Shown here: piece after piece, positions 1 to 64,000 of the stretch
Layout: every line of letters starts with the position of its first letter
How positions within the stretch are numbered: the first letter of the stretch is position 1
IMG/VR virus record: IMGVR_UViG_3300045988_146982
Span: 1,038 to 65,037 of that record
Direction: 5' to 3' (one strand)
From: a virus
DNA length: 64,000 nt
Notes under the pieces: generated by a model
Databases searched by the model: none
Told to the model about the DNA's origin: nothing
Seen by the model: only the letters and a program-made list of their open reading frames with translations
Made by a program: the position numbers and the translations under genes

Positions 1-261
1 GAGATAAATTCCACAGTTTGTTTCTATTCCGCCAGAAAAACCTTCGCCCAATTCGCCTCTGAACTTGGTATCCCAGACGGAGTTATAGATTACTGCCTCG
101 GGCATTCGGATAAAAGCAGAGGCGTAATCAGATACTACACAAAAGTCAAGCAGAAGCAAGCGGAAATAGCAATAAACAGGGTGATTGACTATGTAAACAA
201 TCCTGAGAAGTACAAGGATTACATAGAAATGAAAGCAGATATTATGATGATGAAAGGATAA
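1..261 (+). CDS. int: Tyrosine recombinase / phage integrase, C-terminal fragment (5' end outside the window)
   Basis: Frame-1 ORF runs off the left edge and stops at TAA 259-261. The translation ...FYSARKTFAQFASELGIPDGVIDYCLGHSDKSRGVIRYYTKV... carries the R / H-x-x / catalytic-Y C-terminal signature of tyrosine recombinases. Confidence 0.8.
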   Translation, partial: EINSTVCFYSARKTFAQFASELGIPDGVIDYCLGHSDKSRGVIRYYTKVKQKQAEIAINRVIDYVNNPEKYKDYIEMKADIMMMKG

Positions 262-266
262 GAAAT

Positions 267-289
267 AAGGCAGCTTATTGGGCTGCCTT
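267..289 (+). terminator. Hairpin after the integrase stop
   Basis: AAGGCAGC (267-274) pairs with GCTGCCTT (282-289) around a 7-nt loop. There is no strong T-tract. Confidence 0.4.
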
Positions 290-293
290 AGGT

Positions 294-444
294 GCTATGT
301 AAATAGAACTGTGTCAAACCTTTAGTTTATTATTTCTTAGTTTAATACTACTCTGAATTCATCTGATATTCAGATATTTATCCGAAAGTAAAATTTGAGA
401 TAATCAGACTTGTTAAGGATTGACACAGTTTAAATTACGATCTC
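294..444. repeat. Left copy of a 151-bp perfect inverted repeat (partner at 63575-63725)
   Basis: The reverse complement of 63575-63725 equals 294-444 at 151/151 positions (checked block by block). Confidence 0.95.
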
Positions 445-1052
445 GCCTTAGGTTTTCTCTTTTGGGATTCATCATATCCTAATTGCCAAAAGTACATATC
501 TACAATCCTCATTGGAGGATACTGCATGTTTCTATCAATCATCAATTGACACTCTTCTATATCTCTCACATGATTTTTTGCAAATTCATAGACAGAGCTA
601 ATGGTGGGTATAGACCCTTCTTTCAGTTTCCATCCATCTACAAAAAAACGGTCAAAAGCCGGAATACATCCCAATGTACCCAACAAGACCTTCGTTTGCA
701 GTGTTCTTGAAGCTTTTATAGCAATATTTTCATATCTATTTTTAACTTCATTCATAACCTCTTGTGCTTTATCTGCTTCAATTACGCAATCACGTCTTAA
801 GGCTAATGGCTTTATATATTCTACTACTGGAATATGAATTTTATAATCTTTTTGTAGTAACTCAGTGGACCCCCTGTACATTCCCCAGCTAGCAAGATAG
901 AAAGCCAAATGCAAAGCCAAATAGTCTATTGAATTATTAGGATTACCAAAGGCTTCATAACAATGTTCCCATGACAGGTAGCGATGATTCTTATTGCATT
1001 TCGCAATATATTCTTTAACAATGTTTTTCATAAATACTTCATTTTGCAGCAA
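435..1052 (-). CDS. Hypothetical protein (205 aa)
   Basis: Long ORF with no family I can name. Its stop and last three codons lie inside the left inverted repeat. Confidence 0.5.
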   Translation of the reverse strand: MLQNEVFMKNIVKEYIAKCNKNHRYLSWEHCYEAFGNPNNSIDYLALHLAFYLASWGMYRGSTELLQKDYKIHIPVVEYIKPLALRRDCVIEADKAQEVMNEVKNRYENIAIKASRTLQTKVLLGTLGCIPAFDRFFVDGWKLKEGSIPTISSVYEFAKNHVRDIEECQLMIDRNMQYPPMRIVDMYFWQLGYDESQKRKPKARS

Positions 1053-1112
1053 ACATATAAAAATGCCCCGACTTTCGCAAGCCGGAGCAGTCCAATTTAT
1101 AGATTTAAAGTC

Positions 1113-1661
1113 TTATGATGAAGCTTGCCTGTTGCGCCAATGTTTTCGTACCACCAACGTGACAACAAGCAAAACGGTTACACAAACACAGGCAAAACCT
1201 ATTTGTTTAAGCAGCGTGGATTCTTTTTTCTCCTTTACCCCTTCAGTCTTGGTTTCCTCATGTTTGGTGGAAGTGGTTTCCTTGTCAGCTTTCACCTCCG
1301 TACTGTCTTCGGTTGCAGTTTCCTTCTTTTTATTCTTGCTGAAATCACCTTCCACATGTCCGTCAGCCAGTAACGGAGGTTCCCCGGTCAGGCGGTCAGG
1401 TGGTTTTCTTGTATCATAGATACGGAAATCAATCACATAGCTGCCATTAGTGGTTATCAACTCTCTTAAAGAAGTTGTAGAACCATGTACGATGTTGACC
1501 GATTCACGTGTACTATCCTTCAGTACAATCTCTGTGTCAGATTTAACAGCCTTATGCGAGCTGCCACACGATAGCAGCAGGAACAGACAACACATAAAGG
1601 AAACCGGCAATATATGCCGGCTTACCAAATTCATAACCCTAACCAACATAAGAGATATCAT
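1113..1661 (-). CDS. Lipoprotein with a C-terminal transmembrane anchor; unimolecular-spanin candidate
   Basis: Lipobox LLLSC (likely start is M10 at 1634), a charged K/E/T-rich linker, and a C-terminal TM segment [18 protein letters not shown]. It lies immediately downstream of the endolysin. Confidence 0.5.
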
Positions 1662-2157
1662 TTATACGGTTCATCCACCCTCTCTTGAATTTGTTGTTCG
1701 CAGGACGCTTGCGGCATATATCCTCAATGAAGTCAAACCGTGCAATCTTAATCATGTCGAACAACTCACGCGGGTTCTTGGCATTTACCGAAGCAATGGT
1801 CTTGGGACCTACAATGCCATCCTCCGTAACACCAAGCAGGCGTTGAGGAATCTTAATGCCATGAACACCGGATGCCCACACCCAGTCCACAAGAATATTT
1901 GCTACAGACTGATTCTGTATCAAATCAGCCTTCCATCTGTCCCAGTACATGGTCTTCAAGATTTCCGTCCATTCCTCTTTCGTGAGATTTTTCAATCTTT
2001 CAACTGTAGGCTTGGAATATCCTTTCTTTCGGCAATATGCCTCATAGGTTCCGATAGTCACACCCATATTGGTAGCCCCTCCCAAATCGTCAGGGTCATT
2101 TACAAAACCGCCTTCCCACTTTAGGACAAACGGTGCAAGTTTTCTTACGTCAGCCAT
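1639..2157 (-). CDS. Endolysin, GH108-type lysozyme with a PG_binding_3-like C-terminal domain
   Basis: N-terminus [25 protein letters not shown] matches the GH108 EGG-x-V-x-D-x-x-D-x-GG-x-T signature. A DGIVGPKT peptidoglycan-binding motif follows. Confidence 0.8.
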
Positions 2158-2542
2158 TCTTCTTTTCCTCCTTATCTTTAATTAATGTAGCTCTGCGTGG
2201 TGGAATACGACGGCCACATTCGCTGTCAGGCCTGTCACAACGGTTGTGCTCGGCATCTTTCAATTGTAGTTCCAGCTCATGGCACTTATGAATCCATGTC
2301 AGCTTATCAGACTGTTCGTTACGAAGCTCAACGTATAACGCATCAATCTTGGCGTCACGCTGGGCGATACGTTCTTCCAGCCAATCAACCTGTTTACGCT
2401 CGTTCTCATCCTCCATTGAATCGGCGGACGCATCCTCCTTCCGCGCGTTCGTCTTGCGGTTTACCCAGAACGTGACACCCCAGCGGACAGCCTCCAATCC
2501 CCCGAAAGCCCCGATTATAGCCAACCAGTCATTTAATTCCAT
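2150..2542 (-). CDS. Type-II membrane protein with a coiled coil (holin or i-spanin-like lysis accessory)
   Basis: N-terminal TM segment [22 protein letters not shown] followed by a charged coiled coil. Overlaps the endolysin start by 8 nt. Confidence 0.4.
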
Positions 2543-2572
2543 TCCGTCTATTGTTTATCTGATTATAAATGT

Positions 2573-2667
2573 TATTTTTGCATGTGTTTTTCATAACCCA
2601 ATAGACCTGGCGAGGTCGTTGCATAAGTTTTTCCCTGCTGTCCGAAAAGGCATGCAGGGATTTTTTT
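2573..2667 (+). ncRNA. Candidate small RNA unit: an orphan + strand promoter and intrinsic terminator
   Basis: -7 box TATTTTTG at 2573-2580. Stem CCCTGC (2633-2638) / GCAGGG (2654-2659) is followed by T7 (2661-2667). Only a 4-codon ORF lies between, and the unit sits in a minus-strand intergenic gap. Confidence 0.3.
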
Positions 2668-2670
2668 ACA

Positions 2671-3183
2671 TTATAAACCTGCAACCAATATGGATGCATA
2701 AGTAGCTGACAACGCGGCTATCTCAATCCAAAACATCGGCTTGGTACGCAGGAAATCCGTTATGATGCTGTCCGATACGTGGCGGGGCATCATCGCCAAC
2801 GTATAAATAATGTAGACAAGCCATACCGTCAGGCACCACGGGCAATTACAGGCAACCCACAGCTGAGAGCCTGCGATACACAAGATAGCCCCGGCGGTAT
2901 GCACCTTCCCTTCAAACTCATCCTTGAAGTTGGGGGCTGCACCAACCATCAGCATACCTATGCAGGACAAGAACGCCAAAAACTCGGTATCCGGTTTACT
3001 CACTTCCAAGATGGCAGGCATCAGCAGCCCGGCGGTAAGCCACGTCGTTACCATAAACCAATGCTTGTGTTCCAACTTATAGAACGTGGCACTGATGGAA
3101 GCAGGAACGCCCCCTTGTTTGACACATACCGCTGCCGTATAAGCAGCTATCACCAACATTGATAAAATCACTAACCAAATCAT
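2671..3183 (-). CDS. Polytopic membrane protein (holin candidate or exclusion protein)
   Basis: The 170-aa product has at least four hydrophobic helices and heads the lysis gene cluster. Confidence 0.45.
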   Translation of the reverse strand: MIWLVILSMLVIAAYTAAVCVKQGGVPASISATFYKLEHKHWFMVTTWLTAGLLMPAILEVSKPDTEFLAFLSCIGMLMVGAAPNFKDEFEGKVHTAGAILCIAGSQLWVACNCPWCLTVWLVYIIYTLAMMPRHVSDSIITDFLRTKPMFWIEIAALSATYASILVAGL

Positions 3184-3195
3184 AACTTTTTATTT

Positions 3196-3846
3196 TTAAA
3201 GATTAAACACTAATTGTTCTGGATAACCCGCTGAATAGTCGAAGAACTTCACTTCCTCTGCTGTTTCCATTTGTTCGACCTGCGCCGCATGTTCGGCAGT
3301 TACATTATAGCATTGCAGGGCATACAGCTCCAACGCTGCAAGCATCTGCAATGCGGTATCTACCGGAATAGTGTACTTCACTCCACCAAACCAAAGGTTG
3401 GTTTCCGGCTTTCCGGCATCTTTTTCTATGCCAATTGAATTGACCAGTCCGACACGGGTTGCTTTGTCCAGCCAAATACGATTACCGGCGAGCATGAACG
3501 AATTGACGGTCTCCGACCGGTCATAAGCAGCGATCTTGTTTAACATGAACTCTTTGAATACAGACGTTTCATTACCGCCTGCAAACCCAAGAGCTTCAAA
3601 TATAGTTTCCAATTCTTGGGTGGTCATTTCCTCATTCAATCCATACCCGTTTATTCGTTTCACAAACTCATCGGCCGTCAGGTGTCCTGTCATTGTTGCC
3701 GTGTATGCTTCGTATCCGCCTTCAACCTCCCGGATACCAAAATTCACAGTGGTGTAGATTTGATCCACCACTTTGTCAACCACCACTACCGATGGCTTCT
3801 CTTCATACTTTTTCTTCTCCATGATTGCGTTAATTTGGTAATACAT
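3196..3846 (-). CDS. Hypothetical protein, tail-fibre-associated by position
   Basis: 216-aa ORF directly downstream of the DGR RT. An alternative start, MEKKKYEE, lies at 3822. Confidence 0.45.
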   Translation of the reverse strand: MYYQINAIMEKKKYEEKPSVVVVDKVVDQIYTTVNFGIREVEGGYEAYTATMTGHLTADEFVKRINGYGLNEEMTTQELETIFEALGFAGGNETSVFKEFMLNKIAAYDRSETVNSFMLAGNRIWLDKATRVGLVNSIGIEKDAGKPETNLWFGGVKYTIPVDTALQMLAALELYALQCYNVTAEHAAQVEQMETAEEVKFFDYSAGYPEQLVFNL

Positions 3847-5269
3847 AATTCAACTCTTTATACATTTTTCTATACCTCTTCCTGATACATACCTTTTCAA
3901 AATGACCTGATATGTAAAAGTATTTATAGAATCTGCTCCCGAAGAGCGATAATACCCATTTCCTGTGGCGGTAGGTCTTAAGCCCTTTGCAGAACCCAAG
4001 ATAGCTATTCAGGACCGATTCGATGCGGGCGCAATCATTGGCGGTCAGCTCGGTTGTTTCAATCATCCGGTTAAAGCCTGTGGCACGTTCCTTGAACCTT
4101 GCCAATGTGCGGTTGCTCAAATAACATCTTCCGGGCTTGATATACACGCCTACGAATAAAACCCCGTGCGACACAGGTTGCAGGTACCGCTTGTCCTTAT
4201 GCAGCTTCAACAGCAATTTCCCGCCAAGAAATGCTTCAAGTTCCGGTATCACCCCCTGCAATGCTTTCAAGTCGTCGCATACCAACAGGAAATCGTCCAC
4301 GAACCTCACATAATGGGAGTTCAACCGCCGTGTCTTCCATATTACATAACTGTCAAAGAAGGACATGAGAAAATTGGCAAACAACTGCGTGGTCAGATTG
4401 CCTATCGGACCGCCTTTGCCCTCCCCGTTGCGAAGCAGGGATTTGTTTTCGGGCAACTGCCTCCACAAGGTCGTATCACCGTTGAACACGCAATCCTTTT
4501 CCGGGCTGTGCAATACAACCGCCCGTATCACCCTTAAAAGGATTTCCTTGTACCCGCCATGGTATTTCCTTTTCGTGAAGCGCAGCAGCATGCCAAGCTG
4601 CAACACCCGGTCTATCGACATGAAGAACGAAACCAAATCGCCCTTGAACACCCATGCAGGTCTGCGGTAGCCGCAGGAAACAGCCTCCATGCCTTGCACA
4701 GCACTTAATACGGCTGTTCTGGTGCCGTAACCCTTACGGCAGTTATGTGACACGTTCCCCTGCGATTCGAACCGCTCTTCAAACAAAGGTTCAAGCCGCA
4801 GGCATATCCAATGGTGCACGATACGGTCACGGAAATTGGCAGCAAACACTTCCCTCAGTTTCGGGTATCTTACAAGAAAACAGGTGGATGTGGACGGTTT
4901 GTATGTGCCTGTCCACATCTCTACAGCCAAACAGACAATGTCTTCTTCGGCTATCTGCATATACTCGACTGCCTGGCAGGAACTCATCTTCCCGCGTAAG
5001 CAGTCCTTATAAGCATCGATAACCGTATCCAGGAAACATTTGAAATCCGTTCCGTATGCTGCCACCGCCCGCGCCCTATTACCGTTGTACTTGTTGTTGT
5101 TGCTAGTGTTGCCACTGGAGAAGTTCACATACCAACTGTTGTTGCGGCTGTTCTCGGTACTGGACCAATACCACGAGGCGGAGACTTCTTGCGTATTTGC
5201 ATCTTCGTTACTATGGCTTGCCACCATAGTAATACGCCCATTCAGAGGATTTCGCCGTACACTATTCAT
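3830..5269 (-). CDS. DGR reverse transcriptase (the ORF as drawn reads through the template repeat)
   Basis: Carries the DGR-RT signature IGNLTTQLFANF (compare Bordetella Brt IGSLTSQLFANV), the catalytic box RFVDDFLLVCDD, and an N-terminal DAYKDCLRGK motif. Adjacent to avd and TR. Confidence 0.9.
   Translation of the reverse strand: MNSVRRNPLNGRITMVASHSNEDANTQEVSASWYWSSTENSRNNSWYVNFSSGNTSNNNKYNGNRARAVAAYGTDFKCFLDTVIDAYKDCLRGKMSSCQAVEYMQIAEEDIVCLAVEMWTGTYKPSTSTCFLVRYPKLREVFAANFRDRIVHHWICLRLEPLFEERFESQGNVSHNCRKGYGTRTAVLSAVQGMEAVSCGYRRPAWVFKGDLVSFFMSIDRVLQLGMLLRFTKRKYHGGYKEILLRVIRAVVLHSPEKDCVFNGDTTLWRQLPENKSLLRNGEGKGGPIGNLTTQLFANFLMSFFDSYVIWKTRRLNSHYVRFVDDFLLVCDDLKALQGVIPELEAFLGGKLLLKLHKDKRYLQPVSHGVLFVGVYIKPGRCYLSNRTLARFKERATGFNRMIETTELTANDCARIESVLNSYLGFCKGLKTYRHRKWVLSLFGSRFYKYFYISGHFEKVCIRKRYRKMYKELNYVLPN
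5056..5183 (-). repeat. DGR template repeat (TR)
   Basis: 128 bp matching VR at 116/128 positions. All 12 differences are at T on the + strand, which is A on the coding strand. Confidence 0.9.
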
Positions 5270-5730
5270 ACCTTCTCAGTATTAAAACCCTGACGGCTTG
5301 TGAAATCGCGCCATGCTGTCAACTGCGCAATCAATTTATCAGATTCGCTGCGGAGTTTGTTGCACCTGTCTTTCGACAAGACACCGACACGCTCCAAAAT
5401 CACAAAATAATTTCGGATAACAAACAGCAAAGACATTGCATTGCTGATGTACCAGCTCCGTTCTTCCCCTCTCGATTCGTTGGCAAGGGCAACCGATTTA
5501 CCGACTTCCGACATATCGGAAATCATCAAATCGGTATACCGGCTCAGTTTTCGAGGGCAAGCCATCATGATTTGCGCTATCGAAAACATCAGGTTGCTTG
5601 CCGCACGAAAGGCAGGAAGCTGGGCGGTCCCCCGTTTCTGTTTCTCTTTCGCGGCGTTGCTTCGGGCAATCTCTTCACCCGTAAGACAAACGCATTTTTG
5701 TTCCTTGTTTTCTGCTGTTTCCTGTTTCAT
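5266..5730 (-). CDS. avd: DGR accessory variability determinant (Avd-like helical protein)
   Basis: 154-aa basic helical ORF between the target gene and TR/RT, the canonical Avd position. Its stop overlaps the RT ORF start (ATGA). Confidence 0.75.
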   Translation of the reverse strand: MKQETAENKEQKCVCLTGEEIARSNAAKEKQKRGTAQLPAFRAASNLMFSIAQIMMACPRKLSRYTDLMISDMSEVGKSVALANESRGEERSWYISNAMSLLFVIRNYFVILERVGVLSKDRCNKLRSESDKLIAQLTAWRDFTSRQGFNTEKV

Positions 5731-5747
5731 ATTATAATCTGCTTCAA

Positions 5748-5771
5748 GGCACGCTCCAAAAGGAGCGCGCC
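5748..5771 (-). promoter_or_regulatory. GC-rich hairpin downstream of VR (DGR target-recognition-type stem-loop)
   Basis: 10-bp stem (5748-5757 with 5762-5771, one mismatch) and a 4-nt loop. It lies about 23 nt 3' of the VR end on the coding strand. Confidence 0.6.
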
Positions 5772-5777
5772 GAAAGG

Positions 5778-8700
5778 TTAAAGTTTAAAAGTGAATGCTG
5801 CCACCGCCCGCGCCCTATTACCGTAGCACTTGCCGTTGCCGCTAGTGTTGCCACTGGAGAAGCCCACATACCAACTGTTGCCGCGGCTGCCCTCGGTACT
5901 GGACCAATACCACGAGGCGGAGTGCAAGGCAAAAGGATTCGCACCGACATTGATATCCCTTACCCGTTTCAGCATGTTTGCGAATAACGGCATCCGCGCT
6001 TCGCTTGACGGGTGTTCATCTGCATAGTCCGCTGTCGGGGCCGTGTTTATCTTGAAGCCACGGCTGCAATTGTGGAAATTGTAGATACGTGCCAATTCAC
6101 CATTTGCCGGAAGATACCAATTGCCGCTGCGGTACTGCTCATGCACCGCTTCGGCTTTCGGCTCGTACAACCGGCACATATATGCTGCCGGATAATAGAA
6201 CTGCCAGTACTTTTTTGCACCGGAATTGGAAGCAGCCAACTCTTTCATCGCCTTGTAAAGCTCTTCCATGGTTTCCGGCAATGGGACGTCCAGATAATTC
6301 AGCAGGATATGGTTGCAGTGCTCAATGATGATGTCCGTTTTCTCCTTCCCGTCAAAGTCATTGACAGAACCTGATGTGAGTACGGCATATCCGTCATCCG
6401 TATCATCATCCAAGTAGTTATCTTCGTTGATGTAGTTGGAAGATGGTTTACCGTTATTTGGGTCGGTCGTTTGAGACAGCCCGGTGCTGTTTATATTCGG
6501 CATTGCGGTATCTGTCGCTGAAGCAATGCCGGCAGCATTCTGGATGGCATCCTCTATTTCCTGTGGAAATCCGTTGGTGGCGGAAGCCTCCGGGTACAAT
6601 CCCCATGGCCAACTTACAACATTCGTATTTTCATCTACCATTATGATATCCTCGGCGGCATCTATACGCAGTTCGTACTCGGTATCGCTCTTCTTTGTTC
6701 GCATAAATACCACGCCGGCGAGTGTCTTGCTAGGGTCATAGGCATCGTCAAATGTGCCGTCCGCGTAGGCGAAGTCCCCGATTTCGGGTATACGGTTGAA
6801 GAACCCGACCTGCTTGGTCTGTTTCATTACCCTGTTGTCCATCGTGGTTACTTCCACCGTCACCGTGAATCTTTCCTTCAATGCCGCATCGCTCAATTTC
6901 TTTACATGAAGCACGCCGTTTACAGGATCGGTAAACCCGGCATAAAGCGAGGCTCCATCTTCGATAGACCAGTTGACCGCAGCATGCCCGTCCACGATTT
7001 TCACGTTGTTGGCACTGGTAGGCAATACGCTGATATGGAATCCGGTGTATTCCCCAAGCGTGAAAATGTAGTTGTTGCCCTGTATGGATATGGAGTTGAT
7101 GGCACGGACGGGATAACTGACATACAGCGGATTATCCGTGCTGTCAATATCCCCGTAGCGTCCTACCAGCTTCATTTTCTCGTCAAACGTGATATACCGG
7201 TCGCCAGATGCGTTCATCAGGGCTATGGACCCTGTCAGGACAGATTGTTTGTCACACAGGAACACAAGCATATCCGCCGTGACGGATTCCCATTCAACGG
7301 ACTTGAACGTCACGCTGCTTAACTCTTCGGTCGCCCCGGTGTACAACTGCGCGGCGAATGCCCGGCTGTTGAACGCCCCGGCACCTTTCTGGTCGACGTA
7401 GACAGTTTGCAGGTTGCCTACGCCTTCGATTCCAGCCGTCTTCAATCCGGGCAGATCATCCAAATGCAGCGCGGTCAACTTGGCGGGCAGCTCCAGGTTC
7501 TCCAGGCTTCCAGTCTTGGGAAGCGTCACGGTGGAAAGGGCGGTTCCCGACACACCAAGGCTTTCGGCACGTGTCAGCTTCGACAGGTCCAGTATACCGG
7601 CTAACGCTTCCACGCCGTTCAGGTTCAGGCGTTTCAGGTTTGGCGTGTTTATCTTAAAGCTGGAAGCGTTGAACTCGACAACCTTTATGCCTTCTTCACG
7701 TCCGGCGGAAAACTCCGTGAGCCGTTTTCCCGACAGGGCAAATTCCCCGGTCAACGGCTTGTCACCCCAATTGCCGATGCTGCTGTAGCAGTCCGGTGCC
7801 AGGAGCGCGCAGGGTGTGTCGTTATCCGTTATAAATGATATGGTATAGTTTTCCCCGGCTTTGACACGCTGCGGAAGTCCGTACGCTTTCCCGTCATTGT
7901 CAGCCCCAAAGCCCAATGACTGCCCGATAGCCACCGCCGGATAAATCCACATGAACGGACGCAGGTTAAAGGTATAAGTCGGCTGTTTGCCATCTTTTGT
8001 GTAGCGGCTGCGGAACGATATGGACTGCGAGCTTGCCACGCTGAAATCGCCATACGAACAGAACGAGGAAAGATACACGGTACGCATCTTCAGGTACTGC
8101 ATCTCACCTTGCAACTGGTCTCCGAGTGATTGCGAGATAGCCGATACGGAGGGTGGATTATACAACCCTTCGTTTGCTTTTTGCTCTGCGTATTCGTAGA
8201 GTAGCCGTGCCGTCTCGTTATAGGCAACAGCCGGAAAATACTTTTGGATGCGGAAATAGAACTTCTCGAAACAGCCCATAGGGGAACCGCCTATTTTCGC
8301 CATTGCCGAAAATATCGCCTTCATGGTGGAGCGCAGCTCGGCAGGGAAAGCGAGTTCCATGAGGTTGTAGAACGTGTTCACTTCACCGTTCCAATAGTTC
8401 TTTCCGTTTGCGTTCAGGTCGTGTTCTTCCACATAATAGGGCTTGTCCTTGCGCCCGAGATTGTCGGTCAGGAAAATGGTATCCATGTCATCCTGGGCAA
8501 AACATATCAGGTGTGTCTTCGGGTCAAGGTATTGGTATGTGTTCTTTGCCCGGTTGTCACTGGCGGCAATCAGCTTCATCACCATCATTGTAAATCTGGC
8601 ATCCGACAGGTTGTAATACTGTCCGATACCGGATTTGAACATTGCCACACGTGCGTTAATAAACATCGCGTTCACCTCCTCCCATATCTGGTTCTGCACG

Positions 8701-11700
8701 GCTTCCGATTCATCGAACCCGGCAAGGTAATCGTTGAGCTGTGTGCGTAAGTTCAATTTCTCATAACTGCCAACACCTGATTTGTTCACCCCGGCATCCA
8801 CCCATGTGGAAGTAAGCCAGTCGTAACGGTACAGGTCGTACTGCTGCGCATCGCCTCCAGCCTTCGTCACCCAATACATCTTGTCTTTTTCAAGGTCTGC
8901 ACCGGCAGCCTGTAGTTCGGCAAGTGTCCCCACAAACGCTTTCAGGCGGTTGGAACATTGATATATGAAGTTATGTGCCGTTTGGAAATAACCAACCTGC
9001 TTTTCATTACCCAAATCAAAATCCCAAGACACAACCCCGTTATACTTCCATCCTTCCAATTCTCCCTCGTCGTCAATGGATGGCTCAACGTCTTCGTTCC
9101 ACGGTACCTGGTGCAGCGTCAGTACGGCACCGTTGTCCGACCCTTCGATCATTAGGTAGTCGGGAAATACTTCTTTGTCATATCCGAATGTCGGCTTGTC
9201 GCCTTTTCCGGGTCCGAACGTTACCAAGCCGTAGAATACAGGTTCAGCCGATTCGTTTTCGCGGACAAACATCATGAACGGAAGTTGCTTGACGCATACA
9301 CGGCATTTTTCATAACCACCCGTTTCCGTGATGGAATTACCACCAACCACTTCTTTCCACAATTCGTGGTACAGGTCGCACGACCCTGCCTTGTGACTCT
9401 GCTGGGAGGAAGCCCAGTTCAGTTTCGCCACCAGCTTGGTGGCAGGCGGCACATCATCCGTCAATTGGTAAGCCGCTCCACGGTCGGTTCCGTTTCCGTC
9501 AATCCAATTATAATCGCCAAAGCCGTACTGGTGGTTCCACAGGAAATATTTCTTTGATGACGAACCCTGTCCTTTCACGCTCATTCCCTTAATCGTACCG
9601 GAGTGGGACGGGTCGCCTACAATATTAATCGTCAGGTCTCCTTTCTTCTTCGCCTGGTCAAGGATATAAGGGAGTGAGCCGGTCCAGAGCATCGTGTTGT
9701 ACTTCTGCGAAGCGCGCTCGTAGTTGATCAGGTTATTATACAATACGTCATTCTTGTCGCGGAACGCAATCTTTTCGCTTACCTCCGTCATACTTGCCAT
9801 ATAATCCTGCCGTATGTCAGTGGCTGAAAGGGCTTTCTTATAGATGCGGATACCGTAGATATCCACATCAGAGGTTTCCGAGCCGATGCGGATACCGTGC
9901 GAGGTGAGCACCCCATTCACGCGCTGGATGAATTTGTCTGTTTCGGTATAGACGAACTCACGGTTGATGATTCCGTTGATGAACAGACGCACGTAACTGA
10001 TACCATGCCCACCGAGGTTATAAATGATATTTACAGCCAGAAGGGTGCGGGTGTCCTCCTGGAACATCACATCCTGGTCGGTGGGCGTACGGTGCCCAGT
10101 GGTCAGGAAGTACGCCTCTTGCGGACGGATTTCCAAGCCCAAGGGCAGTCCGTCGCTTGCGTAGGTGGAGCACATGCGGATAATCGGTTCTGCAAGGTCG
10201 GTCGCGTTGCGGGAAGCGTAGTCAATCTCAATGGTCAGTGAACTCTCCTGGGTCTGTCCGGTGGTTTCGGAATAGCTCTCGTAGTCAATATCCAGCGAGC
10301 ATCCGGCAAGGACGCGCAGGCATTTGGCTCCGGCACTGTCAGTCTGCCATCCGTCCGTCAATAGTTCGAAGCCTTTCCATACGGACGGGACCTCCTCACC
10401 CGTTTCCTGGTTGACAATCCGCATCGGATTCTCCTCGGTGTTGGTGCGCTGTTTGGGGTTCAGCACGAAATCAGCCCCCTTGGTGGGAGAAAAGTTTTCG
10501 CTGTTGTCAATGGTGAAGAGAAGCTGCTGCCGCAGTTCCGTATCGCCGGAATAAAAGAGCATGCGCCCGTTCAGCGTGTCACCTGCGCCTTCTTCCGTTT
10601 CGACTTCGACCATCGCGCTCAGTTCATAGCGTGTGCGGTTGGCTGCCGCCGGAATGTCCTGCGTCAAATAGGCTTCTTGCAGCTTGCCATCCATCAGGCG
10701 AAATTGCACGGGCGTTGTTTCGGCTGATGGATTATAAACCGCCCACTCGAAAAACTTCACCGTATTCCAGTTGGTCAGGTCACGCTGTATGCCGTTCAAC
10801 GCCATCAATATGCCCGTTTCCCCTTCTTCGGCTACCATGATTTGCGAAACCAAATCATCGGTCTGCACTGACGAACCGCTGCTCAGGTAAGCTGTGACGG
10901 TATAGACGCCATGCTTCTTGGGGCTGTCAATCTCCAGAATATAGGGTGTTTCCGTATAGACGTTCGTACCGAGGGCACGGGTAAAGGTCCGGTCGTAGTC
11001 CTTACCGGTAACACGTACCGTAAGGTCTTTGGCAATGTTGCCGGTGACATAGTAAGACAATGGGATACGCTCGCCGTCAAAAGGATTTTCCCATGTGGCG
11101 GCAAAGTCAAGCGCAAGGCTTGTCACCGTGATGGAGTAACTGACGTATGTGGTTGACAGTTCCGTGGTCTCACCGCGGCAGATGATACGGACAGATTGCT
11201 GCCCGAGCGTCAGGTAATCGCCGATAGGGACTTCCACCCAGTCGGATGAATCAGCCGGGTAGGATTCAATCTTCACCGTCCCTTTGGTGCTCCAGTTGCT
11301 TGCGCCTTCCACTTTGGTCTGTATCGTCAGTACGCCCATTTCGCCAGTATCGGTGGTCTGCTGCGTGGCAGGGTTGAATACCTGCGAGGTAAAACGGAGC
11401 TTGACACTCAATTTTCTTGATGTCGTGATGATGGTACGCTCCGAACCGTTCACAAGGTTCAGGATATAGCTGGTTGCCGAACTCGATCCGTCGCCACTTG
11501 GCAAGGCAATATCAAACAGGACGTTCGTTGCGAATGCTTCCGGGTTGCTGTTCCATTCATTATAACGTTCCTCATCGGCAAAGCCGCGAAGGTGGTAGTT
11601 CCCGTCTGTTTCCTTGTCCGTTGTCCGGGACAGATACCCGGCTTTGCTCTTGAACTGCTTTTTGATGAACTCTTCCACACGGGAACCTTTATACATTTCT

Positions 11701-11762
11701 GAAGACGTGCTCCACGGCACTTCTATGCTTTCAATCTCTTTATCCAGTTTTATCTTTGCCAT
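5778..11762 (-). CDS. Giant tail-fibre / receptor-binding protein (1994 aa), the DGR target, with a C-terminal C-type-lectin-fold (DUF1566-like) variable region
   Basis: The C-terminus ...SWYWSSTEGSRGNSWYVGFSSGNTSGNGKCYGNRARAVAAF contains VR. Internal regions look LamG/ConA-like (LFINGIINREF...IRIYKKALS), leucine-rich-repeat-like and Big-like. Confidence 0.85.
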   Translation of the reverse strand: MAKIKLDKEIESIEVPWSTSSEMYKGSRVEEFIKKQFKSKAGYLSRTTDKETDGNYHLRGFADEERYNEWNSNPEAFATNVLFDIALPSGDGSSSATSYILNLVNGSERTIITTSRKLSVKLRFTSQVFNPATQQTTDTGEMGVLTIQTKVEGASNWSTKGTVKIESYPADSSDWVEVPIGDYLTLGQQSVRIICRGETTELSTTYVSYSITVTSLALDFAATWENPFDGERIPLSYYVTGNIAKDLTVRVTGKDYDRTFTRALGTNVYTETPYILEIDSPKKHGVYTVTAYLSSGSSVQTDDLVSQIMVAEEGETGILMALNGIQRDLTNWNTVKFFEWAVYNPSAETTPVQFRLMDGKLQEAYLTQDIPAAANRTRYELSAMVEVETEEGAGDTLNGRMLFYSGDTELRQQLLFTIDNSENFSPTKGADFVLNPKQRTNTEENPMRIVNQETGEEVPSVWKGFELLTDGWQTDSAGAKCLRVLAGCSLDIDYESYSETTGQTQESSLTIEIDYASRNATDLAEPIIRMCSTYASDGLPLGLEIRPQEAYFLTTGHRTPTDQDVMFQEDTRTLLAVNIIYNLGGHGISYVRLFINGIINREFVYTETDKFIQRVNGVLTSHGIRIGSETSDVDIYGIRIYKKALSATDIRQDYMASMTEVSEKIAFRDKNDVLYNNLINYERASQKYNTMLWTGSLPYILDQAKKKGDLTINIVGDPSHSGTIKGMSVKGQGSSSKKYFLWNHQYGFGDYNWIDGNGTDRGAAYQLTDDVPPATKLVAKLNWASSQQSHKAGSCDLYHELWKEVVGGNSITETGGYEKCRVCVKQLPFMMFVRENESAEPVFYGLVTFGPGKGDKPTFGYDKEVFPDYLMIEGSDNGAVLTLHQVPWNEDVEPSIDDEGELEGWKYNGVVSWDFDLGNEKQVGYFQTAHNFIYQCSNRLKAFVGTLAELQAAGADLEKDKMYWVTKAGGDAQQYDLYRYDWLTSTWVDAGVNKSGVGSYEKLNLRTQLNDYLAGFDESEAVQNQIWEEVNAMFINARVAMFKSGIGQYYNLSDARFTMMVMKLIAASDNRAKNTYQYLDPKTHLICFAQDDMDTIFLTDNLGRKDKPYYVEEHDLNANGKNYWNGEVNTFYNLMELAFPAELRSTMKAIFSAMAKIGGSPMGCFEKFYFRIQKYFPAVAYNETARLLYEYAEQKANEGLYNPPSVSAISQSLGDQLQGEMQYLKMRTVYLSSFCSYGDFSVASSQSISFRSRYTKDGKQPTYTFNLRPFMWIYPAVAIGQSLGFGADNDGKAYGLPQRVKAGENYTISFITDNDTPCALLAPDCYSSIGNWGDKPLTGEFALSGKRLTEFSAGREEGIKVVEFNASSFKINTPNLKRLNLNGVEALAGILDLSKLTRAESLGVSGTALSTVTLPKTGSLENLELPAKLTALHLDDLPGLKTAGIEGVGNLQTVYVDQKGAGAFNSRAFAAQLYTGATEELSSVTFKSVEWESVTADMLVFLCDKQSVLTGSIALMNASGDRYITFDEKMKLVGRYGDIDSTDNPLYVSYPVRAINSISIQGNNYIFTLGEYTGFHISVLPTSANNVKIVDGHAAVNWSIEDGASLYAGFTDPVNGVLHVKKLSDAALKERFTVTVEVTTMDNRVMKQTKQVGFFNRIPEIGDFAYADGTFDDAYDPSKTLAGVVFMRTKKSDTEYELRIDAAEDIIMVDENTNVVSWPWGLYPEASATNGFPQEIEDAIQNAAGIASATDTAMPNINSTGLSQTTDPNNGKPSSNYINEDNYLDDDTDDGYAVLTSGSVNDFDGKEKTDIIIEHCNHILLNYLDVPLPETMEELYKAMKELAASNSGAKKYWQFYYPAAYMCRLYEPKAEAVHEQYRSGNWYLPANGELARIYNFHNCSRGFKINTAPTADYADEHPSSEARMPLFANMLKRVRDINVGANPFALHSASWYWSSTEGSRGNSWYVGFSSGNTSGNGKCYGNRARAVAAFTFKL
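5795..5922 (-). repeat. DGR variable repeat (VR)
   Basis: Counterpart of TR. It lies in the last ~45 codons of the 1994-aa ORF. Confidence 0.9.
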
Positions 11763-11775
11763 AATTCACATTGTT

Positions 11776-11955
11776 TTATTTGTTACCGTCCCAATACTCA
11801 TCCCCGTCCCAAGGTTTGTCCCCGTCCCAATATCCGCTGCCGAAGCAGCTTCTTACAGCCATCCAAACAAGCCGTGCCCCTTTGTAGATGGCCGATACCG
11901 CCCGCCGGCCGTAGTAGATGACTAGCACCTCTTTTTCTTTCACCACGATTCCCAT
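11776..11955 (-). CDS. Small ORF (59 aa) with three W-D-G repeats
   Basis: ATG at 11955, 3 nt after the upstream stop. The C-terminus reads YWDGDKPWDGDEYWDGNK. It is below the ORF-track length cutoff. Confidence 0.3.
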   Translation of the reverse strand: MGIVVKEKEVLVIYYGRRAVSAIYKGARLVWMAVRSCFGSGYWDGDKPWDGDEYWDGNK

Positions 11956-11958
11956 ACG

Positions 11959-12309
11959 CTATTCCTCCAATACGTAATACATGGTGTCCGGGTCTATGCG
12001 GTCACCAAGGTTTTCAAACTCGTTTTCTGTCAGCAGGACCGGGACGAAGCCGAACAGCTCCTTTCCCAGCTCGGATGCCGCCTCGGTCTTTTCCTCCGGA
12101 GTCATATCGCCCCATGCGGCAGCGCCTTTTTCAGCCATTATCATCCATGTGGCATCGTCTGTGCCCGGCGTTACGCCTTTGGTCTTGTCCTTGAGACACA
12201 CGTAGGAGCTGCCCAAATGGAACACAAGGTCAAGCCGGTTGTATTCCTCTGGCTCTGCATATCGCCCGCGCGGGATGAAAGTCACCCTTCCCAATATTGT
12301 TTTTGCCAT
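11959..12309 (-). CDS. Hypothetical tail-fibre-module protein
   Basis: 116-aa ORF tightly packed in the same-strand operon. Confidence 0.45.
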   Translation of the reverse strand: MAKTILGRVTFIPRGRYAEPEEYNRLDLVFHLGSSYVCLKDKTKGVTPGTDDATWMIMAEKGAAAWGDMTPEEKTEAASELGKELFGFVPVLLTENEFENLGDRIDPDTMYYVLEE

Positions 12310-12317
12310 ATCGCCTT

Positions 12318-13211
12318 TTATCCGTTAATTGTTAAACATAGTTCACCGTCATCCAACGTGAAAACAGGACCGGTATATTTGTCAGGGGTGGTACAGACGA
12401 GTTCCCCCTTGGCTATGTCGATGTCGAAGGCGGCGAACATTATATCTCCGCGGGCGAAAGTGCCGGTGTCGCGGTATTCGCCGGTTTCTTCATCCCACAC
12501 CCACCAGTTGCCGTTTCCCCCGATCTTCGCCGGGTTGTCGGCGTAGGCTTGTGCGCGATCCGCTTGATTTTGCGCAGCCGCAGCCGCTTCTTCCGCTTTC
12601 TTTGTGGATTCTTTAAATCCTTTCTCGCGGGCAGTTTCCGCTTCGGCACGTTTGTTCTCAAACAATATGCGGTCGTTCTCCTGTCGTTTACGGATGTTTT
12701 CATTACCGATTCGTGCGTTTTCATTGCTGATGCGTGTTTGTTCATTGGACGACACCGTGCGGTCGGTATCCTCCAGCTTCGCGATCATCTCCGCAGCCGG
12801 GCGTTGCAATTCGGCAATCTCTTCGGGAGTAAAATCCTTCAGGTGGGGAATAAGCATGCGCACCTCATCTTCGGTCAGGTCTTCGAAACGGAGCTTGATG
12901 TCGGCTATGTCAACCAAAAGCCGCCATGTGGTGTCGGGGTCGGGAATATACTTGTACTCAATGCCGGTCTCTGTTTTGCGGAATTCCGGCGTCTTGCCCT
13001 CTGCGACTACTCCGGTGCCGATGTCTCCCACCCACCATACGCCATCCCGGATGGAAGGTTTCAGGCTGTCAGACACCGCCGCCTTGAACAGCGCAACCGA
13101 TATACGCCCGTTTACCCCGGAAGACAGGACCAGCAGTATGTTATCATTCCCGCCGACACCGGACACAGGGGTAAAATCCTTTATGTCTATATCATTCATC
13201 CCTTGCGACAT
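12318..13211 (-). CDS. Hypothetical tail-fibre-module protein with a central coiled coil
   Basis: 297-aa ORF with a repetitive N/E/R-rich helical middle segment. Confidence 0.5.
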   Translation of the reverse strand: MSQGMNDIDIKDFTPVSGVGGNDNILLVLSSGVNGRISVALFKAAVSDSLKPSIRDGVWWVGDIGTGVVAEGKTPEFRKTETGIEYKYIPDPDTTWRLLVDIADIKLRFEDLTEDEVRMLIPHLKDFTPEEIAELQRPAAEMIAKLEDTDRTVSSNEQTRISNENARIGNENIRKRQENDRILFENKRAEAETAREKGFKESTKKAEEAAAAAQNQADRAQAYADNPAKIGGNGNWWVWDEETGEYRDTGTFARGDIMFAAFDIDIAKGELVCTTPDKYTGPVFTLDDGELCLTING

Positions 13212-13537
13212 GGCGGTATCTGTTTATGTTTTCCGATATAATCCTTCATGGAATCGGCAAATACTCCGGGGAACAGGTCTATGCTGCTTAATATGGTGTC
13301 CACTTCGGTATCGTCAAGCTCGGTTTCCCCGGTGGAGCGAAATATCTTCTCGGCAAGCACGTGCGCCGATATTCCGGGAATGTTCCTGTAGATGGAATCG
13401 GCATACTCTTCCGCTATGTCCCGCTCCACAACCATGTCCTTGCGTATGTTTGCATACATCGGGAATTTTCTAAAATTTATTTTCATAATCTCTTTCTTAA
13501 ATTGATAAATACATTTCATTCCAATAATATCCGTCAT
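13196..13537 (-). CDS. Hypothetical protein
   Basis: 113-aa ORF with short overlaps to both neighbours. Confidence 0.4.
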   Translation of the reverse strand: MTDIIGMKCIYQFKKEIMKINFRKFPMYANIRKDMVVERDIAEEYADSIYRNIPGISAHVLAEKIFRSTGETELDDTEVDTILSSIDLFPGVFADSMKDYIGKHKQIPPCRKG

Positions 13538-16500
13538 ACATAAAGCCCCGGAAATGGTTGTCCTTGATCGATGTCGAACCGACCGGATTTCTGTTGTTGG
13601 CTTCCCGTATGGAACCGCTCATGGTTATATTCCCGGTATTGGCAGGCTTGATGAATACAATCTTCCCCTTCCACATGGTTGCGGAAGAAGGCAGGCTGAC
13701 AGTAATCGAAGAAGTATTCTTACATACAATCAGATCATCGCTGCTTTTGACAGTATACGAGGATGAAACCTCAATCGCATTAAGTGCCAATCCGTTTATC
13801 CGGACGAACTCTCCGCTTCGTGCAACAATTTCCGCGTTGCCTCTTGACTTCAACGCGTACCCGAAGCCGCCGGCGTTACATAGCAGCTCCAAGGCAATGG
13901 ACAAATTACTGGAACCATAAGTGCTGAAACTTGCCGCCGTCCTGCCATCGGCACGGGCAGCCAAGAATGCGCTGCTTGAAGGGTCGTTCAGCCGGAGGAA
14001 GTTATATCCGCTGATCTCGAATTTAATGGAAGCATTGTTCCCGGATACCGACAAGGAATTATTCGAAATCGTAAACCCGCCGATAGTACCTTTACTCACA
14101 TCAATTGACCCGTTGATTCCATCCAGCGTAAGCGTGCCGCTCTGCGACTGCATCTTCTGGCTCTTGAACATGAACCCGGCAATGTTGGCTCCGTCAATCA
14201 GGGCGGTATCCATCGCCACGAAGCTGAACTTGTTGGACTGTTCCCAATAAGAGGTGTTGGTGGGGGTGGCAGAACCGGAATATCCGTACGGCTTGACAAT
14301 ATAGGCATTGCCGTTATATATCACGATATCGCGGTATTCGCTGTTGTAAACATAAGTCTCGGACGATTTGTATGTGCCGCGGTAGCGCGGCATGGAACCC
14401 GAAGGTCCGCGGTCGCCGGCAGGACCTTGCGGACCCTGTGGTCCGCGGTCCCCATCTTCTCCGTCCGATACTATCTGCGCATAAGCCACACACTCAATGT
14501 TGCTGAACGGTTTTGCCACAATCTTATAATACTTGTACGAAGAGGACACGGAGACCGTGAATGTGGTCGAATAGGAAGAACCGGTGGCATACTGCGACCA
14601 TGATTCGTTATCGTTACTCCGGTATATGTACCATTGGGCGGACTCTGCCGCCTGGGTATTATTACTGTTCTTGTAACAGGTGCAGACAAAAGATGAAGGG
14701 TCCAGTGAGCCTGTTATCTTCTGACCGATGGTCATTTGGGCAGGAGATATGCTATAATAGCAGGCGTCTTCACCGGGTTTGCCATCTTCGCCGTCATGCC
14801 CAGGCTGCCCGGGCTTCCCGTCCTCGCCGTTTGTCAACACGGGAATCGTTTCACGGTCTACAGGTTGTCCGTTGCAATAAAGGGAAAATGTAATGCTTGT
14901 GCCGGCAGACGTTACGGAGAGCGGACTTCCGATGGCGTAGGCAACCTCTTCCCCGTCATCAATCTTACGCATCATGGCATAACCATCCGGCAGGACGGTT
15001 ACACGTACAGGCGCATTCTTCCCGTCCGTCTTGCGGAGCACGCACGTAATGGAAGACACGGAACACGAACCGTCCGAATTCTTTTTGATGGAGCTTTCAG
15101 AAGGGAGCAGGTCGTAAATGACAGCAGGGTCCCCGTCCGTCAGCTTCGTGATGCCGAACTGCACCGGCTTGGAATATTGTTCACCGGCAAACGTGGCGTA
15201 TGCCCGTACCGGGATGGTGATAACCCTGCTGCCGGGCACTGCCGGAATAGCGGTGACGGTAATCACGCCTGTTTCCACATCTTTGGATACACTGACACCC
15301 TCAGACGCTTCCACTTCTATCCTGTCCAATCCAAGCCGGCGCGTGCCATACCACATGCTGACAACAGTCGTGCAGGGCAGTCCGTTCAGCACGTTGCCAT
15401 AGGTGTCGCAATGTACGGCGCACATTTCGTTTGACAGGTCCGCCGATATGATGTTCCATCCGTTTTGGTTGACATTGATGGTATAGGTTTTCAGGAATGA
15501 TGCGTTTCCTTCGCAGTTCACTGTGATGCCGATGCTCATGCCGCCAAGGTCGGTCAGCCCATCCACAATGACAACCCCGTTCTCCACGTGCGCAGTGCAG
15601 CCGACAGGCTCGATTGACACCATGAACGCGCCGGCTTTCAAGGTTTCCGAGTAAACCAGTTCCTTTTCGCCCTTGAAAGCCTGCACGCGGGTGGAAAGGC
15701 GGAAGCCGGTCGCCACCACATTCTCTTCTCCGCCTATTACGTTCCTGCCGCCTGCGGTCACATTCTGCACGGTCTTTGCCCCGTTGATGATATTGCCCTC
15801 TTCGTCCACCGTCACAACACCCTCGTAGCTGGACAGGTTGACGCTGTATGCAGTGAGCTGGTCCACCTGGTCGGGAGTGAACTGGATATGCACGCCGGTC
15901 ATGTAACCGTTCTTCTGGAACGTCCCGTGACCGTGCATCTCCATGCCGCCGATGGTAGTGCCGTCCAGCAGCCCGGACTGGTACATGATATGTTTGTCGG
16001 GGTCAATCTGCCAGGTATCCACTCCCTCCAGGATACGCTTGTAGTAGCGGTTCTCGTAGGTGATGGACTGACGCTCCTTGTCGGTAAAATTGCCGTAGGC
16101 GAAGAAGTTCATCCCGGGCATGGGGTGTACGCCGGTGCCCACTTGCAGGTTGTATTCGAAGCTCATCAGCCCGGCTTTGCTTTCAACAATCCGGGTGGGA
16201 GTAAAATATGAAGTGGCAAAGCCGGAGTATCCCATGAAGCCGTTCTTGTCGAACAGGGTCTGCTCTTCGTTGCTGCCTTCCAAATTGTGGAAGACGCCAC
16301 GACAGATGTCGTTGACGTGCAGCGTTCCCCACTGGTCGTCCAGCAGGTCAAGCGTGGCAATGCGTTTTTCCCTGTCTACGGTCTTAATGGTACCGTAAGC
16401 AAATGTGTTTGCTTTGTCACCGGCTATCACATCAATGCAGTTGAATGTGATTTTGGGAACAATCAGCTCTTCACGGGCAAGAATCCTGTCTATTTCAAGG

Positions 16501-18323
16501 ATTGATTTCCCGTTTTCATCAAGCCACATGGAGGCGCCACGTCCGCCGAGCATGCCGGTAACGAACTTGCCGATACGCAAGCCTTTCATGAAAGTGATAA
16601 TCCCTTGTACGACATCATCCTTTTTCTTACTGATGAACTCAGTGAGCGAGCGCAAAGCCGAGAATGCATTATTGTCGGTAGCCGGTGTGGAATCATTTCT
16701 TTTAATCAGATAAACCCCACTGCCCCAACCGCCTGTATAAGTCTGACCTTTCAGGGTAAGAGATTCTATCTTGCCTTCGAGGTCCCCTATACGCGAGTAG
16801 GCTGCCGTCTCCCCTACTGTATAAATCGGAGAATCATAAGGATAGTCAAGATTAAACTCGTATCCGATAACCCTTGACTGCCTTCCGTTCTCAAAATAAG
16901 CCTTATTGATTAAGTTAACCTTCTGACCGATGCCGTAGAGATTGTGCACTCCGTCCTCACTGTATGCGACATCCGACATCATCTTACAGTTATATGTAGA
17001 AGGGTCTATCTTGGATTTGGCTACAGCTTTCTCCGCTTCGGCTTTCAGCTCTTGTTCGGCGGCACCCACAAGCCCCAGTTCGGTTATTTTCGTACTGTCC
17101 CAACCGGATAGAATATAAGTATCCCCATTCTCAGGAATAAGCACTCCGTCCGGAAGCGGTCTGCCGTAGTTCTCATTTCTGACTATTTCCCAAAGTTGTT
17201 CATTCTTATTGTCAGGGTCGAATGTCACAGCGAATTCCATACCATTCAACTTGCCGGATTGGAAAATGATTTTCAATTCCTCACCGGGAAGGATATAGTC
17301 CTTTGAGAAGGTAATGCCGGTATCCTTGAAGCGGTAGGCATTCCATTTTTCCTCGGTGGTTGTGCCGTCCTCATTCTCCACCTTGTCTGTCACCTCAATA
17401 GTTGTGACATCCGACATGGTGCCGACCCTTCGGGGATAGACTTCATCGAAGATAACCACTTGTTCAATGGCTTCCTCGGTAGTCATATCAGGATAAGCGT
17501 CTATGTACGGAGTTCCGTCGGGCAACATTAAGCGTTTTTGCACAACGCCGTTCAGCACTACAGTCTCATCAACGGGGCGGTAGTCAGATGGGATATTCTT
17601 TGTTGAGCCGAATGCATAGATTCGGGTGGCGTAGGTCGATTGGGAATCGGAACGTGACATCTCTACAACGTTCACCCCGATTTCAAAGTTAACCGCATCG
17701 CCAGACTCACAACGTCCGAAATGGATGATGTTTTCAGTCACCCAACATTCGCAATCCCATTTCTTCGCCATCTCAAAACAGGCGTCAAGGATGTTGATGT
17801 TGTCATAAGTCATCAGTAGCGCCTTATTCTCTACAGTGCTGTCAATGGAGAAAACAAAATCCTGACCTTTATACGCATAACCAAGAGCTTTCAAATTTCT
17901 AAGGACTATACCGGCTTGTACGTCAAGCGGGGCAGTCAGATTCCAGGACGCTTCCTGCCCGGACACTTCGGGGGTATATTTAAAGATTTTGTTTTTCCAT
18001 TTCCAGTAGTGGGCGTCAAGTCTTAATTCGTAATCGTAGCCTGCGTTATCGGTGTTGAATGCGGGCTTCTGCAAGTCGCACACCTCGAACAGCCCGAAGT
18101 CGCACTCCACGTATGAACCAAGTTTGAAATATATAGGATTTTCCAAGGAGAACTTTAACGTGATGTGGTCCTCCTTCATCAGAGTGAACTTACGCTTGCA
18201 GCCTTCATTAACAGGAGTTGTAAGCAGGATAGCACCGGATATGTCTTTGATGTCGATTTGTTCCATGTCTTCAAAGTTCGGAGATAAAAAAAAGAGTGCC
18301 CAATTTTGAGCACTCACATACAC
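13497..18323 (-). CDS. Tail tip / central fibre protein with collagen-like repeats (1608 aa)
   Basis: Lies two genes downstream of the tape measure. Contains G-x-y runs GEDGKPGQPGHDGEDGKPGED and GEDGDRGPQGPQGPAGDRGPSG. The track start is GTG; the first ATG (MEQIDIK) is at 18263. Confidence 0.6.
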   Translation of the reverse strand: MYVSAQNWALFFLSPNFEDMEQIDIKDISGAILLTTPVNEGCKRKFTLMKEDHITLKFSLENPIYFKLGSYVECDFGLFEVCDLQKPAFNTDNAGYDYELRLDAHYWKWKNKIFKYTPEVSGQEASWNLTAPLDVQAGIVLRNLKALGYAYKGQDFVFSIDSTVENKALLMTYDNINILDACFEMAKKWDCECWVTENIIHFGRCESGDAVNFEIGVNVVEMSRSDSQSTYATRIYAFGSTKNIPSDYRPVDETVVLNGVVQKRLMLPDGTPYIDAYPDMTTEEAIEQVVIFDEVYPRRVGTMSDVTTIEVTDKVENEDGTTTEEKWNAYRFKDTGITFSKDYILPGEELKIIFQSGKLNGMEFAVTFDPDNKNEQLWEIVRNENYGRPLPDGVLIPENGDTYILSGWDSTKITELGLVGAAEQELKAEAEKAVAKSKIDPSTYNCKMMSDVAYSEDGVHNLYGIGQKVNLINKAYFENGRQSRVIGYEFNLDYPYDSPIYTVGETAAYSRIGDLEGKIESLTLKGQTYTGGWGSGVYLIKRNDSTPATDNNAFSALRSLTEFISKKKDDVVQGIITFMKGLRIGKFVTGMLGGRGASMWLDENGKSILEIDRILAREELIVPKITFNCIDVIAGDKANTFAYGTIKTVDREKRIATLDLLDDQWGTLHVNDICRGVFHNLEGSNEEQTLFDKNGFMGYSGFATSYFTPTRIVESKAGLMSFEYNLQVGTGVHPMPGMNFFAYGNFTDKERQSITYENRYYKRILEGVDTWQIDPDKHIMYQSGLLDGTTIGGMEMHGHGTFQKNGYMTGVHIQFTPDQVDQLTAYSVNLSSYEGVVTVDEEGNIINGAKTVQNVTAGGRNVIGGEENVVATGFRLSTRVQAFKGEKELVYSETLKAGAFMVSIEPVGCTAHVENGVVIVDGLTDLGGMSIGITVNCEGNASFLKTYTINVNQNGWNIISADLSNEMCAVHCDTYGNVLNGLPCTTVVSMWYGTRRLGLDRIEVEASEGVSVSKDVETGVITVTAIPAVPGSRVITIPVRAYATFAGEQYSKPVQFGITKLTDGDPAVIYDLLPSESSIKKNSDGSCSVSSITCVLRKTDGKNAPVRVTVLPDGYAMMRKIDDGEEVAYAIGSPLSVTSAGTSITFSLYCNGQPVDRETIPVLTNGEDGKPGQPGHDGEDGKPGEDACYYSISPAQMTIGQKITGSLDPSSFVCTCYKNSNNTQAAESAQWYIYRSNDNESWSQYATGSSYSTTFTVSVSSSYKYYKIVAKPFSNIECVAYAQIVSDGEDGDRGPQGPQGPAGDRGPSGSMPRYRGTYKSSETYVYNSEYRDIVIYNGNAYIVKPYGYSGSATPTNTSYWEQSNKFSFVAMDTALIDGANIAGFMFKSQKMQSQSGTLTLDGINGSIDVSKGTIGGFTISNNSLSVSGNNASIKFEISGYNFLRLNDPSSSAFLAARADGRTAASFSTYGSSNLSIALELLCNAGGFGYALKSRGNAEIVARSGEFVRINGLALNAIEVSSSYTVKSSDDLIVCKNTSSITVSLPSSATMWKGKIVFIKPANTGNITMSGSIREANNRNPVGSTSIKDNHFRGFMYDGYYWNEMYLSI

Positions 18324-18344
18324 GACAATAGAGCCAATGTCGTG
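18321..18344. repeat. Copy of the CACGACAAT-N6-ATTGTCGTG palindrome family (imperfect)
   Basis: CACGACAAT agagcc AATGTCGTG, with 7 perfect pairs, in the gap between two tail genes. Confidence 0.6.
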
Positions 18345-18346
18345 AA

Positions 18347-18763
18347 TTAGGTTCTGTTTGCCGGATTCGGTTCGTTGAACTTGGCTGAAATTTTTCCAAA
18401 AGTTAGGTCTAAACTCTGTGCGTAAGTGATACTTTTGCCGAGATAAATCAGATGATAAATCTCGCTACTATTAGCCGGGACTTGAATATCAACCTTGCCT
18501 TTATAAAGCTCATCGAAGAAAGCTTTTTTCTTTGATTGATAATCGGACCGAGAACTACCCTCGATAGCAAACGAAAGAGTTATTTCCCTTTCATCGACTT
18601 TAGGATTATTGATTATCACACGTTTTCCATGTTCCAACCGGGACTTATTTTCTATAAATTCTTTCATGGGTGATGATGCTCCAAGTACATCAAGAAAGCC
18701 CTCTCCCATTCTTACCCCCCATGTTGTGTAGGCGTCTTGGGTATTTATCAATAAATCTGACAT
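18347..18763 (-). CDS. Hypothetical tail protein (distal-tail position)
   Basis: 138-aa ORF immediately after the tape measure gene. Confidence 0.4.
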   Translation of the reverse strand: MSDLLINTQDAYTTWGVRMGEGFLDVLGASSPMKEFIENKSRLEHGKRVIINNPKVDEREITLSFAIEGSSRSDYQSKKKAFFDELYKGKVDIQVPANSSEIYHLIYLGKSITYAQSLDLTFGKISAKFNEPNPANRT

Positions 18764-18766
18764 AGT

Positions 18767-21700
18767 TTATAATTTAGATGTATTGTTTTTCACTTCTGCC
18801 ATATCTTTCTGAATTTGAATGATTGGTTTTACAATAGCTCCTGTATTTTCCGAAATCTGTACCAATTCAAGATAAGATTGTGCTATCAAATCTCGCGTAT
18901 CATCAGCGATATTCCTTGTTTCCGTATTTATGGAAAGTAGAGCATCTGCTTTTACTGTCAGTAGATTAAGTGATTGAGATTGAATAATATTCTGATTCTT
19001 TATCTCTTCTCCTGCAATCTGCAATGCTGTAAACCGCCCGTTCAACTCTTCGCCGGTATCTTGACTCATTACCTGAAAGCCTTTGGATGAAGCTGACTGC
19101 GATGTTGATTCTTGCGAAATTTTATCATATCCGGTTGCTGCGGCAAGCTCGTCACGCAGTTTCATGGCTTCTTCAATGTAGCCCATATACTCAGCATTCA
19201 GCGCATTTCTTTCGGATTCCGTCAAAGAACCATCCTCCATACCCTTTGCGAATTTCTCATACCACTTCTTTAGCTTGTCCTGATAGAGTGCGCCTACCTG
19301 CTCGGAGAGCATAGCTCGCATGAAATATTCCGATATGTCTTCGGCAGCATCTTTGGATGATGCTTTCATATCCATTAAGGTATCTATAAAGTTACTGTAC
19401 ACACCATCGAATGTGGTTTGTGTAAGCTGCTCGTTTATCTGATTATGAATTTCCTCAATGCGTTCTTCCCCATCGATAATTTTATCAAGGTAATTTCTAA
19501 CATCCTCATCTAATTTAGCCCAAAAAGTAGGTGCTTCCGATTTAAGTCTCTCCAATTGTTCGGTAGAAAGGTCAAACAGGCTTTCCATTCTTCCGGTTGA
19601 GATTTCTTTAAACCACTGTTCGTCATTAAGAGCTTTGCGCGCTTCTTCCCATCCCTGTTCGGACATTCCCTTGCGAATTCGCACACCTATGGAGTGGGAA
19701 CCGGCTGATGAACCTGCGTTCAGTCTTTCTTTACCAAGAATACGGTAACTCTCAATACTTTTTTCCGCCAATTCTAAGGCTTCCTCTCCTACCTTATTAG
19801 CTTCAGCCCCGTAAGATGTGTTGATGTATTCCAACTTTTTGTCTATCAGTTCATCCCAAATATCGTTCAATAGGCTATATTGCTCTACCATCTCGTTATA
19901 ATGGGAATAGTCTGCACCGAACAGACCGTCAAGGGCAGACACAACAGATGACATTCCACTGACAGCACTCATGGCACCACCCACAATGTCACCGGACATA
20001 ATTTGACCGACACCGGCGGCTGTAGTACCCAATCCCCCTAAAGCATCGGTAATTCCTGTTATAGCGGAATCGCTGGCACCGAATATATTGGCGATGTTAG
20101 TGCCGAACTCACCCAACGCAGGAGCAAAAGACGTTACGGCATTTCCTATATCGGTGATGCCTTGACCGACTTTCTTGGAATCGTTGCCACCCTTTTTTAT
20201 GGCTTTTATCCCTTTCTCCAGGTCAGAGACGAAAGCCTGCCACGGTGATTTGCCTTTCAGCTCATCCTTTAGCCCCCTGATTGCATCCGTTACATCCTTT
20301 ATGGAGATTTCACCCTTTTCTATCTTTTCAATATCCTTATCAGTGAATCCGAGTGCTTTCAATTCGTCAAGTGTAACATTCGTTCCGTCACTTTCCTTTG
20401 TACCAGACATGTACTTGACAAGTGTTTCATACTTGTCAATAATAGTCTGAATGGCGGATACCGATTTATTGCCAGCGTCTTCAAAGAGGTCTGCCATTGC
20501 CTTTGCGGAGTGACCAAACTGTTCATCCAGTTGTTCTACAGCCTGATTCTTTTCGGCTACCTTGATAGCGTATTCAGGACTATCTGTGTGCAGCTTGGCT
20601 ATCTCATCATCATACTTCTGCACAAGGTTTTTTCGTTTCTCTTGATAGTTGCCAAACTCGATGAAGTATTCCTGCCAAGCCTTTTTGTCGGATTCAAACT
20701 TTTCTTTATTCAAATCGGAAATTGATTTGTCACGCTTACTTTCTGCCTGCGAATATGAAAGGGAAATCTGTATAAATTGTTCCTGAGTAAGTTTTCCACC
20801 ATTGGCTTTTGTCCATTCCTGTTCCTGCTTCCGAATAGCGTCCAGTTCTTTCTGATAGTCCAAGTCAATCTGAGCCAGTTTCTTTTCTGTTCCATCAGCC
20901 ATGAGGTTGATTTCATCCTGCTGGTTCTTACGGCGGAGGGAGAGAAGTTGTTCGGCAAGCTGTTCTTGCTGCTTAAGTCGGTTTTCGGCTTCTTCTTGAC
21001 GTCTTTTCCTTTCTTTTTCACCAATCTTTGAAGAATCTTCATTCGGGTTGAATATCAAATCATTGACATCTATGTTTTGTGCTAATTCATTTTGAGATTT
21101 ATTTAGCTCGTATATATCACGTCTAAGTTTAGCAATGCCTTCATCTATTTCTTCGACCTTACCCAAAGCTGCACCAACCATCATTTGTCGACCTGCATAT
21201 ATATCGGGATTTGCCTCTCTGTCTATTTTATTTCTTAATTCAATCTGTTTGTCAAGTTTTAGTTGCGCATTTTCTCTTTTAGCATATTCTTCTGTTATTT
21301 TAGCCTCATTTTCCAATATTTTTTTAGCATTCTCTGTCATTTTATCCTGTGCAGCCCTCGCACGTGCAGATGCAATAATCGAAGAAGTAAGTCTTGCATA
21401 AGCGTCAGCTGCCTTTCCCGTTAGAATTTCTTCTTCTGAAAGATTTTTGAAGAAATCAGGATATGATTTTTGTAGCTCATCAACAGCTTTTTTTCTTTCA
21501 CGAATAGGCTTTGAAGCATTTTGAGTAGCTTTATATAATAATTCCAACTTTGTTATTTCAGATTGAGCATTTTGAACTCCTTTTAATTGGACGTCATTTA
21601 GTTGTTGTTGAATATCAACAAGAGGTTTCATGACATTCTTAGCATTAAACAGCCCTGCAACCCAATCCACCGCCTTATCGCCATAAAGAGTAAGCAGTGT

Positions 21701-22759
21701 AATACCAACCGTTAATGCAGTCTGCCATGAGAATAAAGAAGAGGCAACCTGTTTCCACACCGGAGTAGCAGACTGCCCCGATTTTTTCAACAAATCATAT
21801 TCGATACGTGCACGCTTAATTTCATCGGCTAAAATTGGAAGGTTGTTAGAAATGGCAGAAAAAAACACTTTCGGACCGTAAGCCAAAGAAGGAAGTTCGC
21901 GTCCTACTTGCTGGATAGACATACTAAGTCCGTTCCACTGCTTGCCATAATTACCAACATTGCGTTGGTGATTGCCTATTGTCGCATCAAGCTCCTTAAT
22001 TTTTGCGTCAGCTTGATTAATGGAAGTAAGGAGTTCTTTTCCAAAAGGAGAATTACGCTCTTCTTCCGTCAGTTCACGATAAGCAATTCGCATCCTTGAC
22101 AAAGACTGCGACAGCCCTTTCATAGAAGTGGAGGCAACATTATCCAACTTGACATTATTATTCAGAGTTTGCCGTATCTCTGCCAAAGCCTCTTTGTGCG
22201 TCAGCAAGGAATTGTTTAGCTGTTCAAGCCGTTTTTGTTGAGCAGAAGACAAGGAAGAATAATCACCTTGTGACTTGTTGATTTTCTTGATTTCAACATT
22301 AATCAAACGGATAGCGTTCATTTCATCTATCATTCTCTTGACATTCTCTTCTCTTGTGCCAAGAATACCGTTTATCTCAGTTCTCAGGTCATCATAAGCC
22401 TTTGCTTGTGCTTGAATGCTTGCTGTTTCAGCTGTGTTTGTTTGTGTTGATGTATTTCCACTCTGTGTTGGAATCCCTGCTGGTTTAGAAACTTGTTCCT
22501 GCGCTTGAACAATCTTTTCAGTCGCCTTATTGATTCGGCTGGTTGAAAGCATGATTTTCGCTTCCGCTGCCGCTATTTTATCCACCAATACATCATATTG
22601 CCCAAGCAAAGAGGTAAGTTGTGATTGCAATCCTTTCGCTATATCAATATCCACTTTAATATTAATACCCATCAATGCTTTTTTGACATTTTCTATCTCG
22701 TTCTTCAGTTTGCGCAACTTCTGAACATCACTGTCTACATTTGAAATAATGCCTGCCAT
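18767..22759 (-). CDS. Tape measure protein
   Basis: 1330 aa, mostly coiled coil, with a glycine-rich hydrophobic block ITDALGGLGTTAAGVGQIMSGDIVGGAMSAVSGMSSVVSALDGLFG. Confidence 0.85.
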   Translation of the reverse strand: MAGIISNVDSDVQKLRKLKNEIENVKKALMGINIKVDIDIAKGLQSQLTSLLGQYDVLVDKIAAAEAKIMLSTSRINKATEKIVQAQEQVSKPAGIPTQSGNTSTQTNTAETASIQAQAKAYDDLRTEINGILGTREENVKRMIDEMNAIRLINVEIKKINKSQGDYSSLSSAQQKRLEQLNNSLLTHKEALAEIRQTLNNNVKLDNVASTSMKGLSQSLSRMRIAYRELTEEERNSPFGKELLTSINQADAKIKELDATIGNHQRNVGNYGKQWNGLSMSIQQVGRELPSLAYGPKVFFSAISNNLPILADEIKRARIEYDLLKKSGQSATPVWKQVASSLFSWQTALTVGITLLTLYGDKAVDWVAGLFNAKNVMKPLVDIQQQLNDVQLKGVQNAQSEITKLELLYKATQNASKPIRERKKAVDELQKSYPDFFKNLSEEEILTGKAADAYARLTSSIIASARARAAQDKMTENAKKILENEAKITEEYAKRENAQLKLDKQIELRNKIDREANPDIYAGRQMMVGAALGKVEEIDEGIAKLRRDIYELNKSQNELAQNIDVNDLIFNPNEDSSKIGEKERKRRQEEAENRLKQQEQLAEQLLSLRRKNQQDEINLMADGTEKKLAQIDLDYQKELDAIRKQEQEWTKANGGKLTQEQFIQISLSYSQAESKRDKSISDLNKEKFESDKKAWQEYFIEFGNYQEKRKNLVQKYDDEIAKLHTDSPEYAIKVAEKNQAVEQLDEQFGHSAKAMADLFEDAGNKSVSAIQTIIDKYETLVKYMSGTKESDGTNVTLDELKALGFTDKDIEKIEKGEISIKDVTDAIRGLKDELKGKSPWQAFVSDLEKGIKAIKKGGNDSKKVGQGITDIGNAVTSFAPALGEFGTNIANIFGASDSAITGITDALGGLGTTAAGVGQIMSGDIVGGAMSAVSGMSSVVSALDGLFGADYSHYNEMVEQYSLLNDIWDELIDKKLEYINTSYGAEANKVGEEALELAEKSIESYRILGKERLNAGSSAGSHSIGVRIRKGMSEQGWEEARKALNDEQWFKEISTGRMESLFDLSTEQLERLKSEAPTFWAKLDEDVRNYLDKIIDGEERIEEIHNQINEQLTQTTFDGVYSNFIDTLMDMKASSKDAAEDISEYFMRAMLSEQVGALYQDKLKKWYEKFAKGMEDGSLTESERNALNAEYMGYIEEAMKLRDELAAATGYDKISQESTSQSASSKGFQVMSQDTGEELNGRFTALQIAGEEIKNQNIIQSQSLNLLTVKADALLSINTETRNIADDTRDLIAQSYLELVQISENTGAIVKPIIQIQKDMAEVKNNTSKL

Positions 22760-22761
22760 AT

Positions 22762-23157
22762 CTATAATTTTTTTTCTATTTGTCTACCTGCATACAAGAT
22801 ACCATTAGTCATAATAACTTCAAACCCTTTACTTTCGACATAGCTTGCATAAGGCTGACCGTTAGCCAAATAAAGCCCATCCTTTGATTTTTCGGAATAA
22901 ATCAGAAGATTCTCTGTATTTCTTACCGCTTCGGAATGAGAACCGTCTGATTCCACCCACATATCTACTATTTTCCCATTACGGACAACACATCCCCCAT
23001 TTGCATTATTCAAGTTGCCAGTCCTATTTTCATAAGTCTTGTTAATCTTCGCATTTCGGGTGGCGTCTCTCCCTATTTGAGAAAGGGTATTATAATATCT
23101 ATCGTCTACACTTTCAAGTAACTCATCTAATCCAGATGTATCTCCTCTAAACTCCAT
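22762..23157 (-). CDS. HK97 gp10-like tail-completion-type protein (weak call)
   Basis: Shares the motif YASYVESKGFEV...YA with ORF 30734-31033 (YASFVESKGYDV...YA). Confidence 0.35.
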   Translation of the reverse strand: MEFRGDTSGLDELLESVDDRYYNTLSQIGRDATRNAKINKTYENRTGNLNNANGGCVVRNGKIVDMWVESDGSHSEAVRNTENLLIYSEKSKDGLYLANGQPYASYVESKGFEVIMTNGILYAGRQIEKKL

Positions 23158-23222
23158 TATTTTTTCATTTGTGCTAAATTCGACAAATACAAGTTATCCA
23201 GCAATATTTCAAGTATTTGATA

Positions 23223-23246
23223 TGCGACAACGGAATAATTGTCGTG
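23223..23246. repeat. Degenerate copy of the CACGACAAT palindrome family
   Basis: TGCGACAA cggaataa TTGTCGTG, about 70 nt upstream of the 23157 start. Confidence 0.45.
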
Positions 23247-23275
23247 AAATAATTGGAAATGATTGATTTTTGAGA

Positions 23276-23283
23276 TATTTTTG
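23276..23283 (+). promoter_or_regulatory. Bacteroides-type -7 promoter box for the lipoprotein moron
   Basis: TATTTTTG lies 30 nt upstream of ATG 23313. Confidence 0.5.
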
Positions 23284-23312
23284 CAAACGTTTAAGTTAAT
23301 AAATGTACTGTC

Positions 23313-24203
23313 ATGAAAAATACACTGCTTCTGATATTGTCAATATTTGCTTTTTCAAGTTGCAATAAGTCATATAAATATGTGGAAACGGTTAAAGAAA
23401 AGTCATTATTCAGCAACTCTTACAATGAGAAGGAGGAGGAACCTAAGACGATAAGCTCAAAGAATGATTCCCTTGCGTATTTAGAAGCATATCAAAAATT
23501 TTGCATTTCTCAAAAAGTTTATAAAGATATGACTAATCAAGGAATAGAGTTTGTTAATATTCCGATAAAATTCTCACTGTACAACTCAAACGGTGAAAAA
23601 GTAAATCCGTATATAAACCAATCAACCCTTGACAATATAAAAAATAATGTTATGTCTTTAGATGATAACATTGGAAAAACAATATCGGACATAAAAAAAG
23701 AAAAACAAAATCCTATTGATTCTATAACAGTAAAAAAAATATCCTCTTTATTTACATTTAACAAGGACGAATTTGACCCACGTGAACTAACATGGATTAA
23801 ACCAAAATCTGCTCCCCAATATACCAACCAGAATGGAATATATTGTTATTTTATGAAAGATATTGATGGGGTATCAAACTTTAGACTCAGAATACAATAT
23901 TATTCTGACGATTGGTTATTCATTCGCAAATATCAATTTTCTATTGACAATAAAGCTTATGAATTTATCCCCAATAATGTAGAAACTGATTCAGGTAATG
24001 GAGGATATATATGGGAATGGTGTGATGAAAATATCCATTCCAATAATGACATTGAATTAATAAAGGCACTTTCTAATGCTAAAACTGCAAAAATAAAATT
24101 TATTGGAAGGCAATATCACGATATAAAAACCATATCACAAAAACAGATTAAAGGAATAAAAGATGCCGTAAACTTATATCTCGCAATGGGAGGGAGTTTG
24201 TAA
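23313..24203 (+). CDS. Lipoprotein moron (296 aa) on the opposite strand
   Basis: Signal peptide plus lipobox MKNTLLLILSIFAFSSC, with its own promoter and a terminator. Confidence 0.7.
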   Translation: MKNTLLLILSIFAFSSCNKSYKYVETVKEKSLFSNSYNEKEEEPKTISSKNDSLAYLEAYQKFCISQKVYKDMTNQGIEFVNIPIKFSLYNSNGEKVNPYINQSTLDNIKNNVMSLDDNIGKTISDIKKEKQNPIDSITVKKISSLFTFNKDEFDPRELTWIKPKSAPQYTNQNGIYCYFMKDIDGVSNFRLRIQYYSDDWLFIRKYQFSIDNKAYEFIPNNVETDSGNGGYIWEWCDENIHSNNDIELIKALSNAKTAKIKFIGRQYHDIKTISQKQIKGIKDAVNLYLAMGGSL

Positions 24204-24215
24204 TATTCATATTAA

Positions 24216-24241
24216 GCGCACCCCAACCTAATGAGGTGCGC
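24216..24241. terminator. Bidirectional hairpin between convergent genes
   Basis: GCGCACC (24216-24222) pairs with GGTGCGC (24235-24241), between stop codons at 24203 (+) and 24250 (-). Confidence 0.5.
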
Positions 24242-24249
24242 ATTATTAT

Positions 24250-25071
24250 TTAAGCAGCATCTTTACCTAAGAACTTCTCTACAAAGTAAATCTGCCCTTT
24301 GCCAGTAACTTTTGTAGTAGTAGTTACCAATACAGAACCATCCGGCTTAGTGATTGATGTTTTCTTCAATTCAAAAAGCCCCAATTTCATGGCTTTCTGT
24401 GTCGGTTGATTGTAGTAGTCACCTTTTTGGCAAAGGTAGCCGTTTTCACGCATCCAGCTAAACAAACGGTTCTGACCGATATTCACTCCATTTTGTTGCA
24501 GTATCTTTGCTAATTCAGCAACCAAGCAAGAACGTTGAGAAGTTGAAACGGCATCGGCAAAAAGGACTTTAGGTGCATCTTTCTGAATCTTCTGTTCGGC
24601 TTCGATACGCTTCTGTTTTTCTTCTTTCAAGTTGGTTGCAAGCTGAATCAGAAAATCGGGTGAGGTCAAAGCCTTTTCAAGTGTATCGCTGGTCATGTAT
24701 GCACCATGTTTGCGGATTGAGGGCAAAACTTCATCGCAAACCCAATCTTGGAACTTTTCGGCATCCGGCAATTTAGATTTCATAGTTAAACGATAAACCT
24801 CGCTTTCCTTGCCGTACTTTATGTCTTGTACACCGCCATTTGTGGGGGTCGGCAAAATAACGACCCCTTTACAGTGTTGATTTACAGCATCGGCAGGGCT
24901 GCTATACCCAAGGGCTTTTGCAACATCTGCCAAACAAAACAACGGTTCTTCATTCTCATTCATAGCAATTCTTACTTTTCCGAACTGCTCATTTTGGAAA
25001 ATCTGAATATTATTCATACTTTTACACAGTTTTAAAAATTGAACCCCACCAAAGGACGCTCCTAACTTCAT
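24250..25071 (-). CDS. ant: Antirepressor (Bro-N domain + KilA-C/ANT domain)
   Basis: Bro-N-like IFQNEQFGKVRIAMNENEEPLFCLADVAKALGY. The C-terminal half fits the KilAC pattern (LVAELAKIL...NRLFSWMRENGYL). The probable true start, MNNIQIF, is at 25017. Confidence 0.8.
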   Translation of the reverse strand: MKLGASFGGVQFLKLCKSMNNIQIFQNEQFGKVRIAMNENEEPLFCLADVAKALGYSSPADAVNQHCKGVVILPTPTNGGVQDIKYGKESEVYRLTMKSKLPDAEKFQDWVCDEVLPSIRKHGAYMTSDTLEKALTSPDFLIQLATNLKEEKQKRIEAEQKIQKDAPKVLFADAVSTSQRSCLVAELAKILQQNGVNIGQNRLFSWMRENGYLCQKGDYYNQPTQKAMKLGLFELKKTSITKPDGSVLVTTTTKVTGKGQIYFVEKFLGKDAA

Positions 25072-25175
25072 CCGATGGCGGGGTTTATACTTTTCAGCTG
25101 TTAGGATAGCTGCGTTATTTCTGTTTGCGAATTTACCACTAACCGATTGCGTGACCTAAAAAGTGTCGTGCGTAG

Positions 25176-25201
25176 TCACGGCAATCAATCTATTGTCGTA
25201 A
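25176..25201. repeat. Copy of the CACGACAAT palindrome family (imperfect)
   Basis: TCACGGCAAT caatct ATTGTCGTAA, upstream of the antirepressor start. Confidence 0.5.
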
Positions 25202-25581
25202 ATTCGTTGCAAACTTATCTTATAATCGTGTGAAAGAAGAATTAGCGCCCATTGGGTTCGTGACATCAAAGCTATTGTCACAAAATAATTGGCGGTTCTC
25301 TAATTCTATGCTGTTTCATACTCATTTCTTTAATACTTCATCAATCATATTACGAAGTTCTTTTAATTCTTCTTCGGTCAATCCGTACACATTACCCAAT
25401 GCAGAAGGTTTCTCTATTTTAAGAGCGTATTTTACCCCCCCCTGTTGCTTTTCTATTGGTATGATACCGATACTAAATCGTTTACTCATTTCTTGTTACT
25501 TTTAAGTTTATTACTATGTTTCTAATCTCTGATTTGGTAGCTTGATTTGGCGGTGGTCTGATATTGAGGTTCATAATCGTG

Positions 25582-26070
25582 TTAATAAGCCATTGCATCA
25601 TATACCACACTAAGTTTCTCGTAAAACTCTTGTTCTGCTTCTTTGCTCATTTTGGCTCTCATAAAGTCCCTACAAGCACGGACAAGTTTCACGAACAAAA
25701 CCTTTTCAATCGGTTTATATGTTCTTATATCATTGATACCTAATGTAGCCGTTTTAACTCTTGGTATATAACTGTTGATGATACGGTAGTGACTGTTTTC
25801 TAATATCTTACCATTGGATTTAATACCGTTGAAATAGTATTTGCCTTTTACTTTTGCTATCCAATCATTTATCAGAATATTTCGGAAGCGTTTTTCTTTA
25901 TCGTCTTGAAAAGGATACACACTTCTATCACAATAGACTCTTGTAGCCGAAACAAGCTCTAAAAATACAACTTCATTAAATGGCATATAAGGTTGAAACT
26001 CTTTACATAATCTAATCAGTTGTAGTTGCTGCTTTATGTTCAATTTTTCAAAATACATTTTTGTATTCAT
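25582..26070 (-). CDS. Hypothetical protein (162 aa)
   Basis: ORF in the leftward island operon, preceded by the leader motif TTATGTGTTTATACTAT. Confidence 0.5.
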   Translation of the reverse strand: MNTKMYFEKLNIKQQLQLIRLCKEFQPYMPFNEVVFLELVSATRVYCDRSVYPFQDDKEKRFRNILINDWIAKVKGKYYFNGIKSNGKILENSHYRIINSYIPRVKTATLGINDIRTYKPIEKVLFVKLVRACRDFMRAKMSKEAEQEFYEKLSVVYDAMAY

Positions 26071-26189
26071 AATTTCTATATTTTATGTGTTTATACTATC
26101 TTTGTGACTAAATTCGTAGTGCGACATAATCGCATTATGTGTTTATACTATTTTGAGCGCATTGCCTGTGAAGGTGGTGCGCTCTTTGC

Positions 26190-26468
26190 TTACCACTGTT
26201 TTACCTGTTCTTTCAATTCATCATATTTGCCGTTCATCAGCATTTCAACTTCACGATGAAAGTTTATATCAGTCAGACGAAACTCTACTAAAGCACGCTT
26301 GTACGCATCGCCCTTTTGATGAGTATTAATAAGGCGCATCATCTGTGTGCTATCCAAACCATACTTGTTTTTGCGATTAAGGTTTGTAACCCTGCGTATA
26401 TCGCTTTCTCTTAGTTCAATTGTTGCCATAATCAAGCTATCTTTATAAGGTTGCACTTTTTGAAACAT
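26190..26468 (-). CDS. Hypothetical protein (probable start MATIELRE at 26429)
   Basis: The ORF track start overlaps the upstream gene. The internal ATG sits in a GATTATG context 3 nt after the upstream stop. Confidence 0.45.
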   Translation of the reverse strand: MFQKVQPYKDSLIMATIELRESDIRRVTNLNRKNKYGLDSTQMMRLINTHQKGDAYKRALVEFRLTDINFHREVEMLMNGKYDELKEQVKQW

Positions 26469-26761
26469 CTATACTCTTCTTTTTCAGTGTCCCAATACAC
26501 TTGCAGATTATCATTCAGTTTTCTGCCTGTACCTTTCACCTCACCGATAAGATTCTCTTTGAGAGTGCCAAAGGCTTGACGTAACGTGCCGTCAGTCTTT
26601 TTGAAGTAGAACTCTACTATCTTCACTTTCATCTCACCTTTCAACTTCAAATTAGCCCATGCGCATTTTAACGCTTCACTCATTGAATAACCGTTCTTGC
26701 GAACAAACTGCCATGCTAAACTCATGACCTCTTTCATCTGACTTCTAAATTTTGTGCTCAT
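26432..26761 (-). CDS. Conserved phage protein, paralogue of 59824-60150
   Basis: Shares EVMSLAWQFV..NGY.MSEA.K.AWANLKLKGEMK.KIV.FYFKK.DG...GTL...RCFKK.NL with the other copy. It is the first gene of a leftward operon. Confidence 0.6.
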   Translation of the reverse strand: MSTKFRSQMKEVMSLAWQFVRKNGYSMSEALKCAWANLKLKGEMKVKIVEFYFKKTDGTLRQAFGTLKENLIGEVKGTGRKLNDNLQVYWDTEKEEYRCFKKCNLIKIA

Positions 26762-26810
26762 ACTACTTATGTTTTATGTGTTAATACTATTTTGTTGTAC
26801 TTTCATGATG

Positions 26811-26922
26811 CAAACATACTACTTTAATAGTATAATCCAAAAAGAAAAGAACTATTTAATTAGTATATTAACCTTATTTAATACTATTATAATAGTACAA
26901 TACACAAAGAGACGTACCTTTG
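26811..26922. promoter_or_regulatory. Divergent promoter/operator region
   Basis: -7 boxes TATGTTTG (- strand, 26811-26818) and TACCTTTG (+ strand, 26915-26922). TACTA-N6-TAGTA dyads lie at 26817-26832 and 26882-26897; the second is a perfect 16-bp palindrome. Confidence 0.55.
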
Positions 26923-26944
26923 TATAAAATTAAAGTACACGATT

Positions 26945-27223
26945 ATGAATCTAAGAATTACCGAACACTGCAAAATGCAAGGCATCACCTTACAGGAATT
27001 AGCTGATAAAATGGGGGTAGCCCGTTCGACATTAGCTAATACATTATCAAAAGGCAATCCTACCATTGAAACCCTATCCAAAATAGCGGACGCTCTCGGA
27101 GTTGAAGTAACAGACCTATTTGAAAAATCTTCCGATGAAGTTATAGGAGTTGTCCGAATTGGAGATAGCACTCACGTTATCAATAGTAAGGAGGATATTA
27201 AGAAGTTAGCGGAAAAATTATAA
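26945..27223 (+). CDS. XRE/Cro-CI family HTH transcriptional regulator
   Basis: HTH segment ITLQELADKMGVARSTLANTLSKGNPTIETLSKIADALGV. Divergent from the leftward operon that ends in ant. Confidence 0.75.
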   Translation: MNLRITEHCKMQGITLQELADKMGVARSTLANTLSKGNPTIETLSKIADALGVEVTDLFEKSSDEVIGVVRIGDSTHVINSKEDIKKLAEKL

Positions 27224-27254
27224 ACTTAACTTAATAAAATAAGGAGGTAATACT

Positions 27255-27464
27255 ATGAGCGAAAAAAAATTCAAAGAATCTGATGTAGTAATAAATACAC
27301 AAAATGGGAAGGAGTATTATATTACTCAGATAGAAAAAGTGTATGATGCAGATTTAAAACATTCAGTTCCTACGGGATATGCTGAATGCCGTCCTAATAA
27401 TTTAGATGATAATCTGCCCGATTATAATAGATTCACTATTGACATTTTAGAACTAAAAAAATAA
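27255..27464 (+). CDS. Hypothetical protein (69 aa)
   Basis: ORF co-oriented with the HTH gene. Confidence 0.4.
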   Translation: MSEKKFKESDVVINTQNGKEYYITQIEKVYDADLKHSVPTGYAECRPNNLDDNLPDYNRFTIDILELKK

Positions 27465-27468
27465 AAAT

Positions 27469-27672
27469 ATGGAAAAGAAATATATTATAAAAGGAGTTTT
27501 AAATTCTTCTGTGCTATCTTTAAACTCTTATGGAACATACTGCTTAACAAATATTTCAGATATATACCACGAGGCAGAAAAAATTAAATTCTTTGATTCA
27601 AAAGAAGATGCGGAAAGCTACATTCTACAAAATAAACTTTCCCCAGTCACCATATTGGAAATTTTCATATAA
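27469..27672 (+). CDS. Hypothetical protein (67 aa)
   Basis: ORF 4 nt after the previous stop, followed by a strong terminator. Confidence 0.4.
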   Translation: MEKKYIIKGVLNSSVLSLNSYGTYCLTNISDIYHEAEKIKFFDSKEDAESYILQNKLSPVTILEIFI

Positions 27673-27676
27673 TAGT

Positions 27677-27698
27677 AAAGCCGGATTCCTCCGGCTTT
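27677..27698 (+). terminator. Intrinsic terminator hairpin
   Basis: AAAGCCGGA (27677-27685) pairs with TCCGGCTTT (27690-27698) around a 4-nt loop, a perfect 9-bp stem. Confidence 0.7.
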
Positions 27699-27707
27699 AA
27701 CTTTACT

Positions 27708-27914
27708 TTACCCATTAGCATTTCCCATATAAGTCTTACGAGAAACCTGCTTATTCCAACTCGTTCCATTCTTGTTGAAATTTCCCAAGTACCGCCCTGT
27801 AATCCGATTCACAAGATTATTAGGATTACTTGCATCACTTCCATAACGTCTTTCTGCGATTCTATTCGCTTGTCGGGCTATTTCCCAACCTGATTTAGTT
27901 TTTCTTCTTTTGAC
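27708..27914 (-). pseudogene. Start-less 68-codon open frame (possible gene remnant)
   Basis: Open frame VKRRKTKSGWEIARQANRIAERRYG...MGNANG with no ATG/GTG/TTG start. It is in the same frame as ORF 27960-28208 but separated from it by TAG, TAA and TGA. Confidence 0.25.
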
Positions 27915-27959
27915 TCAGCTTTTAATTTCAAAAAGTTAAACAATATAATTTCGCCATAT

Positions 27960-28208
27960 CTATTTCTTTTTCCTACGATTAGCCAATTCCTTACCACTGA
28001 TTCTATTCACTTTCTGACCACCATATACTGCGTGTAATTTATCCCGTTGCATCATCAGCAGATTCCGATAAGGGATAATCTCAAACACTTCTGTATAACT
28101 CAGATGCAACGTGTCAATCAAATGGGCTATCTGCCCGAAGAACGTTGTGTTTCCTACTGTTTCGGTTTTGCTGCCAGCATCGACACGTTCCTCATCGAGC
28201 TGACACAC
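27960..28208 (-). CDS. Tail assembly chaperone, -1 frame extension (T part of a G/GT pair)
   Basis: Overlaps 28154-28540 by 55 nt in the -1 frame (codon phase 1 to 2 mod 3 on the - strand). It lies downstream of the major tail gene. Confidence 0.55.
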   Translation of the reverse strand: MCQLDEERVDAGSKTETVGNTTFFGQIAHLIDTLHLSYTEVFEIIPYRNLLMMQRDKLHAVYGGQKVNRISGKELANRRKKK

Positions 28209-28540
28209 TGAAAAGCCGAAATATCCATCATAGAGAAACAGACTTCCAAGGCATCTTTGACTTCTTCAAAAGTGCCGTTCTCCAATTCTTTGACCAAACT
28301 ATCATTCCCGCAGATGAAGCATGAAATACCTTTCAGCATATCTTCAGTAGCTTCAGTAAGCTCTTTAATAGCCTCCATGATATTATCTCCTCGCAGGGCG
28401 ATATTGGAAAAATGATGAATGGCACGACAGATAACTTTAATTGTAGGCGGTTTGATGGTATAAACGATTCCACCTATCTCTACATTTTTAAAATCCAGCC
28501 CTAACAAGGCGTCAGAAACCGTTTTTGCTGCTTGATTCAT
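28154..28540 (-). CDS. Tail assembly chaperone (G-like)
   Basis: 128-aa acidic protein directly after the major tail gene, with an overlapping -1 frame ORF. Confidence 0.6.
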   Translation of the reverse strand: MNQAAKTVSDALLGLDFKNVEIGGIVYTIKPPTIKVICRAIHHFSNIALRGDNIMEAIKELTEATEDMLKGISCFICGNDSLVKELENGTFEEVKDALEVCFSMMDISAFQCVSSMRNVSMLAAKPKQ

Positions 28541-28557
28541 ATTCTTAAACTAAAAGA

Positions 28558-28580
28558 GGGAATGGCGCATATCCATTCCC
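28558..28580 (-). terminator. Hairpin after the major tail gene and its extension (attenuator-like)
   Basis: GGGAATGG pairs with CCATTCCC (8 bp, 7-nt loop), between the stop at 28588 and the chaperone start at 28540. Confidence 0.4.
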
Positions 28581-28587
28581 CCGGTTA

Positions 28588-28800
28588 TCACTCTTGTACT
28601 TTTACCAATGTTATCTCTTTTTTAAGAGTGGTATCAACTTCAGAAGGAGTGGTTTTAATATCTCCTGACTGAGTGACGTACCCCACTTTCGACACTTCAT
28701 AGTGAACGGTAGCTCCAGCATTCACCTGCTTTGACTTGACCGTTACACCGTCCAGCTTTACGGTCGCATCGGAAGGAGTAGGTACAATGGTTACTATAGT
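28588..28800 (-). CDS. In-frame 70-codon extension after the TGA of the major tail gene (Ig/PEGA-like beta domain); putative read-through product
   Basis: Hand translation: TIVTIVPTPSDATVKLDGVTVKSKQVNAGATVHYEVSKVGYVTQSGDIKTTPSEVDTTLKKEITLVKVQE, then TGA. It contains no Met and no internal stop. Confidence 0.5.
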   Translation of the reverse strand, partial: TIVTIVPTPSDATVKLDGVTVKSKQVNAGATVHYEVSKVGYVTQSGDIKTTPSEVDTTLKKEITLVKVQE

Positions 28801-29355
28801 TCATGCCTGCAAAGCTTTAATCTGCCCCTCTTCGTAGTTATACTCAGAAGAAACACCTTCAATTCCCGGTTCCTGCACCAAGCCTTTTACAGCGATTGCA
28901 ATTGCCTTATCCGTATTGGCTTCACGGGAAACAATACGGCATTTTGGGAAGATGAACCAGACATCATCATCGGTCAGACAGAACAATGCTTTGTTGATAA
29001 TAACTTTATCCAAAGCACGCTTCCAACCCACATCTTTAGATGTTGCCTGAATAACATCGCCACCCATGAACGCTTTCTTTGTCTTCCAGTCATATTGTCC
29101 GATAGAGAAAGTGGGTGATACTTCTCCCGGCACATCATCGAAACGGTAATTCTTTCCCGTTAATTGGTTCTTGTACCCAGTGACGGAGGCTTCCGTTTCC
29201 TCAATCTGCCACGTTTCCCCGTGTACATTCAAAACCTCATCTTTCGCTTTGATAGCGGCTTGAATCAAAGTCTTTGCGATTTCGGGGGTAATGTCTGCCG
29301 TTACCTTATCAATATCGGCAAACAAGATTCTTTTTATTCCTACTGCTGAAATCAT
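28801..29355 (-). CDS. Major tail protein (called by position)
   Basis: 184-aa ORF immediately upstream of the G/GT-type chaperone pair. Confidence 0.5.
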   Translation of the reverse strand: MISAVGIKRILFADIDKVTADITPEIAKTLIQAAIKAKDEVLNVHGETWQIEETEASVTGYKNQLTGKNYRFDDVPGEVSPTFSIGQYDWKTKKAFMGGDVIQATSKDVGWKRALDKVIINKALFCLTDDDVWFIFPKCRIVSREANTDKAIAIAVKGLVQEPGIEGVSSEYNYEEGQIKALQA

Positions 29356-29359
29356 AATC

Positions 29360-29770
29360 CTATAATTTTACATTTATTACTTTAAATAAAATTCTCACAT
29401 TCACGTAATGGCATTTCAAAGCTGTATCCGCTTCCGTGCCAATTGATTCGATAGAGTAACGATAGGTTGTACCGTCATAGGTACTTACTACATCATCAAG
29501 CAGCTTGCCAGCCTTTCTTTCAAGTTCGTTAAGCCGGATTGTGTTCGCTTCATTCTCGCTTAAATTGGGTACACATAGATTCACTTCTGCGAAAGATTTC
29601 TTCCAATACTTTCCCGGCTGTTGTTTCTTCGTGTGGATGACAATCCTTTCGGACTTCAATTCACCCGTCAACGTTTCACCATCAGGCACTATATCTATTC
29701 CGAAAGCCTTGCAGTCCCGATAGAGAATGTTTCCTATGTCGGTAGTTACTATCATTCCACAATCTCCCAA
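29360..29770 (-). CDS. Hypothetical protein (tail terminator / completion position)
   Basis: 136-aa ORF just upstream of the major tail gene. Confidence 0.35.
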   Translation of the reverse strand: MGDCGMIVTTDIGNILYRDCKAFGIDIVPDGETLTGELKSERIVIHTKKQQPGKYWKKSFAEVNLCVPNLSENEANTIRLNELERKAGKLLDDVVSTYDGTTYRYSIESIGTEADTALKCHYVNVRILFKVINVKL

Positions 29771-30342
29771 TCTTCTGCAAATACATCACTGATAGACGGA
29801 ACCCATGAATCAGCGCGTCCGGTATTCTCGTTGTAGATAAGACACTGGCTTGTATAGTCAATAAATCCCTTACCTTTCAGAATAAGGTCTTTTGCCGATT
29901 GGGGAAGCGATTGCATCTTAGGGATGATGTCGCTTTCGATATGAGCTGGCACTTGTTTGAATACCATCAAACCTTTACCGTTCCAACCACTTCTACGAAC
30001 AGCCCCACCTTGTTTTAACACTTCGATAGCATCACCGAAGCACATTACGGATGAATCGTCGGCTTTATCGTATGTTTTCTCAAAGATATCCGGCTTACAA
30101 GGATAAAACTCACCGTTTACTCCCTTGATGATGTAATCGCCATAGCTTGCAAGCATTTTGCCTTCAAGTGTTTCGATGTACACTCCAAGATAAGGCTCGT
30201 TGGTGTTGCCATGCTCATCTATACCGAAATCGGGATTGTGTTTCGGTACGGGAGTTCCACCCATGAAATCACATACAGCATCGAAATTATCTACTTTAAG
30301 CTGGACAGCTTCTATTACTACAGGTTTCTTTCTGTACTTCAT
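29752..30342 (-). CDS. Two-domain protein: N-terminal small phage beta-domain + C-terminal DUF2829 (Tad2-like) domain
   Basis: The C-terminal half, FGDAIEVLKQGGAVRRSGWNGKGLMVF...WVPSISDVFAEDWEIVE, fits the DUF2829 pattern. The N-terminus shows KKPVVIEAVQ...GDYIIKG...YPCKPDIFEKTY. Confidence 0.6.
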   Translation of the reverse strand: MKYRKKPVVIEAVQLKVDNFDAVCDFMGGTPVPKHNPDFGIDEHGNTNEPYLGVYIETLEGKMLASYGDYIIKGVNGEFYPCKPDIFEKTYDKADDSSVMCFGDAIEVLKQGGAVRRSGWNGKGLMVFKQVPAHIESDIIPKMQSLPQSAKDLILKGKGFIDYTSQCLIYNENTGRADSWVPSISDVFAEDWEIVE

Positions 30343-30344
30343 AA

Positions 30345-30737
30345 TTATAAGGATTGAATACGTTTAGATAATACCGCCTGATACCGAAGCATCAAATCAT
30401 ATTGTTCTCTCAGCAACTCACGTTGATTTGGGTCGGTGACAATAGTTTCAAACTTATCGGTCATAATAAATTCGTTCAGTTTATTACAGTGTTCAACCAA
30501 TTCTCCATGCTCAATAGCTAAACGGTCCTTAAATGTATCAGCTACTTTGTATGCCTTTTCAAACACATCTTTAGGAAGCCATGATTCAACACCATCATCA
30601 TATTTGGTATGATAACCTTCGATGGACTGTTCTTCCTTTGACAATCTTTCACCCACTGCAATAAGGCAGTTTTTGTCAGCTTCGCCCATTGTCATAGGTT
30701 CTGCTTCAATCTGTTTTGTTCCAATGTACTTTTTCAT
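30345..30737 (-). CDS. Hypothetical protein (130 aa)
   Basis: ORF packed between the head-tail genes. Contains the motif SWLPKDVFEKAY. Confidence 0.4.
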   Translation of the reverse strand: MKKYIGTKQIEAEPMTMGEADKNCLIAVGERLSKEEQSIEGYHTKYDDGVESWLPKDVFEKAYKVADTFKDRLAIEHGELVEHCNKLNEFIMTDKFETIVTDPNQRELLREQYDLMLRYQAVLSKRIQSL

Positions 30738-31033
30738 TTTTCAAATTCTTCTTTTAATCGTTTCTCCGCATATAAAGCAGCACTACTCAAAACATCATAC
30801 CCTTTAGATTCTACGAATGATGCGTATTCCGCTTCGTTTTTCAATGTCAAACCGTCTTTATCGACATCGTAATCATTGGACGTTCTCAAAGTGAGTGTGT
30901 GGTCTTGATAATCGCCATGTTCCTCCGCGTACTTCACGGCTTCATCGCCTACATCAATCATCTTCTTTTCGACCTCCCATTCTCCTTCATCGAAAAAGGA
31001 GTCGACATCTGAGAAATCGAAATCTACATCCAT
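30734..31033 (-). CDS. HK97 gp10-like protein (weak call)
   Basis: Carries YASFVESKGYDV...ALYAEK and is a paralogue of 22762-23157. Confidence 0.35.
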   Translation of the reverse strand: MDVDFDFSDVDSFFDEGEWEVEKKMIDVGDEAVKYAEEHGDYQDHTLTLRTSNDYDVDKDGLTLKNEAEYASFVESKGYDVLSSAALYAEKRLKEEFEK

Positions 31034-31347
31034 AATTCCGAGTAGTTAAAGTAGTTTGTACTCTTTACCGTGTAGACTTCGCCTTGACCTCTTACGCCAT
31101 CACCATCCATGCAACGTACTTCATCGCCAGCCTTGACAGTAATTCTTTTCTCACATACTACATGATAGTTAGGGCGATATACTGAGCCGTTTTCTGACTT
31201 AAACTCCTTGGTCGTGTTGTCATCACAACGGCACTTACATACCTCCTGCCAGTATTCACCACCGGTACCGGGAATAGGTCTGCCAAACTCATCCTTATCC
31301 ATCGGGGTGATAACTTTTACCTGCAATATGTGTGGAGCGAATATCAT
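31024..31347 (-). CDS. Head closure / head-tail joining protein (called by position)
   Basis: 107-aa beta-rich ORF in the head-tail connector cluster. Confidence 0.4.
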   Translation of the reverse strand: MIFAPHILQVKVITPMDKDEFGRPIPGTGGEYWQEVCKCRCDDNTTKEFKSENGSVYRPNYHVVCEKRITVKAGDEVRCMDGDGVRGQGEVYTVKSTNYFNYSELWM

Positions 31348-31670
31348 AAGAAAGTCACTTTAGGTTTGTTACCCAGTTCGTCTTTCAAACCGTACTGTTT
31401 ACACAGCCATGAGTACAATTTCATTAGGCTATCAACATGATTAGACCAAGACACAGAAAATCCGCTTTCGCTGACCGAAGATGGATTTTGTATCATCCAC
31501 GGAATTTGCTTGGCACAAGCGACCTCTAATCTTGCCCTATTTTCCTCGGCAAAAGGTTCTTCGCCATCCAATCCCGTTCTTGAAAGTATATTTTCAACTA
31601 CAAGATTAGACGGGGTGTTCTTATCAAATACGCTTAATACAAACTCCTTGTTACTCATGGCTGCTATCAT
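31344..31670 (-). CDS. Head-tail connector-type protein (called by position)
   Basis: 108-aa ORF downstream of the capsid genes with a 4-nt overlap to the next gene. Confidence 0.35.
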   Translation of the reverse strand: MIAAMSNKEFVLSVFDKNTPSNLVVENILSRTGLDGEEPFAEENRARLEVACAKQIPWMIQNPSSVSESGFSVSWSNHVDSLMKLYSWLCKQYGLKDELGNKPKVTFL

Positions 31671-32036
31671 TCAATATGGTGTAATCAGTTTACTATATGC
31701 GGTATAGCTATAATGCGTACAATGTTTAGATTTATAGATGTATCTGAACGGACATTTGGGAACATTAATTCGTACCCCTTGAATAGCTATTCCCTCTTTT
31801 ATCAAACACATCATAGCCGGGTTATTTGCAACCAAAAACACGGGATGCGTCATGGTCAGTACAACACAATCAGCCGGAGCCGTTTCCAAAGTGATAAACT
31901 GAATATCTGGTAAATCAACATCAACGGATAGATTCATATATTCACACTTGGGAGATTCCACACTTGCTGCCTGCACGCTCAACGAAACCAAAGACATCAT
32001 TAAAAAGCCACACATGGCAAAAATAAAATTCTTCAT
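31671..32036 (-). CDS. Secreted small protein (signal peptide)
   Basis: N-terminus MKNFIFAMCGFLMMSLVSLSVQAAS. Confidence 0.5.
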   Translation of the reverse strand: MKNFIFAMCGFLMMSLVSLSVQAASVESPKCEYMNLSVDVDLPDIQFITLETAPADCVVLTMTHPVFLVANNPAMMCLIKEGIAIQGVRINVPKCPFRYIYKSKHCTHYSYTAYSKLITPY

Positions 32037-32093
32037 TTCTTTTCTGATTTATAAAATTAGACAATGGAAGGGTAGAAGCGCTACCCTATCCTT

Positions 32094-32480
32094 TTACTCG
32101 ATACCTAATGCTTCTTTCAGTTTGGCTGTTGATTCTTCATCCAGTTCTGAAACCTTAGACAAAAGAGTTTCCTCTTTCATATTGCCGGAAGCCTGTACGC
32201 CGATGGACTTCAAAGCATCAACCAAAGTCTTTTTCTCGAACTCTTTCTCAAAGAGGGAGATTTTCACCTCCTTCTTTTCTTCAGGTGCTTTCACTTCGGG
32301 AAGTTTTGCTTCAACCCGTTCAGCGAGTTTACGACTCTCCATATCCAGCACACGGGCTTCCTCACCGACTTCAATCACTTCACCGGGAGTATAATACTTT
32401 CCGGTGAACTTGTCGCGGAAAACTGATATAACCTTTACTTTCATATCCTCCCCCCCCTTATGCTGATTGGATGGATGCAA
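32094..32480 (-). CDS. Hypothetical head-associated protein (probable start MKVKVISVF)
   Basis: ORF after the major capsid gene, charged and helical. Confidence 0.4.
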   Translation of the reverse strand: MHPSNQHKGGEDMKVKVISVFRDKFTGKYYTPGEVIEVGEEARVLDMESRKLAERVEAKLPEVKAPEEKKEVKISLFEKEFEKKTLVDALKSIGVQASGNMKEETLLSKVSELDEESTAKLKEALGIE

Positions 32481-33579
32481 TTTCGCTCAAATCGAAATTG
32501 GTTATCAAATCTGGATTGGAAATCTGCGGAATCCACTCTGCCGTATATTCCATGTAGCGACCGTTTTTGTCACGGTAGTTGGAGATAAGCATCTGCCCCT
32601 CTGACGGGATATAAGTACGTCCTTGTACCGGGTCTGTCGCTTCATACGGGGTATGATGGCGCATATAACCAATGTTGTCAGAAGGCAACAGAGTAATACG
32701 GTTATCCGCGTAAATCTGCACGTTTTTTCCCGTCTGGTCTTTCACATAGTCCTCCTTGATTTCGATGCGAGGCAGACCGATGCCGGTGAACACTTCGGAA
32801 GCCAAAGAAGAGGAAACCAATCCCGTACTCAACTTCATTTCGTTGCTGCCGAGAATCATCTTGTACTGCTCACCAAATTCAGATGAACCAAGAATAAGCT
32901 TGTTGAAAGATGCACGGGTCATTATCATCTTGGCATAAATGCCATAGTCCGGTGCCAAGGAATGAAGTTTCTCTCTCAAATAAGAGATAAACATATTCTT
33001 TCCGTCCACAACCACATCTCCACTTTTCGGCTTGATAAAATTGAACGGAAGGGTAATCTCCAGCAGTTTATTATTGGTCTGACCGGAAGTGATTGCAGCG
33101 TCTTTGTTGTAAACGGTGGCTTCACCAAGCATCAACAGCGCACCGACAATAATATCCATACGCTTGTGGGCAGCAAGGGTAATCTGACGGTAGTCGTCTG
33201 CCAAGAAGTTTACAATCTCTTCCATTGCAGCCTTTTGGTCGGCTGGCTTAGCTGCATTGAACTTGTCAATCAAATCCTGCAATTCGGAAAGACGGTCAAT
33301 AGACATCTGATAAGCATCACCCAAATAGGCAATCTCACCATATCCTGAACCGATATTCCTGCGTTCACGAATGGGTTTCTCTCCAAAACGTGAATTGATA
33401 GAGCCGGCCATAACTCCGGTTACAGAACCGATATAATCCTTGAACACACGAGTAGTTACTCTGCGGAAAGTAAGATACTGTTGCCAATAGATTGTGTCCT
33501 TGCGTGTCTGGTTCACACGTCTGATGATAGCGGAAACGATGTTCGCATCATCGAATAATGTTTGAATCGTTAAAAACAT
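32458..33579 (-). CDS. Major capsid protein (called by position and size)
   Basis: 373-aa ORF following scaffold- and decoration-like genes. Confidence 0.55.
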   Translation of the reverse strand: MFLTIQTLFDDANIVSAIIRRVNQTRKDTIYWQQYLTFRRVTTRVFKDYIGSVTGVMAGSINSRFGEKPIRERRNIGSGYGEIAYLGDAYQMSIDRLSELQDLIDKFNAAKPADQKAAMEEIVNFLADDYRQITLAAHKRMDIIVGALLMLGEATVYNKDAAITSGQTNNKLLEITLPFNFIKPKSGDVVVDGKNMFISYLREKLHSLAPDYGIYAKMIMTRASFNKLILGSSEFGEQYKMILGSNEMKLSTGLVSSSLASEVFTGIGLPRIEIKEDYVKDQTGKNVQIYADNRITLLPSDNIGYMRHHTPYEATDPVQGRTYIPSEGQMLISNYRDKNGRYMEYTAEWIPQISNPDLITNFDLSEIASIQSA

Positions 33580-33590
33580 ATCCTACCTCC

Positions 33591-34187
33591 TTACTCGTTA
33601 AACTCAAACCATCCCTTCATGTTGGCTTTATCGTTCTCAGAGAACGGCATAACCAATTTTGAAGGTTCAATCTCTGCGGCTGTACGAAGCAATGAAACCA
33701 ATGTGATTCCGTCCTCAACCTTTGTACGGTTAAACAGAGCCGAATTAGCTACATGCTTTTGTTTTAAACCATCAACTGCAACCGCATTGAATAATACGGC
33801 ATCTTTGGCGATATTCTCACCAAAAGCAGCCTTAATAGTCAATACATCATAACCGGCATTAGACTTATCAATTGCCGTTACTTCTGCACCTTTCTTACCG
33901 CTTCCGACAAACATACCCACATAAGCCAAAGAGTTCTTGGCTACTTTGATAGACAAAGCCTCTCCACCAGTGGTATAGGCTTCCGCAACTCTCACATTGA
34001 TTACCGCATAAGCGAACTTGTTTTTCAAGTCCGCATAAATCGGTGTAAATCCGGGAAGAAAACTTCCCACTACTAGGTTCTGCGTATCAAGTTTGAACGG
34101 ACCACGTCTACGAATACCGGTCTGGACATCGTAGCGTTCCTCTTGCTCAACGGGCGGAACCAAGTCATACTTAAATCCTGCTGACAT
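33591..34187 (-). CDS. Head decoration-like protein (called by position)
   Basis: 198-aa ORF between the scaffold and the capsid gene. Confidence 0.35.
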   Translation of the reverse strand: MSAGFKYDLVPPVEQEERYDVQTGIRRRGPFKLDTQNLVVGSFLPGFTPIYADLKNKFAYAVINVRVAEAYTTGGEALSIKVAKNSLAYVGMFVGSGKKGAEVTAIDKSNAGYDVLTIKAAFGENIAKDAVLFNAVAVDGLKQKHVANSALFNRTKVEDGITLVSLLRTAAEIEPSKLVMPFSENDKANMKGWFEFNE

Positions 34188-34189
34188 AA

Positions 34190-34855
34190 TTAATTCTTGT
34201 TTTGTTCAACAATAGTTTTCGTTCCCTCATCAATCATCTTGGCGATAGATTCAGATTCTTTCTCAATCTTCGCTTCCGCTGATTCGGGAGGGGTTACGCC
34301 TTTGAAGCCGTCATTTGCGAACTCCTGCTTCAAGTCCTTGAAGTATGCGTCCAAGTCCTCATCGTCCTTAATGGCGCATCGTTTGGCGTAGTTTTCGGGA
34401 ATACCATACTCCTTTGCCTTTGCCAAAATCTGCTGGCTACGTGTTGCTTGAGCCTTTTCCGTTTCTAACTGTGTTAGCTTATCAGAAAGGTTCTTGTTGG
34501 AGTCAATTAAAGCTTGCGCCCATGCAGGCACATCGTCTTTATCCTCTTCCGTTTTGGTGGTTGTGGTAGTCTCGATTGGCTTACCGTCTTTAAGGTTATG
34601 CTTCTTCTCGTAGTTGGAAATTGCGGTCTTGGAAGCATCCCCAGCACGGAAATCACCATAAGAATTAAGCACGTCCGAAAAACCGATACCCTCAACAATG
34701 GAGTTTACCTTTGTCTCGTCCGTTACACCCTCTGCCTTCTTAGTGGCAATTCGGGTTAAGATAGCAGTGTCCACCCCAGTAAACTTCTGTTGCAGCCCTG
34801 CCAAGATTTGTTCTAAGATTGTCATACCGTATGAATTATTAAATTTGAAATTCAA
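34190..34855 (-). CDS. Scaffolding protein
   Basis: Acidic, helical and low-complexity (TTTTKTEEDKDD). The track start is TTG; the first ATG (MTILEQI) is at 34825. Confidence 0.5.
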   Translation of the reverse strand: MNFKFNNSYGMTILEQILAGLQQKFTGVDTAILTRIATKKAEGVTDETKVNSIVEGIGFSDVLNSYGDFRAGDASKTAISNYEKKHNLKDGKPIETTTTTKTEEDKDDVPAWAQALIDSNKNLSDKLTQLETEKAQATRSQQILAKAKEYGIPENYAKRCAIKDDEDLDAYFKDLKQEFANDGFKGVTPPESAEAKIEKESESIAKMIDEGTKTIVEQNKN

Positions 34856-34911
34856 TTTACGGAAGTAAAAATACCACCAATGCAGATGATTAGTAAATAT
34901 TTAAGCTTCCC

Positions 34912-34941
34912 ATTCACGACAATGAATTGATTGTCGTGAAT
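34912..34941. repeat. Best copy of the palindrome family: ATTCACGACAAT-N6-ATTGTCGTGAAT
   Basis: Perfect 12-bp arms (34912-34923 and 34930-34941), 57-86 nt upstream of the scaffold gene. Confidence 0.8.
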
Positions 34942-35037
34942 ACGGTATAAAAGTAAGGAGGAAACAATTAAAGGGGAAATAATTAGGTTGTATAGCATTC
35001 ACTAAGAAAAGGTTGTGAAGAAATCAATTTAAAATTC

Positions 35038-35045
35038 TATTTTTG
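35038..35045 (+). promoter_or_regulatory. -7 promoter box for the HNH-like moron
   Basis: TATTTTTG lies 21 nt upstream of ATG 35066. Confidence 0.5.
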
Positions 35046-35065
35046 CTGTAAAATAAAGTAACAGT

Positions 35066-35839
35066 ATGGACTATATAAATAAAGGAACTTGTATTTTTTG
35101 TGGTAAAGATGTAACTCAAACGACATTTAAAGAGAAGCCACATACTATGCCAAAAAGTTTAGGTAGCATAAATATTGGTGTTGATATTTGCGATGAATGC
35201 AATCACTATTTCGGTCAACCTGACGACTTTGTGTTTCCTAAACTTTGTATAGAAGTTTGTGTTAAAGAAATATTTGGACTATCAAAAGCCTTGCTTAACA
35301 GAGAAGATAATTCAGAAAGATTAAAGTCAATATATTTCGAATATTGGAAGTCAAAAAGAAAAATAGTTCTCAAATCACATTTTAAGTTTAATGATAGATT
35401 TCTAACAACATTTGCAAGACAATTCAAGAGAGGAATATATGAAATGTTCCTTCAAGAATATCATAAAATAACAGGTAATGGATTAGACAATCGATTTAAT
35501 CAAATTAGGAGATTTGCACGTTATAATATTGGAGATATTCCTTTGTATTATTTAGTCAATAATGGAGTTTACTTAATAGAAGAAAAATTTTCATCTCCTA
35601 AGTTTTCCTTTTCCGATTCACAATTTAATGATATAGAAACTTATGGATTTTATACATTAATATTGTATGGACAATGGTTCTTTTTAGAAGTTACCCCAAG
35701 AGCTGAACTATCTCGTGAAATTTATTTAAAAATGCAATGTGAAAAAATGAATGTTGGCGGATTTGTATATAGAGATTTAATTGAAATAAAAAGAATTACG
35801 GATATAGATTTTAGCTTAAGAAGCTTGTTTGGAAGGTAA
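35066..35839 (+). CDS. HNH / His-Me-finger-like protein with an unknown C-terminal domain (defence or Abi candidate)
   Basis: N-terminus CIFCGK...KPHTMPKSLGS...CDECNHYFG matches a CxxC...H...CxxC-N zinc/HNH layout. It is on the opposite strand to the structural genes. Confidence 0.45.
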   Translation: MDYINKGTCIFCGKDVTQTTFKEKPHTMPKSLGSINIGVDICDECNHYFGQPDDFVFPKLCIEVCVKEIFGLSKALLNREDNSERLKSIYFEYWKSKRKIVLKSHFKFNDRFLTTFARQFKRGIYEMFLQEYHKITGNGLDNRFNQIRRFARYNIGDIPLYYLVNNGVYLIEEKFSSPKFSFSDSQFNDIETYGFYTLILYGQWFFLEVTPRAELSREIYLKMQCEKMNVGGFVYRDLIEIKRITDIDFSLRSLFGR

Positions 35840-35901
35840 GTTATTTTAAGCGTGAAACCGAATGAATCACGCCTAAAATATATCACGACAAAAACTTATA
35901 C

Positions 35902-36267
35902 TTATACACCTAACACTATATTAGCATCAATATTTAGCTTCCGGCTTATCTCACGAGCAACTTTTAAAGTAGGTTCACATTTACCGGATATATAATCACT
36001 TAGCCGTGATGGGCTGACACCAACCAACTTTGCAAGTGATTTTTGATTAAGCCCCATTTCGTACATACGAAGTTTAAGAACATCCACAAGTGTTGGTTCT
36101 CCCAATGCAAAATGTTCTTCGGAATAATCAGCAACCAAATTAGAAAGAAGCTCCAATTCTATGCTATTTGGGTCATTCAAAGGAGTATCATCTTTCACTA
36201 ATGGAAGAAGTTCCTCTACTCTTTTCACCGCCCATTCATATTGGGCTTGATTTTCTATCTTTGTCAT
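35902..36267 (-). CDS. higA: HigA-type antitoxin (HTH)
   Basis: C-terminal HTH NQKSLAKLVGVSPSRLSDYISGKCEPTLKVAREISRKL, directly downstream of higB. Confidence 0.75.
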   Translation of the reverse strand: MTKIENQAQYEWAVKRVEELLPLVKDDTPLNDPNSIELELLSNLVADYSEEHFALGEPTLVDVLKLRMYEMGLNQKSLAKLVGVSPSRLSDYISGKCEPTLKVAREISRKLNIDANIVLGV

Positions 36268-36271
36268 AATT

Positions 36272-36565
36272 CTAAATATTAGCGCAATCTATTTTATCAT
36301 ATTCTTTATGAGTACCAATAAAGCGAATATACACAAACTGAATAGTGAATTTAATCACTACTACCAAACGATAGTTATTGCCTTTGATATTGAAAACATA
36401 GTGTTGATTACCTACATTATCAACGCTATTAAACGTTTTCTTAATATCGGCAAAACAGGTCCACTTGCTTCTTTTCACAATGGTAGTCCATTCTTGCAAA
36501 GCGACCTTTGAATCGGGATGGTTCTCTGCATATTCTTTTAATGCTTGTTCGGTAAATATTCTCAT
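36272..36565 (-). CDS. higB: HigB-type toxin (RelE-fold mRNA interferase)
   Basis: VFNIKGNNYRLVVVIKF...VYIRFIGTHKEYDKID matches the HigB family hallmark. Confidence 0.85.
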   Translation of the reverse strand: MRIFTEQALKEYAENHPDSKVALQEWTTIVKRSKWTCFADIKKTFNSVDNVGNQHYVFNIKGNNYRLVVVIKFTIQFVYIRFIGTHKEYDKIDCANI

Positions 36566-36731
36566 TGGTTACTCAATTATCGTGTGGCAAAAATACATAT
36601 ATAATTCTATAATTCAAAATTATATTCTAATATTTATAATTTAAAAGAGCAAAAAAAATAGCGGCAACTCTTTGAAGCCACCGCTAACTATTTTTCTTAT
36701 ACTAAAACTATAAGTCCCGTAATTTTTCTAA

Positions 36732-38225
36732 CTAAGAGGCGTTTTTCTGTCCCTTATCTCCGATTTGCTCATTCTTTGCTGCTTGTTCCTCTTTGATTTC
36801 TGCAAGTTCCTCTTCTACCCTATCAGCATTTCCGGCAAACATGATTCCCTCACGCGTTGACCAGATGCCACCACTGACAGCGGAAACGGCAGTAGTCACC
36901 TTATCATTCAAATCATCAATCATATATGGAACCAGTTCTGTATCTATGTCAATGGTCTGCGATGCCTTGCTAAACTCGGTTGGATTGATAGAGCCTAAAG
37001 CGGAAACAATGAAATTTACTCTCCGCTGTAAAAACTCGCCGATAACCTCACCGTGATTTTCTACCGCCATATGTGCACCCATGAACATAAAACGGAAAGC
37101 GGTTCCTGATGCTTTGCCTACCCCCTTCAACGTTTCAAAGGATATTCTTGGAGTGTTTGACATATCATAAGCCATATTGGTGAGTGTTTCTGCTTCAAAA
37201 CGTACCGTATCCGGAACTTGGTTCCATGTCAGATATTGAGCATCCGCACCTTCACCTGTAAGTTTGACCATTCTATCCTTAACCTTACCCATGAAACCCT
37301 CTACATCTCCAATTAGCTTCAGCAATGGGAAGAAATGATAATCGATGCAATCAGCATAATTGGATAACAGTTTTTCCAGCCGGACACGGAATGTCTTTAT
37401 CTTCTTGCAATAAGGTTCTGGACGATAAGCATAGAGAACCGGTAGTTTTGGGAATCCATGAGCAAAAGGCGTTCTTTCTTCATACCCTTTAGACAAATCC
37501 CATTGATAAACCATTTTGTCCGTGATAGTCATAAAGCAGATGACCTCCGAATCATCCATGAGCTTCTTCTTGTACTCACGTGAGAAAGCAATCATTTTAC
37601 CTTCGTCGTTAAAGAACGGGTATAGCTTATCACCTCTGAATGGAGACCATAACACGCTTTTCAGTTTCTTGGTGGGCTTGACCTTCCCCCCGAAAGAAGT
37701 CTTTATTTTCTTCCAAAACTTTGCCCAAAACGAATCATCATCGGTAACATACCAATATTCTGCCGCTTCCTGTTCGGAGAGCCAGGCACGGACAATCTTC
37801 TTGTTTTGATATTTGATTTTATTAGACTTGAATACAGCCTTTACCGCATCCAGCAGTTTTTTTTCATCATCATCGGTTGGAGTGCAATCCATAGACGGTT
37901 CTGTGCCGACCGTGAAAGCTGTTTGAATGTTCACTATATCTTGTTCCAATGGAATGGAAATACGGTTCACCGGTTCAGTCTTATACTTTGCTTCGATTTC
38001 ATAAGTCTTACCCGTTTTTTCATCGAAGTGCTTCTCTGCTTCTTTTTCAAGAACCTTTCTGTCCCGATATTTCTTTTTGTCAACCATGATTTCATGTCGT
38101 TCCGGATTCCAATCATCCCAAAGTTTGCAACGGTCGGGAAGTTCAGTCTTTCTACCTTTCTTCAGGTAGTTTATCTTCTGCCCGATGTCAGGCAATGCTA
38201 ATATTTCTTCTAAATTCAATGGCAT
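36732..38225 (-). CDS. Portal protein
   Basis: 497-aa ORF immediately downstream of the large terminase. Confidence 0.65.
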   Translation of the reverse strand: MPLNLEEILALPDIGQKINYLKKGRKTELPDRCKLWDDWNPERHEIMVDKKKYRDRKVLEKEAEKHFDEKTGKTYEIEAKYKTEPVNRISIPLEQDIVNIQTAFTVGTEPSMDCTPTDDDEKKLLDAVKAVFKSNKIKYQNKKIVRAWLSEQEAAEYWYVTDDDSFWAKFWKKIKTSFGGKVKPTKKLKSVLWSPFRGDKLYPFFNDEGKMIAFSREYKKKLMDDSEVICFMTITDKMVYQWDLSKGYEERTPFAHGFPKLPVLYAYRPEPYCKKIKTFRVRLEKLLSNYADCIDYHFFPLLKLIGDVEGFMGKVKDRMVKLTGEGADAQYLTWNQVPDTVRFEAETLTNMAYDMSNTPRISFETLKGVGKASGTAFRFMFMGAHMAVENHGEVIGEFLQRRVNFIVSALGSINPTEFSKASQTIDIDTELVPYMIDDLNDKVTTAVSAVSGGIWSTREGIMFAGNADRVEEELAEIKEEQAAKNEQIGDKGQKNAS

Positions 38226-38236
38226 AGTTTATATTT

Positions 38237-39505
38237 TTAATGTGTGAATATTCCTGTTAAATCTTTCGGCTTCTGAATCTTACCAAGAAGCTCACCCAAT
38301 ACATAGTAACGTACAGCATCTATTCCGTGATTGTCATGGTCTTCCGGTTCGTTGATATAGTTCCCGTCCTTATCCTTTGCCCAAACATACTTTCTGAACT
38401 CGCTTTGCAAGTTGTACGAGCGTTTGGTTATATAAATCTCCATATCTTTCATTTTATCAATTCCGGCATTGATAGAGCCTGCACCTTTCTCTACGGCATA
38501 TATCTTGATTCCTCCGTTGTGTATCTCTTGAATCAATCGAGGATCTGCGCTGTCAGCTATGACTTTCAATCCCCACGGGCGAAGAGTCTTGATGATATCA
38601 GAAGAAAGCAATCCAGTACGGTAATCCACTTCATCCAAGTAAAGGGCGTTATCAACGATACCACAACGAATGGAAGCAGACGGGTCATGCGTATAACCGA
38701 AGTCTTGCCCGAAAGCAACTTTCTTTGCCCAAGCCGGAAACTCGTCAACAATGCCCCACTTCTTGAACACAGCACCTTCCGCCACGTCTGCCCAACGGCC
38801 GATAACCACATGAGCATACTTTTCAGGATTACTCACCTTCATATCTTCCACCTCTTTCAGGAACTCAGGAGAAAGGTTATCCAAGTTATCAAAATACGTA
38901 GTATGGATATGGAGCACATTCGGATGAGTGGAAATCTGAACCTGCACACCATCAATCTCTACCAGCTTGTGAGTTTTCTCAATGTATTTTTTGTAGATGA
39001 AGTGATTGGAATCGCACGGGTTCATAATGATGATAATCCGGTTCTGAATACCCTTCTTGCGAATGGAGAGCATTATCTTGTCGAACTCATCTTCGTTTGT
39101 CCACTCTTCCGCTTCATCGCAGACGAAAGTCGTAATGCCTTGAATGGATTTCAGTTTTGCTGTCTGGTTCCCGGAAGAAGTCTTGATACCCCGGAACATG
39201 ATACGGCTCTTAGTCATCTTATTGACTATGTCCGTCTTTGTGGTCTTGAAATATTTCGTGGTACCGTCCAAATCTATCTTCTCCATCATTTCGGGGATGA
39301 TAGACATACCGGCAGAAACCATCGTGTAACGGGTGTAAAGAATCTGATGCACAATCTTCTCTACAGGAGTCATTTCAAAAGTCAACCGCTCAATAAAAGT
39401 AGAAGCATTGAAAGACTTTCCGCTACCACGCCCACCGGTGATAAGAATTATAAATTTTTCCTTATCCTCATATAATGGATGGTAAATTTCTTGAGGTACT
39501 ATCAT
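38237..39505 (-). CDS. terL: Terminase large subunit
   Basis: Walker A ITGGRGSGKSF, Walker B-like FVCDEAEEW, and a C-terminal nuclease-like half. Confidence 0.85.
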   Translation of the reverse strand: MIVPQEIYHPLYEDKEKFIILITGGRGSGKSFNASTFIERLTFEMTPVEKIVHQILYTRYTMVSAGMSIIPEMMEKIDLDGTTKYFKTTKTDIVNKMTKSRIMFRGIKTSSGNQTAKLKSIQGITTFVCDEAEEWTNEDEFDKIMLSIRKKGIQNRIIIIMNPCDSNHFIYKKYIEKTHKLVEIDGVQVQISTHPNVLHIHTTYFDNLDNLSPEFLKEVEDMKVSNPEKYAHVVIGRWADVAEGAVFKKWGIVDEFPAWAKKVAFGQDFGYTHDPSASIRCGIVDNALYLDEVDYRTGLLSSDIIKTLRPWGLKVIADSADPRLIQEIHNGGIKIYAVEKGAGSINAGIDKMKDMEIYITKRSYNLQSEFRKYVWAKDKDGNYINEPEDHDNHGIDAVRYYVLGELLGKIQKPKDLTGIFTH

Positions 39506-40017
39506 TTCAGCTTGTCTTTAATCCAGGAATCAATGTTGATGCCGTGCTCTATGTCTGTTGGAATATCAGCATCTTCATCCTGCTTGCGTTCAATCTTTCT
39601 CCAATCTTCATCATGGTGGTACAGCCAAACGGACATTGCTTGCAAATTAGGAGCCAACTCGCTTTCGCTAACTTGTAATTCATCTTCGCCCGTCAAATTT
39701 CCCTCTGAATCACGGAGCTTTCTTACCACGGTGCTTTTGGTTTTTATGCCACCGAGAGCCATTGCAAGGAATTTAGCCCTTACAGTGGCATTGATTGTCG
39801 CGCGCCCACGCGCTAATACATCGGTTATCTCCGAATATTTTGACTTCATTTCGTAGAAGTATGTCGGATTCAATCCGAGTGCAAAAGCGATTTCTTTGTC
39901 CGTGAATCCCTTTTTAGCATACGTTTCTACCTGAGAAAGAAAGTCCTCGCTCTTGTAGTCGAATTTTGGCTTTCTTCCTCCTGGATGTTTCTTATGTTGA
40001 GATTCACCATTGCTCAT
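39502..40017 (-). CDS. terS: Terminase small subunit (HTH)
   Basis: 171-aa basic protein overlapping the terL start by 4 nt. Confidence 0.6.
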   Translation of the reverse strand: MSNGESQHKKHPGGRKPKFDYKSEDFLSQVETYAKKGFTDKEIAFALGLNPTYFYEMKSKYSEITDVLARGRATINATVRAKFLAMALGGIKTKSTVVRKLRDSEGNLTGEDELQVSESELAPNLQAMSVWLYHHDEDWRKIERKQDEDADIPTDIEHGINIDSWIKDKLK

Positions 40018-40158
40018 ATCATTTATTCTTTAATTTTCCGCATTTATCACATTGTTCGTAGCGAAAATCTAAATTCCCTTTCCAAACATAATGGTGAACG
40101 CAGAAGAAGTTCTGTTTTAAATATCGCTTTAACCAAAGGATAAAATCTCCAAACATTT

Positions 40159-40908
40159 TTATTCAATTCTTTCTACTTGTTCATCGAATACTTCTCCCTT
40201 TATGAACTTCATATCAGGGTCATAACCGAACCTTTCGCAGAATGCGGCTTTAGCTTCATAGGTATCAAAGGACAATATCACATAGGCATCCATGTTCTCG
40301 GCTTGCTTCTGTGCGTTTTCTTTCACCTGATGCTTGACCTCTTTCATGTGGGCAACCTTTTCGGCACGTTCCAACTGCTTGGCGGCTTTATCGGCTTCTT
40401 TCTGTTCGGAAACTGGGACCATCATATCAGACAAAGCATCCGCAATAGAGTTTTCCTCTTCGGTCTGCAAAAGATAGTCAACACCAATCATATTCAAGTC
40501 GGCATCAGTCAGTCCTGCATCTTTCCAGTCAATATCAGGAACAATACGGGCAAGAGCGTCAAAATCCCATGTGCCTTGTGCATTCGGGTTGTTCATTAAA
40601 ATATTCAACTCCTTTTCCTGCTGCTCGTTCACATCTATGACATCGACACGAATGCGGTAGTCGTTATCGGGAAACTTTTGCAATTCGTCCATGACAGACA
40701 AACGCTGGTGCCCGCTGACTACGGTAAGACCTGTACGCTTGTTCACGACAATTCCACCGACTAAACCAAACTTCTTGATGCCACGTTTCAGTGTCTTACG
40801 TGATTCATCGGAAAGTTTCCGGGGGTTATAATCTGCAAAGTGAATGGCAGAACGATTAAGTTCCATCGATTCACTCTTTATGTATTTTGACAATTCCATA
40901 TCATCCAT
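40159..40908 (-). CDS. ParB-like nuclease domain protein
   Basis: ParB/Srx N-terminal domain pattern FADYNPRKL...VVSGHQRL. Confidence 0.65.
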   Translation of the reverse strand: MDDMELSKYIKSESMELNRSAIHFADYNPRKLSDESRKTLKRGIKKFGLVGGIVVNKRTGLTVVSGHQRLSVMDELQKFPDNDYRIRVDVIDVNEQQEKELNILMNNPNAQGTWDFDALARIVPDIDWKDAGLTDADLNMIGVDYLLQTEEENSIADALSDMMVPVSEQKEADKAAKQLERAEKVAHMKEVKHQVKENAQKQAENMDAYVILSFDTYEAKAAFCERFGYDPDMKFIKGEVFDEQVERIE

Positions 40909-41119
40909 TAGTTAAACCCATATAAATTCTTCGAGATACTTTTCTTGCGCCATCTTGTTGTTTCCCCTCATTATACCCAAAGGTTCGTTCAATGTATCGA
41001 ATATACTTTCTTGCCATAGAGTTTACTCTGTTCAGCCTATTACCCGTTAAAGTACGAGATAGTCTGTATCTTTGCTCTGCAATATCATCAATTGATTTTC
41101 TTCTGACTCGGCTTTCCTT

Positions 41120-41797
41120 CTATTGCTTTTGTTGATTATTATACTCCCAAAGCACCCTTTCAGCCATTGGGAAAACTTTGTAAATTCTCTGTAAATCTTG
41201 CGGGTAATTATTCTCCATCCAAAGCATACAATCAAGATTGAAACCTACTCCCGAACTGGCTTTCAATGAATATCGAACTGGTTCGGGTAATTTGTGCTGT
41301 CTCATATAAGCAAGAATGTCCTTTTGTGTCCAATCAGCCAAAGGATAAACCATACCGTTATTCTCGTAACCGTTTACCTCATACCCTTTCAGCATAAGCC
41401 TGCGGTTCATACCATCAGCTTTTTTCATGCCCAAGAATGTATAATAAACTCCATGAGTAAGCTGCATAGCCTTTACCACATCTGCCAACTTCAATAGCTT
41501 TACTTTCGGATTAGGCACGCAATACATACCTCCACGAAGAATATAAGTAAGATTCCAGTGAGGCACTTGCACAAACTCAATCTTTGGATATTTGACTTTA
41601 GTCCAGCCAATCCATCGGTTAATGTGCTCCAAATTCTTGACAAAGTACATGAACACACAAACAATCCGGTCAAACTTCGGATAGATTAAATCAAGCAGAA
41701 CAAGCGAATCTTTGCCAAGTGATAAAAACAGTAAAGCCTCATTCGATTTTACCCGAATGAGGTCTATATACCGGTTCGCTTGTTCTACCTTGCTCAT
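41120..41797 (-). CDS. PAPS-reductase / PP-loop family protein
   Basis: PP-loop variant LFLSLGKDSLVLLDL near the N-terminus. Confidence 0.6.
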   Translation of the reverse strand: MSKVEQANRYIDLIRVKSNEALLFLSLGKDSLVLLDLIYPKFDRIVCVFMYFVKNLEHINRWIGWTKVKYPKIEFVQVPHWNLTYILRGGMYCVPNPKVKLLKLADVVKAMQLTHGVYYTFLGMKKADGMNRRLMLKGYEVNGYENNGMVYPLADWTQKDILAYMRQHKLPEPVRYSLKASSGVGFNLDCMLWMENNYPQDLQRIYKVFPMAERVLWEYNNQQKQ

Positions 41798-41999
41798 AGC
41801 TAACCACCGCTTAAACCAAATGAAGTACGAAGGTCACTATAACGCTGTCTGCGTGACCCCAACTGTGATGTACCAGCTTCACCGCCACGTCTGGCAACCA
41901 ATCTACCACCAGCCCCGGCACCGTTCATATTTCTGCGAGGCCCGGCTACTCTGTTAATTCTTCTTGCGACTCTGCTTTCTAATTTTAAAAGTTGAACAA

Positions 42000-42389
42000 T
42001 TAGTCTATATGTTTCTCTAATATCTTACCCAAGGTATAATCCATTTGGGCTGCGAGATATTCTTCACCTTGATGTTCGTAAACGATATCATTACCGTTTT
42101 CATCTGTGAGAATTACTGCTTCTGCGTTCTTTACCTCTACAATGATATAAGGACGTTTACCTATATATGCACCTGTCAGAAGCTTGATTGCATCGTACTT
42201 GATAGGCTTTAATTCTATTTCACCCTCTTCAGGCAGTTCTGCATCAGCCAGATATTCTTTACCGCCACATAGGTAAGTGATATACTTCTTAGCGTTGGTT
42301 GGTCTGATTTCACGGTATTCGTGGGTTTTCTTGCCTGCCAAGATTTCATCGAAATACTTCTGTTTGATGCTTAATGTAAGAATGTTCAT
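42000..42389 (-). CDS. ASCH (PUA-like) domain protein
   Basis: N-terminus LSIKQKYFDEILAGKKTHEYREIR fits the ASCH pattern. The start is embedded in GACACGATTATG. Confidence 0.55.
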   Translation of the reverse strand: MNILTLSIKQKYFDEILAGKKTHEYREIRPTNAKKYITYLCGGKEYLADAELPEEGEIELKPIKYDAIKLLTGAYIGKRPYIIVEVKNAEAVILTDENGNDIVYEHQGEEYLAAQMDYTLGKILEKHID

Positions 42390-42421
42390 AATCGTGTCAA
42401 ATTTAAATTAATACTCAATAG

Positions 42422-42493
42422 TTGCGGGGGGCTGAATCGAACAACCGACCTTCACCAAGTCAAAGTGAAAAGCTACCACTGCTACACCCCGCG
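42422..42493 (-). tRNA. Phage tRNA with an initiator-type acceptor stem (C1xA72) but anticodon GAC
   Basis: Hand-folded 72-nt cloverleaf: CGCGGGG TG TAGC AGTGGTA GCTT T TCACT TTGACTT GGTGA AGGTC GGTTG TTCGATT CAGCC CCCCGCA A. Confidence 0.7.
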
Positions 42494-42551
42494 ATAGTAC
42501 CCCAAAGGTACTACCACAACCAAAGATAACGAAATATCTTCAATCGTTATA

Positions 42552-42575
42552 CACGACAATCGGCTTATTGTCGTG
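42552..42575. repeat. Copy of the palindrome family CACGACAAT-N6-ATTGTCGTG
   Basis: Perfect 9-bp arms spanning the stop codon of ORF 42565-42771. Confidence 0.75.
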
Positions 42576-42771
42576 AACTAAGCCATTTGTCCCGTCTTTC
42601 TCTACACGCCTCTAAGGTAGGCGCACAACAAGCAAAGAATTCACCACTTTCAGTACGGTAGTCGTACTGGTACATTCTCACTCTTTTACCTCTCAACCTG
42701 GTGTTGTAGGTGGTGTAATTTTCTTTACCGGGTTGACATACGCTGCAACCGTTTACATTTATTGAGTTCAT
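42565..42771 (-). CDS. Cys-rich small protein (zinc-ribbon-like)
   Basis: 68 aa with CSVC...CC...C. Confidence 0.45.
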   Translation of the reverse strand: MNSINVNGCSVCQPGKENYTTYNTRLRGKRVRMYQYDYRTESGEFFACCAPTLEACRERRDKWLSSRQ

Positions 42772-42910
42772 AATTCAAGTAATTGTTTCGTTTTATCCAC
42801 GTCTACAAAACTCGTCCACCCTGCTTTATGCAGTTTTATAGCTGCCTCTCTGATTGTGATTTTACCACTCTTGACACTTTCTTTCAAAGATTCTAATACA
42901 TTCTTCATTC

Positions 42911-43135
42911 TTAATTCATTTTCACATTCAATCTTTCTTCACTCGTATAAGCCACTACAAGCCCTGTTTCATCATGCTGTATGGTGATGCACTTTTCACC
43001 CCTCTCTATAGTAGAGAAGTCATAAGGGGTTACCATCTTACCCAATACCTTGCCCAGTTGCTTCATCAGTGGGGCTTCAGGGCTGATAACTAAAACTAAA
43101 TCTGCTTTCATAATCGTGTATATTGTGGCAGCCAT
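42911..43135 (-). CDS. Hypothetical protein (probable start MKADLVLV at 43111)
   Basis: The internal ATG is embedded in TACACGATTATG. Confidence 0.45.
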   Translation of the reverse strand: MAATIYTIMKADLVLVISPEAPLMKQLGKVLGKMVTPYDFSTIERGEKCITIQHDETGLVVAYTSEERLNVKMN

Positions 43136-43147
43136 AAGGCTACCGGA

Positions 43148-43405
43148 TTAGAACTCAACCAATATCAATCTTTCTAAAGAACCTGATGCTTTCACCCACA
43201 TATGATTATGTCCGAAACCATAATCGAAAAACAGTTTAAAATAAGGGTATCTTACTATTAAAGAGTTCATACAGCCTCTTAACTCGTCTTCTGACATACA
43301 AGAAGTTATTTCATTGATTATTTGAACGAAAAGATATAAAACTTCTGGTTCATTATTCAATAACGGTTTTTCTATAACTGCTTTTAAAAATATATTTTCT
43401 TTCAT
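43148..43405 (-). CDS. Hypothetical protein (85 aa)
   Basis: ORF in the leftward early operon. Confidence 0.4.
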   Translation of the reverse strand: MKENIFLKAVIEKPLLNNEPEVLYLFVQIINEITSCMSEDELRGCMNSLIVRYPYFKLFFDYGFGHNHMWVKASGSLERLILVEF

Positions 43406-43447
43406 ATCCTTCTATATTGCGCAGGGCTTTCGCCCTGCTGGTTAAAC

Positions 43448-43627
43448 TCAGTTTATTTCGTAATAAGGTTGCTCGCCTCTAATAACTCTCTTTGCATCTG
43501 CAATGCTATCATACAGCTTTGATTCGTCATTATCTATGATTACAAATTCTTGATGAAAGCCATCTTCAAACACTGTTATTATGTGGCCTTTGTAACTTAC
43601 TTCTCTGATGATATTCTTTGTTGTCAT
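43448..43627 (-). CDS. Small ORF (59 aa), first gene of a leftward operon
   Basis: ATG at 43627 lies within ATACGATTATG. It is below the ORF-track cutoff. A promoter box lies at 43671-43678. Confidence 0.4.
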   Translation of the reverse strand: MTTKNIIREVSYKGHIITVFEDGFHQEFVIIDNDESKLYDSIADAKRVIRGEQPYYEIN

Positions 43628-43664
43628 AATCGTATATCTTTTAATTGTTATTACTTCTTGTTTG

Positions 43665-43680
43665 ATGATGCAAAAATAGT
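43665..43680 (-). promoter_or_regulatory. Early promoter, extended consensus AGTATnTTTGCATCAT
   Basis: The - strand reads ACTATTTTTGCATCAT. Confidence 0.5.
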
Positions 43681-43760
43681 ATTATTTATAATACAAAATA
43701 CTATTTACACGTTAATAAATCATAAATTACAGTCTTATTTATAATACATACTAATAAATA

Positions 43761-43776
43761 AGTATTTTTGCATCAT
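43761..43776 (+). promoter_or_regulatory. Early promoter abutting ATG 43775 (predicts a leaderless mRNA)
   Basis: AGTATTTTTGCATCAT, with only 4 nt between the -7 box G (43770) and the ATG. Confidence 0.5.
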
Positions 43777-44002
43777 GGAAGCAAAAGGAGTAATACACTT
43801 AGAAATTAAGGCTACCGGATTGCATAGGTATTTCGGTTCGCCATCGGCTATGTATGACAACTATACAAGCCAAGAATTAGGAATAGCTCGACAATCACTG
43901 CTGAATTATTGGCAGAAAACAGAAGAGCCCTATGAAAATGCTATTTGTATTATTAGAAGGGGAGAATTAGAACGAAAAACTAAATTAAAAAAGGAGGTAT
44001 AA
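43775..44002 (+). CDS. Hypothetical protein (75 aa), rightward
   Basis: ORF divergent from the leftward operon. Confidence 0.45.
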   Translation: MEAKGVIHLEIKATGLHRYFGSPSAMYDNYTSQELGIARQSLLNYWQKTEEPYENAICIIRRGELERKTKLKKEV

Positions 44003-44003
44003 T

Positions 44004-44189
44004 ATGGGATTATTTAGTGAAGAATTTGAAAAAGAAGAAAGAGATTTTTTAAAACAAACTAATGGAAAAATTTCTCTTGAAGAGATTGCGCATATTCGTA
44101 AAAAATACGAGCATAATTTCAATTCAAATAGAGATAATTTTAACAAGTTTAAAAAGGAGGTTATGAAAAAGATAAAGCCGGAGCAATAA
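44004..44189 (+). CDS. Hypothetical protein (61 aa)
   Basis: Starts 2 nt after the previous stop; lysine-rich. Confidence 0.4.
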   Translation: MGLFSEEFEKEERDFLKQTNGKISLEEIAHIRKKYEHNFNSNRDNFNKFKKEVMKKIKPEQ

Positions 44190-44198
44190 ACTCCAGCT

Positions 44199-44636
44199 TC
44201 AATTGATTAGCCCTTTGAATCTTAACCGATTTACGATTTTGGTGTAAAGATACTCTATATCCCCGCTGAAATCCCCATAATTCTGATACAGAAACACGAC
44301 ATCAGCGCAGTTGTCGGAAATTGTACTCTTGGACTGAACCCCAAGTACCCTTGACATCTCTTCGCGTAACCCAGCTGTCATTTTCCCACCGGCAAGCGAA
44401 CTTGGAGAAAACAGGTACAGGATAATGAAAATGAACTTTTTCCGCTGGGTAACACTGTCAATATTCGGTGGACATCCTCTCTCATTCAGTAGCTCAACAA
44501 ATATTTTATAGATATCCCTAATAAGGCTTTTATCTCTCAAAATCGGTGAAGCTAAGGTATTTTCTTCTTCTGAAAGTTCTGATTTCTCAATTCTAATTTT
44601 TTTAAGACGAATTATTTTGTTAAAATCCAGTGCCAT
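44199..44636 (-). CDS. Hypothetical protein (145 aa)
   Basis: ORF convergent with the short rightward pair. Confidence 0.45.
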   Translation of the reverse strand: MALDFNKIIRLKKIRIEKSELSEEENTLASPILRDKSLIRDIYKIFVELLNERGCPPNIDSVTQRKKFIFIILYLFSPSSLAGGKMTAGLREEMSRVLGVQSKSTISDNCADVVFLYQNYGDFSGDIEYLYTKIVNRLRFKGLIN

Positions 44637-44660
44637 AACACGATTATTTTAAAAATAAAT

Positions 44661-44676
44661 AGTATATTTGCATCAT
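44661..44676 (+). promoter_or_regulatory. Promoter-like box flanked by inverted ACACGATTAT copies
   Basis: AGTATATTTGCATCAT lies between ACACGATTAT (44638-44647) and ATAATCGTGT (44675-44684). Confidence 0.4.
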
Positions 44677-44698
44677 AATCGTGTAAGAAAGAGCTGAT

Positions 44699-44947
44699 TC
44701 ATGGTCGTGCGTGGGTTGGCTCTTTTTCATTCATGCTGACGAATGGTTTCTTTTCCAAATCATAGCAGGTGATATATACCCGTTTTCCATTGACATCACA
44801 TAGAGCAAGGGCATATCCTTTCTCTAGTATTTTAACCAGCTGATTATCGCAATAGACAGTACTTCCAACCGGAACTCTTATAAAATGACGTACTATCATT
44901 TGATTATCTTTAGCTTGTTGTACCAGTGTGAAGCGAAAGGAAACCAC
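44699..44947 (-). CDS. Hypothetical protein (82 aa)
   Basis: ORF only. Confidence 0.4.
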   Translation of the reverse strand: MVSFRFTLVQQAKDNQMIVRHFIRVPVGSTVYCDNQLVKILEKGYALALCDVNGKRVYITCYDLEKKPFVSMNEKEPTHARP

Positions 44948-45018
44948 CCGATTAGGAATGACTCCCCGAAAATAGTTACTTTATATAGTTTGCTCATGGA
45001 TTTTTCTTTTCAAGTATT

Positions 45019-45240
45019 TCAACACATTTTTTTTATCCCATAATCGAAACCCTGTTTATAGCCTTTAGCATATTCTCCGATGGTATATACCGCCATTGAC
45101 AGAAAAAATAGAAGGATACCTACAGGCTTATACCAACCGAGAAGCGAGATGGAAAACGGTTTAAATGTAATTATTAGATCTCCAACCCATAATAGGGCGA
45201 TAATACATATGATTGTAAATATAATTATTTTCATAATCAA
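45019..45240 (-). CDS. Small membrane protein (two TM segments)
   Basis: Hydrophobic segments IIIFTIICIIALLWVGDLII and VGILLFFLSMAVYTI. Confidence 0.45.
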   Translation of the reverse strand: MIMKIIIFTIICIIALLWVGDLIITFKPFSISLLGWYKPVGILLFFLSMAVYTIGEYAKGYKQGFDYGIKKMC

Positions 45241-45824
45241 TATCTTTTTCCGTTCAACTTAGGTCTTAGTTCATTGTATCTCATCTTCTGCTCCACATGC
45301 CATATAAGGTCTATGTTCATATGCTTGGCAAGCCCGAAGATAGCCAATATCATACTATTTAATTGATTTTCTAATAGACTGTCATATTCATACTCACACC
45401 TGATGGGAATTGTGGATATAGCGTATATACTCTCTGTAAAGGTTTCATCAGTGCAACTTCCCTCTGCATCGTACAACATATCTTCCGTAAAGTCCTCAAT
45501 GTCTATCTTACGCAATCCGCACAAATCAAGCAAGCGAATAACGGCATCGCTTAGTTCGTCTGGAAGTGTATCTTTGATATATTTTTCAAAACAACATTTG
45601 AAATTGGCATCATCGTGCGGTTCTTCATTCTCATAAGAAGATTTAAAAGATTCTCTGTCGGCACGTTTCCCTTTCCTATCTGCTTCCACAGCTTCCATAA
45701 GCTCGGAAATGACAAGGCAAAGGCAGTGTTCGTTACTCAGTTCTTTATCATGTAAACCGTGATCACAAGCTGTCTTATAAGCACGGTCCCGCCATTTATT
45801 CAAATTAATATTATCCATAATCAT
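45237..45824 (-). CDS. MazG-like nucleotide pyrophosphohydrolase (weak call)
   Basis: Helical protein with an E-x-x-E-x-x-E/D type motif, ISELMEAVEADRKG. Confidence 0.4.
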   Translation of the reverse strand: MIMDNINLNKWRDRAYKTACDHGLHDKELSNEHCLCLVISELMEAVEADRKGKRADRESFKSSYENEEPHDDANFKCCFEKYIKDTLPDELSDAVIRLLDLCGLRKIDIEDFTEDMLYDAEGSCTDETFTESIYAISTIPIRCEYEYDSLLENQLNSMILAIFGLAKHMNIDLIWHVEQKMRYNELRPKLNGKRY

Positions 45825-46189
45825 ATCAGTTTTAATGCTTCCTGTAATCCTGCTTCAAGTGCTTCCTCGTAGGTATCCCATCCCCCTCCGTCGTTTGTTC
45901 CTTTATAAGTAGAACTGGCTATATGAGTTCCATTGTCAGCTTTAGATATTTCGTATCCATAGCCACAAGCACAGTTATATACACATATATGAATGTTTTT
46001 GATTTCACGTAGCCACTTCTGGACGATGGATTGCATTGGACGAGAATAGTATGCTTTAGGTAAATTACTAGTTCGGATTATGATTTCCATTGTCAAGCCT
46101 TTATCGTTAATGATATATTTGCAATACTCATTAAAGCCTTTCTCTTTCAGCAGCTTCGCAGTCTCTAGTGTTACAAGTTCTTCGGTCAT
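45821..46189 (-). CDS. Hypothetical protein (122 aa)
   Basis: ORF with 4-nt overlaps. Confidence 0.45.
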   Translation of the reverse strand: MTEELVTLETAKLLKEKGFNEYCKYIINDKGLTMEIIIRTSNLPKAYYSRPMQSIVQKWLREIKNIHICVYNCACGYGYEISKADNGTHIASSTYKGTNDGGGWDTYEEALEAGLQEALKLI

Positions 46190-46191
46190 AG

Positions 46192-46407
46192 TTATTCCTC
46201 CTTCTCTATTTTTACTTTTCCGCGGTTAACAAAGCCATCACAGTTCATCAAAGCACAAAGACAGATGGCATATTCTTCCTTCTCCGACTTACTGCAAATG
46301 CGCAACAGTGAGCATTGGTTGCATGGGACATTTTCACTCACCATCTCATGCAACACTCCGTCTATTATTATTCCGTTCTTTATGTCCATAATTAATCTCC
46401 TTTCCAC
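46192..46407 (-). CDS. Cys-rich small protein
   Basis: 71 aa with CNQC...C...C.C...C. Confidence 0.4.
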   Translation of the reverse strand: MERRLIMDIKNGIIIDGVLHEMVSENVPCNQCSLLRICSKSEKEEYAICLCALMNCDGFVNRGKVKIEKEE

Positions 46408-46603
46408 CTACCCTAGCAGCATATACATTGCTACTAGGCATAGGTAATAAATTGTTGTTTTACTCATTTCTAATTTATTTTTGAATTAAAAGGCACGCCT
46501 CCGAAGAAATCCAAACTGTCACATTTAAAACTTTATCATAGGAAATGAAGAACGTACCCAGATTATTACTATTTTTGCTTCGCCACATTTAAAACTTATT
46601 ATT

Positions 46604-47359
46604 ATGAAAATTAGCGAAATCATTAGTGCTATGTCTACTGCTATTATTCCGATAGTAGCAAAAGGCACACCAGAAAGCATGATTTTTGCAGCTGGGGTGC
46701 AACCATTATTATCGACAGCTATTGATTCTATTCTTCTTGACATATTCCAAAAAGGTGTCACAAAGAAAGAAACAATAAGGTTAGGTATATCTTACATGTC
46801 AGCTGTAAATCAAGTTAATGAAAATATGAAGAATAACATTCCATTTAGGCAAGATGATATGTTTGTCTCTTCTAATATGAATTATTCAGATGCTAGCGAT
46901 GTGATAGAAGCTACCATAAATAGTATCATGCTTGATTCGGAACATAAAAAATCTGAATTTTATGGTTATTTTATTGCTAATTTAGGATTCTCTCCAGAAG
47001 TAGATTACACAAATGCTCTTTATATGCAAAATATTATTAAGCAACTATCTTTCAATCAACTATGTATTATTAGGTACTTTCAAAGTTGCGCTATTTTAGA
47101 TTTGTCTAACTGTACCAAATACATTGAGAATTCAGGAGATATAAAATCAATGGAAATATATTTTGGAATTAAAGAGCTCATTCGTCTTAATCTACTCAAA
47201 AGGCATCCTCCTTATACCCTAGGAGTTGACATGCAGAACCATTCATTAAATGTTAACGGACAATTAATTTGTAAGATGTTGAGTTTGCATAAAATTGATA
47301 TTGATAGCATAAACGCAGTTGATAATATTTTCAAAAAAATGGGTGTAAAAAAACTTTAG
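46604..47359 (+). CDS. Opposite-strand moron of unknown function (251 aa)
   Basis: Own -7 box (TATTTTTG about 30 nt upstream) and a 16-nt direct repeat CACATTTAAAACTTAT twice in its upstream region. Confidence 0.55.
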   Translation: MKISEIISAMSTAIIPIVAKGTPESMIFAAGVQPLLSTAIDSILLDIFQKGVTKKETIRLGISYMSAVNQVNENMKNNIPFRQDDMFVSSNMNYSDASDVIEATINSIMLDSEHKKSEFYGYFIANLGFSPEVDYTNALYMQNIIKQLSFNQLCIIRYFQSCAILDLSNCTKYIENSGDIKSMEIYFGIKELIRLNLLKRHPPYTLGVDMQNHSLNVNGQLICKMLSLHKIDIDSINAVDNIFKKMGVKKL

Positions 47360-47469
47360 ATTATATCCAAATATTCTAGGATACTATTTTCTGTGCAGGA
47401 GAATACAGTCCCATCCGGTGGACTAACAATATATTCTTCTGGATAAACTTTATCTTCATTTCAGTTCCG

Positions 47470-47964
47470 TTATACGTTAATTGGTAGTTTCATAAAACAC
47501 ATCCATATTGTTTTGCTCTGCCTTCCGGTAGTATGCCCAAATAAAGGTTTGAACGGGATAACAGACAAAACTTCCGCAGCTTTTATCTCACTCTCGTTCC
47601 ATTTGAATACAAGCGTGCCGTTAGGCTTCAAGACGCGCATACACTCAGTAAATCCATCGTGTATGAGTGACTGCCAGTCTTTCGGTAGTTTCCCGTACTT
47701 CTTAGCCATCCATGAGGTTTCACCAAGTGTTTTCAGATGAGGTGGGTCAAATACTACCATGTAAAAAGAATTGTCCTCAAACGGCAAGTTGGTAAAATCG
47801 GCTATTATATCCGGTTTTATCTCTATGGTTCTGATTTTACCCCTGTCATTGGCTGTTACTATCTCCGATCTCTTATCAACGAATAAGGCAAGAGGATTAT
47901 GTTTGTTAAACCAAAACATTCTACTGCCACAGCAGGCATCTAATATAAGTTTTCCATTTTCCAT
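47470..47964 (-). CDS. DNA methyltransferase, DPPH motif (N6-adenine or N4-cytosine class)
   Basis: Motif I-like LILDACCGSRMFW and motif IV VVFDPPHL. Confidence 0.7.
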   Translation of the reverse strand: MENGKLILDACCGSRMFWFNKHNPLALFVDKRSEIVTANDRGKIRTIEIKPDIIADFTNLPFEDNSFYMVVFDPPHLKTLGETSWMAKKYGKLPKDWQSLIHDGFTECMRVLKPNGTLVFKWNESEIKAAEVLSVIPFKPLFGHTTGRQSKTIWMCFMKLPINV

Positions 47965-49697
47965 TAAGCTATTTCTTTTGATTTCTTCAATCTCAACTTT
48001 CTCAATACTTTACAAAGTGCTTCAGTATTTTTTCTAGCTTGTGTAACCTCCACCGCATTCCCGATAAATTTCTTTTGGTCAGCTTGTGTGCCTATTAAAA
48101 CATAATCTTCAGGGAATCCCATAATCTTTTTGAGTTCCGGAATGCGAAGCATCCGCATTTTAATATCCACTATGCCATACAGTGCCATGAACTCCTTTAT
48201 CTTCACGATCATAGGACTATCATTGTCGTAGATTTCAATCGCTAGCCGTCCGCTTTCTGTTGCTACCAGATAGGGCGGCATCTTATCCATTCGTGCTATC
48301 AGGGTGAAGCAGGGGTTATCAACGGAGCTGCCAGCGCTGTTGAACTGTGGATTCATCAGATAATGCCATTTCCGGTTTGCGGTTATTGTCTGTGCCGGTT
48401 CCTCTATGTTGCTACCAATATTTGAGAAAGAAGTATTCATAATCCAAGGCTTGCATGTTATAAGTTTTTGCTTGGGATTGGTTAAAATTGCCGGACAAAT
48501 ATTGTCAATACTTGTATGTTGTCCTCCACCGGAATACTCATTGGCGATAAACCTTGGAGTTACTAATGATAATTTGTCTTTTGTTGTAACTGTCGCAGAC
48601 GGCTCGTTTACCGAATGATTATGTCCATTTCCATAATAAGCAGAGACAAAAACATGGTGGTCTTTGCAGGTGATTGCACCTGCCGGTTCTTCTACGGACA
48701 CATTCTTGCTTTCGGGATGTCCGCTGAACTGTTTGGAGAGAAAACTTACCTGTACCTTTGCAAAGCGGTTTTCAGTAGTCAACACTCCGCATGGTTCATC
48801 AACTGATTTGCATGTGTCTTGAGGGCGAACCGTATTGTAACGGGAAAGGAAAGCATCCTTTCCTCCGGCTACAAACTTGATAAGTCCAGCATAGATACGT
48901 TCAAGCGTTTTCTCTGCAAGAGGCTTTTCCCTGAAGATGGTAGTTCCTTCATCAGAGAAATCAAGCACATCCTTTACCGGCTTCCACTTCTCCAGCCGCG
49001 AAAACATATCTTGCCTACCACCCTTACAGTGGGTCGGTTCAGGGAATACTATCGGCAAACTCTTTTTAGCAAAGATGCCGAAGAAGCGTTTTCTTGTGGT
49101 ATAGGCGCCGAAGTCGGCAGCATTCAGGATACGGTGTTCAAAGTTGTAACCATATTTTTTCACGTTGCGTACCCACTTCTGATAAAGTCTTCCTTTATCC
49201 ATGCTGATAGGTTTCCCATTCTCATCCATATCTCCCCATGACATAAACTCTTCTACATTTTCAATCTGAATGTAATCAGGGTCTATAACATCAATATAAC
49301 GGAAGAGATGTTCTGCCAACGTTCGGCTGTCGGCATCTCTCGGCTGACCGCCTTTGGCTTTCGAGAAGTTAGTACACTCCAAAGAGGCATGAAGCATTAT
49401 CATGGCATCAGAGTATAGCTGGCGGATACGTTCTACAATAGTGCTTATCGGGGAAAGTTCCAGTGTACGGATATCCTCAATAAAGTGAAGTGCATCTGGG
49501 ATATTGGCATCATGTGAAAGGATGGCATTCTTGTCATGGTTCACACAACAAACAACCTTTGCACATTTATTTCCATCCAATCGTGCTTCTTCCACACCTT
49601 CGGATAAGCCACCGGCGCCACAAAAGAGATCAATAACAAATAGTTCTATATCGGACAGACCTTCAATGGATTTTAAGATATCTTTCTGCGATTTCAT
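47964..49697 (-). CDS. DNA (cytosine-5) methyltransferase, long form (577 aa)
   Basis: Motif I DLFCGAGGLSEG, catalytic Cys region SLECTNFS, ENV (IQIENVEEF), TTRKRFF, and C-terminal GNAV. Confidence 0.8.
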   Translation of the reverse strand: MKSQKDILKSIEGLSDIELFVIDLFCGAGGLSEGVEEARLDGNKCAKVVCCVNHDKNAILSHDANIPDALHFIEDIRTLELSPISTIVERIRQLYSDAMIMLHASLECTNFSKAKGGQPRDADSRTLAEHLFRYIDVIDPDYIQIENVEEFMSWGDMDENGKPISMDKGRLYQKWVRNVKKYGYNFEHRILNAADFGAYTTRKRFFGIFAKKSLPIVFPEPTHCKGGRQDMFSRLEKWKPVKDVLDFSDEGTTIFREKPLAEKTLERIYAGLIKFVAGGKDAFLSRYNTVRPQDTCKSVDEPCGVLTTENRFAKVQVSFLSKQFSGHPESKNVSVEEPAGAITCKDHHVFVSAYYGNGHNHSVNEPSATVTTKDKLSLVTPRFIANEYSGGGQHTSIDNICPAILTNPKQKLITCKPWIMNTSFSNIGSNIEEPAQTITANRKWHYLMNPQFNSAGSSVDNPCFTLIARMDKMPPYLVATESGRLAIEIYDNDSPMIVKIKEFMALYGIVDIKMRMLRIPELKKIMGFPEDYVLIGTQADQKKFIGNAVEVTQARKNTEALCKVLRKLRLKKSKEIA

Positions 49698-50086
49698 AAC
49701 TTCTCCTTTTTAAACAGGTGGCTGAACGCATTATCCAAATCCAAGTCTAGATTCAGTTTGGACGGGAAAGATTTAATGTATTCGTACATCTTATAAGCGA
49801 GGTTGTCATCATCACCGCATCTGTCAATCAGTGTGAGCAACATGGCGTTCACCATGTCAGAATCATTGCCGAAGTTTTCCTGAGTGGATTCGCTGCAATG
49901 ATTCACATCACTTTTCAATCTCTTTATCGCGGCTATGGCTGTGTTGAAGTTTCTTTTTGAATCGTGTCTGAGTTCAAAGCCTTCCTTCTTGTATTGCTGC
50001 TGCATTTCTAGAAGGTTGGTTTCTAAAACGTCCGTGAGGACAAATACGATATTGGTTACCGTATTAAGTTTGTCTGTTCCTTGCAT
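49694..50086 (-). CDS. Hypothetical protein (130 aa)
   Basis: The start is embedded in ACACGATCATG. Confidence 0.45.
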   Translation of the reverse strand: MQGTDKLNTVTNIVFVLTDVLETNLLEMQQQYKKEGFELRHDSKRNFNTAIAAIKRLKSDVNHCSESTQENFGNDSDMVNAMLLTLIDRCGDDDNLAYKMYEYIKSFPSKLNLDLDLDNAFSHLFKKEKL

Positions 50087-50277
50087 GATCGTGTATTTTT
50101 ATTTCTAATTTGAATGAATCCCCTTCGTTCTGTTTCTTCTAACAGTGGAAAGTCTTCATTCTTGATTTCACATTCTGTTTCGTAGTTCACGGAAGTATAA
50201 CTTGGGATATTGAACTTTTTCCGGATTCTTACGATAACATCCGGATTTCTTGTTACCCAGTAAACGGTTATTCTCAT
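50056..50277 (-). CDS. Hypothetical protein (73 aa)
   Basis: ORF only. Confidence 0.35.
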   Translation of the reverse strand: MRITVYWVTRNPDVIVRIRKKFNIPSYTSVNYETECEIKNEDFPLLEETERRGFIQIRNKNTRSCKEQTNLIR

Positions 50278-51089
50278 GGTGATATCAGCATTTTTCTAGC
50301 TTCCTCATCTCCTGCATCAGCACGGTGCTTGATTTCAATGTACTCAGCATAAGAGATTCTGTTATTTCCACGCTCCTCTATCTCTTTTTCACGTTGGTTT
50401 CTGTATCGTTCACGCTCTTTCCGTTCAATATCTTTCCGACGTTCAGAAACGTAGTCCAGCATCGCACTTGTTATTTTCAATGGATCTATTGAACCGTAGA
50501 ACCGCCCATACTTCCCTGACTTAAACCGTGCTATGAAAAAACAGATTTCAGCGGCATTTATATAATAATACTCCGAAAGGAATATCTCCGATAGTTCAGA
50601 AAGTTGCTCTTTCGCTATCTTGGTTGAAACTTCTGCAAAGTCATTCAATGAGCCAAATTGTATCTTTAGCCATTCTATCGGTGTTTCATCCCCATAAGTA
50701 GAAGACAATAGCCCTAAACTCGGAATGCTGTCATTCAACGCCAGTTCTGAATGGGTTGCATTACATCTGACAAGTTTGAACTGCAAATCAGGGTTGTAAT
50801 CAAAAATGAATTGTGCAGGATCGGGATATTTATTCAATAACGCCCTCTGCTTCAAGTTCCTTTCTCTTTTTTGCGGCAGCTTCTCTAACGGTTGTAGCGA
50901 CTGCAAGAACTGAATCACGTTTTCGCTGCTCGCTATCCTGTTGATTTTTACTAAGTCTTGTCCCATTATAGTTTCCTTCCAATATTTTAGTAAAGTTTGC
51001 TTGTTTGAAAATCCAATCAAAGTCGCATTTCCAATTGCGGTCATTAGCTCCAAGTAGGAACGGGGATTGAAGAATGAGATTGAAAACAC
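50274..51089 (-). CDS. Hypothetical replication-module protein (true start uncertain)
   Basis: Overlaps the upstream gene by 260 nt as drawn. The last possible ATG (MGQDLVK, 50966) still overlaps by 137 nt. Confidence 0.4.
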   Translation of the reverse strand: MFSISFFNPRSYLELMTAIGNATLIGFSNKQTLLKYWKETIMGQDLVKINRIASSENVIQFLQSLQPLEKLPQKRERNLKQRALLNKYPDPAQFIFDYNPDLQFKLVRCNATHSELALNDSIPSLGLLSSTYGDETPIEWLKIQFGSLNDFAEVSTKIAKEQLSELSEIFLSEYYYINAAEICFFIARFKSGKYGRFYGSIDPLKITSAMLDYVSERRKDIERKERERYRNQREKEIEERGNNRISYAEYIEIKHRADAGDEEARKMLISP

Positions 51090-51831
51090 TCCTCACTGAC
51101 TCTTTCCCATATTGGGCTATCCTGGCTTTTACAGCCTTTTTTCTCACATCAGTCATTGATCTTATCTGCTGGAGTCTGTCTTTGAATGTGGTATTATAGT
51201 ATTCCATCAATCCGCTGTAATCAATCTTTTCAGAGGGGGAGGGCGAAGAAAGCTTGTCTTTCTTTGATACTCCGTCAGGAGTATTTTCTTTCTTTTGATG
51301 TAGAGATATATCTATATACTCTCTTTCTTCTTTCTTTGTATTTGTGCCCTCTGTGTGCCCTGATTTTTGTAAAAGTTCAGATTGCGGTAGATTGTTGTTC
51401 ATGGACTGTGCCCCAAGTTGTGCCCATTCGTGTCTTAATTCATTGATTTCCTTTTCAATACCTGTGCCCTTACCTGTGCCCTTGGTTGTGCCCATTGGAT
51501 TATATTCTTCATATTTACATAAGGTTATAAGGTTCATTCCTTGATTGCACTCAACAGTTATCATACCTTTCTTTCTAAGATGCACAAGAAAGGAACGCAC
51601 CTTCTTTTCAGACCATTTCCAACGCTGTGACAGAAATCTTATGGATGCAGGATATTGACCTCTTGAATAAGAGATTTCTCGACCTCCGATACTCTCCTTT
51701 CGGGGCGTTGCCTCAAATCGTGCAGACTGAATTAAGTCTAACCACGCTTCGCAACTGCTAAAAGTACGGGCTTCATTCCACATTTCATTCGAGAAAAACC
51801 TGCGGCTTAGCCTCAAAAATCCTTCGTCCAT
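50830..51831 (-). CDS. Replication initiation / replisome-organiser-like protein (winged helix)
   Basis: N-terminal wHTH-like region RFLSQRWKWSEKKVRSFLVHLRKKGMI. It sits between the helicase and downstream replication genes. Confidence 0.45.
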   Translation of the reverse strand: MDEGFLRLSRRFFSNEMWNEARTFSSCEAWLDLIQSARFEATPRKESIGGREISYSRGQYPASIRFLSQRWKWSEKKVRSFLVHLRKKGMITVECNQGMNLITLCKYEEYNPMGTTKGTGKGTGIEKEINELRHEWAQLGAQSMNNNLPQSELLQKSGHTEGTNTKKEEREYIDISLHQKKENTPDGVSKKDKLSSPSPSEKIDYSGLMEYYNTTFKDRLQQIRSMTDVRKKAVKARIAQYGKESVRSVFNLILQSPFLLGANDRNWKCDFDWIFKQANFTKILEGNYNGTRLSKNQQDSEQRKRDSVLAVATTVREAAAKKRKELEAEGVIE

Positions 51832-51835
51832 AGTC

Positions 51836-53008
51836 TTAGAATCTCACGTTAGTTAATTGCCTTCCGTTAGAAAATACAGCCCACTTACCATTACCGCTAT
51901 CAAACAATCGTAAATCCGACACCTCTCCGAAACGTTTGATGTTACCGCATAAATCCACAATCCATCCACATTCTTTAGAAGGATGCGGGCGGATGGCACG
52001 ACCGACTATCTGATACCACATGGCAAGTGACATTGTAGGACGTGCCATAACGACCGTATCAAGTTCCGGATAGTCAAAGCCAGTCGTAAGTACACCCACA
52101 TTAGCTACTACCGGAATTTCACCAGCTTTGAACGCCTCAAGAATATGTTCACGTTCTTTCTTAGGAGTATCACCTGAAACGATAGCGCAACCGGGTATTG
52201 ACATCGTTAACCGTTCCGCTTCTTTCAAAAAACGGGTAAAGACCAAAATACCCTTCCGTTTTCCTCCGGCTTTGGGATTCATCAGTCTTTGGACGATATG
52301 AACGAGATAACTGTAAAAGTCTATCCGCTCATATTCTCTTTGGACTGACTTGTCTGTGTAATCAGCGCCAGTGGTATTTACTTTTAAGTTAAGTTCATTC
52401 CACCCTGAAGGATTCATTGAATAGTAATCCAGCTTCGCCAAGTAGCCCATATCTAATAGGGTTGACACCTGTACATGATAAATGACCTCTGAAAAGACAT
52501 GAGGTTTTGTCCGAGTGATGAATTTCAGCATAGAACCAAAGTCACGGCTGGAACTTAAACGATACGGTGTAGCTGTCAGTCCAAGAACCTTACACTTCAC
52601 CGCATCAAAAAAATCTTTGTACATACCCTCTTTAGGGTTAACAAGGTGGCATTCGTCCACGATGATGTTCTTGAAGTGGGTGAACAGTTCGGGATGATTC
52701 TTCACACTGCCGATGGTGGCGAATGTTATCCGGCTTATTTCTTTAGAGTTAAAGGATGCAGAATAGATGCTGCAATCAAGAATACCGTATGAACAGAGTT
52801 TCTTGAAATTCTGTTCGAGTATTTCCTTCGAGGGCTGGAACACCAAGGTATGACCGTCAAGCCTTGCGGCTATATCCGCTATGATAAGCGACTTTCCGCT
52901 GCCCGTAGGTAACACCATAATGGCATTTGTTTTCTTCGCCTTGTTATTGAAGAAAGAAACGGCAGCATCAGAGGCTTTCTGTTGGTAATCTCGTAATACA
53001 TAACTCAT
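51836..53008 (-). CDS. SF2 DEAD/DEAH-box DNA helicase
   Basis: Walker A LPTGSGKS, DECH box, and motif VI QIVGRAIRP. Confidence 0.85.
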   Translation of the reverse strand: MSYVLRDYQQKASDAAVSFFNNKAKKTNAIMVLPTGSGKSLIIADIAARLDGHTLVFQPSKEILEQNFKKLCSYGILDCSIYSASFNSKEISRITFATIGSVKNHPELFTHFKNIIVDECHLVNPKEGMYKDFFDAVKCKVLGLTATPYRLSSSRDFGSMLKFITRTKPHVFSEVIYHVQVSTLLDMGYLAKLDYYSMNPSGWNELNLKVNTTGADYTDKSVQREYERIDFYSYLVHIVQRLMNPKAGGKRKGILVFTRFLKEAERLTMSIPGCAIVSGDTPKKEREHILEAFKAGEIPVVANVGVLTTGFDYPELDTVVMARPTMSLAMWYQIVGRAIRPHPSKECGWIVDLCGNIKRFGEVSDLRLFDSGNGKWAVFSNGRQLTNVRF

Positions 53009-53484
53009 AGCCCTTTCTCCTTTCGTAACTTCTTATTAAGTGCTTTGTAATACTTGATTAGCTGTTCGTACTCAAAATCAGTCATTTTGGAAGTGCTGGC
53101 AACTTTGACTTTCAGCAAATCAAACTTCTGTTGACCGATTTTACCAATTAGATTCACCCGATAGCCTTCCAAATGGTCGGCTTTGAACCTGTTGCAGTGC
53201 CGGCATTCGGCATGGCAATTATTCTCATCAAACCGTGTTGCCAAATGTGTACGACTGAAATAGTGCCCGCAGTCTGCTTGTGTAAACGGCTTTATCTGCC
53301 CGCACGAGATACATCTAAAATACCCGTTTGGCATTGCATCACGAAGCCGGATAAAAAGGGAAAACTCCTTGTCGAGCTTAGCTTTCAAATCCGGCTTCTT
53401 CTTTACTGTTACCCCTGCTTTATCAAACAGAGGTAAAGGCTTGTTTTTCTTCTTAGCCTTTGTTCGTTTTATGTAGTACGGCAT
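53005..53484 (-). CDS. NinG/Rap-like recombination endonuclease
   Basis: FSLFIRLRD...CISCG...CGHYFSR...CHAECRHCN matches the NinG layout. Confidence 0.6.
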   Translation of the reverse strand: MPYYIKRTKAKKKNKPLPLFDKAGVTVKKKPDLKAKLDKEFSLFIRLRDAMPNGYFRCISCGQIKPFTQADCGHYFSRTHLATRFDENNCHAECRHCNRFKADHLEGYRVNLIGKIGQQKFDLLKVKVASTSKMTDFEYEQLIKYYKALNKKLRKEKGL

Positions 53485-53487
53485 TGT

Positions 53488-53898
53488 CTATTTGTCCAAT
53501 TGTTCCATCAAGTACCTTGTCTCTTGAACGACGGCTTGTTTATCCCAGTCATATTCATTGTCTCCATAATGGAATGTGTCAAACCCGAATATCCACCAGT
53601 CATCACCAACTTCTGTATTGTCGGTGATAAATTCTACATCGTCCAATATAGGATTCCTTTTACCGACATACTTGGGATTATATTTTCTTTTGCTTCCAAA
53701 AGATTCTTCACCGTTTATTGCTGGTTCAGAAAATGTGATGCCCCCATGTACGTCTATATCCTCAATATCAAAATAAGACATCCCATGATATTTGTTCACA
53801 GGGGGAACAGCCACATATCCGTTATGCGTTCCATACTCTACCATAGTGGACTTAAACCATTTGTTTGATTTTATAAATGCTACTGCTTTATTTTCCAT
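53488..53898 (-). CDS. Hypothetical protein (136 aa)
   Basis: ORF only. Confidence 0.45.
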   Translation of the reverse strand: MENKAVAFIKSNKWFKSTMVEYGTHNGYVAVPPVNKYHGMSYFDIEDIDVHGGITFSEPAINGEESFGSKRKYNPKYVGKRNPILDDVEFITDNTEVGDDWWIFGFDTFHYGDNEYDWDKQAVVQETRYLMEQLDK

Positions 53899-53904
53899 AG
53901 TTTT

Positions 53905-54360
53905 TTATTTAAATCCCCATTCTTTCATGTAGTCAATGCTTTCAGGAAATCCCTCTACTGATTTAGGACTAAGGAATATTTTCTCACTCTTCAATGAAGT
54001 ACCTCCCCAAACAGTAGCAGGGCATTCTTCATATTCTTCTTTAGAAACTTCACTTACATTAAAATGGGGTTGGAAGCCATATCCCATTACGCTTTCCCCT
54101 AAGTAAGTACCAAACTTCTTTAAAGCCCATTGAAATGCAATATCTTTATATAGGCAATGTTTAGAAAACACAGCCACATATATTTTATGAGAGAAATTTC
54201 CTGTTTCTGTTAAGTCAGGATTACATCTGATACAGAAATACTTAATACGTGAAAGTATTTCTTCAACAAACCTTTCATACTTCTCACAATCTTCTTTTGT
54301 CAAGAACTCTTTTCCATCATTTGCGATGTAAACAGTCTTAGTAATTTCTTTTGTTTCCAT
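53905..54360 (-). CDS. Hypothetical protein (151 aa)
   Basis: ORF preceded by a hairpin terminator (54375-54398). Confidence 0.45.
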   Translation of the reverse strand: METKEITKTVYIANDGKEFLTKEDCEKYERFVEEILSRIKYFCIRCNPDLTETGNFSHKIYVAVFSKHCLYKDIAFQWALKKFGTYLGESVMGYGFQPHFNVSEVSKEEYEECPATVWGGTSLKSEKIFLSPKSVEGFPESIDYMKEWGFK

Positions 54361-54447
54361 GTTTTTTTATTAAAGCCCCGAAGCGTATTCTCCGGGGCAC
54401 AACCATTATTACTAACCCGTGCCATTTATGTGTGGCTCACATTTATG

Positions 54448-54565
54448 TGGTGGTAGCAAGATTCGAACCTGCATGATAGGTGTTTTGATTGAAAATCCAT
54501 ATCCTCCCATTTACGAACCTATCTCGAAAGTCTACATAGCGTCTACACCCTTCCGCCATACCACC
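54448..54565 (-). ncRNA. tRNA-like RNA (118 nt) with canonical acceptor, D and T arms but an aberrant 66-nt core
   Basis: GGTGGTA/TACCACC acceptor, type-II-like D arm GCG-GAAGGGTGTAGA-CGC, and T arm GCAGG-TTCGAAT-CTTGC. The core contains a 7-bp helix GATAGGT/ACCTATC. A terminator hairpin lies downstream. Confidence 0.45.
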
Positions 54566-54613
54566 ATGTTCGCCCGCCCTATCTTCACAGACCGAGCAGG
54601 CAGATTGACAAAG

Positions 54614-61881: not shown

Positions 61882-63351
61882 ATGAAATTCAATCAATACC
61901 TTTGGAATCTATACAAGAACTCCCCTTCCGGGAAAGTTGTCATATCCAGCTTTTCAGACAGAAAGGAATGGATAGACGAGGAGCAGCTTTTAGAACGCTA
62001 TAACCCAAGTATCAAAGACAATTTCAACAAAGAAATTATATGCGAAATACTGGAAGATTTTTGGTGCTATAAAGTTTCCGATTTTGAAGGTATAGAATAT
62101 CCGTCACTTGATGAAGCTAGTAGTATATATGAAGGTATTATCTCTACCGGACTACGGATAGAGAATGAAGAAGTATTAAAGATAGGAGATTTCAACTTGA
62201 TGCTTGAATACATCCCATTCCTCTCAATGGAGTTAAACTACCTATTTGGTGAATATTTCTTTCCATATTTGTACATTGACAGATTCTATGAACTCAAAAA
62301 GTTAGCTGACTATTTTGAAATAGAATTGCCGCCAATTCCCAAGAAGCCCGATTACAAAAATAGGTGCATGTATTATTGGGAACTATGCAAAGTGTTCTAC
62401 TATTTCAGAATGGAAAACAACTTGACACCCGATGAATTGAGCGCATTTATGTATGATTATGTGCCAAACCTTCTGAATACGGAAGAAAAAGGAGTTATTC
62501 CGAAACCATCACAAGCATGGTTTATCGGTGGATTAATAAGAGGATATGGTGAACATTGGACTACCGGATTTTGGCAAACCAATCAAGAAACTAAGAAAGG
62601 AGATATTCTTGTTCATTACGAGACATCACCTATAAGCGCAATTACTTGTTTGTGGATAGCACAAACCGATGGTGTTATCGACCCGTTCTTCCACTATTAC
62701 AGCAACACTTATATAAGTAACAGAATAGCCATTCCTCACATCACATTAAAAGAGCTTCGGGAAGATGAACACTTCTCCAGCCACCCGCTCATAAGAAAGA
62801 ACTTTCAAGGAGTGAACGGATGGTCAATGAGTAGCGAGGATTATTCAGAACTCCTGCGAATGATAAAGGCAAAAGGATTTGATATAGACACCCTGCCGAA
62901 GCTATATACTCCTACACTACCCAAGAATGTAAGTATAGAAAAAGAAAGAGATGTGGAACTACAACTACTGGAACCATTGCTTAACTCTATGGGATGGTAT
63001 GAGAACAAAGACTTCATTCGTCAATTACCAATACATGCAGGACGTGGACACCGGATATTTCCCGACTATGCTCTGCATTACGATAATAAGCCAGACGAAG
63101 AAAAAGCAAAGGTTTTAATTGAGGCAAAACTCTACATGAAGAATAACCAAGAAATAGAAGAAGCATTTTTGCAGGCTCGCTCATACGCTCAGCTTCTTGA
63201 ATCCTATATCATCATCCTATGTGATAAAGTGGGGTTAATTGTATATAAGAAAAAGGGAAGTTTTGACCGAGGCAGGTACAAAAAATACTATTGGGAAGAG
63301 CTTGAAAATACTGATATTTTCAACGAATTAAAGAACAAACTAAATATTTAA
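61882..63351 (+). CDS. Fusion protein: unknown N-terminal domain + PUA-like (EVE/ASCH-type) domain + C-terminal PD-(D/E)xK nuclease (HSDR_N-like)
   Basis: The C-terminus ERDVELQLLEPLLNSMGW...FPDYALHY...KVLIEAK fits the type I R-subunit N-terminal nuclease pattern. The middle region WFIGG...KKGDILVHYETSPISAI looks PUA-like. Confidence 0.55.
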   Translation: MKFNQYLWNLYKNSPSGKVVISSFSDRKEWIDEEQLLERYNPSIKDNFNKEIICEILEDFWCYKVSDFEGIEYPSLDEASSIYEGIISTGLRIENEEVLKIGDFNLMLEYIPFLSMELNYLFGEYFFPYLYIDRFYELKKLADYFEIELPPIPKKPDYKNRCMYYWELCKVFYYFRMENNLTPDELSAFMYDYVPNLLNTEEKGVIPKPSQAWFIGGLIRGYGEHWTTGFWQTNQETKKGDILVHYETSPISAITCLWIAQTDGVIDPFFHYYSNTYISNRIAIPHITLKELREDEHFSSHPLIRKNFQGVNGWSMSSEDYSELLRMIKAKGFDIDTLPKLYTPTLPKNVSIEKERDVELQLLEPLLNSMGWYENKDFIRQLPIHAGRGHRIFPDYALHYDNKPDEEKAKVLIEAKLYMKNNQEIEEAFLQARSYAQLLESYIIILCDKVGLIVYKKKGSFDRGRYKKYYWEELENTDIFNELKNKLNI

Positions 63352-63355
63352 GATT

Positions 63356-63553
63356 ATGATTGACTTTCTAACCATCATACTCCTAATATTCGGAGTATTA
63401 CAAATCATCCTCTTCTTCAAAGTATGGGGAATGACAAACGACATCAAAGATATAAGGAACAAGTATCTCAAAGACGAAGATGAGAAACAAAGAAAAAACA
63501 CAGAGTATGACGTTATAACCAAAATAAGTGGCGGTTCTAAACCAACAATATAA
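63356..63553 (+). CDS. Small membrane protein (65 aa)
   Basis: N-terminal TM segment FLTIILLIFGVLQIILFFKVW. Confidence 0.45.
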   Translation: MIDFLTIILLIFGVLQIILFFKVWGMTNDIKDIRNKYLKDEDEKQRKNTEYDVITKISGGSKPTI

Positions 63554-63574
63554 ATCATTTAATTAACATTTCAA

Positions 63575-63725
63575 GAGATCGTAATTTAAACTGTGTCAAT
63601 CCTTAACAAGTCTGATTATCTCAAATTTTACTTTCGGATAAATATCTGAATATCAGATGAATTCAGAGTAGTATTAAACTAAGAAATAATAAACTAAAGG
63701 TTTGACACAGTTCTATTTACATAGC
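63575..63725. repeat. Right copy of the 151-bp perfect inverted repeat
   Basis: Reverse complement of 294-444, 151/151 identical. Confidence 0.95.
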
Positions 63726-63850
63726 CATTTCCAATACCACTGACAAAGTGGCAAATGTATAGTAGATTGTGTTTTGAAATATTCAGAAAGCCAAGCGTAA
63801 TTGCCTGATAATAAACAAAGTTGCTTTCCTCCTTTTACTGACCTTCTAAG

Positions 63851-63884
63851 GCGTGGGTCCTGCGTTCGAATCGCAGCGGAATCA
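63851..63884 (+). tRNA. tRNA 3' fragment (T arm + acceptor 3' strand); likely an att core or displaced tRNA end
   Basis: CTGCG-TTCGAAT-CGCAG T arm, then CGGAATC-A. No matching 5' acceptor strand (GATTCCG) lies upstream. Confidence 0.6.
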
Positions 63885-63891
63885 CTTTTAT

Positions 63892-63926
63892 AAAACGCTG
63901 ATTACCAATAAAATAATCAGCGTTTT
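63892..63926 (+). terminator. Intrinsic terminator after the tRNA fragment
   Basis: AAAACGCTGATTA pairs with TAATCAGCGTTTT (13-bp stem). Confidence 0.7.
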
Positions 63927-64000
63927 CTCTTCTAAAGCAGCTGCTCTGCATAAAAAAAACTGCATTTCTACGAATATATTTGAGCAAAATTGTATAGTAG

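Follow-up and report, generated by a model that had tools for sequence, protein, structure and literature searches.

The region between 3830 and 11762 of the window (the whole 64,000-nucleotide stretch of viral DNA analysed here) is, with a probability of about 0.93, a functional diversity-generating retroelement (DGR) of a temperate siphovirus-like Bacteroidaceae phage, which diversifies the tip of a tail-module protein. A preliminary description had read this region as a complete DGR aimed at the tip of a very large tail-fibre-like protein, and the core of this reading, a DGR acting on the C-terminal tip of such a large protein, is supported by the reverse transcriptase (RT), the Avd protein, the repeat pair, the fold of the tip and the comparison with related loci. 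It draws on the anatomy of the element, the protein families to which RT and Avd belong, the fold class indicated for the tip, the adenine-specific variation of the variable repeat and the co-variation of the two repeats at non-adenine sites.

A repeat search and MAFFT alignment revealed a single direct repeat pair in the window, consisting of the template repeat (TR, 5056..5183, - strand) and the variable repeat (VR, 5795..5922, - strand). The two repeats are 128 nt long, align without gaps and are 91% identical. All 12 mismatches fall on an A of TR, as read on the - (coding) strand, and comprise 11 A>G changes and one A>T; given 36 A in the 128-nt TR, the probability of finding 12 of 12 mismatches on A by chance is ~2.4e-7. 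Realignment thus reproduced the coordinates, the length and the 12 differences reported earlier, all still confined to TR adenines, and translation returned the same TR- and VR-encoded peptides. The A residues of TR are distributed as 19, 15 and 2 over codon positions 1, 2 and 3, and ten TR codons are AAY. Within the 1994-aa target ORF, VR codes for residues 1947-1990, and a search across the window for a further VR found none.

VR carries a GC-rich 3' end read from the sequence, GGGCGCGGGCGGTGGCAGC (5797..5815, - strand), and the identical stretch is present in TR at 5058-5076, as had been proposed for the shared end of the repeats; the two sequences part 2 nt beyond it. By analogy with the IMH of phage BPP-1, this stretch may act as an IMH-like element. 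A GC-rich hairpin, GGCGCGCTCC-TTTT-GGAGCGTGCC (5748..5771, - strand), was likewise read from the sequence. It lies in the gap that separates the target stop codon from the avd start codon and begins 23 nt past VR. DGR hairpins or cruciforms located 3' of VR have been described as having a GC stem of 7-10 bp, a 4-nt GRNA loop and a distance of 4-34 bp from VR (PMC3240598). The stem length (10 bp, including one G.T pair), the GC content, the loop size of 4 nt and the 23-nt distance match this description, whereas the TTTT loop does not; in BPP-1, a hairpin with a CTTT loop abolished homing (PMC3240598). A counterpart of the hairpin was observed in 29 of 29 loci, with the structure kept and the stem sequence differing, and the loops (TTTT, TCTT, TCCA or TTTG) are not GRNA on the sense strand. 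The hairpin therefore stands as first located, with its 10-bp stem and 4-nt loop, but the loop has to be corrected to a pyrimidine-rich one rather than the published GRNA. It was not called as an intrinsic terminator and is without a T tract.

The 154-aa ORF at 5266..5730 (- strand) is a candidate avd. Its AF2 model (pLDDT 79) shows a four-helix bundle, extended at the N-terminus by ~40 Lys-rich aa, and matches 2gsc, 2rld, the bAvd chains of 8ub7 and 4dwl with target-normalised TM-scores of 0.79-0.89. A family profile searched against the PDB matched 2gsc (E 0.0024), and 3 of 12 family members gave weak matches to Pfam bAvd; the single sequence gave no match in Pfam, PHROGs or NCBIfam. The earlier assignment as avd is thus supported for a remote Avd by predicted fold and profile, and not by a single-sequence HMM search. 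The exact protein is present on 992 contigs.

The RT ORF (3830..5269, - strand) comprises 479 aa from an ATG sharing bases with the avd stop codon (ATGA). It matched PF00078 in Pfam (34.7 bits) and phrog_1423 in PHROG (6.7e-64), and its best PDB match was the Bordetella bRT 8ub7_A (E 1.3e-24). Disruption of the catalytic motifs would have spoken against a complete DGR; the motifs GDLVSFF, PIGNLTTQLFAN and FVDD were found intact and conserved across the clade. The latter two are clade-conserved variants of the IGxxxSQ-type motif 4 and the YxDD-type motif 5. The IGxxx(S/T)Q motif is typical of DGR RTs.

Descriptions of DGRs usually give TR as untranslated. We observed that TR lies in frame within the 5' part of the RT ORF throughout the clade, and that the conserved RT core begins ~5 codons past the end of TR. 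The canonical order target/VR, hairpin, avd, TR, RT was confirmed, but TR does not occupy a non-coding spacer. Since TR lies inside the RT ORF, any spacer RNA following it must overlap the RT coding sequence. The leader upstream of TR, in the RT frame, contains the conserved motif NPLNGRIT (AAT CCT CTG AAT GGG CGT ATT ACT; 5228..5251, - strand), whose core AATGGGCGN...ACT is kept in relatives with as little as 41% RT identity; the motif may act at the level of either the peptide or the RNA. We tentatively suggest that throughout the clade (RT identity down to ~39%, including Bacteroides phage BS-TP1) RT might be translated from the start codon at the avd stop through TR, so that it would carry at its N-terminus an invariant copy of the unmutated VR peptide behind an NPLNGR-T leader, and the 5' coding part of the RT mRNA would double as the template RNA. 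If such read-through is functional rather than mere compaction, RT translation would be coupled to template use in cis; alternatively, ribosome traffic would gate cDNA synthesis.

The target gene (5778..11762, - strand) encodes the 1994-aa variable protein of the tail module. The protein matches phrog_24896 (2e-129) and phrog_14959, both families of unknown function, and its exact sequence is deposited as DAD75148.1 ('DUF1566', Siphoviridae sp. ctkcl3); it is found on 6 contigs, and its 90% cluster has 369 members. The placing of VR at a C-terminal DUF1566/C-type-lectin-like tip is supported for the 343-aa tip domain (5781..6809, - strand) by profile, AF2 and Foldseek analyses, with the AF2 model (pLDDT 94) ending in VR-encoded beta-strands and PF07603 carried by five target homologues. 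The tip itself scored 23-26 bits against Pfam Lcl_C, under the gathering score of 34.9. Foldseek matched it to 4eps (E 8e-6) and, over 41 residues only, to the Lcl C-terminal domain 8q4e (E 0.035), and the matching BFVD proteins are annotated DUF1566; Mtd and TvpA were absent from the Foldseek matches. The Lcl C-terminal domain has been described as C-type-lectin-like (PMC11162425), and the tip probably belongs to this DUF1566/Lcl_C, C-type-lectin-like fold class.

The domain reading of the remainder of the target was in part revised. The LamG-like and Big-like domains named in the preliminary description were without Pfam support, and the LRR-like domain holds only through homologues, which carry Pfam CotH and LRR_5, but not as a significant LRR match in the window target. 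A CotH-kinase-like core, overlooked in that description, is suggested at residues ~1026-1116 (8415..8687, - strand) by the clade alignment, in which the DNxxKN...DDxDT columns are invariant, and by one homologue that is 38% identical over the central region and passes Pfam CotH (PF08757; 24.4 vs 23.8 bits). A CotH match was obtained for 1 of 9 clade members (E 0.025), and the window target itself gave no direct CotH match in Pfam or PDB.

Upstream of the target, the tail module contains genes for the tape-measure protein (18767-22759), a tail protein (18347-18763) and a 1608-aa collagen-repeat tail protein (13497-18323). The target gene follows these tape-measure, tail and fibre-like genes directly and precedes the lysis genes. 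This position makes a distal tail or receptor-binding protein the most likely identity of the target, and the element would accordingly vary host or ligand recognition. Searches against tail-fibre and receptor-binding protein families returned only the PHROG matches of unknown function, and no Pfam or PDB match; the label 'tail-fibre-like' is thus drawn from the tail-module position and not from a demonstrated homology.

The element was compared with 28 IMG/VR relatives, BS-TP1 and five MAG contigs, and a close set was formed by the window and ten of these relatives (L001-L010). The same cassette was present in 28 of 28 related viral loci, and VR/TR mismatches were located almost only at TR adenines in the 28 IMG/VR relatives, BS-TP1 and the five MAG contigs. 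Among phages with RTs 94-99% identical, TRs were nearly constant and VRs differed almost only at TR-adenine positions. Within the close set, TRs were nearly identical inside each sub-clade, while VRs varied at 25 of 36 TR-A positions, with just 4 non-A mismatches in the 11 loci. Relative to the window, L001-L006 showed 11-17 mismatches per 128 nt in VR and 1-5 in TR, the remainder of the 7.9-kb cassette diverging by 0.6-1.3% (L001-L005) or 4.9% (L006). A similar density of mismatches between relatives was found in other patches of the cassette (~8200-8400, 6800-7000 and 4800-5000), and VR stands out by its adenine specificity, not by density alone. In L007-L010, non-A substitutions of TR are mirrored in VR, which indicates information flow between TR and VR. 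VR is therefore not invariant in related phages, as would be expected of a misread element, and differs between near-identical ones. The combination of constant TRs with adenine-limited VR differences argues for ongoing mutagenic retrohoming, although in a comparison of assembled relatives past activity could give the same pattern.

We propose a mechanism modelled on the Bordetella phage BPP-1 system, in which the biochemistry, the parts played by the IMH-like end and by the hairpin, and receptor binding are inferred. A complex of RT and Avd would bind the TR-containing avd-RT transcript, and RT would copy TR to cDNA, misincorporating opposite template adenines. VR, at the 3' terminus of the gene for the 1994-aa target, would then be replaced by this cDNA; the GC-rich 3' end common to both repeats would guide homing, and the GC hairpin 23 nt downstream would assist it. 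Through adenines in the ten AAY and about a dozen other codons of TR, ~20 surface residues of the tip would be randomised; the ceiling would be ~1e20 variants, and AAY codons would give no stop codons.

Two other readings of the nucleic acid evidence were considered. An ordinary duplication or gene-conversion tract lying beside an unrelated RT of the retron or group II intron type, and so not a DGR at all, would fit the weak sub-threshold NCBIfam matches to group II intron RT, Drt and retron models. These scores are, however, far under their cut-offs (54.7 vs 300 bits), bRT is the best solved relative of the RT, the IGxxx(S/T)Q motif is present, Avd adjoins RT and the adenine-specific mismatches recur in at least 29 loci and are stable on realignment, leaving us with almost no doubt that this explanation is wrong. 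It is somewhat less far-fetched, yet still improbable, that the DGR is a fossil which once diversified VR and is now inactive, the VR differences being old inherited alleles. The comparison was limited to assembled consensus sequences and VR is identical in L002 and L003, both of which would suit a fossil. Yet every ORF and catalytic motif is intact, and at 99% RT identity and 0.6-0.9% overall divergence VRs differ from that of the window at 11-13 of 128 positions, almost all of them TR-A. The co-variation of TR and VR at non-A sites also goes against a fossil, since homing must have recurred as the clade diverged to produce it.

An alternative of a different kind accepts the DGR and concerns only its target, which might be a virion-associated multi-domain protein rather than a receptor-binding tail fibre, with the lectin tip serving for targeting only; examples would be an enzyme, such as a CotH-like kinase, that is delivered to the host surface or acts on it, or an adhesin that binds mucus or glycans. 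The invariant DNxxKN...DDxDT of the central domain, the homologue above the Pfam CotH threshold and the missing tail-fibre family match are in line with this, and the 'domain group 3' proteins discussed below were published by their domains, without a function. We consider it unlikely, though clearly less so than a fossil element, since the gene lies directly behind the tape-measure, tail and fibre-like genes and ahead of the lysis genes, most targets of viral DGRs are tail proteins (PMC8144416), and the homologues are, in the view of the BS-TP1 authors, 'potential phage tail-related proteins' (PMC12694917).

The prototype BPP-1 (mtd-avd-TR-brt) resembles the window in gene order (target/VR, hairpin, avd, TR, RT), in adenine-specific TR-to-VR differences, in GC-rich 3' repeat ends, in a GC-rich hairpin with a 4-nt loop after VR and in a VR that closes a tail-module gene at its 3' end, where it codes for a tip that in the window is probably of the C-type-lectin type; its bRT (8ub7) is the closest solved RT, and the Avd fold is as in 4dwl. 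It differs in having TR in the non-coding avd-brt spacer instead of in frame within the RT ORF, a GAAA/GRNA loop instead of TTTT, and YMDD instead of FVDD as motif C. Unlike in BPP-1, Avd of the window has the extra ~40-aa N-terminal extension, and the 1994-aa target has a DUF1566-like tip, Mtd not being among its fold matches. A VR overlapping a DUF1566/Lcl_C-like domain is shared with LdtA of the Legionella DGR and with DUF1566 ('CLec2', category d) targets (Wu et al. 2018, PMC5758913), but LdtA is a cellular surface lipoprotein, whereas the domain in the window caps a phage tail-module protein.

Nearer counterparts are found in gut phages. DGRs of Bacteroidaceae temperate phages have multi-domain, probably tail-related targets of ~2000 aa (PMC12694917), and such CotH-like/LRR targets are already published. 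In BS-TP1 (PQ571274) the element comprises gp27 (target), gp26 (four-helix bundle), gp25 (RT) and gp24 (DUF4376); its RT is 48% identical, the 2187-aa gp27 is a full-length homologue with 32% identity, the two loci are fully syntenic, the DUF4376-like gene downstream included, and TR lies within the annotated RT ORF. On the other hand, BS-TP1 has 111 kb and was isolated on B. salyersiae, whereas the phage of the window is temperate with relatives in Phocaeicola massiliensis, and BLASTP could not align the Avd proteins, which have diverged too far. The DNxxKN...DDxDT core links the target to the 'domain group 3' Bacteroides variable proteins (Macadangdang et al., bioRxiv 10.1101/2024.11.15.621889), but without a significant CotH or LRR Pfam match membership is by transitive homology. 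The Hankyphage of Bacteroides dorei (PMC6199706) also has the DGR of a temperate Bacteroides phage, with a small Avd-like ORF adjoining RT and a VR that forms the C-terminus (residues 2188-2225) of a very large ORF containing a C-type-lectin domain; the phage is Mu-like and transposable, in contrast to the window, which encodes an SPP1-type portal, a Terminase_3 large subunit, a CI-like repressor and a DnaD-like replication module. The target, once described as unusually large, is thus not unusual among Bacteroidaceae phage DGRs (Hankyphage 2225 aa, BS-TP1 gp27 2187 aa, 'domain group 3'). The element belongs to an already described DGR family of temperate gut Bacteroidales phages and, since its exact proteins are deposited (Siphoviridae sp. 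ctkcl3) and kindred DGRs published, is not a new kind.

No close DNA similarity to phage-collection records was found. The near relatives are prophages in Phocaeicola massiliensis genomes, and exact window proteins occur on contigs of up to ~65 kb. Overlapping the RT stop codon is a gene for a 216-aa protein (3196..3846, - strand), which gave no Pfam or PHROG match. It is 41% identical to BS-TP1 gp24, its counterpart in the same position, which is annotated DUF4376, and may be part of the tail module rather than of the DGR.

The element on the minus strand is a genuine, complete diversity-generating retroelement (DGR). A repeat finder applied to positions 3000-13000 identified a sole long direct repeat, 128 nt in length, ungapped and 91% identical, made up of the template repeat (TR, 5056-5183, -) and the variable repeat (VR, 5795-5922, -), the latter at the 3' end of the gene for the 1994-aa target protein. 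When the two copies were aligned with MAFFT, identity on the coding (-) strand was observed to run from CTCCGCCTCG... to ...GGTGGCAGCAT, with unrelated flanks on both sides. All 12 mismatches fall on an A in the TR copy (11 A>G and 1 A>T); the TR contains 36 A in 128 nt, and the probability of 12/12 mismatches on A by chance is ~2.4e-7. In the frame of the 1994-aa ORF, the TR adenines are distributed over codon positions 1:2:3 as 19:15:2, and ten AAY codons are present. Both repeats contain the GC-rich GGGCGCGGGCGGTGGCAGC, and the copies part 2 nt beyond it. BLAST of the TR against the whole window detected no second VR, remote target or extra TR copy. The repeat pair had been noted in the preliminary description, and the alignment fully confirms it, including the confinement of the differences to TR adenines; the TR- and VR-encoded peptides quoted there match the translations in the 1994-aa frame exactly.

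Scanning of IMG/VR with the DGR reverse transcriptase (RT) yielded 28 related loci at 41-99% identity, and a VR/TR pair was present in all 28, with mismatches almost only on TR adenines. The same was observed in the Bacteroides phage BS-TP1, which has a related DGR, and in five MAG contigs. The TRs of the window and its ten closest loci hardly differ. Their VRs vary at 25 of the 36 TR A positions, and non-A mismatches number only four. Where the TR itself carries non-A substitutions (L007-L010), these recur in the VR of the same locus. Variation at A sites together with mirrored non-A changes is characteristic of repeated copying from template to target. Compared with the six relatives L001-L006, the VR of the window differs at 11-17 of 128 nt and the TR at 1-5, and the remainder of the cassette diverges by 0.6-1.3% (L001-L005) or 4.9% (L006). 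The preliminary description had made its reading hinge on VR variation at TR adenines, and it was found here between near-identical assembled relatives. Judged from these comparisons, the element is apparently active, and by analogy it would be expected to work like the prototype DGR of Bordetella phage BPP-1.

Patches at ~8200-8400, 6800-7000 and 4800-5000 also show 11-21 mismatches per 200 nt between 99%-identical relatives, as dense as in the VR but without adenine specificity; these are probably recombination mosaics. Since other patches are equally dense, it is adenine specificity and not the density of differences that marks out the VR.

The genes follow the order target (5778-11762, 1994 aa), a 154-aa ORF (5266-5730) and RT (3830-5269, 479 aa) on the minus strand. 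The RT passed Pfam RVT_1 at 34.7 bits and matched phrog_1423 'reverse transcriptase' (6.7e-64). Among solved structures it comes closest to the Bordetella DGR RT (8ub7_A, E 1.3e-24), with a group II intron RT far behind, and NCBIfam models of group II introns, Drt and retrons scored far under their cut-offs. The catalytic motifs GDLVSFFMSID, PIGNLTTQLFAN and FVDD are intact and kept across relatives; PIGNLTTQLFAN represents the DGR-type IGxxxSQ with T replacing S, and motif C (4300-4330, -) reads FVDD (RFVDDFLLV) throughout the clade versus YMDD in bRT, the BPP-1 enzyme. These profile and PDB sequence matches, with the motifs unbroken, bear out the earlier designation of this ORF as a DGR RT.

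The 154-aa ORF, which the preliminary description had called Avd, showed no match as a single sequence in Pfam, PHROGs or NCBIfam, but its family profile and fold support the call. A profile of 12 orthologues matched the four-helix-bundle protein 2gsc over its full length (E 0.0024), and three orthologues weakly matched Pfam bAvd. The AlphaFold2 model is a helical bundle (pLDDT 79), and its best folds were 2gsc, 2rld, the Avd chains of 8ub7, which is a DGR ribonucleoprotein structure, and bAvd 4dwl (target-normalised TM-score 0.79-0.89, rmsd 1.2-2.1 Å). Because of the family profile and fold matches, we identify the ORF as Avd, with a Lys-rich N-terminal extension as modelled. This extension (5614-5730, -) is ~40 aa, Lys/Glu-rich and missing from bAvd; later starts in some gene calls give versions of 99-112 aa. 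A 216-aa gene (3196-3846, -) shares 17 nt with the 3' end of the RT ORF, stop codon included. Its product is 41% identical to a DUF4376 protein encoded after the RT in BS-TP1. As the homologue has the same place there, the module includes this gene as a conserved fourth member.

The preliminary description had listed the TR between avd and RT and missed that it does not occupy a non-coding spacer but sits in-frame in the RT ORF. An ATG overlapping the avd stop (ATGA, 5266-5269) opens the RT frame, which runs uninterrupted across the entire TR and into the RT core. The core starts only 5 codons past the TR at FKCFLDTVIDAYKDCLRGK, which aligns with the bRT N-terminus. Peptides of this frame include MNSVRRNPLNGR..., and the TR-encoded peptide reads SASWYWSSTENSR... 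An in-frame TR within the RT ORF was observed in all 28 viral loci, BS-TP1 and the five MAG contigs, with RT identities as low as 39%. Over the avd-TR spacer of 12 lineage representatives (~434 codons in total) the RT frame contains 0 stops, against 7.6 stops per 100 codons in the other two frames; if the lineages are independent, such openness would arise by chance with a P of roughly 1e-15. It is possible that the RT starts instead at a GTG inside the TR 3' end (RAVAA), but such a start leaves the openness of the spacer in every lineage unexplained. The dN/dS values of the three spacer frames (0.67, 0.55 and 0.80; Nei-Gojobori-type) are confounded by non-codon-aware gaps and the avd 3' overlap, and we therefore make no claim of protein-level purifying selection. 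That translation of the RT through its own template is functional seems to us possible, though less likely than not. The architecture is not new, since overlap of the TR with annotated RT ORFs is already listed as 'group 3' in DiGReF (PMC3521204); other papers state that the TR is not translated. If translated in this way, the RT would carry the VR peptide in unmutated form at its N-terminus (5056-5269, -; also in the relatives L001-L034). A conserved leader motif, NPLNGR(I/F)T (5228-5251, -; core AATGGGCGN...ACT), lies 41-112 nt upstream of the TR in all lineages, and may act either as peptide or as RNA. Its codons are synonymously variable (Pro CCT/CCC/CCG, Leu CTG/TTA/CTA, Arg CGT/CGA/CGG/CGC). 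The motif resembles AATAGGGCG, with which the GC-rich 3' end of the TR opens.

A hairpin, GGCGCGCTCC-TTTT-GGAGCGTGCC (5748-5771), begins 23 nt past the VR, within the 47-nt gap from the target stop codon (5778) to the avd start codon (5730). Stems of 8-12 bp, rich in GC and mostly with a 4-nt loop, were found soon after the VR in 29 of 29 loci, and the stem sequences are unrelated between lineages. A plain terminator of the target gene was considered and rejected: the hairpin has no T tract and was not called as an intrinsic terminator by a terminator scan. A terminator-like role is possible. The structure matches the hairpin/cruciform described for the DGRs of BPP-1 and other phages, with a 7-10 bp stem and 4-nt loop at 4-34 bp from the VR (PMC3240598), in all but the loop. 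On the sense strand the loops here (5758-5761, -, and equivalents in the 28 related loci) are TTTT, TCTT, TCCA, CCAA and TTTG, and hence pyrimidine-rich, whereas published DGR hairpins have the consensus GRNA, and BPP-1 homing was abolished by a CTTT loop (PMC3240598). No Rfam families were found in the cassette.

The target gene lies in the tail module, after the genes for the tape measure (18767-22759) and a tail protein (18347-18763), and before that for a GH108 endolysin (1639-2157). From gene position only, we infer a tail-fibre or receptor-binding role for its product. Upstream of it lies a gene (13497-18323, -) for a 1608-aa fibre-like protein with collagen-like repeats and tail-fibre PHROG matches, a second candidate fibre or receptor-binding protein. 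The model of the target tip (last 343 residues, pLDDT 94) matched 4eps, a fimbrial protein of Bacteroides ovatus (E 8e-6), as well as viral proteins annotated DUF1566 and, locally, the C-terminal domain of Legionella Lcl (8q4e). The Lcl domain has been described as C-type-lectin-like (PMC11162425), and DUF1566-type VRs are a recognised class of DGR target (PMC5758913). The DUF1566/C-type-lectin tip proposed earlier gains some support from these fold matches and from the PF07603 carried by several target homologues, although Pfam Lcl_C/DUF1566 scored only 23-26 bits on the tip itself against a threshold of 34.9. The BFVD match shows 100% identity across the hypervariable tip.

LamG-like, Big-like and LRR-like regions had also been proposed, and a Pfam scan of the target in five overlapping pieces (E<=1) returned no hit for any of the three, only sub-threshold noise. 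LamG and Big are left without Pfam support; the LRR-like region gains some from homologues, which carry LRR_5. Searching the PDB with the whole target (phmmer) gave nothing meaningful, and an HMMER profile of the central region found no match there and did not reach 5JDA/CotH. The centre (8415-8687, -) contains a putative CotH-kinase-like core with DNxxKN...DDxDT residues invariant in the clade, and a homologue that shares 38% identity across this region passes the Pfam CotH threshold at precisely the place of these residues. Intact catalytic-looking residues of this kind would be unusual in a tail fibre. Bacteroides DGR variable proteins of 'domain group 3' exceed 2000 aa and combine carbohydrate-binding motifs and LRRs with a CotH-kinase-like motif (10.1101/2024.11.15.621889); by the CotH and LRR_5 matches of its homologues, the target would fit this group.

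Under Siphoviridae sp. ctkcl3, GenBank lists proteins identical to the RT (DAD75137.1), Avd (DAD75147.1) and the target (DAD75148.1, named 'DUF1566'). Relatives at least 90% identical occur in Phocaeicola massiliensis genomes, on contigs up to 1.38 Mb, and the exact Avd protein is present on 992 contigs; megablast of the 7.9-kb cassette against a phage collection gave no match. The window encodes an SPP1-type portal, large terminase subunit, major head protein, CI-like repressor, anti-repressor, helicase, DnaD-like loader and C5 methylase, a gene content which indicates a temperate tailed phage. DGR targets of ~2000 aa in temperate Bacteroidaceae phages, as here, have already been published for Hankyphage (PMC6199706) and for BS-TP1 and others (PMC12694917). 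This kind of DGR is already well described, and the sequence is public, though without DGR annotation. The element leaves knowledge of DGRs in general unchanged, and it is chiefly of use as a clean, well-supported example of a widespread gut prophage DGR. Since natural variants display adenine-specific VR turnover, it would serve well as a model of how DGRs drive host-range change in Bacteroidaceae phages. Possible additions, all clade-wide, are the TR in the RT frame, the leader motif, the pyrimidine-rich loop, FVDD and the Avd extension, which hint that the commonest DGRs of gut phages arrange the RNA and protein contacts known from BPP-1 in another way.

G+C is 48-54% over the DGR and distal-tail region (4001-18000) compared with 32-44% elsewhere in the phage, a contrast which suggests acquisition of the tail-fibre/DGR module from another background. 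An Rfam DUF2693-FD RNA motif (59494-59542, -; 75 bits, gathering score 44.5) occurs close to the CI-like repressor region, and a tRNA-Val (GAC) gene lies within the phage at 42421-42493 (-).

What the first reader, a model, noticed from the sequence alone, without database searches (positions are those of the whole stretch)
28588..29355. In-frame Ig-like extension after the TGA stop of the major tail gene (candidate programmed read-through)
The putative major tail ORF ends ...GQIKALQA-TGA (28801-28803). The same frame stays open for exactly 70 more codons (28800-28591) before another TGA. The extension (TIVTIVPTPSDATVKLDGVTVKSKQVNAGATVHYEVSKVGYVTQSGDIKTTPSEVDTTLKKEITLVKVQE) looks like a small beta-sandwich (PEGA/Ig-like) and has no Met, GTG or TTG start. 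Ig-like domains are known to be appended to phage tail and head proteins by recoding, usually frameshifts. An in-frame UGA read-through would be an unusual route. A hairpin (28558-28580) follows the second stop.
Basis: partly seen in the sequence, partly recalled or inferred. Interest (0 to 1): 0.65.

Follow-up and report, generated by a model that had tools for sequence, protein, structure and literature searches.

The report
Leaky stop extends phage tail protein
A very common human-gut Bacteroides phage appears to make a minority of its tail-tube subunits about 8 kDa longer by reading through a conserved UGA stop codon into a small surface-display domain, a route so far described mainly for RNA phages such as Qbeta.

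Summary
The 184-codon tail-tube gene (29355..28804, minus strand) ends in TGA. Seventy sense codons follow in frame, then TGA-TAA and a terminator-like hairpin.

The extension is a true coding domain. It matches Pfam Head_fiber_dimeric (E=3.6e-14) and the distal part of crAss001 head fibre gp29. Between lineages its dN/dS is 0.05-0.25 in this frame and at least 1 in the other two.

In 308 related loci from four lineages, some with tail genes only about 30% identical, the domain always directly follows an in-frame TGA in the context NNA-TGA-ACN. Relatives without the domain mostly end in TAA or TAG followed directly by the terminator or the next gene. No start codon is conserved. Rare natural variants carry TGG or TTA instead of TGA and encode the 255/253-aa fusion.

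TGA is an ordinary stop elsewhere in the window. No suppressor tRNA, Rfam match or significant RNA structure was found.

Best reading: UGA read-through gives a minor 28-kDa tail-tube species carrying an exposed Ig-like domain. This resembles frameshift-appended Ig domains and Qbeta A1. It is a new variant of a known kind. No protein evidence exists yet.

The parts
28804..29355 (-). Major tail (tail-tube) protein ORF, 184 codons, 20.4 kDa
   Evidence: ORF. It matches phrog_14600 (E=1.6e-45) and equals BS-TP2 gp74 'tail protein', which lies between a DUF3168-like tail-terminator gene and the chaperone and tape-measure genes. The AlphaFold2 model hits the Bxb1 tail-tube chain 9d93_J, T5 pb6 and BFVD 'major tail proteins'.
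28801..28803 (-). In-frame TGA, the proposed leaky stop, in the context GCA-TGA-ACT (28806..28798)
   Evidence: Sequence. TGA is present in 207 of 208 close relatives and in all 308 tail-linked domain loci. In 36 unique junctions the -1 codon is GCA/GTA/ACA (always A before the stop) and the +1 codon is ACT/ACA/ACC. Rare sense variants are TGG (L003, L446-448) and TTA (L443-445).
28591..28800 (-). 70-codon extension encoding an HFD-like (Ig-like beta-sandwich) domain, 7.4 kDa; the fusion is 28.0 kDa
   Evidence: Pfam PF25641: E=3.6e-14, 52.8 bits, cut-off 30. PDB 7QOF gp29 residues 59-108: E=3.7e-8. Six predicted strands. dN/dS is 0.05-0.25 in frame 0 and at least 1 in control frames.
28585..28590 (-). 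Tandem stops TGA-TAA ending the extension
   Evidence: Other lineages end the extension with TAA or TAG.
28546..28582 (-). Intrinsic-terminator-like hairpin plus T tract, placed after the extension rather than after the first TGA
   Evidence: stem-loop 28582..28556, 10 pairs, then TTTTAGTTTA. BS-TP2 keeps the hairpin with changes on both arms. By my reading of the sequences, L002 and L226 have analogous G+C hairpin and T-run after the extension. In relatives lacking the domain a similar hairpin follows the TAA of the tail gene directly.

Best explanation
The tail-tube gene of this temperate Bacteroidales siphovirus (about 95% identical to Bacteroides phage BS-TP2 over the aligned region) is decoded in two ways.

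Most ribosomes terminate at UGA (28803-28801) and release the 184-aa, 20.4-kDa tube subunit. A minority insert an amino acid at UGA and continue in frame for 70 codons to UGA-UAA. The inserted residue is most likely Trp, from near-cognate tRNA-Trp. The product is a 255-aa, 28-kDa subunit whose C-terminus carries an HFD-like beta-sandwich domain.

Both forms would co-assemble into the tube, so each tail would display a sub-stoichiometric number of outward-facing domains. By analogy with lambda gpV-C, SPP1 gp17.1*, T4 Hoc and the crAss001 head fibre, these domains would mediate weak, reversible binding to surface glycans of the host or of mucus.

Shown by computation:
- the anatomy of the locus;
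- coding constraint on the extension in frame 0;
- strict association of the domain with an in-frame TGA and an A-TGA-AC context;
- absence of a conserved start codon;
- existence of natural sense-codon fusions;
- the tail-tube fold of the N-terminal part and the beta-sandwich fold of the C-terminal part.

Inferred:
- that read-through actually occurs, and at what frequency;
- which amino acid is inserted;
- that the long form is incorporated into virions;
- the binding function.
For: 1. The extension is a real domain: Pfam PF25641 above its cut-off and homology to crAss001 gp29 residues 59-108.
2. Purifying selection acts in the tail-gene frame only. dN/dS is 0.20-0.25 between lineages with dS 0.9-1.3, and 0.05 for L146 vs L152. 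Control frames give 1.0-6.6.
3. Four lineages share tail ORF + TGA + domain with zero spacer: the window type, L146/L152, L173 and L226. Their prophage hosts are Phocaeicola, Bacteroides, Prevotella and Paraprevotella. In total this is 308/308 tail-linked loci and 36 unique junctions, all NNA-TGA-ACN.
4. The tail proteins of the window and of the L146 lineage are only 28-31% identical, while the extensions are about 69% identical at the DNA level.
5. Relatives without the domain mostly end in TAA or TAG. These are the P0073 lineage, a 92%-identical tail gene in L440, and L441. In L440 and L441 the terminator hairpin follows at once.
6. No start is conserved. L146 and L152 have no ATG/GTG/TTG/CTG/ATN codon in the first 13 codons. 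The GTG of the L226 lineage is replaced by GCG or ACG in sister sequences.
7. Natural fusions exist: TGG in four independent samples on contigs up to 47.7 kb, and TTA in one study.
8. Sense variants are rare (1 in 208 close relatives), although one transition would create them. This argues that the stop itself is selected.
9. The terminator lies after the extension, so the extension is on the tail-gene transcript.
10. The domain corresponds only to the distal part of gp29. In crAss001 the capsid anchor is residues 1-58 (PMC10172136). A free 70-aa product would therefore lack an anchor.
11. The tail-tube family accepts C-terminal Ig-like domains: P0218 has a directly fused viral BACON domain.
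12. The annotated leaky stop of the Qbeta-type coat gene has the same 3' context, UGA-ACU.
Against: - There is no protein, ribosome-profiling or reporter evidence. The BS-TP2 paper reports no virion mass spectrometry.
- No stimulatory RNA structure was found. The fold z-score is 0.44, and the only consensus hairpin starts about 38 nt downstream and is invariant. Rfam gave no match.
- TGA-A is also the context of 8 of 18 ordinary TGA stops in the window, so the +4 base alone is not distinctive.
- Frame conservation could partly reflect common descent, because there is no spacer in which indels could accumulate.
- Two lineages carry a potential start within four codons of the stop (ATG in L173, GTG in part of L226). 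NCBI annotates the domain as a separate 66-aa ATT-initiated protein (P0121).
- Basal UGA leakiness in Bacteroidales is not known to me.
- Prophages with TGG or TTA are not proven to be viable.
Confidence: 0.72

Rival explanations
1. The domain is a separate small protein (about 66-70 aa). It would be translated independently by non-AUG initiation or by termination-reinitiation just after the tail-gene stop, and would then bind the virion non-covalently.
For: - NCBI annotates a 66-aa 'HFD-like domain-containing protein' starting at ATT (P0121).
- The L173 lineage has ATG at codon 4, and some L226-type sequences have GTG at codon 3.
- To my knowledge Bacteroidetes initiate with little reliance on Shine-Dalgarno pairing.
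- A few contigs carry indels that bring the overlapping gcATGa into frame (P0130).
Against: - No start-like codon is conserved, and L146/L152 have none in the first 13 codons.
- The GTG in the L226 lineage is lost in sister sequences that keep the domain.
- There is a zero-nucleotide spacer and the same frame in 308/308 loci.
- The stop is exclusively TGA, which independent initiation would not require.
- The domain lacks the N-terminal anchor that its crAss001 homologue uses.
- Natural TGG and TTA fusions exist.
- The P0135-P0144 type 'MNYS...' proteins start in the +1 frame and reach the domain frame only through indels, on mostly short (~1-5.5 kb) contigs.
Confidence: 0.13
2. The extension is a dead remnant. 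An ancestral fused tail-tube-domain gene acquired a nonsense mutation, and the downstream part is no longer expressed.
For: - Direct fusions exist in the family (P0218 with BACON), and rare TGG and TTA forms exist.
- One lineage (L222/L191) does carry a shortened 50-52-codon version evolving at dN/dS 0.5-0.7, which looks like decay.
- In-frame stops are enriched in prophage genes generally (PMC7918605).
Against: - The full-length domain has dN/dS 0.05-0.25 with dS up to 1.3, and no frame-disrupting change in about 300 loci of four lineages.
- It still scores above the Pfam cut-off.
- The contrast with the truly relaxed short version shows what decay looks like here.
- TGA, never TAA or TAG, is unexpected for random nonsense mutations fixed independently or kept over this divergence.
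Confidence: 0.06
3. TGA is not a stop at this position. Either the phage or host uses a code in which TGA is a sense codon (Trp or Gly), a suppressor tRNA acts, or the codon specifies selenocysteine. Every subunit would then carry the domain.
For: - Stop-codon reassignment occurs in some gut phages (my knowledge; mentioned).
- Some pipelines translated short contigs with table 4 (P0125 and P0128 end in ...QEW).
Against: - 18 of 69 long ORFs in the window end in TGA, several in ATGA overlaps with the next gene.
- The extension itself ends in TGA in the window lineage.
- Homologues without the domain terminate at the same alignment position with TAA or TAG.
- The only tRNA in the window is Val-GAC. 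No tRNA genes are annotated in the parts of BS-TP2 inspected (record 1-50,670).
- No hairpin lies directly after the UGA, as a bacterial SECIS would require.
- The sense variants are Trp and Leu, not Cys.
- The hosts are ordinary Bacteroidales.
Confidence: 0.04

Closest known systems
Qbeta (Qubevirus) A1 read-through protein: coat gene UGA read through at a few per cent to give a minor, essential, extended coat protein
   Same: In both, in-frame UGA read-through of the most abundant virion subunit gene yields a minor C-terminally extended species that co-assembles with the short form. The 3' context is the same: UGA-ACU in record NC_001890, whose annotation says 'leaky stop codon ... 5% chance'. 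Trp is the expected inserted residue (my knowledge for Qbeta; here only a natural TGG variant supports it).
   Different: Qbeta is an ssRNA levivirus of E. coli and the extended protein is a capsid protein. Here it is a dsDNA temperate siphovirus of Bacteroidales and the protein is the tail tube. The extensions are unrelated: 196 aa in Qbeta against a 70-aa HFD-like domain here. Read-through is demonstrated experimentally for Qbeta and only inferred here.
Ig-like domains appended to phage major tail or capsid proteins by programmed +1 or -1 frameshifting (SPP1 gp17.1*, Listeria phages A118/A500/PSA, Lactobacillus phage A2, T3 10B; Fraser et al. 2006; reviewed in PMC5009743)
   Same: The logic and outcome are the same. 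A small accessory beta-sandwich domain is encoded just 3' of the major structural gene and is added to only a fraction of subunits by recoding. The domain is mobile and promiscuous: it occurs as up to 14-16 tandem repeats in large proteins.
   Different: There is no change of frame and no slippery heptamer; the recoding event is stop-codon redefinition. The review describes frameshifting or plain in-frame fusion as the routes to Ig-like extensions and does not list read-through for phage Ig-like domains.
Directly fused C-terminal Ig-like domains of tail-tube proteins (lambda gpV C-domain, T5 pb6, Bxb1 tail tube) and P0218 of this family (viral BACON domain)
   Same: The position is the same (C-terminus of the tube protein, expected on the outside of the tube) and so is the presumed accessory adhesion role. 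The model's best PDB matches are Bxb1 and T5 tube proteins. P0218 shows the same tube family with a fused BACON domain.
   Different: In those proteins every subunit carries the domain. Here a conserved stop limits it to a minority, and constitutive TGG or TTA fusions are rare.
crAss001 head fibre dimer protein gp29 (HFD; Pfam PF25641; PDB 7QOF)
   Same: The domain is homologous: window extension residues 3-51 align to gp29 residues 59-108, E=3.7e-8. Both come from Bacteroidales gut phages.
   Different: gp29 is a separate protein anchored in capsid hexons by its own N-terminal 58 residues. Here the domain has no anchor of its own and sits behind the tail-tube gene.

Membership tests
Programmed stop-codon read-through (recoding) | A second ORF continues in the same frame directly after a stop codon, with no initiation codon of its own | tested here: met
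   70 sense codons directly follow the TGA. No ATG, GTG or TTG occurs before codon 26, and no start-like codon is conserved across lineages.
Programmed stop-codon read-through (recoding) | The stop codon and downstream frame are conserved, with purifying selection on the downstream codons | tested here: met
   TGA in 308/308 tail-linked loci of four lineages. dN/dS is 0.05-0.25 in frame against at least 1 out of frame.
Programmed stop-codon read-through (recoding) | Leak-prone stop context and/or a 3' stimulatory RNA structure | tested here: inconclusive
   The A-UGA-AC context is invariant and shared with the Qbeta-type leaky stop. However, TGA-A is common among ordinary stops in the window, and no significant structure was found.
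Programmed stop-codon read-through (recoding) | The extended protein is detected at sub-stoichiometric level, and the inserted amino acid is identified | not testable with these tools
   No proteomic data: the BS-TP2 paper reports no mass spectrometry. Natural TGG and TTA variants only show that Trp or Leu fusions exist on assembled contigs.
Frameshift-appended Ig-like domains of phage structural proteins (Fraser et al. 2006 type) | An accessory Ig-like or beta-sandwich domain at the C-terminus of a major virion protein | tested here: met
   PF25641 hit. Six-strand beta model with pLDDT about 70-83. The N-terminal part matches tail-tube proteins.
Frameshift-appended Ig-like domains of phage structural proteins (Fraser et al. 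2006 type) | The domain lies in the +1 or -1 frame and is reached via a slippery site | tested here: not met
   The domain is in frame 0 in all loci. The other frames close after 15-34 codons and are not conserved (my reading of the sequences).
Pfam PF25641 Head_fiber_dimeric (HFD-like) domain | Score above the curated gathering threshold | tested here: met
   52.8 bits against a cut-off of 30, E=3.6e-14, covering profile positions 5-53 of 61. The PDB 7QOF gp29 match has E=3.7e-8.
Siphovirus tail-tube (major tail) protein | Gene position between the tail terminator and the chaperone/tape-measure genes, and a tail-tube fold | tested here: met
   Synteny in BS-TP2 and in the window. Foldseek top hits are Bxb1, T5 and Chi tail-tube chains and BFVD 'major tail proteins', with probability about 1.0 but modest TM-scores of 0.35-0.42. 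There is no Pfam family for the 184 aa.
Stop-codon reassignment (TGA as sense; table 4/25) or phage suppressor tRNA | TGA occurs inside many conserved ORFs and is not used as a terminator; a cognate tRNA is present | tested here: not met
   18 of 69 ORFs end in TGA. The only tRNA is Val-GAC. Homologues end at the same position with TAA or TAG.
Bacterial selenoprotein (UGA = Sec) | A SECIS hairpin immediately 3' of the UGA, and Cys-containing homologues | tested here: not met
   No hairpin lies in the first ~34 nt after the UGA. The sense variants are Trp and Leu, not Cys. Host Sec machinery was not examined.

The most novel reading that the evidence does not exclude
The invariant A-UGA-AC junction is a dedicated read-through signal that works in Bacteroidales ribosomes, and its efficiency has been tuned by selection. 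This would be the first programmed stop-codon read-through in a virion gene of a tailed dsDNA phage. A whole group of highly prevalent human-gut temperate phages would use it to set how many glycan-binding domains decorate each tail. It might respond to host physiology, for example RF2 or tRNA-Trp status.
Probability: 0.4. Interest if true: 0.75.

Novelty: new variant of a known kind. Interest (0 to 1): 0.62.

Why it matters
- Adding accessory Ig-like domains to a fraction of phage structural subunits is a known strategy, but the known routes are frameshifting or plain fusion. A conserved UGA read-through in a tailed dsDNA phage would add a third route. It would also extend a mechanism best known from Qbeta and eukaryotic viruses to Bacteroidales, where translational recoding is almost unstudied.
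- The phage is not obscure. BS-TP2 was detected in 33.5% of 930 healthy-donor viromes (PMC12694917), and I found more than 300 related loci.
- The domain is unannotated in the BS-TP2 record. Elsewhere it is called as an orphan 47-71-aa ORF. Annotation pipelines therefore systematically miss the long tail protein.
- BS-TP2 and its host are in culture, so the prediction is directly testable.
- Natural TGG, TTA and domain-less relatives provide ready-made comparison genotypes for asking what tail decoration does in the gut.

Tried and rejected
- Alternative genetic code or suppressor tRNA. Rejected: TGA terminates 18 of 69 ORFs, and the only tRNA is Val-GAC.
- Selenocysteine. Rejected: no proximal hairpin, and the sense variants are Trp and Leu.
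- Stimulatory RNA structure. The fold z-score is 0.44. The alifold hairpin is 38 nt downstream, with invariant core pairs and only a single flanking pair showing compensatory change, so it is uninformative. There is no Rfam match.
- The overlapping gcATGa start in the +1 frame. It gives 34 codons in the window and 15 in L002 (my reading of the sequences) and is not conserved. 'MNYS...' proteins in databases reach the domain frame only through indels.
- Stop-hopping. No matching landing codon for GCA lies nearby (sequence). Transcriptional slippage is also unlikely, as there is no homopolymer run at the junction.
- The word-indexed homologue search with the 70 aa alone returned only 10 fragmentary ORF calls and was uninformative about architectures. 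The exhaustive representative search was needed.
- W-containing proteins P0125 and P0128 turned out to be table-4 translation artefacts (they end in ...QEW) and were not counted as sense variants.
- Five of seven full-text literature searches targeted a prior description of read-through-appended domains on tailed-phage structural proteins and found none. The library lacks most subscription journals, so absence is not proof.
- I did not use the metagenome-contig scan. The top-80 ranking would have been saturated by the abundant lineages already sampled.
Full report

Yes. On the minus strand an ORF runs from 29355 to 28801 (184 aa...GQIKALQA). TGA lies at 28803-28801. The same frame then stays open for exactly 70 codons (28800-28591, TIVTIVPTPSDATVKLDG...LVKVQE) and ends in TGA-TAA (28590-28585). 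A terminator-like hairpin follows at 28582..28556, with 10 pairs and a T tract.

The extension does contain an in-frame GTG at its codon 26, which ORF listing reports as a 45-aa ORF (28588..28725). That GTG lies inside the domain. No ATG, GTG or TTG lies near the start of the extension.

**2. What the two parts are**

*The 184-aa protein.*
- It has no Pfam family but matches phrog_14600 (E=1.6e-45).
- It equals gp74 'tail protein' of Bacteroides phage BS-TP2 (95.5% DNA identity over the region).
- It lies between head-tail connector/terminator-like genes and a chaperone pair plus tape-measure gene.
- An AlphaFold2 model of the natural fused form (mean pLDDT 73) finds tail-tube proteins: the Bxb1 tail-tube chain, T5 pb6, Chi and many BFVD 'major tail proteins'. 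Probabilities are about 1.0 and TM-scores are modest.
- I accept it as the tail-tube protein.

*The 70-aa extension.*
- It matches Pfam PF25641 (Head_fiber_dimeric) at E=3.6e-14, 52.8 bits against a cut-off of 30.
- It aligns to residues 59-108 of the crAss001 head-fibre protein gp29 (PDB 7QOF, E=3.7e-8).
- In crAss001, residues 1-58 of gp29 anchor the fibre in the capsid hexon and the distal part projects outward (PMC10172136). The window extension is therefore homologous to an exposed fibre domain but lacks that protein's anchor.
- The model predicts six beta strands.
- Elsewhere the domain occurs as up to 14-16 tandem repeats in large proteins. It also occurs inside 450-790-aa proteins of Muribaculaceae, Phocaeicola, Clostridia and Bacilli MAGs. 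It is a typical promiscuous surface module.

**3. Comparative evidence**

*Close relatives.*
- All 81 IMG/VR loci keep TGA plus 70 codons (68 in two of them).
- A pattern scan gave TGA in 118/118 further loci, and in 207 of 208 overall.

*Divergent lineages.* Three further lineages have the same architecture.
- L146/L152 (Paraprevotella prophages) and L173 read ...KVDAA-TGA-TTVTVTPTPSDATVK..., with 70-71 codons.
- L226 (Prevotella/Bacteroides) reads ...EEVKEA-TGA-TDVKVIATPSD..., with 71 codons.

*Domain-centred census.*
- A search that ignored the tail gene found 310 locus rows with the domain motif. Of these, 308 are a tail ORF of 176-188 codons, then TGA, then the domain, with no spacer.
- The two others are a TGG variant and an unrelated large protein.
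- In 36 unique junctions the codon before the stop is GCA, GTA or ACA. The amino acid changes but the last base is always A.
- The codon after the stop is ACT, ACA or ACC.

*Selection.*
- Variable sites by codon position are 25/23/56.
- Pairwise dN/dS in the tail-gene frame is 0.20-0.25 between lineages (dS 0.9-1.3) and 0.05 for L146 vs L152. The two other frames give 1.0-6.6.
- The tail proteins of the window and of L146 are only 28-31% identical, while the extensions are about 69% identical at the DNA level. The domain, with its TGA junction, is much better conserved than the gene it follows, or has moved with the junction intact.

*Relatives without the domain.*
- The P0073 lineage (about 68% identical to the window protein) ends in TAA or TAG with only 1-6, occasionally 25, further in-frame codons before the next stop, or with the in-frame chaperone gene following directly, and no domain.
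- A 92%-identical tail gene (L440) and L441 end in TAA followed directly by the terminator hairpin.
- Exceptions with TGA but no domain exist (L160 type, L142). TGA is therefore not sufficient, but whenever the domain is present the stop is TGA.

*A decaying version.* One lineage (L222/L191) carries a shortened 50-52-codon version that evolves at dN/dS 0.5-0.7, against 0.00-0.05 for its tail gene. This is what relaxation looks like here, and it contrasts with the constrained full-length domain.

**4. Start codons and sense variants**

- No initiation codon is conserved at the start of the extension. The window has only ATA and ATT, and the common window type only ATT. L173 has ATG at codon 4 and L226 has GTG at codon 3. 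L146 and L152 have nothing among ATG/GTG/TTG/CTG/ATN in 13 codons.
- The L226 GTG is GCG or ACG in sister sequences that keep the domain.
- Database 'proteins' for this region are caller artefacts of three kinds. One is an ATT-initiated 66-mer in NCBI Phocaeicola vulgatus genomes. Another is the 'MNYS...' set of products that start at the overlapping gcATGa in the +1 frame and reach the domain only through indels. The third is table-4 translations ending ...QEW.
- Genuine sense variants exist. GCA-TGG-ACT occurs in four independent samples (L003, L446-448; contigs up to 47.7 kb). GCA-TTA-ACT occurs in three runs of one study (L443-445). All were translated with the standard code, because they stop at the terminal TAA or TGA.
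- These variants encode exactly the predicted 255- or 253-aa fusion.
- They are rare (about 1 in 200), although a single transition would create TGG. This suggests that the stop itself is maintained by selection. In other words, a mixture of short and long subunits would be favoured over an all-long tube.

**5. Alternatives**

- *Code reassignment or a suppressor.* This is excluded for practical purposes. TGA ends 18 of 69 long ORFs in the window, often in ATGA overlaps. The only tRNA is Val-GAC. The extension itself ends in TGA.
- *Selenocysteine.* This is unlikely. No hairpin lies directly after the UGA, and the sense variants are Trp and Leu rather than Cys.
- *RNA stimulators.* No known RNA family and no significant structure follows the stop. 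The only consensus hairpin starts about 38 nt downstream. Its core pairs are invariant and only one flanking pair covaries, so it is uninformative. Read-through would therefore rest on the local context and on intrinsic UGA leakiness.
- *Context.* The annotated leaky stop of the Qbeta-type coat gene reads TAC-TGA-ACT, the same UGA-AC. However, TGA-A is also common among ordinary stops here, so I treat the context as suggestive only.
- *Independent initiation of a free 7-kDa domain.* This remains the main rival (about 0.13). It does not explain the TGA exclusivity, the zero spacer, the lack of a conserved start or the lack of an anchor.
- *Pseudogene remnant.* This is contradicted by the selection data.

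**6. Mechanism proposed**

- Most ribosomes terminate at UGA and release the 20.4-kDa tube subunit.
- A minority decode UGA, probably as Trp via near-cognate tRNA-Trp as known in enterobacteria (summarised in PMC7918605). They then add the 7.4-kDa domain, giving a 28.0-kDa subunit.
- The terminator hairpin lies after the extension, so both products come from the same mRNA.
- The window's tape-measure protein is 1330 aa. By the usual ~1.5 Å per residue rule this implies a tail of roughly 200 nm and a few hundred tube subunits. One to five per cent read-through would then place a handful to about fifteen domains on each tail. These numbers are my inference, not a result.
- The function is inferred by analogy with lambda gpV-C, SPP1 gp17.1*, T4 Hoc and the crAss001 head fibres: weak, reversible adhesion to glycans.
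- The tube family tolerates C-terminal Ig-like domains. P0218, a distant homologue, has a directly fused viral BACON domain.

**7. Comparison with what is known, and novelty**

- Functionally this works like the frameshift-appended Ig-like domains of phage tail and head proteins. The recoding review PMC5009743 describes frameshifting or plain in-frame fusion as the routes and does not mention read-through for them.
- Mechanistically it resembles Qbeta A1.
- It fails the defining feature of the frameshift class (change of frame). It meets the sequence-level features of programmed read-through. The protein-level feature could not be tested.
- Five full-text searches for a prior description in tailed phages found none, but the library is incomplete.
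- I rate it a new variant of a known kind.

**8. Verdict**

- Confidence that the extension is expressed in frame with the tail gene is about 0.85.
- Confidence that UGA read-through is the mechanism is about 0.72.
- Interest is 0.62. The case is clean, conserved and testable, it sits in a very prevalent gut phage, and it is currently missed by annotation. The principle itself is not unprecedented.

Noticed in passing
window 28540..28154 (-) and 28208..27960 (-): The next two ORFs are 128 aa (phrog_13669) and 82 aa (phrog_14740). They overlap by 55 nt, with the second in the -1 frame. This is the layout of the lambda G/GT tail-assembly-chaperone frameshift. I saw no canonical X_XXY_YYZ heptamer in the overlap (...GCA GCA AAA CCG AAA CAG TAG). 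BS-TP2 annotates only the first ORF.
   Followed up: partly
window 29752..30342 (-); also 30345..30737 (-): A 196-aa ORF inside the head-tail module carries a Tad2-like (Thoeris anti-defence) domain, PF11195 at E=1.1e-18. About 120 nt of it is 74-79% identical at the DNA level to Streptococcus phages and SPO1-like Bacillus phages (gp34.82). That is unusually high cross-phylum nucleotide conservation. The neighbouring 130-aa ORF has a crAss001_48 ('Sequestin') domain, PF21825.
   Followed up: partly
window 22760..27960: About 5 kb of small genes on both strands (HTH regulator at 26945-27223 and others) lies between the chaperone genes and the tape-measure gene (22759..18767, 1330 aa). BS-TP2 has the tape-measure gene directly after the chaperone, and relative L226 has a HicA toxin gene there. 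The window's tape-measure protein matches BS-TP2 gp77 over its C-terminal ~430 residues (48% identity overall; the last ~100 residues nearly identical), and its N-terminal ~900 residues show no significant match, so it is mosaic.
   Followed up: partly
L222, L213, L191, L200, L189 and relatives (IMG/VR), directly after the tail gene: One sub-lineage keeps TGA plus an in-frame but shortened 50-52-codon version of the domain (for example TDEKVAIASSES...VNAGSAVNY...SETLSIL). It evolves at dN/dS 0.5-0.7, while its tail gene is at 0.00-0.05. L204 has a stop after 10 codons. This looks like a read-through extension in decay.
   Followed up: yes
L003; L446-L448 (TGG); L443-L445 (TTA): Natural variants carry Trp or Leu codons in place of the TGA and give constitutive 255- or 253-aa fusions. 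TGG appears on different sequence backgrounds in four samples. These are ready-made 'all-long' genotypes.
   Followed up: yes
P0218 (261 aa), P0169 (303 aa), P0145 (1366 aa): Distant tail-tube homologues carry other C-terminal additions: a directly fused viral BACON domain in P0218 and an unassigned 110-aa extension in P0169. P0145 has 14 tandem HFD-like repeats followed by an RCC1 propeller, so the domain is also used in very large proteins.
   Followed up: partly
window 42421..42493 (-): A single tRNA-Val (GAC) gene is the only tRNA in the 64-kb window. It may mark a prophage boundary or attachment site. I did not examine it.
   Followed up: no
NCBI proteins P0121/P0122 (Phocaeicola vulgatus, 87 and 16 contigs): Public annotation calls the extension as an independent 66-aa 'HFD-like domain-containing protein' starting at an ATT codon. 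In BS-TP2 the region is left unannotated. Either way the long tail protein is missing from databases.
   Followed up: yes

What the first reader, a model, noticed from the sequence alone, without database searches (positions are those of the whole stretch)
42422..42493. Canonical-size phage tRNA with an initiator-type acceptor stem but a GAC anticodon
The acceptor stem CGCGGGG/CCCCGCA with a C1xA72 mismatch, the discriminator A and the AGGTC variable loop are the same as I recall for E. coli tRNA-fMet. The anticodon stem (TCACT/GGTGA) lacks the three G:C pairs typical of initiators. The 7-nt loop TTGACTT gives anticodon GAC (Val codons GUC/GUU) with pyrimidines at positions 37 and 38. This could be an initiator scaffold retargeted to a non-AUG codon, an elongator with an unusual end, or a decoy. 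Together with the three expanded-loop elements, all four tRNA-like genes of this phage have non-standard anticodon regions.
Basis: partly seen in the sequence, partly recalled or inferred. Interest (0 to 1): 0.65.

Follow-up and report, generated by a model that had tools for sequence, protein, structure and literature searches.

The report
Phage initiator tRNA with private start-codon
This Bacteroides phage carries a re-targeted initiator tRNA whose GAC anticodon matches a GUC at the start of a small neighbouring gene that has no normal start codon. In related phages the anticodon and that first codon change together, which points to a natural, phage-private way of starting translation.

Summary
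Window 42422-42493 (minus strand) is a 72-nt cloverleaf with the E. coli tRNAfMet acceptor stem (C1xA72), A11:U24, variable loop AGGUC, no G:C triplet in the anticodon stem, and loop UUGACUU.

It is not a relic. More than 300 related loci in Bacteroidota phages and prophages keep it, with compensatory changes in three stems, an always-unpaired 1:72 and an invariant loop.

The decisive result is downstream. About 450 nt away, after an ASCH-domain gene, lies a conserved 56-codon Arg/Gly-rich ORF (41800-41970, minus). Its N-terminus has no AUG/GUG/UUG and begins with GUC.

Across lineages this first codon tracks the tRNA anticodon:
- GAC with GUC
- AAC with GUU (two separate loop types)
- GGU with ACC
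- CAU with AUG
- no tRNA with AUG

mRNA position -1 also covaries with tRNA position 37 (U:A, C:G, A:U), and -2 mostly pairs with 38. This would explain the odd pyrimidines as an extended five-base anticodon.

The best explanation is a dedicated phage initiator tRNA for a private non-AUG start codon. Charging with valine, formylation and P-site use are inferred, not shown. I found no natural precedent in the literature library, only engineered ones.

The parts
42422..42493 (-). Initiator-bodied tRNA with anticodon GAC and loop UUGACUU. It has C1xA72, G2:C71, C3:G70, G4:C69, A11:U24 and A73. CCA is not encoded.
   Evidence: E. coli tRNAfMet comparison is.
42459..42461 (-). Anticodon G34 A35 C36. 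U37 and U38 lie at 42458 and 42457.
   Evidence: Sequence read directly. The loop is invariant in every family member, including those retrieved through the neighbouring protein without any constraint on the loop.
42503..42528 (-). Two matches to the Bacteroides -7 promoter box TAnnTTTG (TACCTTTG at 42503-42510, TATCTTTG at 42521-42528), 10 and 28 nt upstream of the tRNA 5' end. A short hairpin (TAGTACC/GGTACTA) overlaps the proximal box.
   Evidence: Sequence. A TAnCTTTG box a few nt upstream of the tRNA recurs in divergent upstream contexts. The promoter consensus is from my own knowledge. Expression is inferred, not shown.
42000..42389 (-). ASCH-domain gene (129 aa) starting 32 nt downstream of the tRNA. 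It lies between the tRNA and the small ORF.
   Evidence: Pfam PF04266 and phrog_625. AF2 model pLDDT 89.7, with weak fold matches to ASCH structures. An ASCH homologue follows 219 of 229 family tRNAs.
41800..41970 (-). Small Arg/Gly-rich ORF: 56 codons plus TAG, VARRINRVAGPRRNMNGAGAGGRLVARRGGEAGTSQLGSRRQRYSDLRTSFGLSGG. It has no AUG/GUG/UUG before codon 15. This is the proposed target of the tRNA.
   Evidence: Translation. Homologues and start equivalence (VARR.. aligned with MARR..). The codons before the first ATG evolve as coding sequence.
41968..41972 (-). GA-GUC: the proposed start codon GUC (41970-41968), preceded by G(-2) at 41972 and A(-1) at 41971. The five bases are complementary to tRNA positions 34-38 (G34:C, A35:U, C36:G, U37:A, U38.G).
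   Evidence: In 100 related loci this GUC directly follows an in-frame UGA.
40159..41797 (-). Context genes that follow the small ORF: a PAPS-reductase-like gene (41120-41797) and a ParB_N-like gene (40159-40908), then the packaging genes. The order tRNA, ASCH, small ORF, PAPS-reductase-like, ParB-like is kept even in Chryseobacterium prophages.

Best explanation
The gene encodes a phage-specific initiator tRNA, derived from a tRNAfMet-type ancestor, that has been retargeted from AUG to GUC. It serves one private start codon: the GUC that opens the small Arg/Gly-rich ORF at 41800-41970, two genes downstream.

Proposed steps:
1. The tRNA is transcribed from its own promoter, processed, and given CCA by host enzymes.
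2. ValRS charges it through A35, C36 and A73.
3. The host formyltransferase accepts it, because every acceptor-stem determinant is kept.
4. IF2 delivers it to the P site at the sequence GA-GUC. There the anticodon plus U37 and U38 can form a five-base-pair helix with the mRNA. This may replace the lost three-G:C P-site signature and restrict initiation to this one site.

What is shown: the RNA is real and under selection for its structure. The anticodon and the first conserved codon of the ORF co-vary across lineages. tRNA position 37 co-varies with mRNA position -1. The ORF is coding upstream of its first canonical start.

What is inferred: expression, valylation, formylation, P-site use, the five-base-pair helix, and the biological purpose.
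For: 1. Initiator body under selection. In 26 variants 1:72 is never paired. G2:C71, C3:G70 and A11:U24 are invariant, while 6:67, 7:66, the anticodon stem and the T stem change by compensatory substitutions. More distant relatives replace CxA with CxU, UxC, GxA, AxA or a weak U:A pair, never G:C or C:G. These positions are the published formyltransferase determinants (PMC9976931).

2. Codon-anticodon covariation:
- Loop UUGACUU goes with GA-GUC in 214 of 222 IMG/VR and genome loci (82 distinct ORFs) and in about 70 metagenome loci.
- Loop UUAACUU goes with GA-GUU.
- Loop CUAACCU goes with GG-GUU.
- Loop UUGGUUC goes with GA-ACC.
- Loop CCCAUAU, which keeps the three G:C pairs, goes with CU-AUG.
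- Phages with no tRNA have UU-AUG.
In 100 loci the GUC directly follows an in-frame UGA, and the first canonical start lies 11-51 codons further on.

3. Start equivalence by homology. GTC GCA AGA AGA (VARR) aligns with ATG GCA AGA AGA (MARR) of phages without the tRNA.

4. The 13 codons between GUC and the first ATG show a synonymous:nonsynonymous ratio of 1706:840. The rest of the ORF shows 9762:4613.

5. Position 37 pairs with mRNA -1 as U:A, C:G or A:U in all five tRNA types. Position 38 pairs with -2 in four of the five.

6. Engineered E. coli tRNAfMet with a GAC anticodon initiates at GUC (PMC2268962). One with AAC initiates at GUU with valine (bioRxiv 10.1101/2021.05.25.445580).

7. The pair is kept in prophages from Bacteroides to Chryseobacterium.
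Against: - The three consecutive G:C pairs of the anticodon stem, needed for efficient P-site binding and IF3 acceptance in E. coli, are absent in every retargeted variant.
- There are no expression, aminoacylation, formylation or proteomic data.
- The GGU (Thr) and C73 variants lack some E. coli identity elements for ThrRS and ValRS, so the amino acid carried is uncertain.
- One short metagenome contig (L549) joins a CAU tRNA to a GUC-start ORF. Its identity to L358 is 100% up to the conserved 5' end of the ASCH gene and then breaks, so it is probably a chimera or a recent recombinant.
- The covarying lineages are few: five tRNA types, and some share ancestry.
- The function of the small protein is unknown.
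Confidence: 0.8

Rival explanations
1. A non-decoding riboregulator. The tRNA-like RNA base-pairs through its loop with the five nucleotides GAGUC of the small-ORF mRNA, as a kissing or antisense contact. It controls the mRNA's translation or stability without donating the first amino acid. Initiation itself would occur by some other route.
For: The loop-mRNA complementarity and its covariation prove pairing, not amino-acid delivery. The three G:C pairs are lost and position 37 is a pyrimidine. The same phage has other tRNA-like RNAs with loops that cannot decode.
Against: The ORF has no canonical start at its conserved N-terminus, so some non-standard initiator is needed anyway. The acceptor-stem determinants for formylation, A73 and the full cloverleaf are conserved, and a pure antisense loop would not need them. 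The pairing covers exactly the first codon, in frame.
Confidence: 0.08
2. An elongator tRNA-Val(GAC) that supplements host decoding of GUC/GUU and happens to have descended from an initiator gene.
For: ARAGORN calls it tRNA-Val. A35, C36, A73 and G45 fit valine identity. GUC is somewhat more frequent in late genes than in early genes, 11.9 against 7.9 per 1000 codons.
Against: The 1:72 mismatch is conserved. From my own knowledge of the field, this mismatch blocks EF-Tu binding. A11:U24 and pyrimidine 37 are also conserved. Valine codon usage is unremarkable overall. This reading does not explain why anticodon changes to AAC, GGU or CAU are matched by the first codon of one particular ORF.
Confidence: 0.04
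3. A decoy, or a cofactor of the adjacent ASCH protein. The tRNA mimic would titrate or be acted on by a tRNA-binding enzyme (a host defence nuclease, formyltransferase, IF2 or the ASCH protein). The match to the small ORF would be incidental.
For: An ASCH gene follows 219 of 229 family tRNAs. PUA/ASCH domains are generally RNA-binding and linked to translation (PMC7641849).
Against: About 45 related phages have the ASCH gene and the small ORF but no tRNA, and there the ORF starts with AUG. So the tRNA tracks the start codon, not ASCH. A decoy gives no reason for codon-anticodon covariation.
Confidence: 0.04
4. A decaying relic of a phage initiator tRNA gene with no present function.
For: The gene is not annotated in the only cultured relative, BS-TP2. 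One lineage (L364/L365) has degenerate D and T loops. Two contigs carry an extra C in the acceptor run.
Against: There is strong compensatory covariation, and the loop is invariant across hundreds of loci and two bacterial classes.
Confidence: 0.01

Closest known systems
Bacterial initiator tRNA (tRNAfMet; E. coli metZWV/metY)
   Same: Identical acceptor stem including C1xA72, G2:C71, C3:G70 and G4:C69. Also shares A11:U24, A73 and the variable loop AGGUC. It appears to read a start codon.
   Different: The anticodon is GAC, not CAU. There is no G29-G31:C39-C41 triplet. Positions 37 and 38 are U and U instead of A and A. It is phage-encoded and apparently serves a single ORF. A CAU relative that keeps the three G:C pairs exists at the same genomic position in other phages (L358).
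Engineered anticodon mutants of E. coli tRNAfMet (G34C36 = GAC, initiating at GUC; i-tRNA(AAC), initiating at GUU)
   Same: An initiator body carrying a valine anticodon, used with a matching non-AUG start codon. The engineered tRNAs are charged with valine and partly formylated (PMC2268962; bioRxiv 10.1101/2021.05.25.445580).
   Different: Those are laboratory constructs that keep the three G:C pairs and A37. This one evolved naturally, lost the G:C triplet, gained pyrimidines at 37/38 that match mRNA -1/-2, and co-evolves with its target ORF.
Phage suppressor tRNAs linked to stop-codon recoding of phage genes (from my own knowledge of the crAss-like and Lak phage literature; no paper was read here)
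   Same: A phage-encoded tRNA changes how particular phage codons are read, so that expression of certain phage genes depends on the phage tRNA.
   Different: Those act in elongation at stop codons throughout many genes. This one acts, by inference, at initiation on one ORF.
Valylatable tRNA-like structures of plant RNA viruses (TYMV TLS-Val)
   Same: A virus-encoded tRNA mimic with valine identity based on A35/C36 and on A73 or C73.
   Different: The TLS is a pseudoknotted 3' end of the genome and does not decode. This one is a free-standing canonical cloverleaf whose anticodon matches a specific codon.

Membership tests
Bacterial initiator tRNA (tRNAfMet type) | Unpaired or weak 1:72 position | tested here: met
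   CxA in the window. Unpaired in 26 of 26 variants. CxU, UxC, GxA, AxA or U:A in distant relatives.
Bacterial initiator tRNA (tRNAfMet type) | G2:C71, C3:G70, G4:C69 and A73 (formyltransferase determinants; PMC9976931) | tested here: met
   The pairs are GC 26/26, CG 26/26 and GC 25/26. A73 is invariant in the GAC family. C73 occurs in the CUAACCU and GGU lineages.
Bacterial initiator tRNA (tRNAfMet type) | Purine11:pyrimidine24 (A11:U24) | tested here: met
   A:U in 26 of 26.
Bacterial initiator tRNA (tRNAfMet type) | Three consecutive G:C pairs at 29:41, 30:40 and 31:39 | tested here: not met
   The window has A:U, C:G and U.G. No GAC, AAC or GGU variant has the triplet. It is kept only in the CAU relative L358.
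Bacterial initiator tRNA (tRNAfMet type) | CAU anticodon and methionine identity | tested here: not met
   The anticodon is GAC.
Bacterial initiator tRNA (tRNAfMet type) | Reads the start codon of an ORF | tested here: met
   The evidence is indirect and comparative only. The first conserved codon of the small ORF co-varies with the anticodon in five tRNA types and is AUG where no tRNA is present.
Bacterial initiator tRNA (tRNAfMet type) | Formylation by MTF, IF2-dependent P-site binding, exclusion from EF-Tu | not testable with these tools
   These require biochemistry.
Elongator tRNA-Val | NAC anticodon with A35 and C36, plus A73 and G45 | tested here: met
   Identity rules are from PMC9976931.
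Elongator tRNA-Val | Watson-Crick 1:72 pair, pyrimidine11:purine24, purine at 37 | tested here: not met
   CxA, A11:U24 and U37 are all conserved.
Elongator tRNA-Val | A codon-usage rationale (phage enriched in GUC/GUU) | tested here: inconclusive
   GUY makes up 41-43% of valine codons. GUC is at 11.9 per 1000 codons in late genes and 7.9 in early genes. No host genome was at hand for comparison.

The most novel reading that the evidence does not exclude
This is a naturally evolved orthogonal translation-initiation system. A temperate-phage tRNA and a private start codon (GUC, GUU or ACC, depending on lineage) co-evolve. A five-base-pair codon-anticodon helix (positions 34-38 with mRNA -2 to +3) replaces the universal three-G:C P-site signature. 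As a result, synthesis of one small basic protein at the head of the packaging operon depends strictly on expression of the phage tRNA.
Probability: 0.65. Interest if true: 0.93.

Novelty: new variant of a known kind. Interest (0 to 1): 0.9.

Why it matters
- **A break from a near-universal rule.** Bacterial initiation is taught as using one initiator tRNA (CAU) and AUG/GUG/UUG. A natural initiator with a valine or threonine anticodon and a matching private start codon would be the first natural counterpart of the orthogonal initiator tRNAs built in the laboratory since 1990. Seven searches of the paper library, five of them on initiator tRNAs, returned only engineered cases.
- **Old questions become testable.** One is whether nucleotides 37 and 38 can extend codon-anticodon pairing at initiation. 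Another is how dispensable the three G:C pairs are.
- **Annotation errors.** Gene finders mis-call such ORFs: BS-TP2 gp53 is annotated from an internal AUG. The tRNA itself is left unannotated or labelled as an ordinary tRNA-Val.
- **A possible tool.** It offers ready-made parts for orthogonal gene expression in Bacteroides.
- **Phage regulation.** It suggests a logic in which a phage protein cannot be made unless a phage tRNA is present.

Tried and rejected
- **Off-by-one search patterns.** My first two collection patterns had one N too many after the T loop, so they found only two rare variants with an extra C. This was corrected.
- **Codon supplementation.** Valine codon usage in the window is ordinary.
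- **GUC/GUU after the leader motif.** I looked for GUC or GUU starts behind the recurrent ACACGATT-ATG leader motif. I found one GTT, followed at once by a stop.
- **First screen for ORFs without a canonical start.** I used a cut-off of 90 codons and so missed the 74-codon stop-to-stop frame. The ORF was found only by comparing lineages.
- **TTG/GTG-start genes.** Upstream extensions of these genes showed nothing.
- **ASCH protein.** There was no sequence match to solved structures, only weak fold matches to ASCH proteins, and the PHROG family has unknown function. It gave no mechanistic link to the tRNA. Phages without the tRNA keep the ASCH gene, so I dropped the idea that ASCH is the tRNA's partner.
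- **Pairing beyond position 38.** The mRNA motif GYUGA does not change when tRNA position 40 changes in the GGU lineage, so longer pairing is not supported.
- **Host initiator tRNA.** I could not fetch the Bacteroides initiator tRNA.
- **Expanded-loop elements.** Neither of the two is present in any fetched locus except BS-TP2.

Full report
**1. The observation**

The feature is on the minus strand, from C1 at 42493 to A73 at 42422. The sequence is CGCGGGG UG UAGC AGUGGUA GCUU U UCACU UUGACUU GGUGA AGGUC GGUUG UUCGAUU CAGCC CCCCGCA A, followed by C and no encoded CCA.

ARAGORN reports tRNA-Val(gac) at 42421-42493 and draws position 1:72 as an unpaired c/a. The Rfam tRNA model scores 39.5 bits (gathering score 29) when the region is searched alone, and marks 1:72 and 10:25 as non-standard. 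Two whole-window scans missed it, which is a filter effect.

The E. coli tRNAfMet sequence I recalled matches every E. coli genome at 100%, at a median of four places per genome. It shares with the phage gene the whole acceptor stem, U8 G9, the variable loop AGGUC and A73. I add A11:U24, which the review read lists among the formyltransferase recognition elements of initiators.

**2. It is a real RNA under selection**

The window is related to Bacteroides phage BS-TP2 (host B. salyersiae). BS-TP2 has the identical gene but does not annotate it.

I found relatives in three ways:
- a protein search with the downstream ASCH gene;
- a scan of one genome per species.

The genome scan gave 27 prophage copies. 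Apart from one Lachnospira MAG contig, all are in Bacteroidota, including Bacteroides, Parabacteroides, Prevotella, Alloprevotella, Hallella, Dysgonomonas and Chryseobacterium.

Twenty-six distinct variants align without trouble. On the cloverleaf:
- 94.5% of cells pair, against 77.9% in shuffles and 39-52% when partners are slid.
- Eleven pairs change on both sides.
- The covariation score is 0.508 against 0.176 (0 of 500 shuffles reach it).
- The anticodon and T stems are 100% paired.

The pattern of invariance is informative. Position 1:72 is never paired. G2:C71, C3:G70, G5:C68 and A11:U24 never vary, and G4:C69 varies once. Pairs 6:67 and 7:66 change freely. This is the published determinant set of methionyl-tRNA formyltransferase (PMC9976931).

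More distant relatives replace CxA with CxU, UxC, GxA, AxA or U:A, but never with a strong pair.

The loop UUGACUU and the closing U31.G39 pair are the same in all members. This includes 17 distinct sequences retrieved through the neighbouring protein alone, so the invariance is not an artefact of my search pattern.

**3. Context**

The tRNA sits at the junction between the early/replication genes and the packaging and structural genes, all on the minus strand. An S24-peptidase repressor-like gene and the prophage copies show that the group is temperate.

A match to the Bacteroides -7 box (TAnnTTTG, from my own knowledge) lies about 10 nt upstream of the tRNA. It recurs in divergent upstream contexts.

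In 219 of 229 occurrences an ASCH-domain gene starts within 200 nt downstream. In Chryseobacterium the gene order tRNA, ASCH, PAPS-reductase-like, ParB-like is the same as in the window.

**4. What it is for**

A search with a divergent ASCH protein showed that the tRNA at this position differs by lineage. The types are:
- GAC, loop UUGACUU;
- AAC, loop UUAACUU, with U1xC72;
- AAC, loop CUAACCU;
- GGU, loop UUGGUUC, with G1xA72;
- CAU, loop CCCAUAU, with the three G:C pairs kept and U1:A72;
- no tRNA at all, in about 45 loci.

I then compared stop-to-stop frames between these lineages. This exposed a small Arg/Gly-rich ORF between the ASCH gene and the PAPS-reductase-like gene whose homology begins well upstream of any AUG, GUG or UUG.

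Its first conserved codon follows the anticodon:

| tRNA type | mRNA at the start of the small ORF |
|---|---|
| GAC | ..gcUGA GUC AGA.. or ..AGC AGA GUC GCA AGA AGA.. |
| AAC, loop UUAACUU | uuGA GUU AGA |
| AAC, loop CUAACCU | CGG GUU UUA AGA |
| GGU | gcUGA ACC AGA |
| CAU | GCU AUG CCG AGA |
| none | aagAUU AUG GCA AGA AGA |

Among 222 loci with the GAC tRNA, 214 have GA-GUC as the first in-frame cognate codon, 213 of them ahead of any canonical start (82 distinct ORF sequences). In 100 of the 222 the GUC directly follows an in-frame UGA, with the first canonical start 11-51 codons further on. About 70 further metagenome loci agree, as do Chryseobacterium, Alloprevotella and Dysgonomonas prophages.

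The window protein VARRINRVAGPRRNMNG.. aligns residue for residue with MARR..NNNAGPRRNMNG.. of phages without the tRNA.

The 13 codons between GUC and the first AUG show third-position-biased variation. Their synonymous:nonsynonymous ratio is 1706:840, the same as the rest of the ORF at 9762:4613. They are therefore translated.

In the window the ORF is 41800-41970 (minus strand), with the GUC at 41970-41968. BS-TP2 gp53 is the same gene, annotated from the internal AUG.

Exceptions:
- One GAC locus has GUU, which is readable by G.U wobble.
- Two contigs are frameshifted.
- L549 joins a CAU tRNA to a GUC-start ORF. It is 100% identical to L358 up to the conserved 5' end of the ASCH gene and unrelated afterwards. 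It is therefore a chimeric assembly or a recent recombinant.

**5. The odd pyrimidines at 37 and 38**

The two mRNA bases before the start codon are complementary to tRNA positions 37 and 38.
- A(-1) pairs with U37 in the GAC, UUAACUU and GGU types.
- G(-1) pairs with C37 in the CUAACCU type.
- U(-1) pairs with A37 in the CAU type.
- G(-2) pairs with U38 (wobble), or with C38 in the GGU type.
- Only the CAU type has a mismatch at 38/-2.

In phages without the tRNA the context is UU-AUG. This is complementary to A37 A38 of a standard initiator loop CUCAUAA, which is the E. coli loop and the commonest loop among phage initiator-type tRNAs.

So the loop and the mRNA can form five base pairs. I infer that this extended helix offsets the loss of the three G:C pairs and confines initiation to one site rather than every GUC. 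Pairing beyond position 38 is not supported.

**6. Mechanism**

The steps that are shown are listed above. The following steps are inferred.
- Valylation: inferred from A35, C36, A73 and G45.
- Formylation: inferred from the acceptor-stem determinants.
- IF2-dependent P-site binding: not tested.

Laboratory precedent makes each step plausible. E. coli tRNAfMet with a GAC anticodon initiates at GUC. With AAC it initiates at GUU and yields formyl-valine proteins.

The main difficulty is the missing G:C triplet, which E. coli needs for de novo initiation and for re-initiation.

Why the phage uses such a lock is unknown. The small protein is very basic, ends in ..FGLSGG, and matches no Pfam or PHROG family.

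**7. Rivals**

- An elongator role explains neither the conserved mismatch, A11:U24 and U37, nor the covariation with one ORF. Codon usage is ordinary.
- A decoy or ASCH-cofactor role fails because phages without the tRNA keep the ASCH gene and simply use AUG.
- A pure riboregulator that pairs with the mRNA but does not donate an amino acid cannot be excluded by sequence alone. It would, however, leave the ORF without any initiator and would not need the conserved acceptor stem.

**8. Comparison with what is known, and novelty**

By body the RNA belongs with bacterial initiator tRNAs, but it fails two of their defining features (CAU anticodon, three G:C pairs). By anticodon it is a tRNA-Val, but it fails the elongator features. 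It works like the engineered orthogonal initiator tRNAs.

Searches of the paper library returned only engineered cases and no natural non-CAU initiator. The library is incomplete, so an earlier report cannot be ruled out.

I rate it a new variant of a known kind, with high interest.

Other initiator-like phage tRNAs with unusual loops exist in IMG/VR: UUCAUUC; UAC with three G:C pairs; and GAC with loop UUGACGA. These suggest the phenomenon may be wider.

Noticed in passing
window 58481-58562 (-): A tRNA-like gene (Rfam tRNA model 37.5 bits, above the gathering score) with a 16-nt anticodon loop UUGCGCAACCAAUUGG. It lies directly after a terminator. It is nearly identical in BS-TP2, where one stem G.U pair becomes G:C and the T loop is the canonical UUCGAUU.
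   Followed up: partly
window 58845-58954 (-): A tRNA-like gene with a 45-nt AU-rich insertion in the anticodon loop (ARAGORN intron mode). In BS-TP2 the T stem changes GCAGG/CCUGC to GUAGG/CCUAC (compensatory), and the long loop is largely different.
   Followed up: partly
window 59494-59542 (-): A DUF2693-FD RNA (Rfam RF02926, 75 bits), preceded by the same ACACGATTATG motif that precedes protein genes.
   Followed up: no
window, about 13 sites, e.g. 42395, 43117, 43633, 58213, 58829, 59221, 60156 (-) and 26939 (+): A recurrent motif (TAnnTTTG)-N-ACACGATT-ATG at gene starts. It is probably a promoter plus a very short leader. The UU before AUG is complementary to A37 A38 of a standard initiator loop.
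   Followed up: partly
L243, L246, L258, L303 (tandem pairs); L326, L328; L325: Other IMG/VR phages carry initiator-bodied tRNAs with unusual loops: UUCAUUC (CAU, U37 C38), GUUACAG (UAC anticodon with the three G:C pairs kept) and UUGACGA (GAC). None has an ASCH gene nearby. I did not look for their possible private start codons.
   Followed up: no
L364, L365 (also L419, L420), about 100 nt upstream of the ASCH gene: A family member with degenerate D and T loops (no GG; T loop GGCAGAG) but an intact acceptor stem and UUGACUU arm. ARAGORN does not detect it. The small ORF there still starts with GUC.
   Followed up: no
window 40159-41970 (-): The small basic protein ends in Gly-Gly or a similar pair. 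A PAPS-reductase-like (PP-loop) gene and a ParB/Srx-like gene always follow it. A functional link, such as a carrier protein for a modification system, is pure speculation.
   Followed up: no
L549 1300-2089: A metagenome contig with the CAU-type tRNA of L358 joined to a GUC-start small ORF. The join falls inside the conserved 5' end of the ASCH gene, so it is a chimeric assembly or a natural recombinant that would have lost the codon-anticodon match.
   Followed up: yes
window 18323-18464 (-): The frame of the 1608-aa gene (13497-18323) stays open for 47 codons upstream of its first start and overlaps the preceding 138-aa gene. This could be a programmed frameshift of the tail-chaperone type.
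   Followed up: no
window 42421-42493: Both whole-window Rfam scans (gathering and E-value modes) missed this tRNA, although it scores above the gathering threshold when searched alone. tRNAs with unusual composition can be lost to the speed filters.
   Followed up: yes

Follow-up and report, generated by a model that had tools for sequence, protein, structure and literature searches.

Enzymes that join an EVE domain to a nuclease have been described at two levels of certainty. Bell, Wolf & Koonin (2020) predicted "a substantial variety" of EVE-PD(D/E)XK type IV enzymes (PMC7641849), whereas Lutz et al. (2019) reported the EVE-HNH proteins TspA15I and VcaM4I, which are proven modification-dependent endonucleases, together with a single EVE-DUF3427-PD-(D/E)XK protein (PMC6765204). 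VcaM4I is also named as the EVE-family endonuclease in a 2025 review (PMC12707154), and in the work on END nucleases nuclease domains are noted to pair with EVE sensors as well (PMC12191111). An earlier note on the DNA examined here had referred to EVE-nuclease fusions as known type IV architectures. Of these, the EVE-HNH enzymes are proven (PMC6765204); the general EVE-PD(D/E)XK class is a computational prediction dating from 2020 (PMC7641849). In our literature search we found no experimental work on any EVE-HsdR-type nuclease or on the 489-aa family described below.

The window that we analysed comprises 64,000 nucleotides, bases 1038-65037 of a 65,037-bp IMG/VR contig that bears a 55-bp direct terminal repeat. 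Its source is a complete temperate Bacteroides phage with an integrase. Nearly all genes of the window are carried on the minus strand, including those for structural proteins, an antirepressor, a C5-methyltransferase, a SNF2-type helicase, NinG, and ERF and SSB-like proteins. The lysogeny module is a short run of plus-strand genes at the right end. It starts with a 192-aa membrane protein (60331-60909) and continues with a CI-type repressor with an HTH and an S24 autopeptidase (61206..61865, +; Peptidase_S24, E 6e-10; PHROG 4 "transcriptional repressor", E 3e-26), followed by a 489-aa three-domain protein (P0001; 61882..63351, +), the candidate modification-dependent nuclease, which matches PHROG 37753 (function unknown) over its full length. 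A 65-aa predicted membrane peptide is encoded directly downstream (63356..63553, +). Finally, a tyrosine integrase begins at the window's end (63990..64000, +); its ORF crosses the contig junction (contig bases 45-1298, L002:45-1298) and matches Phage_int_SAM_5 (E 1.2e-9) and Phage_integrase (E 1.5e-6). The earlier note had placed the 489-aa ORF right behind a CI-type repressor in a lysogeny module, and this placement was confirmed: the ORF begins with an ATG 16 nt past the end of the repressor gene and lies between CI and the integrase. The ATG start is supported by the conservation of the N-terminus (MKFNQY...) in 24 homologs. Across 132 close pairs, dN/dS was 0.06-0.09 in all three domains and about 0.09 for the gene, and we therefore regard the gene as a working one.

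We then considered how firmly this gene is tied to the repressor. Among 101 related loci (102 fetched), a CI-type repressor lay directly upstream on the same strand in 90, in a survey that started from a close alignment and is biased to relatives above about 40% identity. The gap between cI and the nuclease gene was 1-4 nt in 67 of these 90 loci. No other conserved neighbour was present across the 102 loci, and the downstream genes vary. Repressor and nuclease are paired in a mosaic fashion: an identical repressor can accompany a nuclease gene of only 65% identity, whereas one of 92% identity can stand behind different repressors, a pattern typical of accessory immunity cargo. The linkage of the nuclease gene to cI is operon-like, the two genes being neighbours that point the same way in an integrase-bearing temperate phage. 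Because the gaps are 1-16 nt in most loci and no plus-strand terminator was found between the two genes, we infer that cI transcription reads through into the nuclease gene. A search with a Bacteroides-type promoter pattern, whose matches across the window stay within the chance level, found no plus-strand promoter for the cI operon. In phage lambda, the rexA and rexB genes follow cI in a similar manner, and RexAB is a two-protein membrane-depolarising abortive system. The likeness to the present locus consists of an accessory gene, here a putative defence gene, co-oriented right behind the repressor and so presumably expressed in the lysogen, whereas the proteins and their mechanism are unrelated. 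The 65-aa ORF follows the nuclease gene only in some relatives, with unrelated ORFs of 102-283 aa occupying this place in others; it is a variable passenger and not a conserved partner of the nuclease gene.

The C-terminal part of the protein, residues ~343-489 (62908..63351, +), contains E355, D395 (within PDY), E414-A-K416 (within IEAK) and Q431-x3-Y435, the pattern of an HsdR-N-type PD-(D/E)xK nuclease. The query itself scored 20.5 bits against Pfam HSDR_N over residues 378-437, which is below the cut-off of 25.1. The same family matched 19 of 24 close and 82 of 132 diverse homologs, and HSDR_N_2 matched 41. D395 is present in all 132 diverse relatives, E414, K416, Q431 and Y435 are each present in 131, and E355 is kept in 131-132, while the mean column identity among these relatives is only about 31%. 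The motifs PDYALHY, LIEAK and QARSYA in the C-terminus of the ORF are nearly invariant, and residues ~343-489 of the structural model superpose on several restriction-enzyme nuclease domains. As modelled, the C-terminal domain is an HsdR-type nuclease fold with an intact catalytic motif, in agreement with the HSDR_N-type assignment made in the earlier note, and it is predicted to be active in cleavage. Its close known systems are EcoR124I (2w00), V. vulnificus HsdR (3h1t), BpuSI (3s1s) and DrdV (7lo5).

The central region proved more difficult to place. In an earlier full-length AlphaFold model built from 24 close sequences, residues 200-285 had a pLDDT of ~33; a Foldseek search with this shallow model found nothing, and single-sequence and shallow-profile searches against PDB sequences returned chance matches only. 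Modelling of residues 196-489 with 132 diverse sequences gave a mean pLDDT of 95 and a pTM of 0.85. The top four Foldseek matches of the latter model, down to E 5e-4, were all EVE-fold proteins (2gbs, E 1.9e-5; 1zce; 2eve; 2ar1), and these were followed by ASCH, YTH, THYN1 and the EVE-HNH restriction enzyme VcaM4I. Pfam EVE (PF01878) matched 13 of the 132 relatives with a best E of 4.6e-5, and when the family profile was compared with the PDB, the EVE proteins 2gbs, 1wmm and 1zce made up three of the five weak matches. With two independent aligners and this Pfam and PDB profile support behind the model, residues ~208-336 (62503..62889, +) are assigned as an EVE fold, a putative PUA-like modified-base reader. 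The earlier note had called the middle region EVE/ASCH-type PUA-like; this is right, and the region is EVE specifically, since Pfam, the PDB profile and Foldseek agree. The motif that it had quoted (WFIGG ... KKGDILVHYETSPISAITCLW) falls within the EVE-folding region. The domain is marked by W231, G240-D241, Y246, P250, W258 and P268-F269, and among the 132 relatives W231 is found in 127, D241 in 132, Y246 in 120 (with W in a further 10), W258 in 116, P268 in 131 and F269 in 120. By analogy with base-reading domains, W231, Y246 and W258 are candidate base-pocket residues.

The remaining ~200 residues (61882..62481, +) were predicted to be all-helical, with a pLDDT of 70-95 even with a shallow alignment. 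No consistent family emerged when profiles of residues 1-200 were searched against Pfam and the sequences of the PDB, a language-model atlas returned unnamed clusters only, and shape searches of ESM-Atlas and BFVD recovered either the protein's own family or noise. The earlier note had called this domain unknown, and it matches no Pfam family, PDB sequence or named atlas cluster. Its structure bears a weak, full-length resemblance to Ogg-type glycosylases, and alignment by hhalign to ten Bacteroidota EndoIII proteins gave a probability of 0.09%. Residues 126-200 hold the conserved P128, P150, P153, Y165 and Y191, and variability along the protein is greatest at residues ~26-125, which are nonetheless under purifying selection like the rest. 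An "arms-race surface" in this variable part was considered and is unsupported, as dN/dS there is 0.085, compared with 0.056-0.060 elsewhere, and no positive selection was seen. The probable role of the helical domain is to contact DNA or a ligand, to mediate oligomerisation or to regulate the protein.

To place the protein among its relatives, we surveyed the family. An exhaustive profile search (E <= 1e-3) recovered at least 669 cluster representatives at 50% identity, most of them 470-540 aa long with all three domains present, and single 90% clusters contain hundreds of member sequences. All genome matches were to Bacteroidota (Bacteroides, Phocaeicola, Parabacteroides, Prevotella, Hallella, Capnocytophaga, Tenacibaculum and Millionella), and relatives occur on a further 231 IMG/VR contigs. 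A tblastn search of the GenBank phage collection, which may omit near-identical records, gave no match. Related prophages often have the nuclease gene within 0.3-2 kb of their predicted end. Distant copies (42-53% identity) are chromosomal and stand beside AddAB-like or housekeeping genes in no obvious defence-island setting; since they have no conserved partner, we take the protein to be a stand-alone unit. Three Hallella/Prevotella relatives of 634-641 aa (L023:4554-6461, L024:4548-6473 and L028:218-2122), which carry an extra ~150-aa N-terminal extension without a family match, are located next to AddAB-like helicase-nuclease genes outside prophages. Two proteins among the 150 representatives listed, P0227 and P0243, retain the helical and EVE domains and are 40% identical to the query across residues 55-354, with a TIR domain at the N-terminus and no nuclease. 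Exchange of a nuclease for a TIR effector is typical of immune sensors, and the comparison of sequences suggests that the helical domain travels with EVE as one sensor unit which is retained when TIR replaces the nuclease. In place of the nuclease, these two proteins end in a domain of ~85-100 aa (P0227:510-593; P0243:510-608) rich in beta-strand-like sequence (VGG.G.V..G.V..G).

How does the family compare with the systems described above? With the class of Bell et al. (PMC7641849) it shares the EVE plus PD-(D/E)xK core, the defence or mobile-element context, the lack of a cognate methyltransferase and a fast-evolving EVE domain that sequence searches easily miss. Their class was defined by computation and contains no characterised member (PMC7641849). 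Compared by description, the family here differs from it in that an extra helical N-domain of ~200 aa is conserved, that the nuclease is of the HsdR-N type and that the gene has a fixed position in the cI operon of Bacteroidota prophages. VcaM4I and TspA15I (PMC6765204; PDB 6yex) carry an HNH nuclease instead of PD-(D/E)xK, have the EVE domain at the N-terminus rather than in the centre, lack the helical domain and show ~12% sequence identity. YenY4I, with the architecture EVE-DUF3427-PD-(D/E)XK (PMC6765204), likewise has a reader of the PUA superfamily and a PD-(D/E)xK nuclease on a single polypeptide, but its domain order is different and its middle is DUF3427, which was not detected in the query or its 132 relatives. 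The END nucleases (Yee et al. 2025, PMC12191111) are also modular modification-dependent defence nucleases, and the N-domain here is weakly Ogg-like; in contrast, END^PaCF1 uses a PLD-type nuclease, its proven sensor is iEndoIII and not EVE, and the glycosylase link of our protein is without profile support. We conclude that the 489-aa family is a very common uncharacterised variant of the predicted EVE-PD(D/E)XK class, and that its distinguishing marks are the conserved helical N-domain, the fixed cI-operon place in Bacteroidota prophages and the TIR-swapped relatives.

Our preferred reading, which we consider somewhat better supported than not, is that the protein is a single-protein, modification-dependent (type IV-like) restriction nuclease expressed from the prophage together with the CI repressor. 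An EVE/PUA-like reader and a nuclease with intact catalytic residues are present in one chain. The neighbouring genes encode the repressor, the small membrane peptide and the integrase, with no cognate protective methyltransferase among them, and no match to N6_Mtase (PF02384) or Methylase_S (PF01420) was found anywhere in the complete 65-kb phage. A stand-alone enzyme with no methyltransferase, HsdM or HsdS partner and no conserved chromosomal neighbour fits type IV logic. In a lysogen, the cI transcript would read through into the nuclease gene; the EVE domain would scan incoming DNA and, by analogy with THYN1, VcaM4I and SRA, flip a modified base into an aromatic pocket; and the HsdR-N-type domain would cut nearby DNA by means of D395, E414 and K416. 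Superinfecting phages that bear the modification would be destroyed, while unmodified prophage and host DNA would be spared. That the target is DNA rather than RNA, that cleavage depends on modification and that the lysogen is protected are points that we infer from this architecture and context.

Homologs of the protein are named "type I restriction endonuclease subunit R" in NCBI and UniRef, and the nuclease domain alone gives weak matches to HSDR_N and NF046051 restrict_EcoAI, so that the protein could be taken for a fragment or subunit of a type I restriction enzyme. We regard this reading as almost certainly incorrect. The protein has in common with HsdR an HSDR_N-type PD-(D/E)xK nuclease, but its other 340 residues form the helical and EVE domains, NF046051 scores 14.7 against a cut-off of 550, and Pfam detected no SF2 motor (ResIII plus Helicase_C) in the query or in its 24 and 132 relatives. 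Since the motor domain, HsdM and HsdS are all missing, the latter two from the phage as a whole, the database name is wrong, and since 669 clusters share the 489-aa architecture, the protein is not a truncation. Unlike type I HsdR and type IIG/IIL enzymes, it lacks the SF2 motor, the methyltransferase and specificity modules and HsdM/HsdS, and EVE would pick the target. A different target is conceivable, in that the EVE domain might recognise a modified base of RNA, whether of a tRNA or of a phage transcript, with the nuclease cleaving RNA or acting on RNA-DNA hybrids. EVE domains can read RNA too, which counts against our preferred reading. An RNA-directed system is, in our judgement, very unlikely.

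The remaining alternatives involve the helical domain. It could act with EVE to sense modified nucleic acid or another cue and to switch on an indiscriminate effector, thereby killing or arresting the lysogen in an abortive infection. TIR effectors typically work through NAD+ depletion, and the union of the helical and EVE domains with TIR in P0227 and P0243 points in this direction. So do the conserved extra N-domain, which suggests regulation beyond simple tethering, and the proposal of Bell et al. that EVE-nuclease proteins may function in programmed cell death (PMC7641849). However, the effector here is an HsdR-N-type nuclease, the cutting module of targeted restriction enzymes, the characterised EVE-HNH relatives cut beside the modified site and are non-toxic (PMC6765204), and the TIR variants are rare (2 of the 150 listed), and we therefore consider abortive infection unlikely. 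The weak Ogg-like resemblance raises the further idea that the N-domain is a catalytically dead HhH glycosylase fold of Ogg/EndoIII type and serves as a second sensor of non-canonical bases, as in END nucleases. Profile comparisons gave this link no support. We view the idea as rather improbable. A broader version seems only slightly less doubtful to us: the helical domain, possibly a dead Ogg/EndoIII-like one, and EVE would together form a two-part sensor of hypermodified phage DNA that allosterically switches interchangeable effectors, PD-(D/E)xK or TIR, and would represent a new ligand-activated immune sensor of gut Bacteroidota prophages rather than a type IV enzyme with a merely tethered nuclease.

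Of the two methyltransferases mentioned in the earlier note, one is clear, a C5-cytosine methyltransferase of 577 aa (47964..49697, -) that is long for its family and whose Pfam match is split in two. The second could not be upheld to the same degree: the 164-aa ORF that abuts it (47470-47964, -) gives a weak, sub-threshold N6_N4_Mtase signal of 16 bits. A coupling between the nuclease and the phage's own methyltransferases had also been suggested, and we rejected it, as among 49 related phages only 24 carry a C5-methyltransferase, in the form of similar ~570-aa enzymes. Such enzymes are also encoded in nine of the ten host genomes that bear the nuclease gene. Because such enzymes coexist with the nuclease in its own phage, in these 24 related phages and in these nine hosts, gene content indicates that the nuclease is not a general 5mC cutter and rules out a broad 5mC specificity. 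A less common base, either 5hmC or a hypermodified one, or a restricted sequence context would be the more probable trigger.

In the human gut, where Bacteroides and related bacteria are dominant, their prophages are plentiful, yet to our knowledge next to nothing has been established by experiment about how gut Bacteroidota prophages guard their hosts from other phages. The nuclease gene occupies the only operon that stays on in a dormant phage. If it does encode a modification-dependent nuclease, phages whose DNA is modified would exert significant pressure in the gut, and the enzyme could be used to detect or map modifications in the way other type IV enzymes are. The finding would gain interest if the N-domain were a second sensor or if the trigger were a new DNA modification. 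For annotation, the database name "type I restriction endonuclease subunit R" is misleading, and PADLOC v2 misses the family, no model having matched the 489-aa protein or its neighbours.

Several further features of the phage were recorded. The 192-aa predicted membrane protein (60331-60909, +), flanked by the early lytic operon and the repressor gene, is encoded in a markedly AT-rich stretch (GC 0.29-0.32, compared with ~0.40 elsewhere). It has no family match and could be another lysogen-expressed passenger. A minus-strand match to the Bacteroides-type promoter (TTTG ... TAnnTTTG) is located at 61169-61201, just upstream of the repressor start and directed away from it, with two small minus-strand ORFs downstream (60899-61078 and 61048-61215); it may be the leftward arm of a genetic switch, though pattern matches in the window are no more numerous than chance would give. 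To the right, ~440 bp of non-coding DNA (63554-63990) separates the small membrane peptide from the integrase, and the attP site is likely here. Elsewhere, we identified a Bro-N/KilAC antirepressor gene (24250-25071, -), an HNH_5 endonuclease ORF (35066-35839, +) within the minus-strand structural region and a tRNA-Val (GAC) gene (42421-42493, -). Phage PAPS-reductase-type proteins are sometimes tied to DNA modification, and a PAPS-reductase-domain protein (41120-41797, -; E 8.5e-9) is encoded in the early/replication region.
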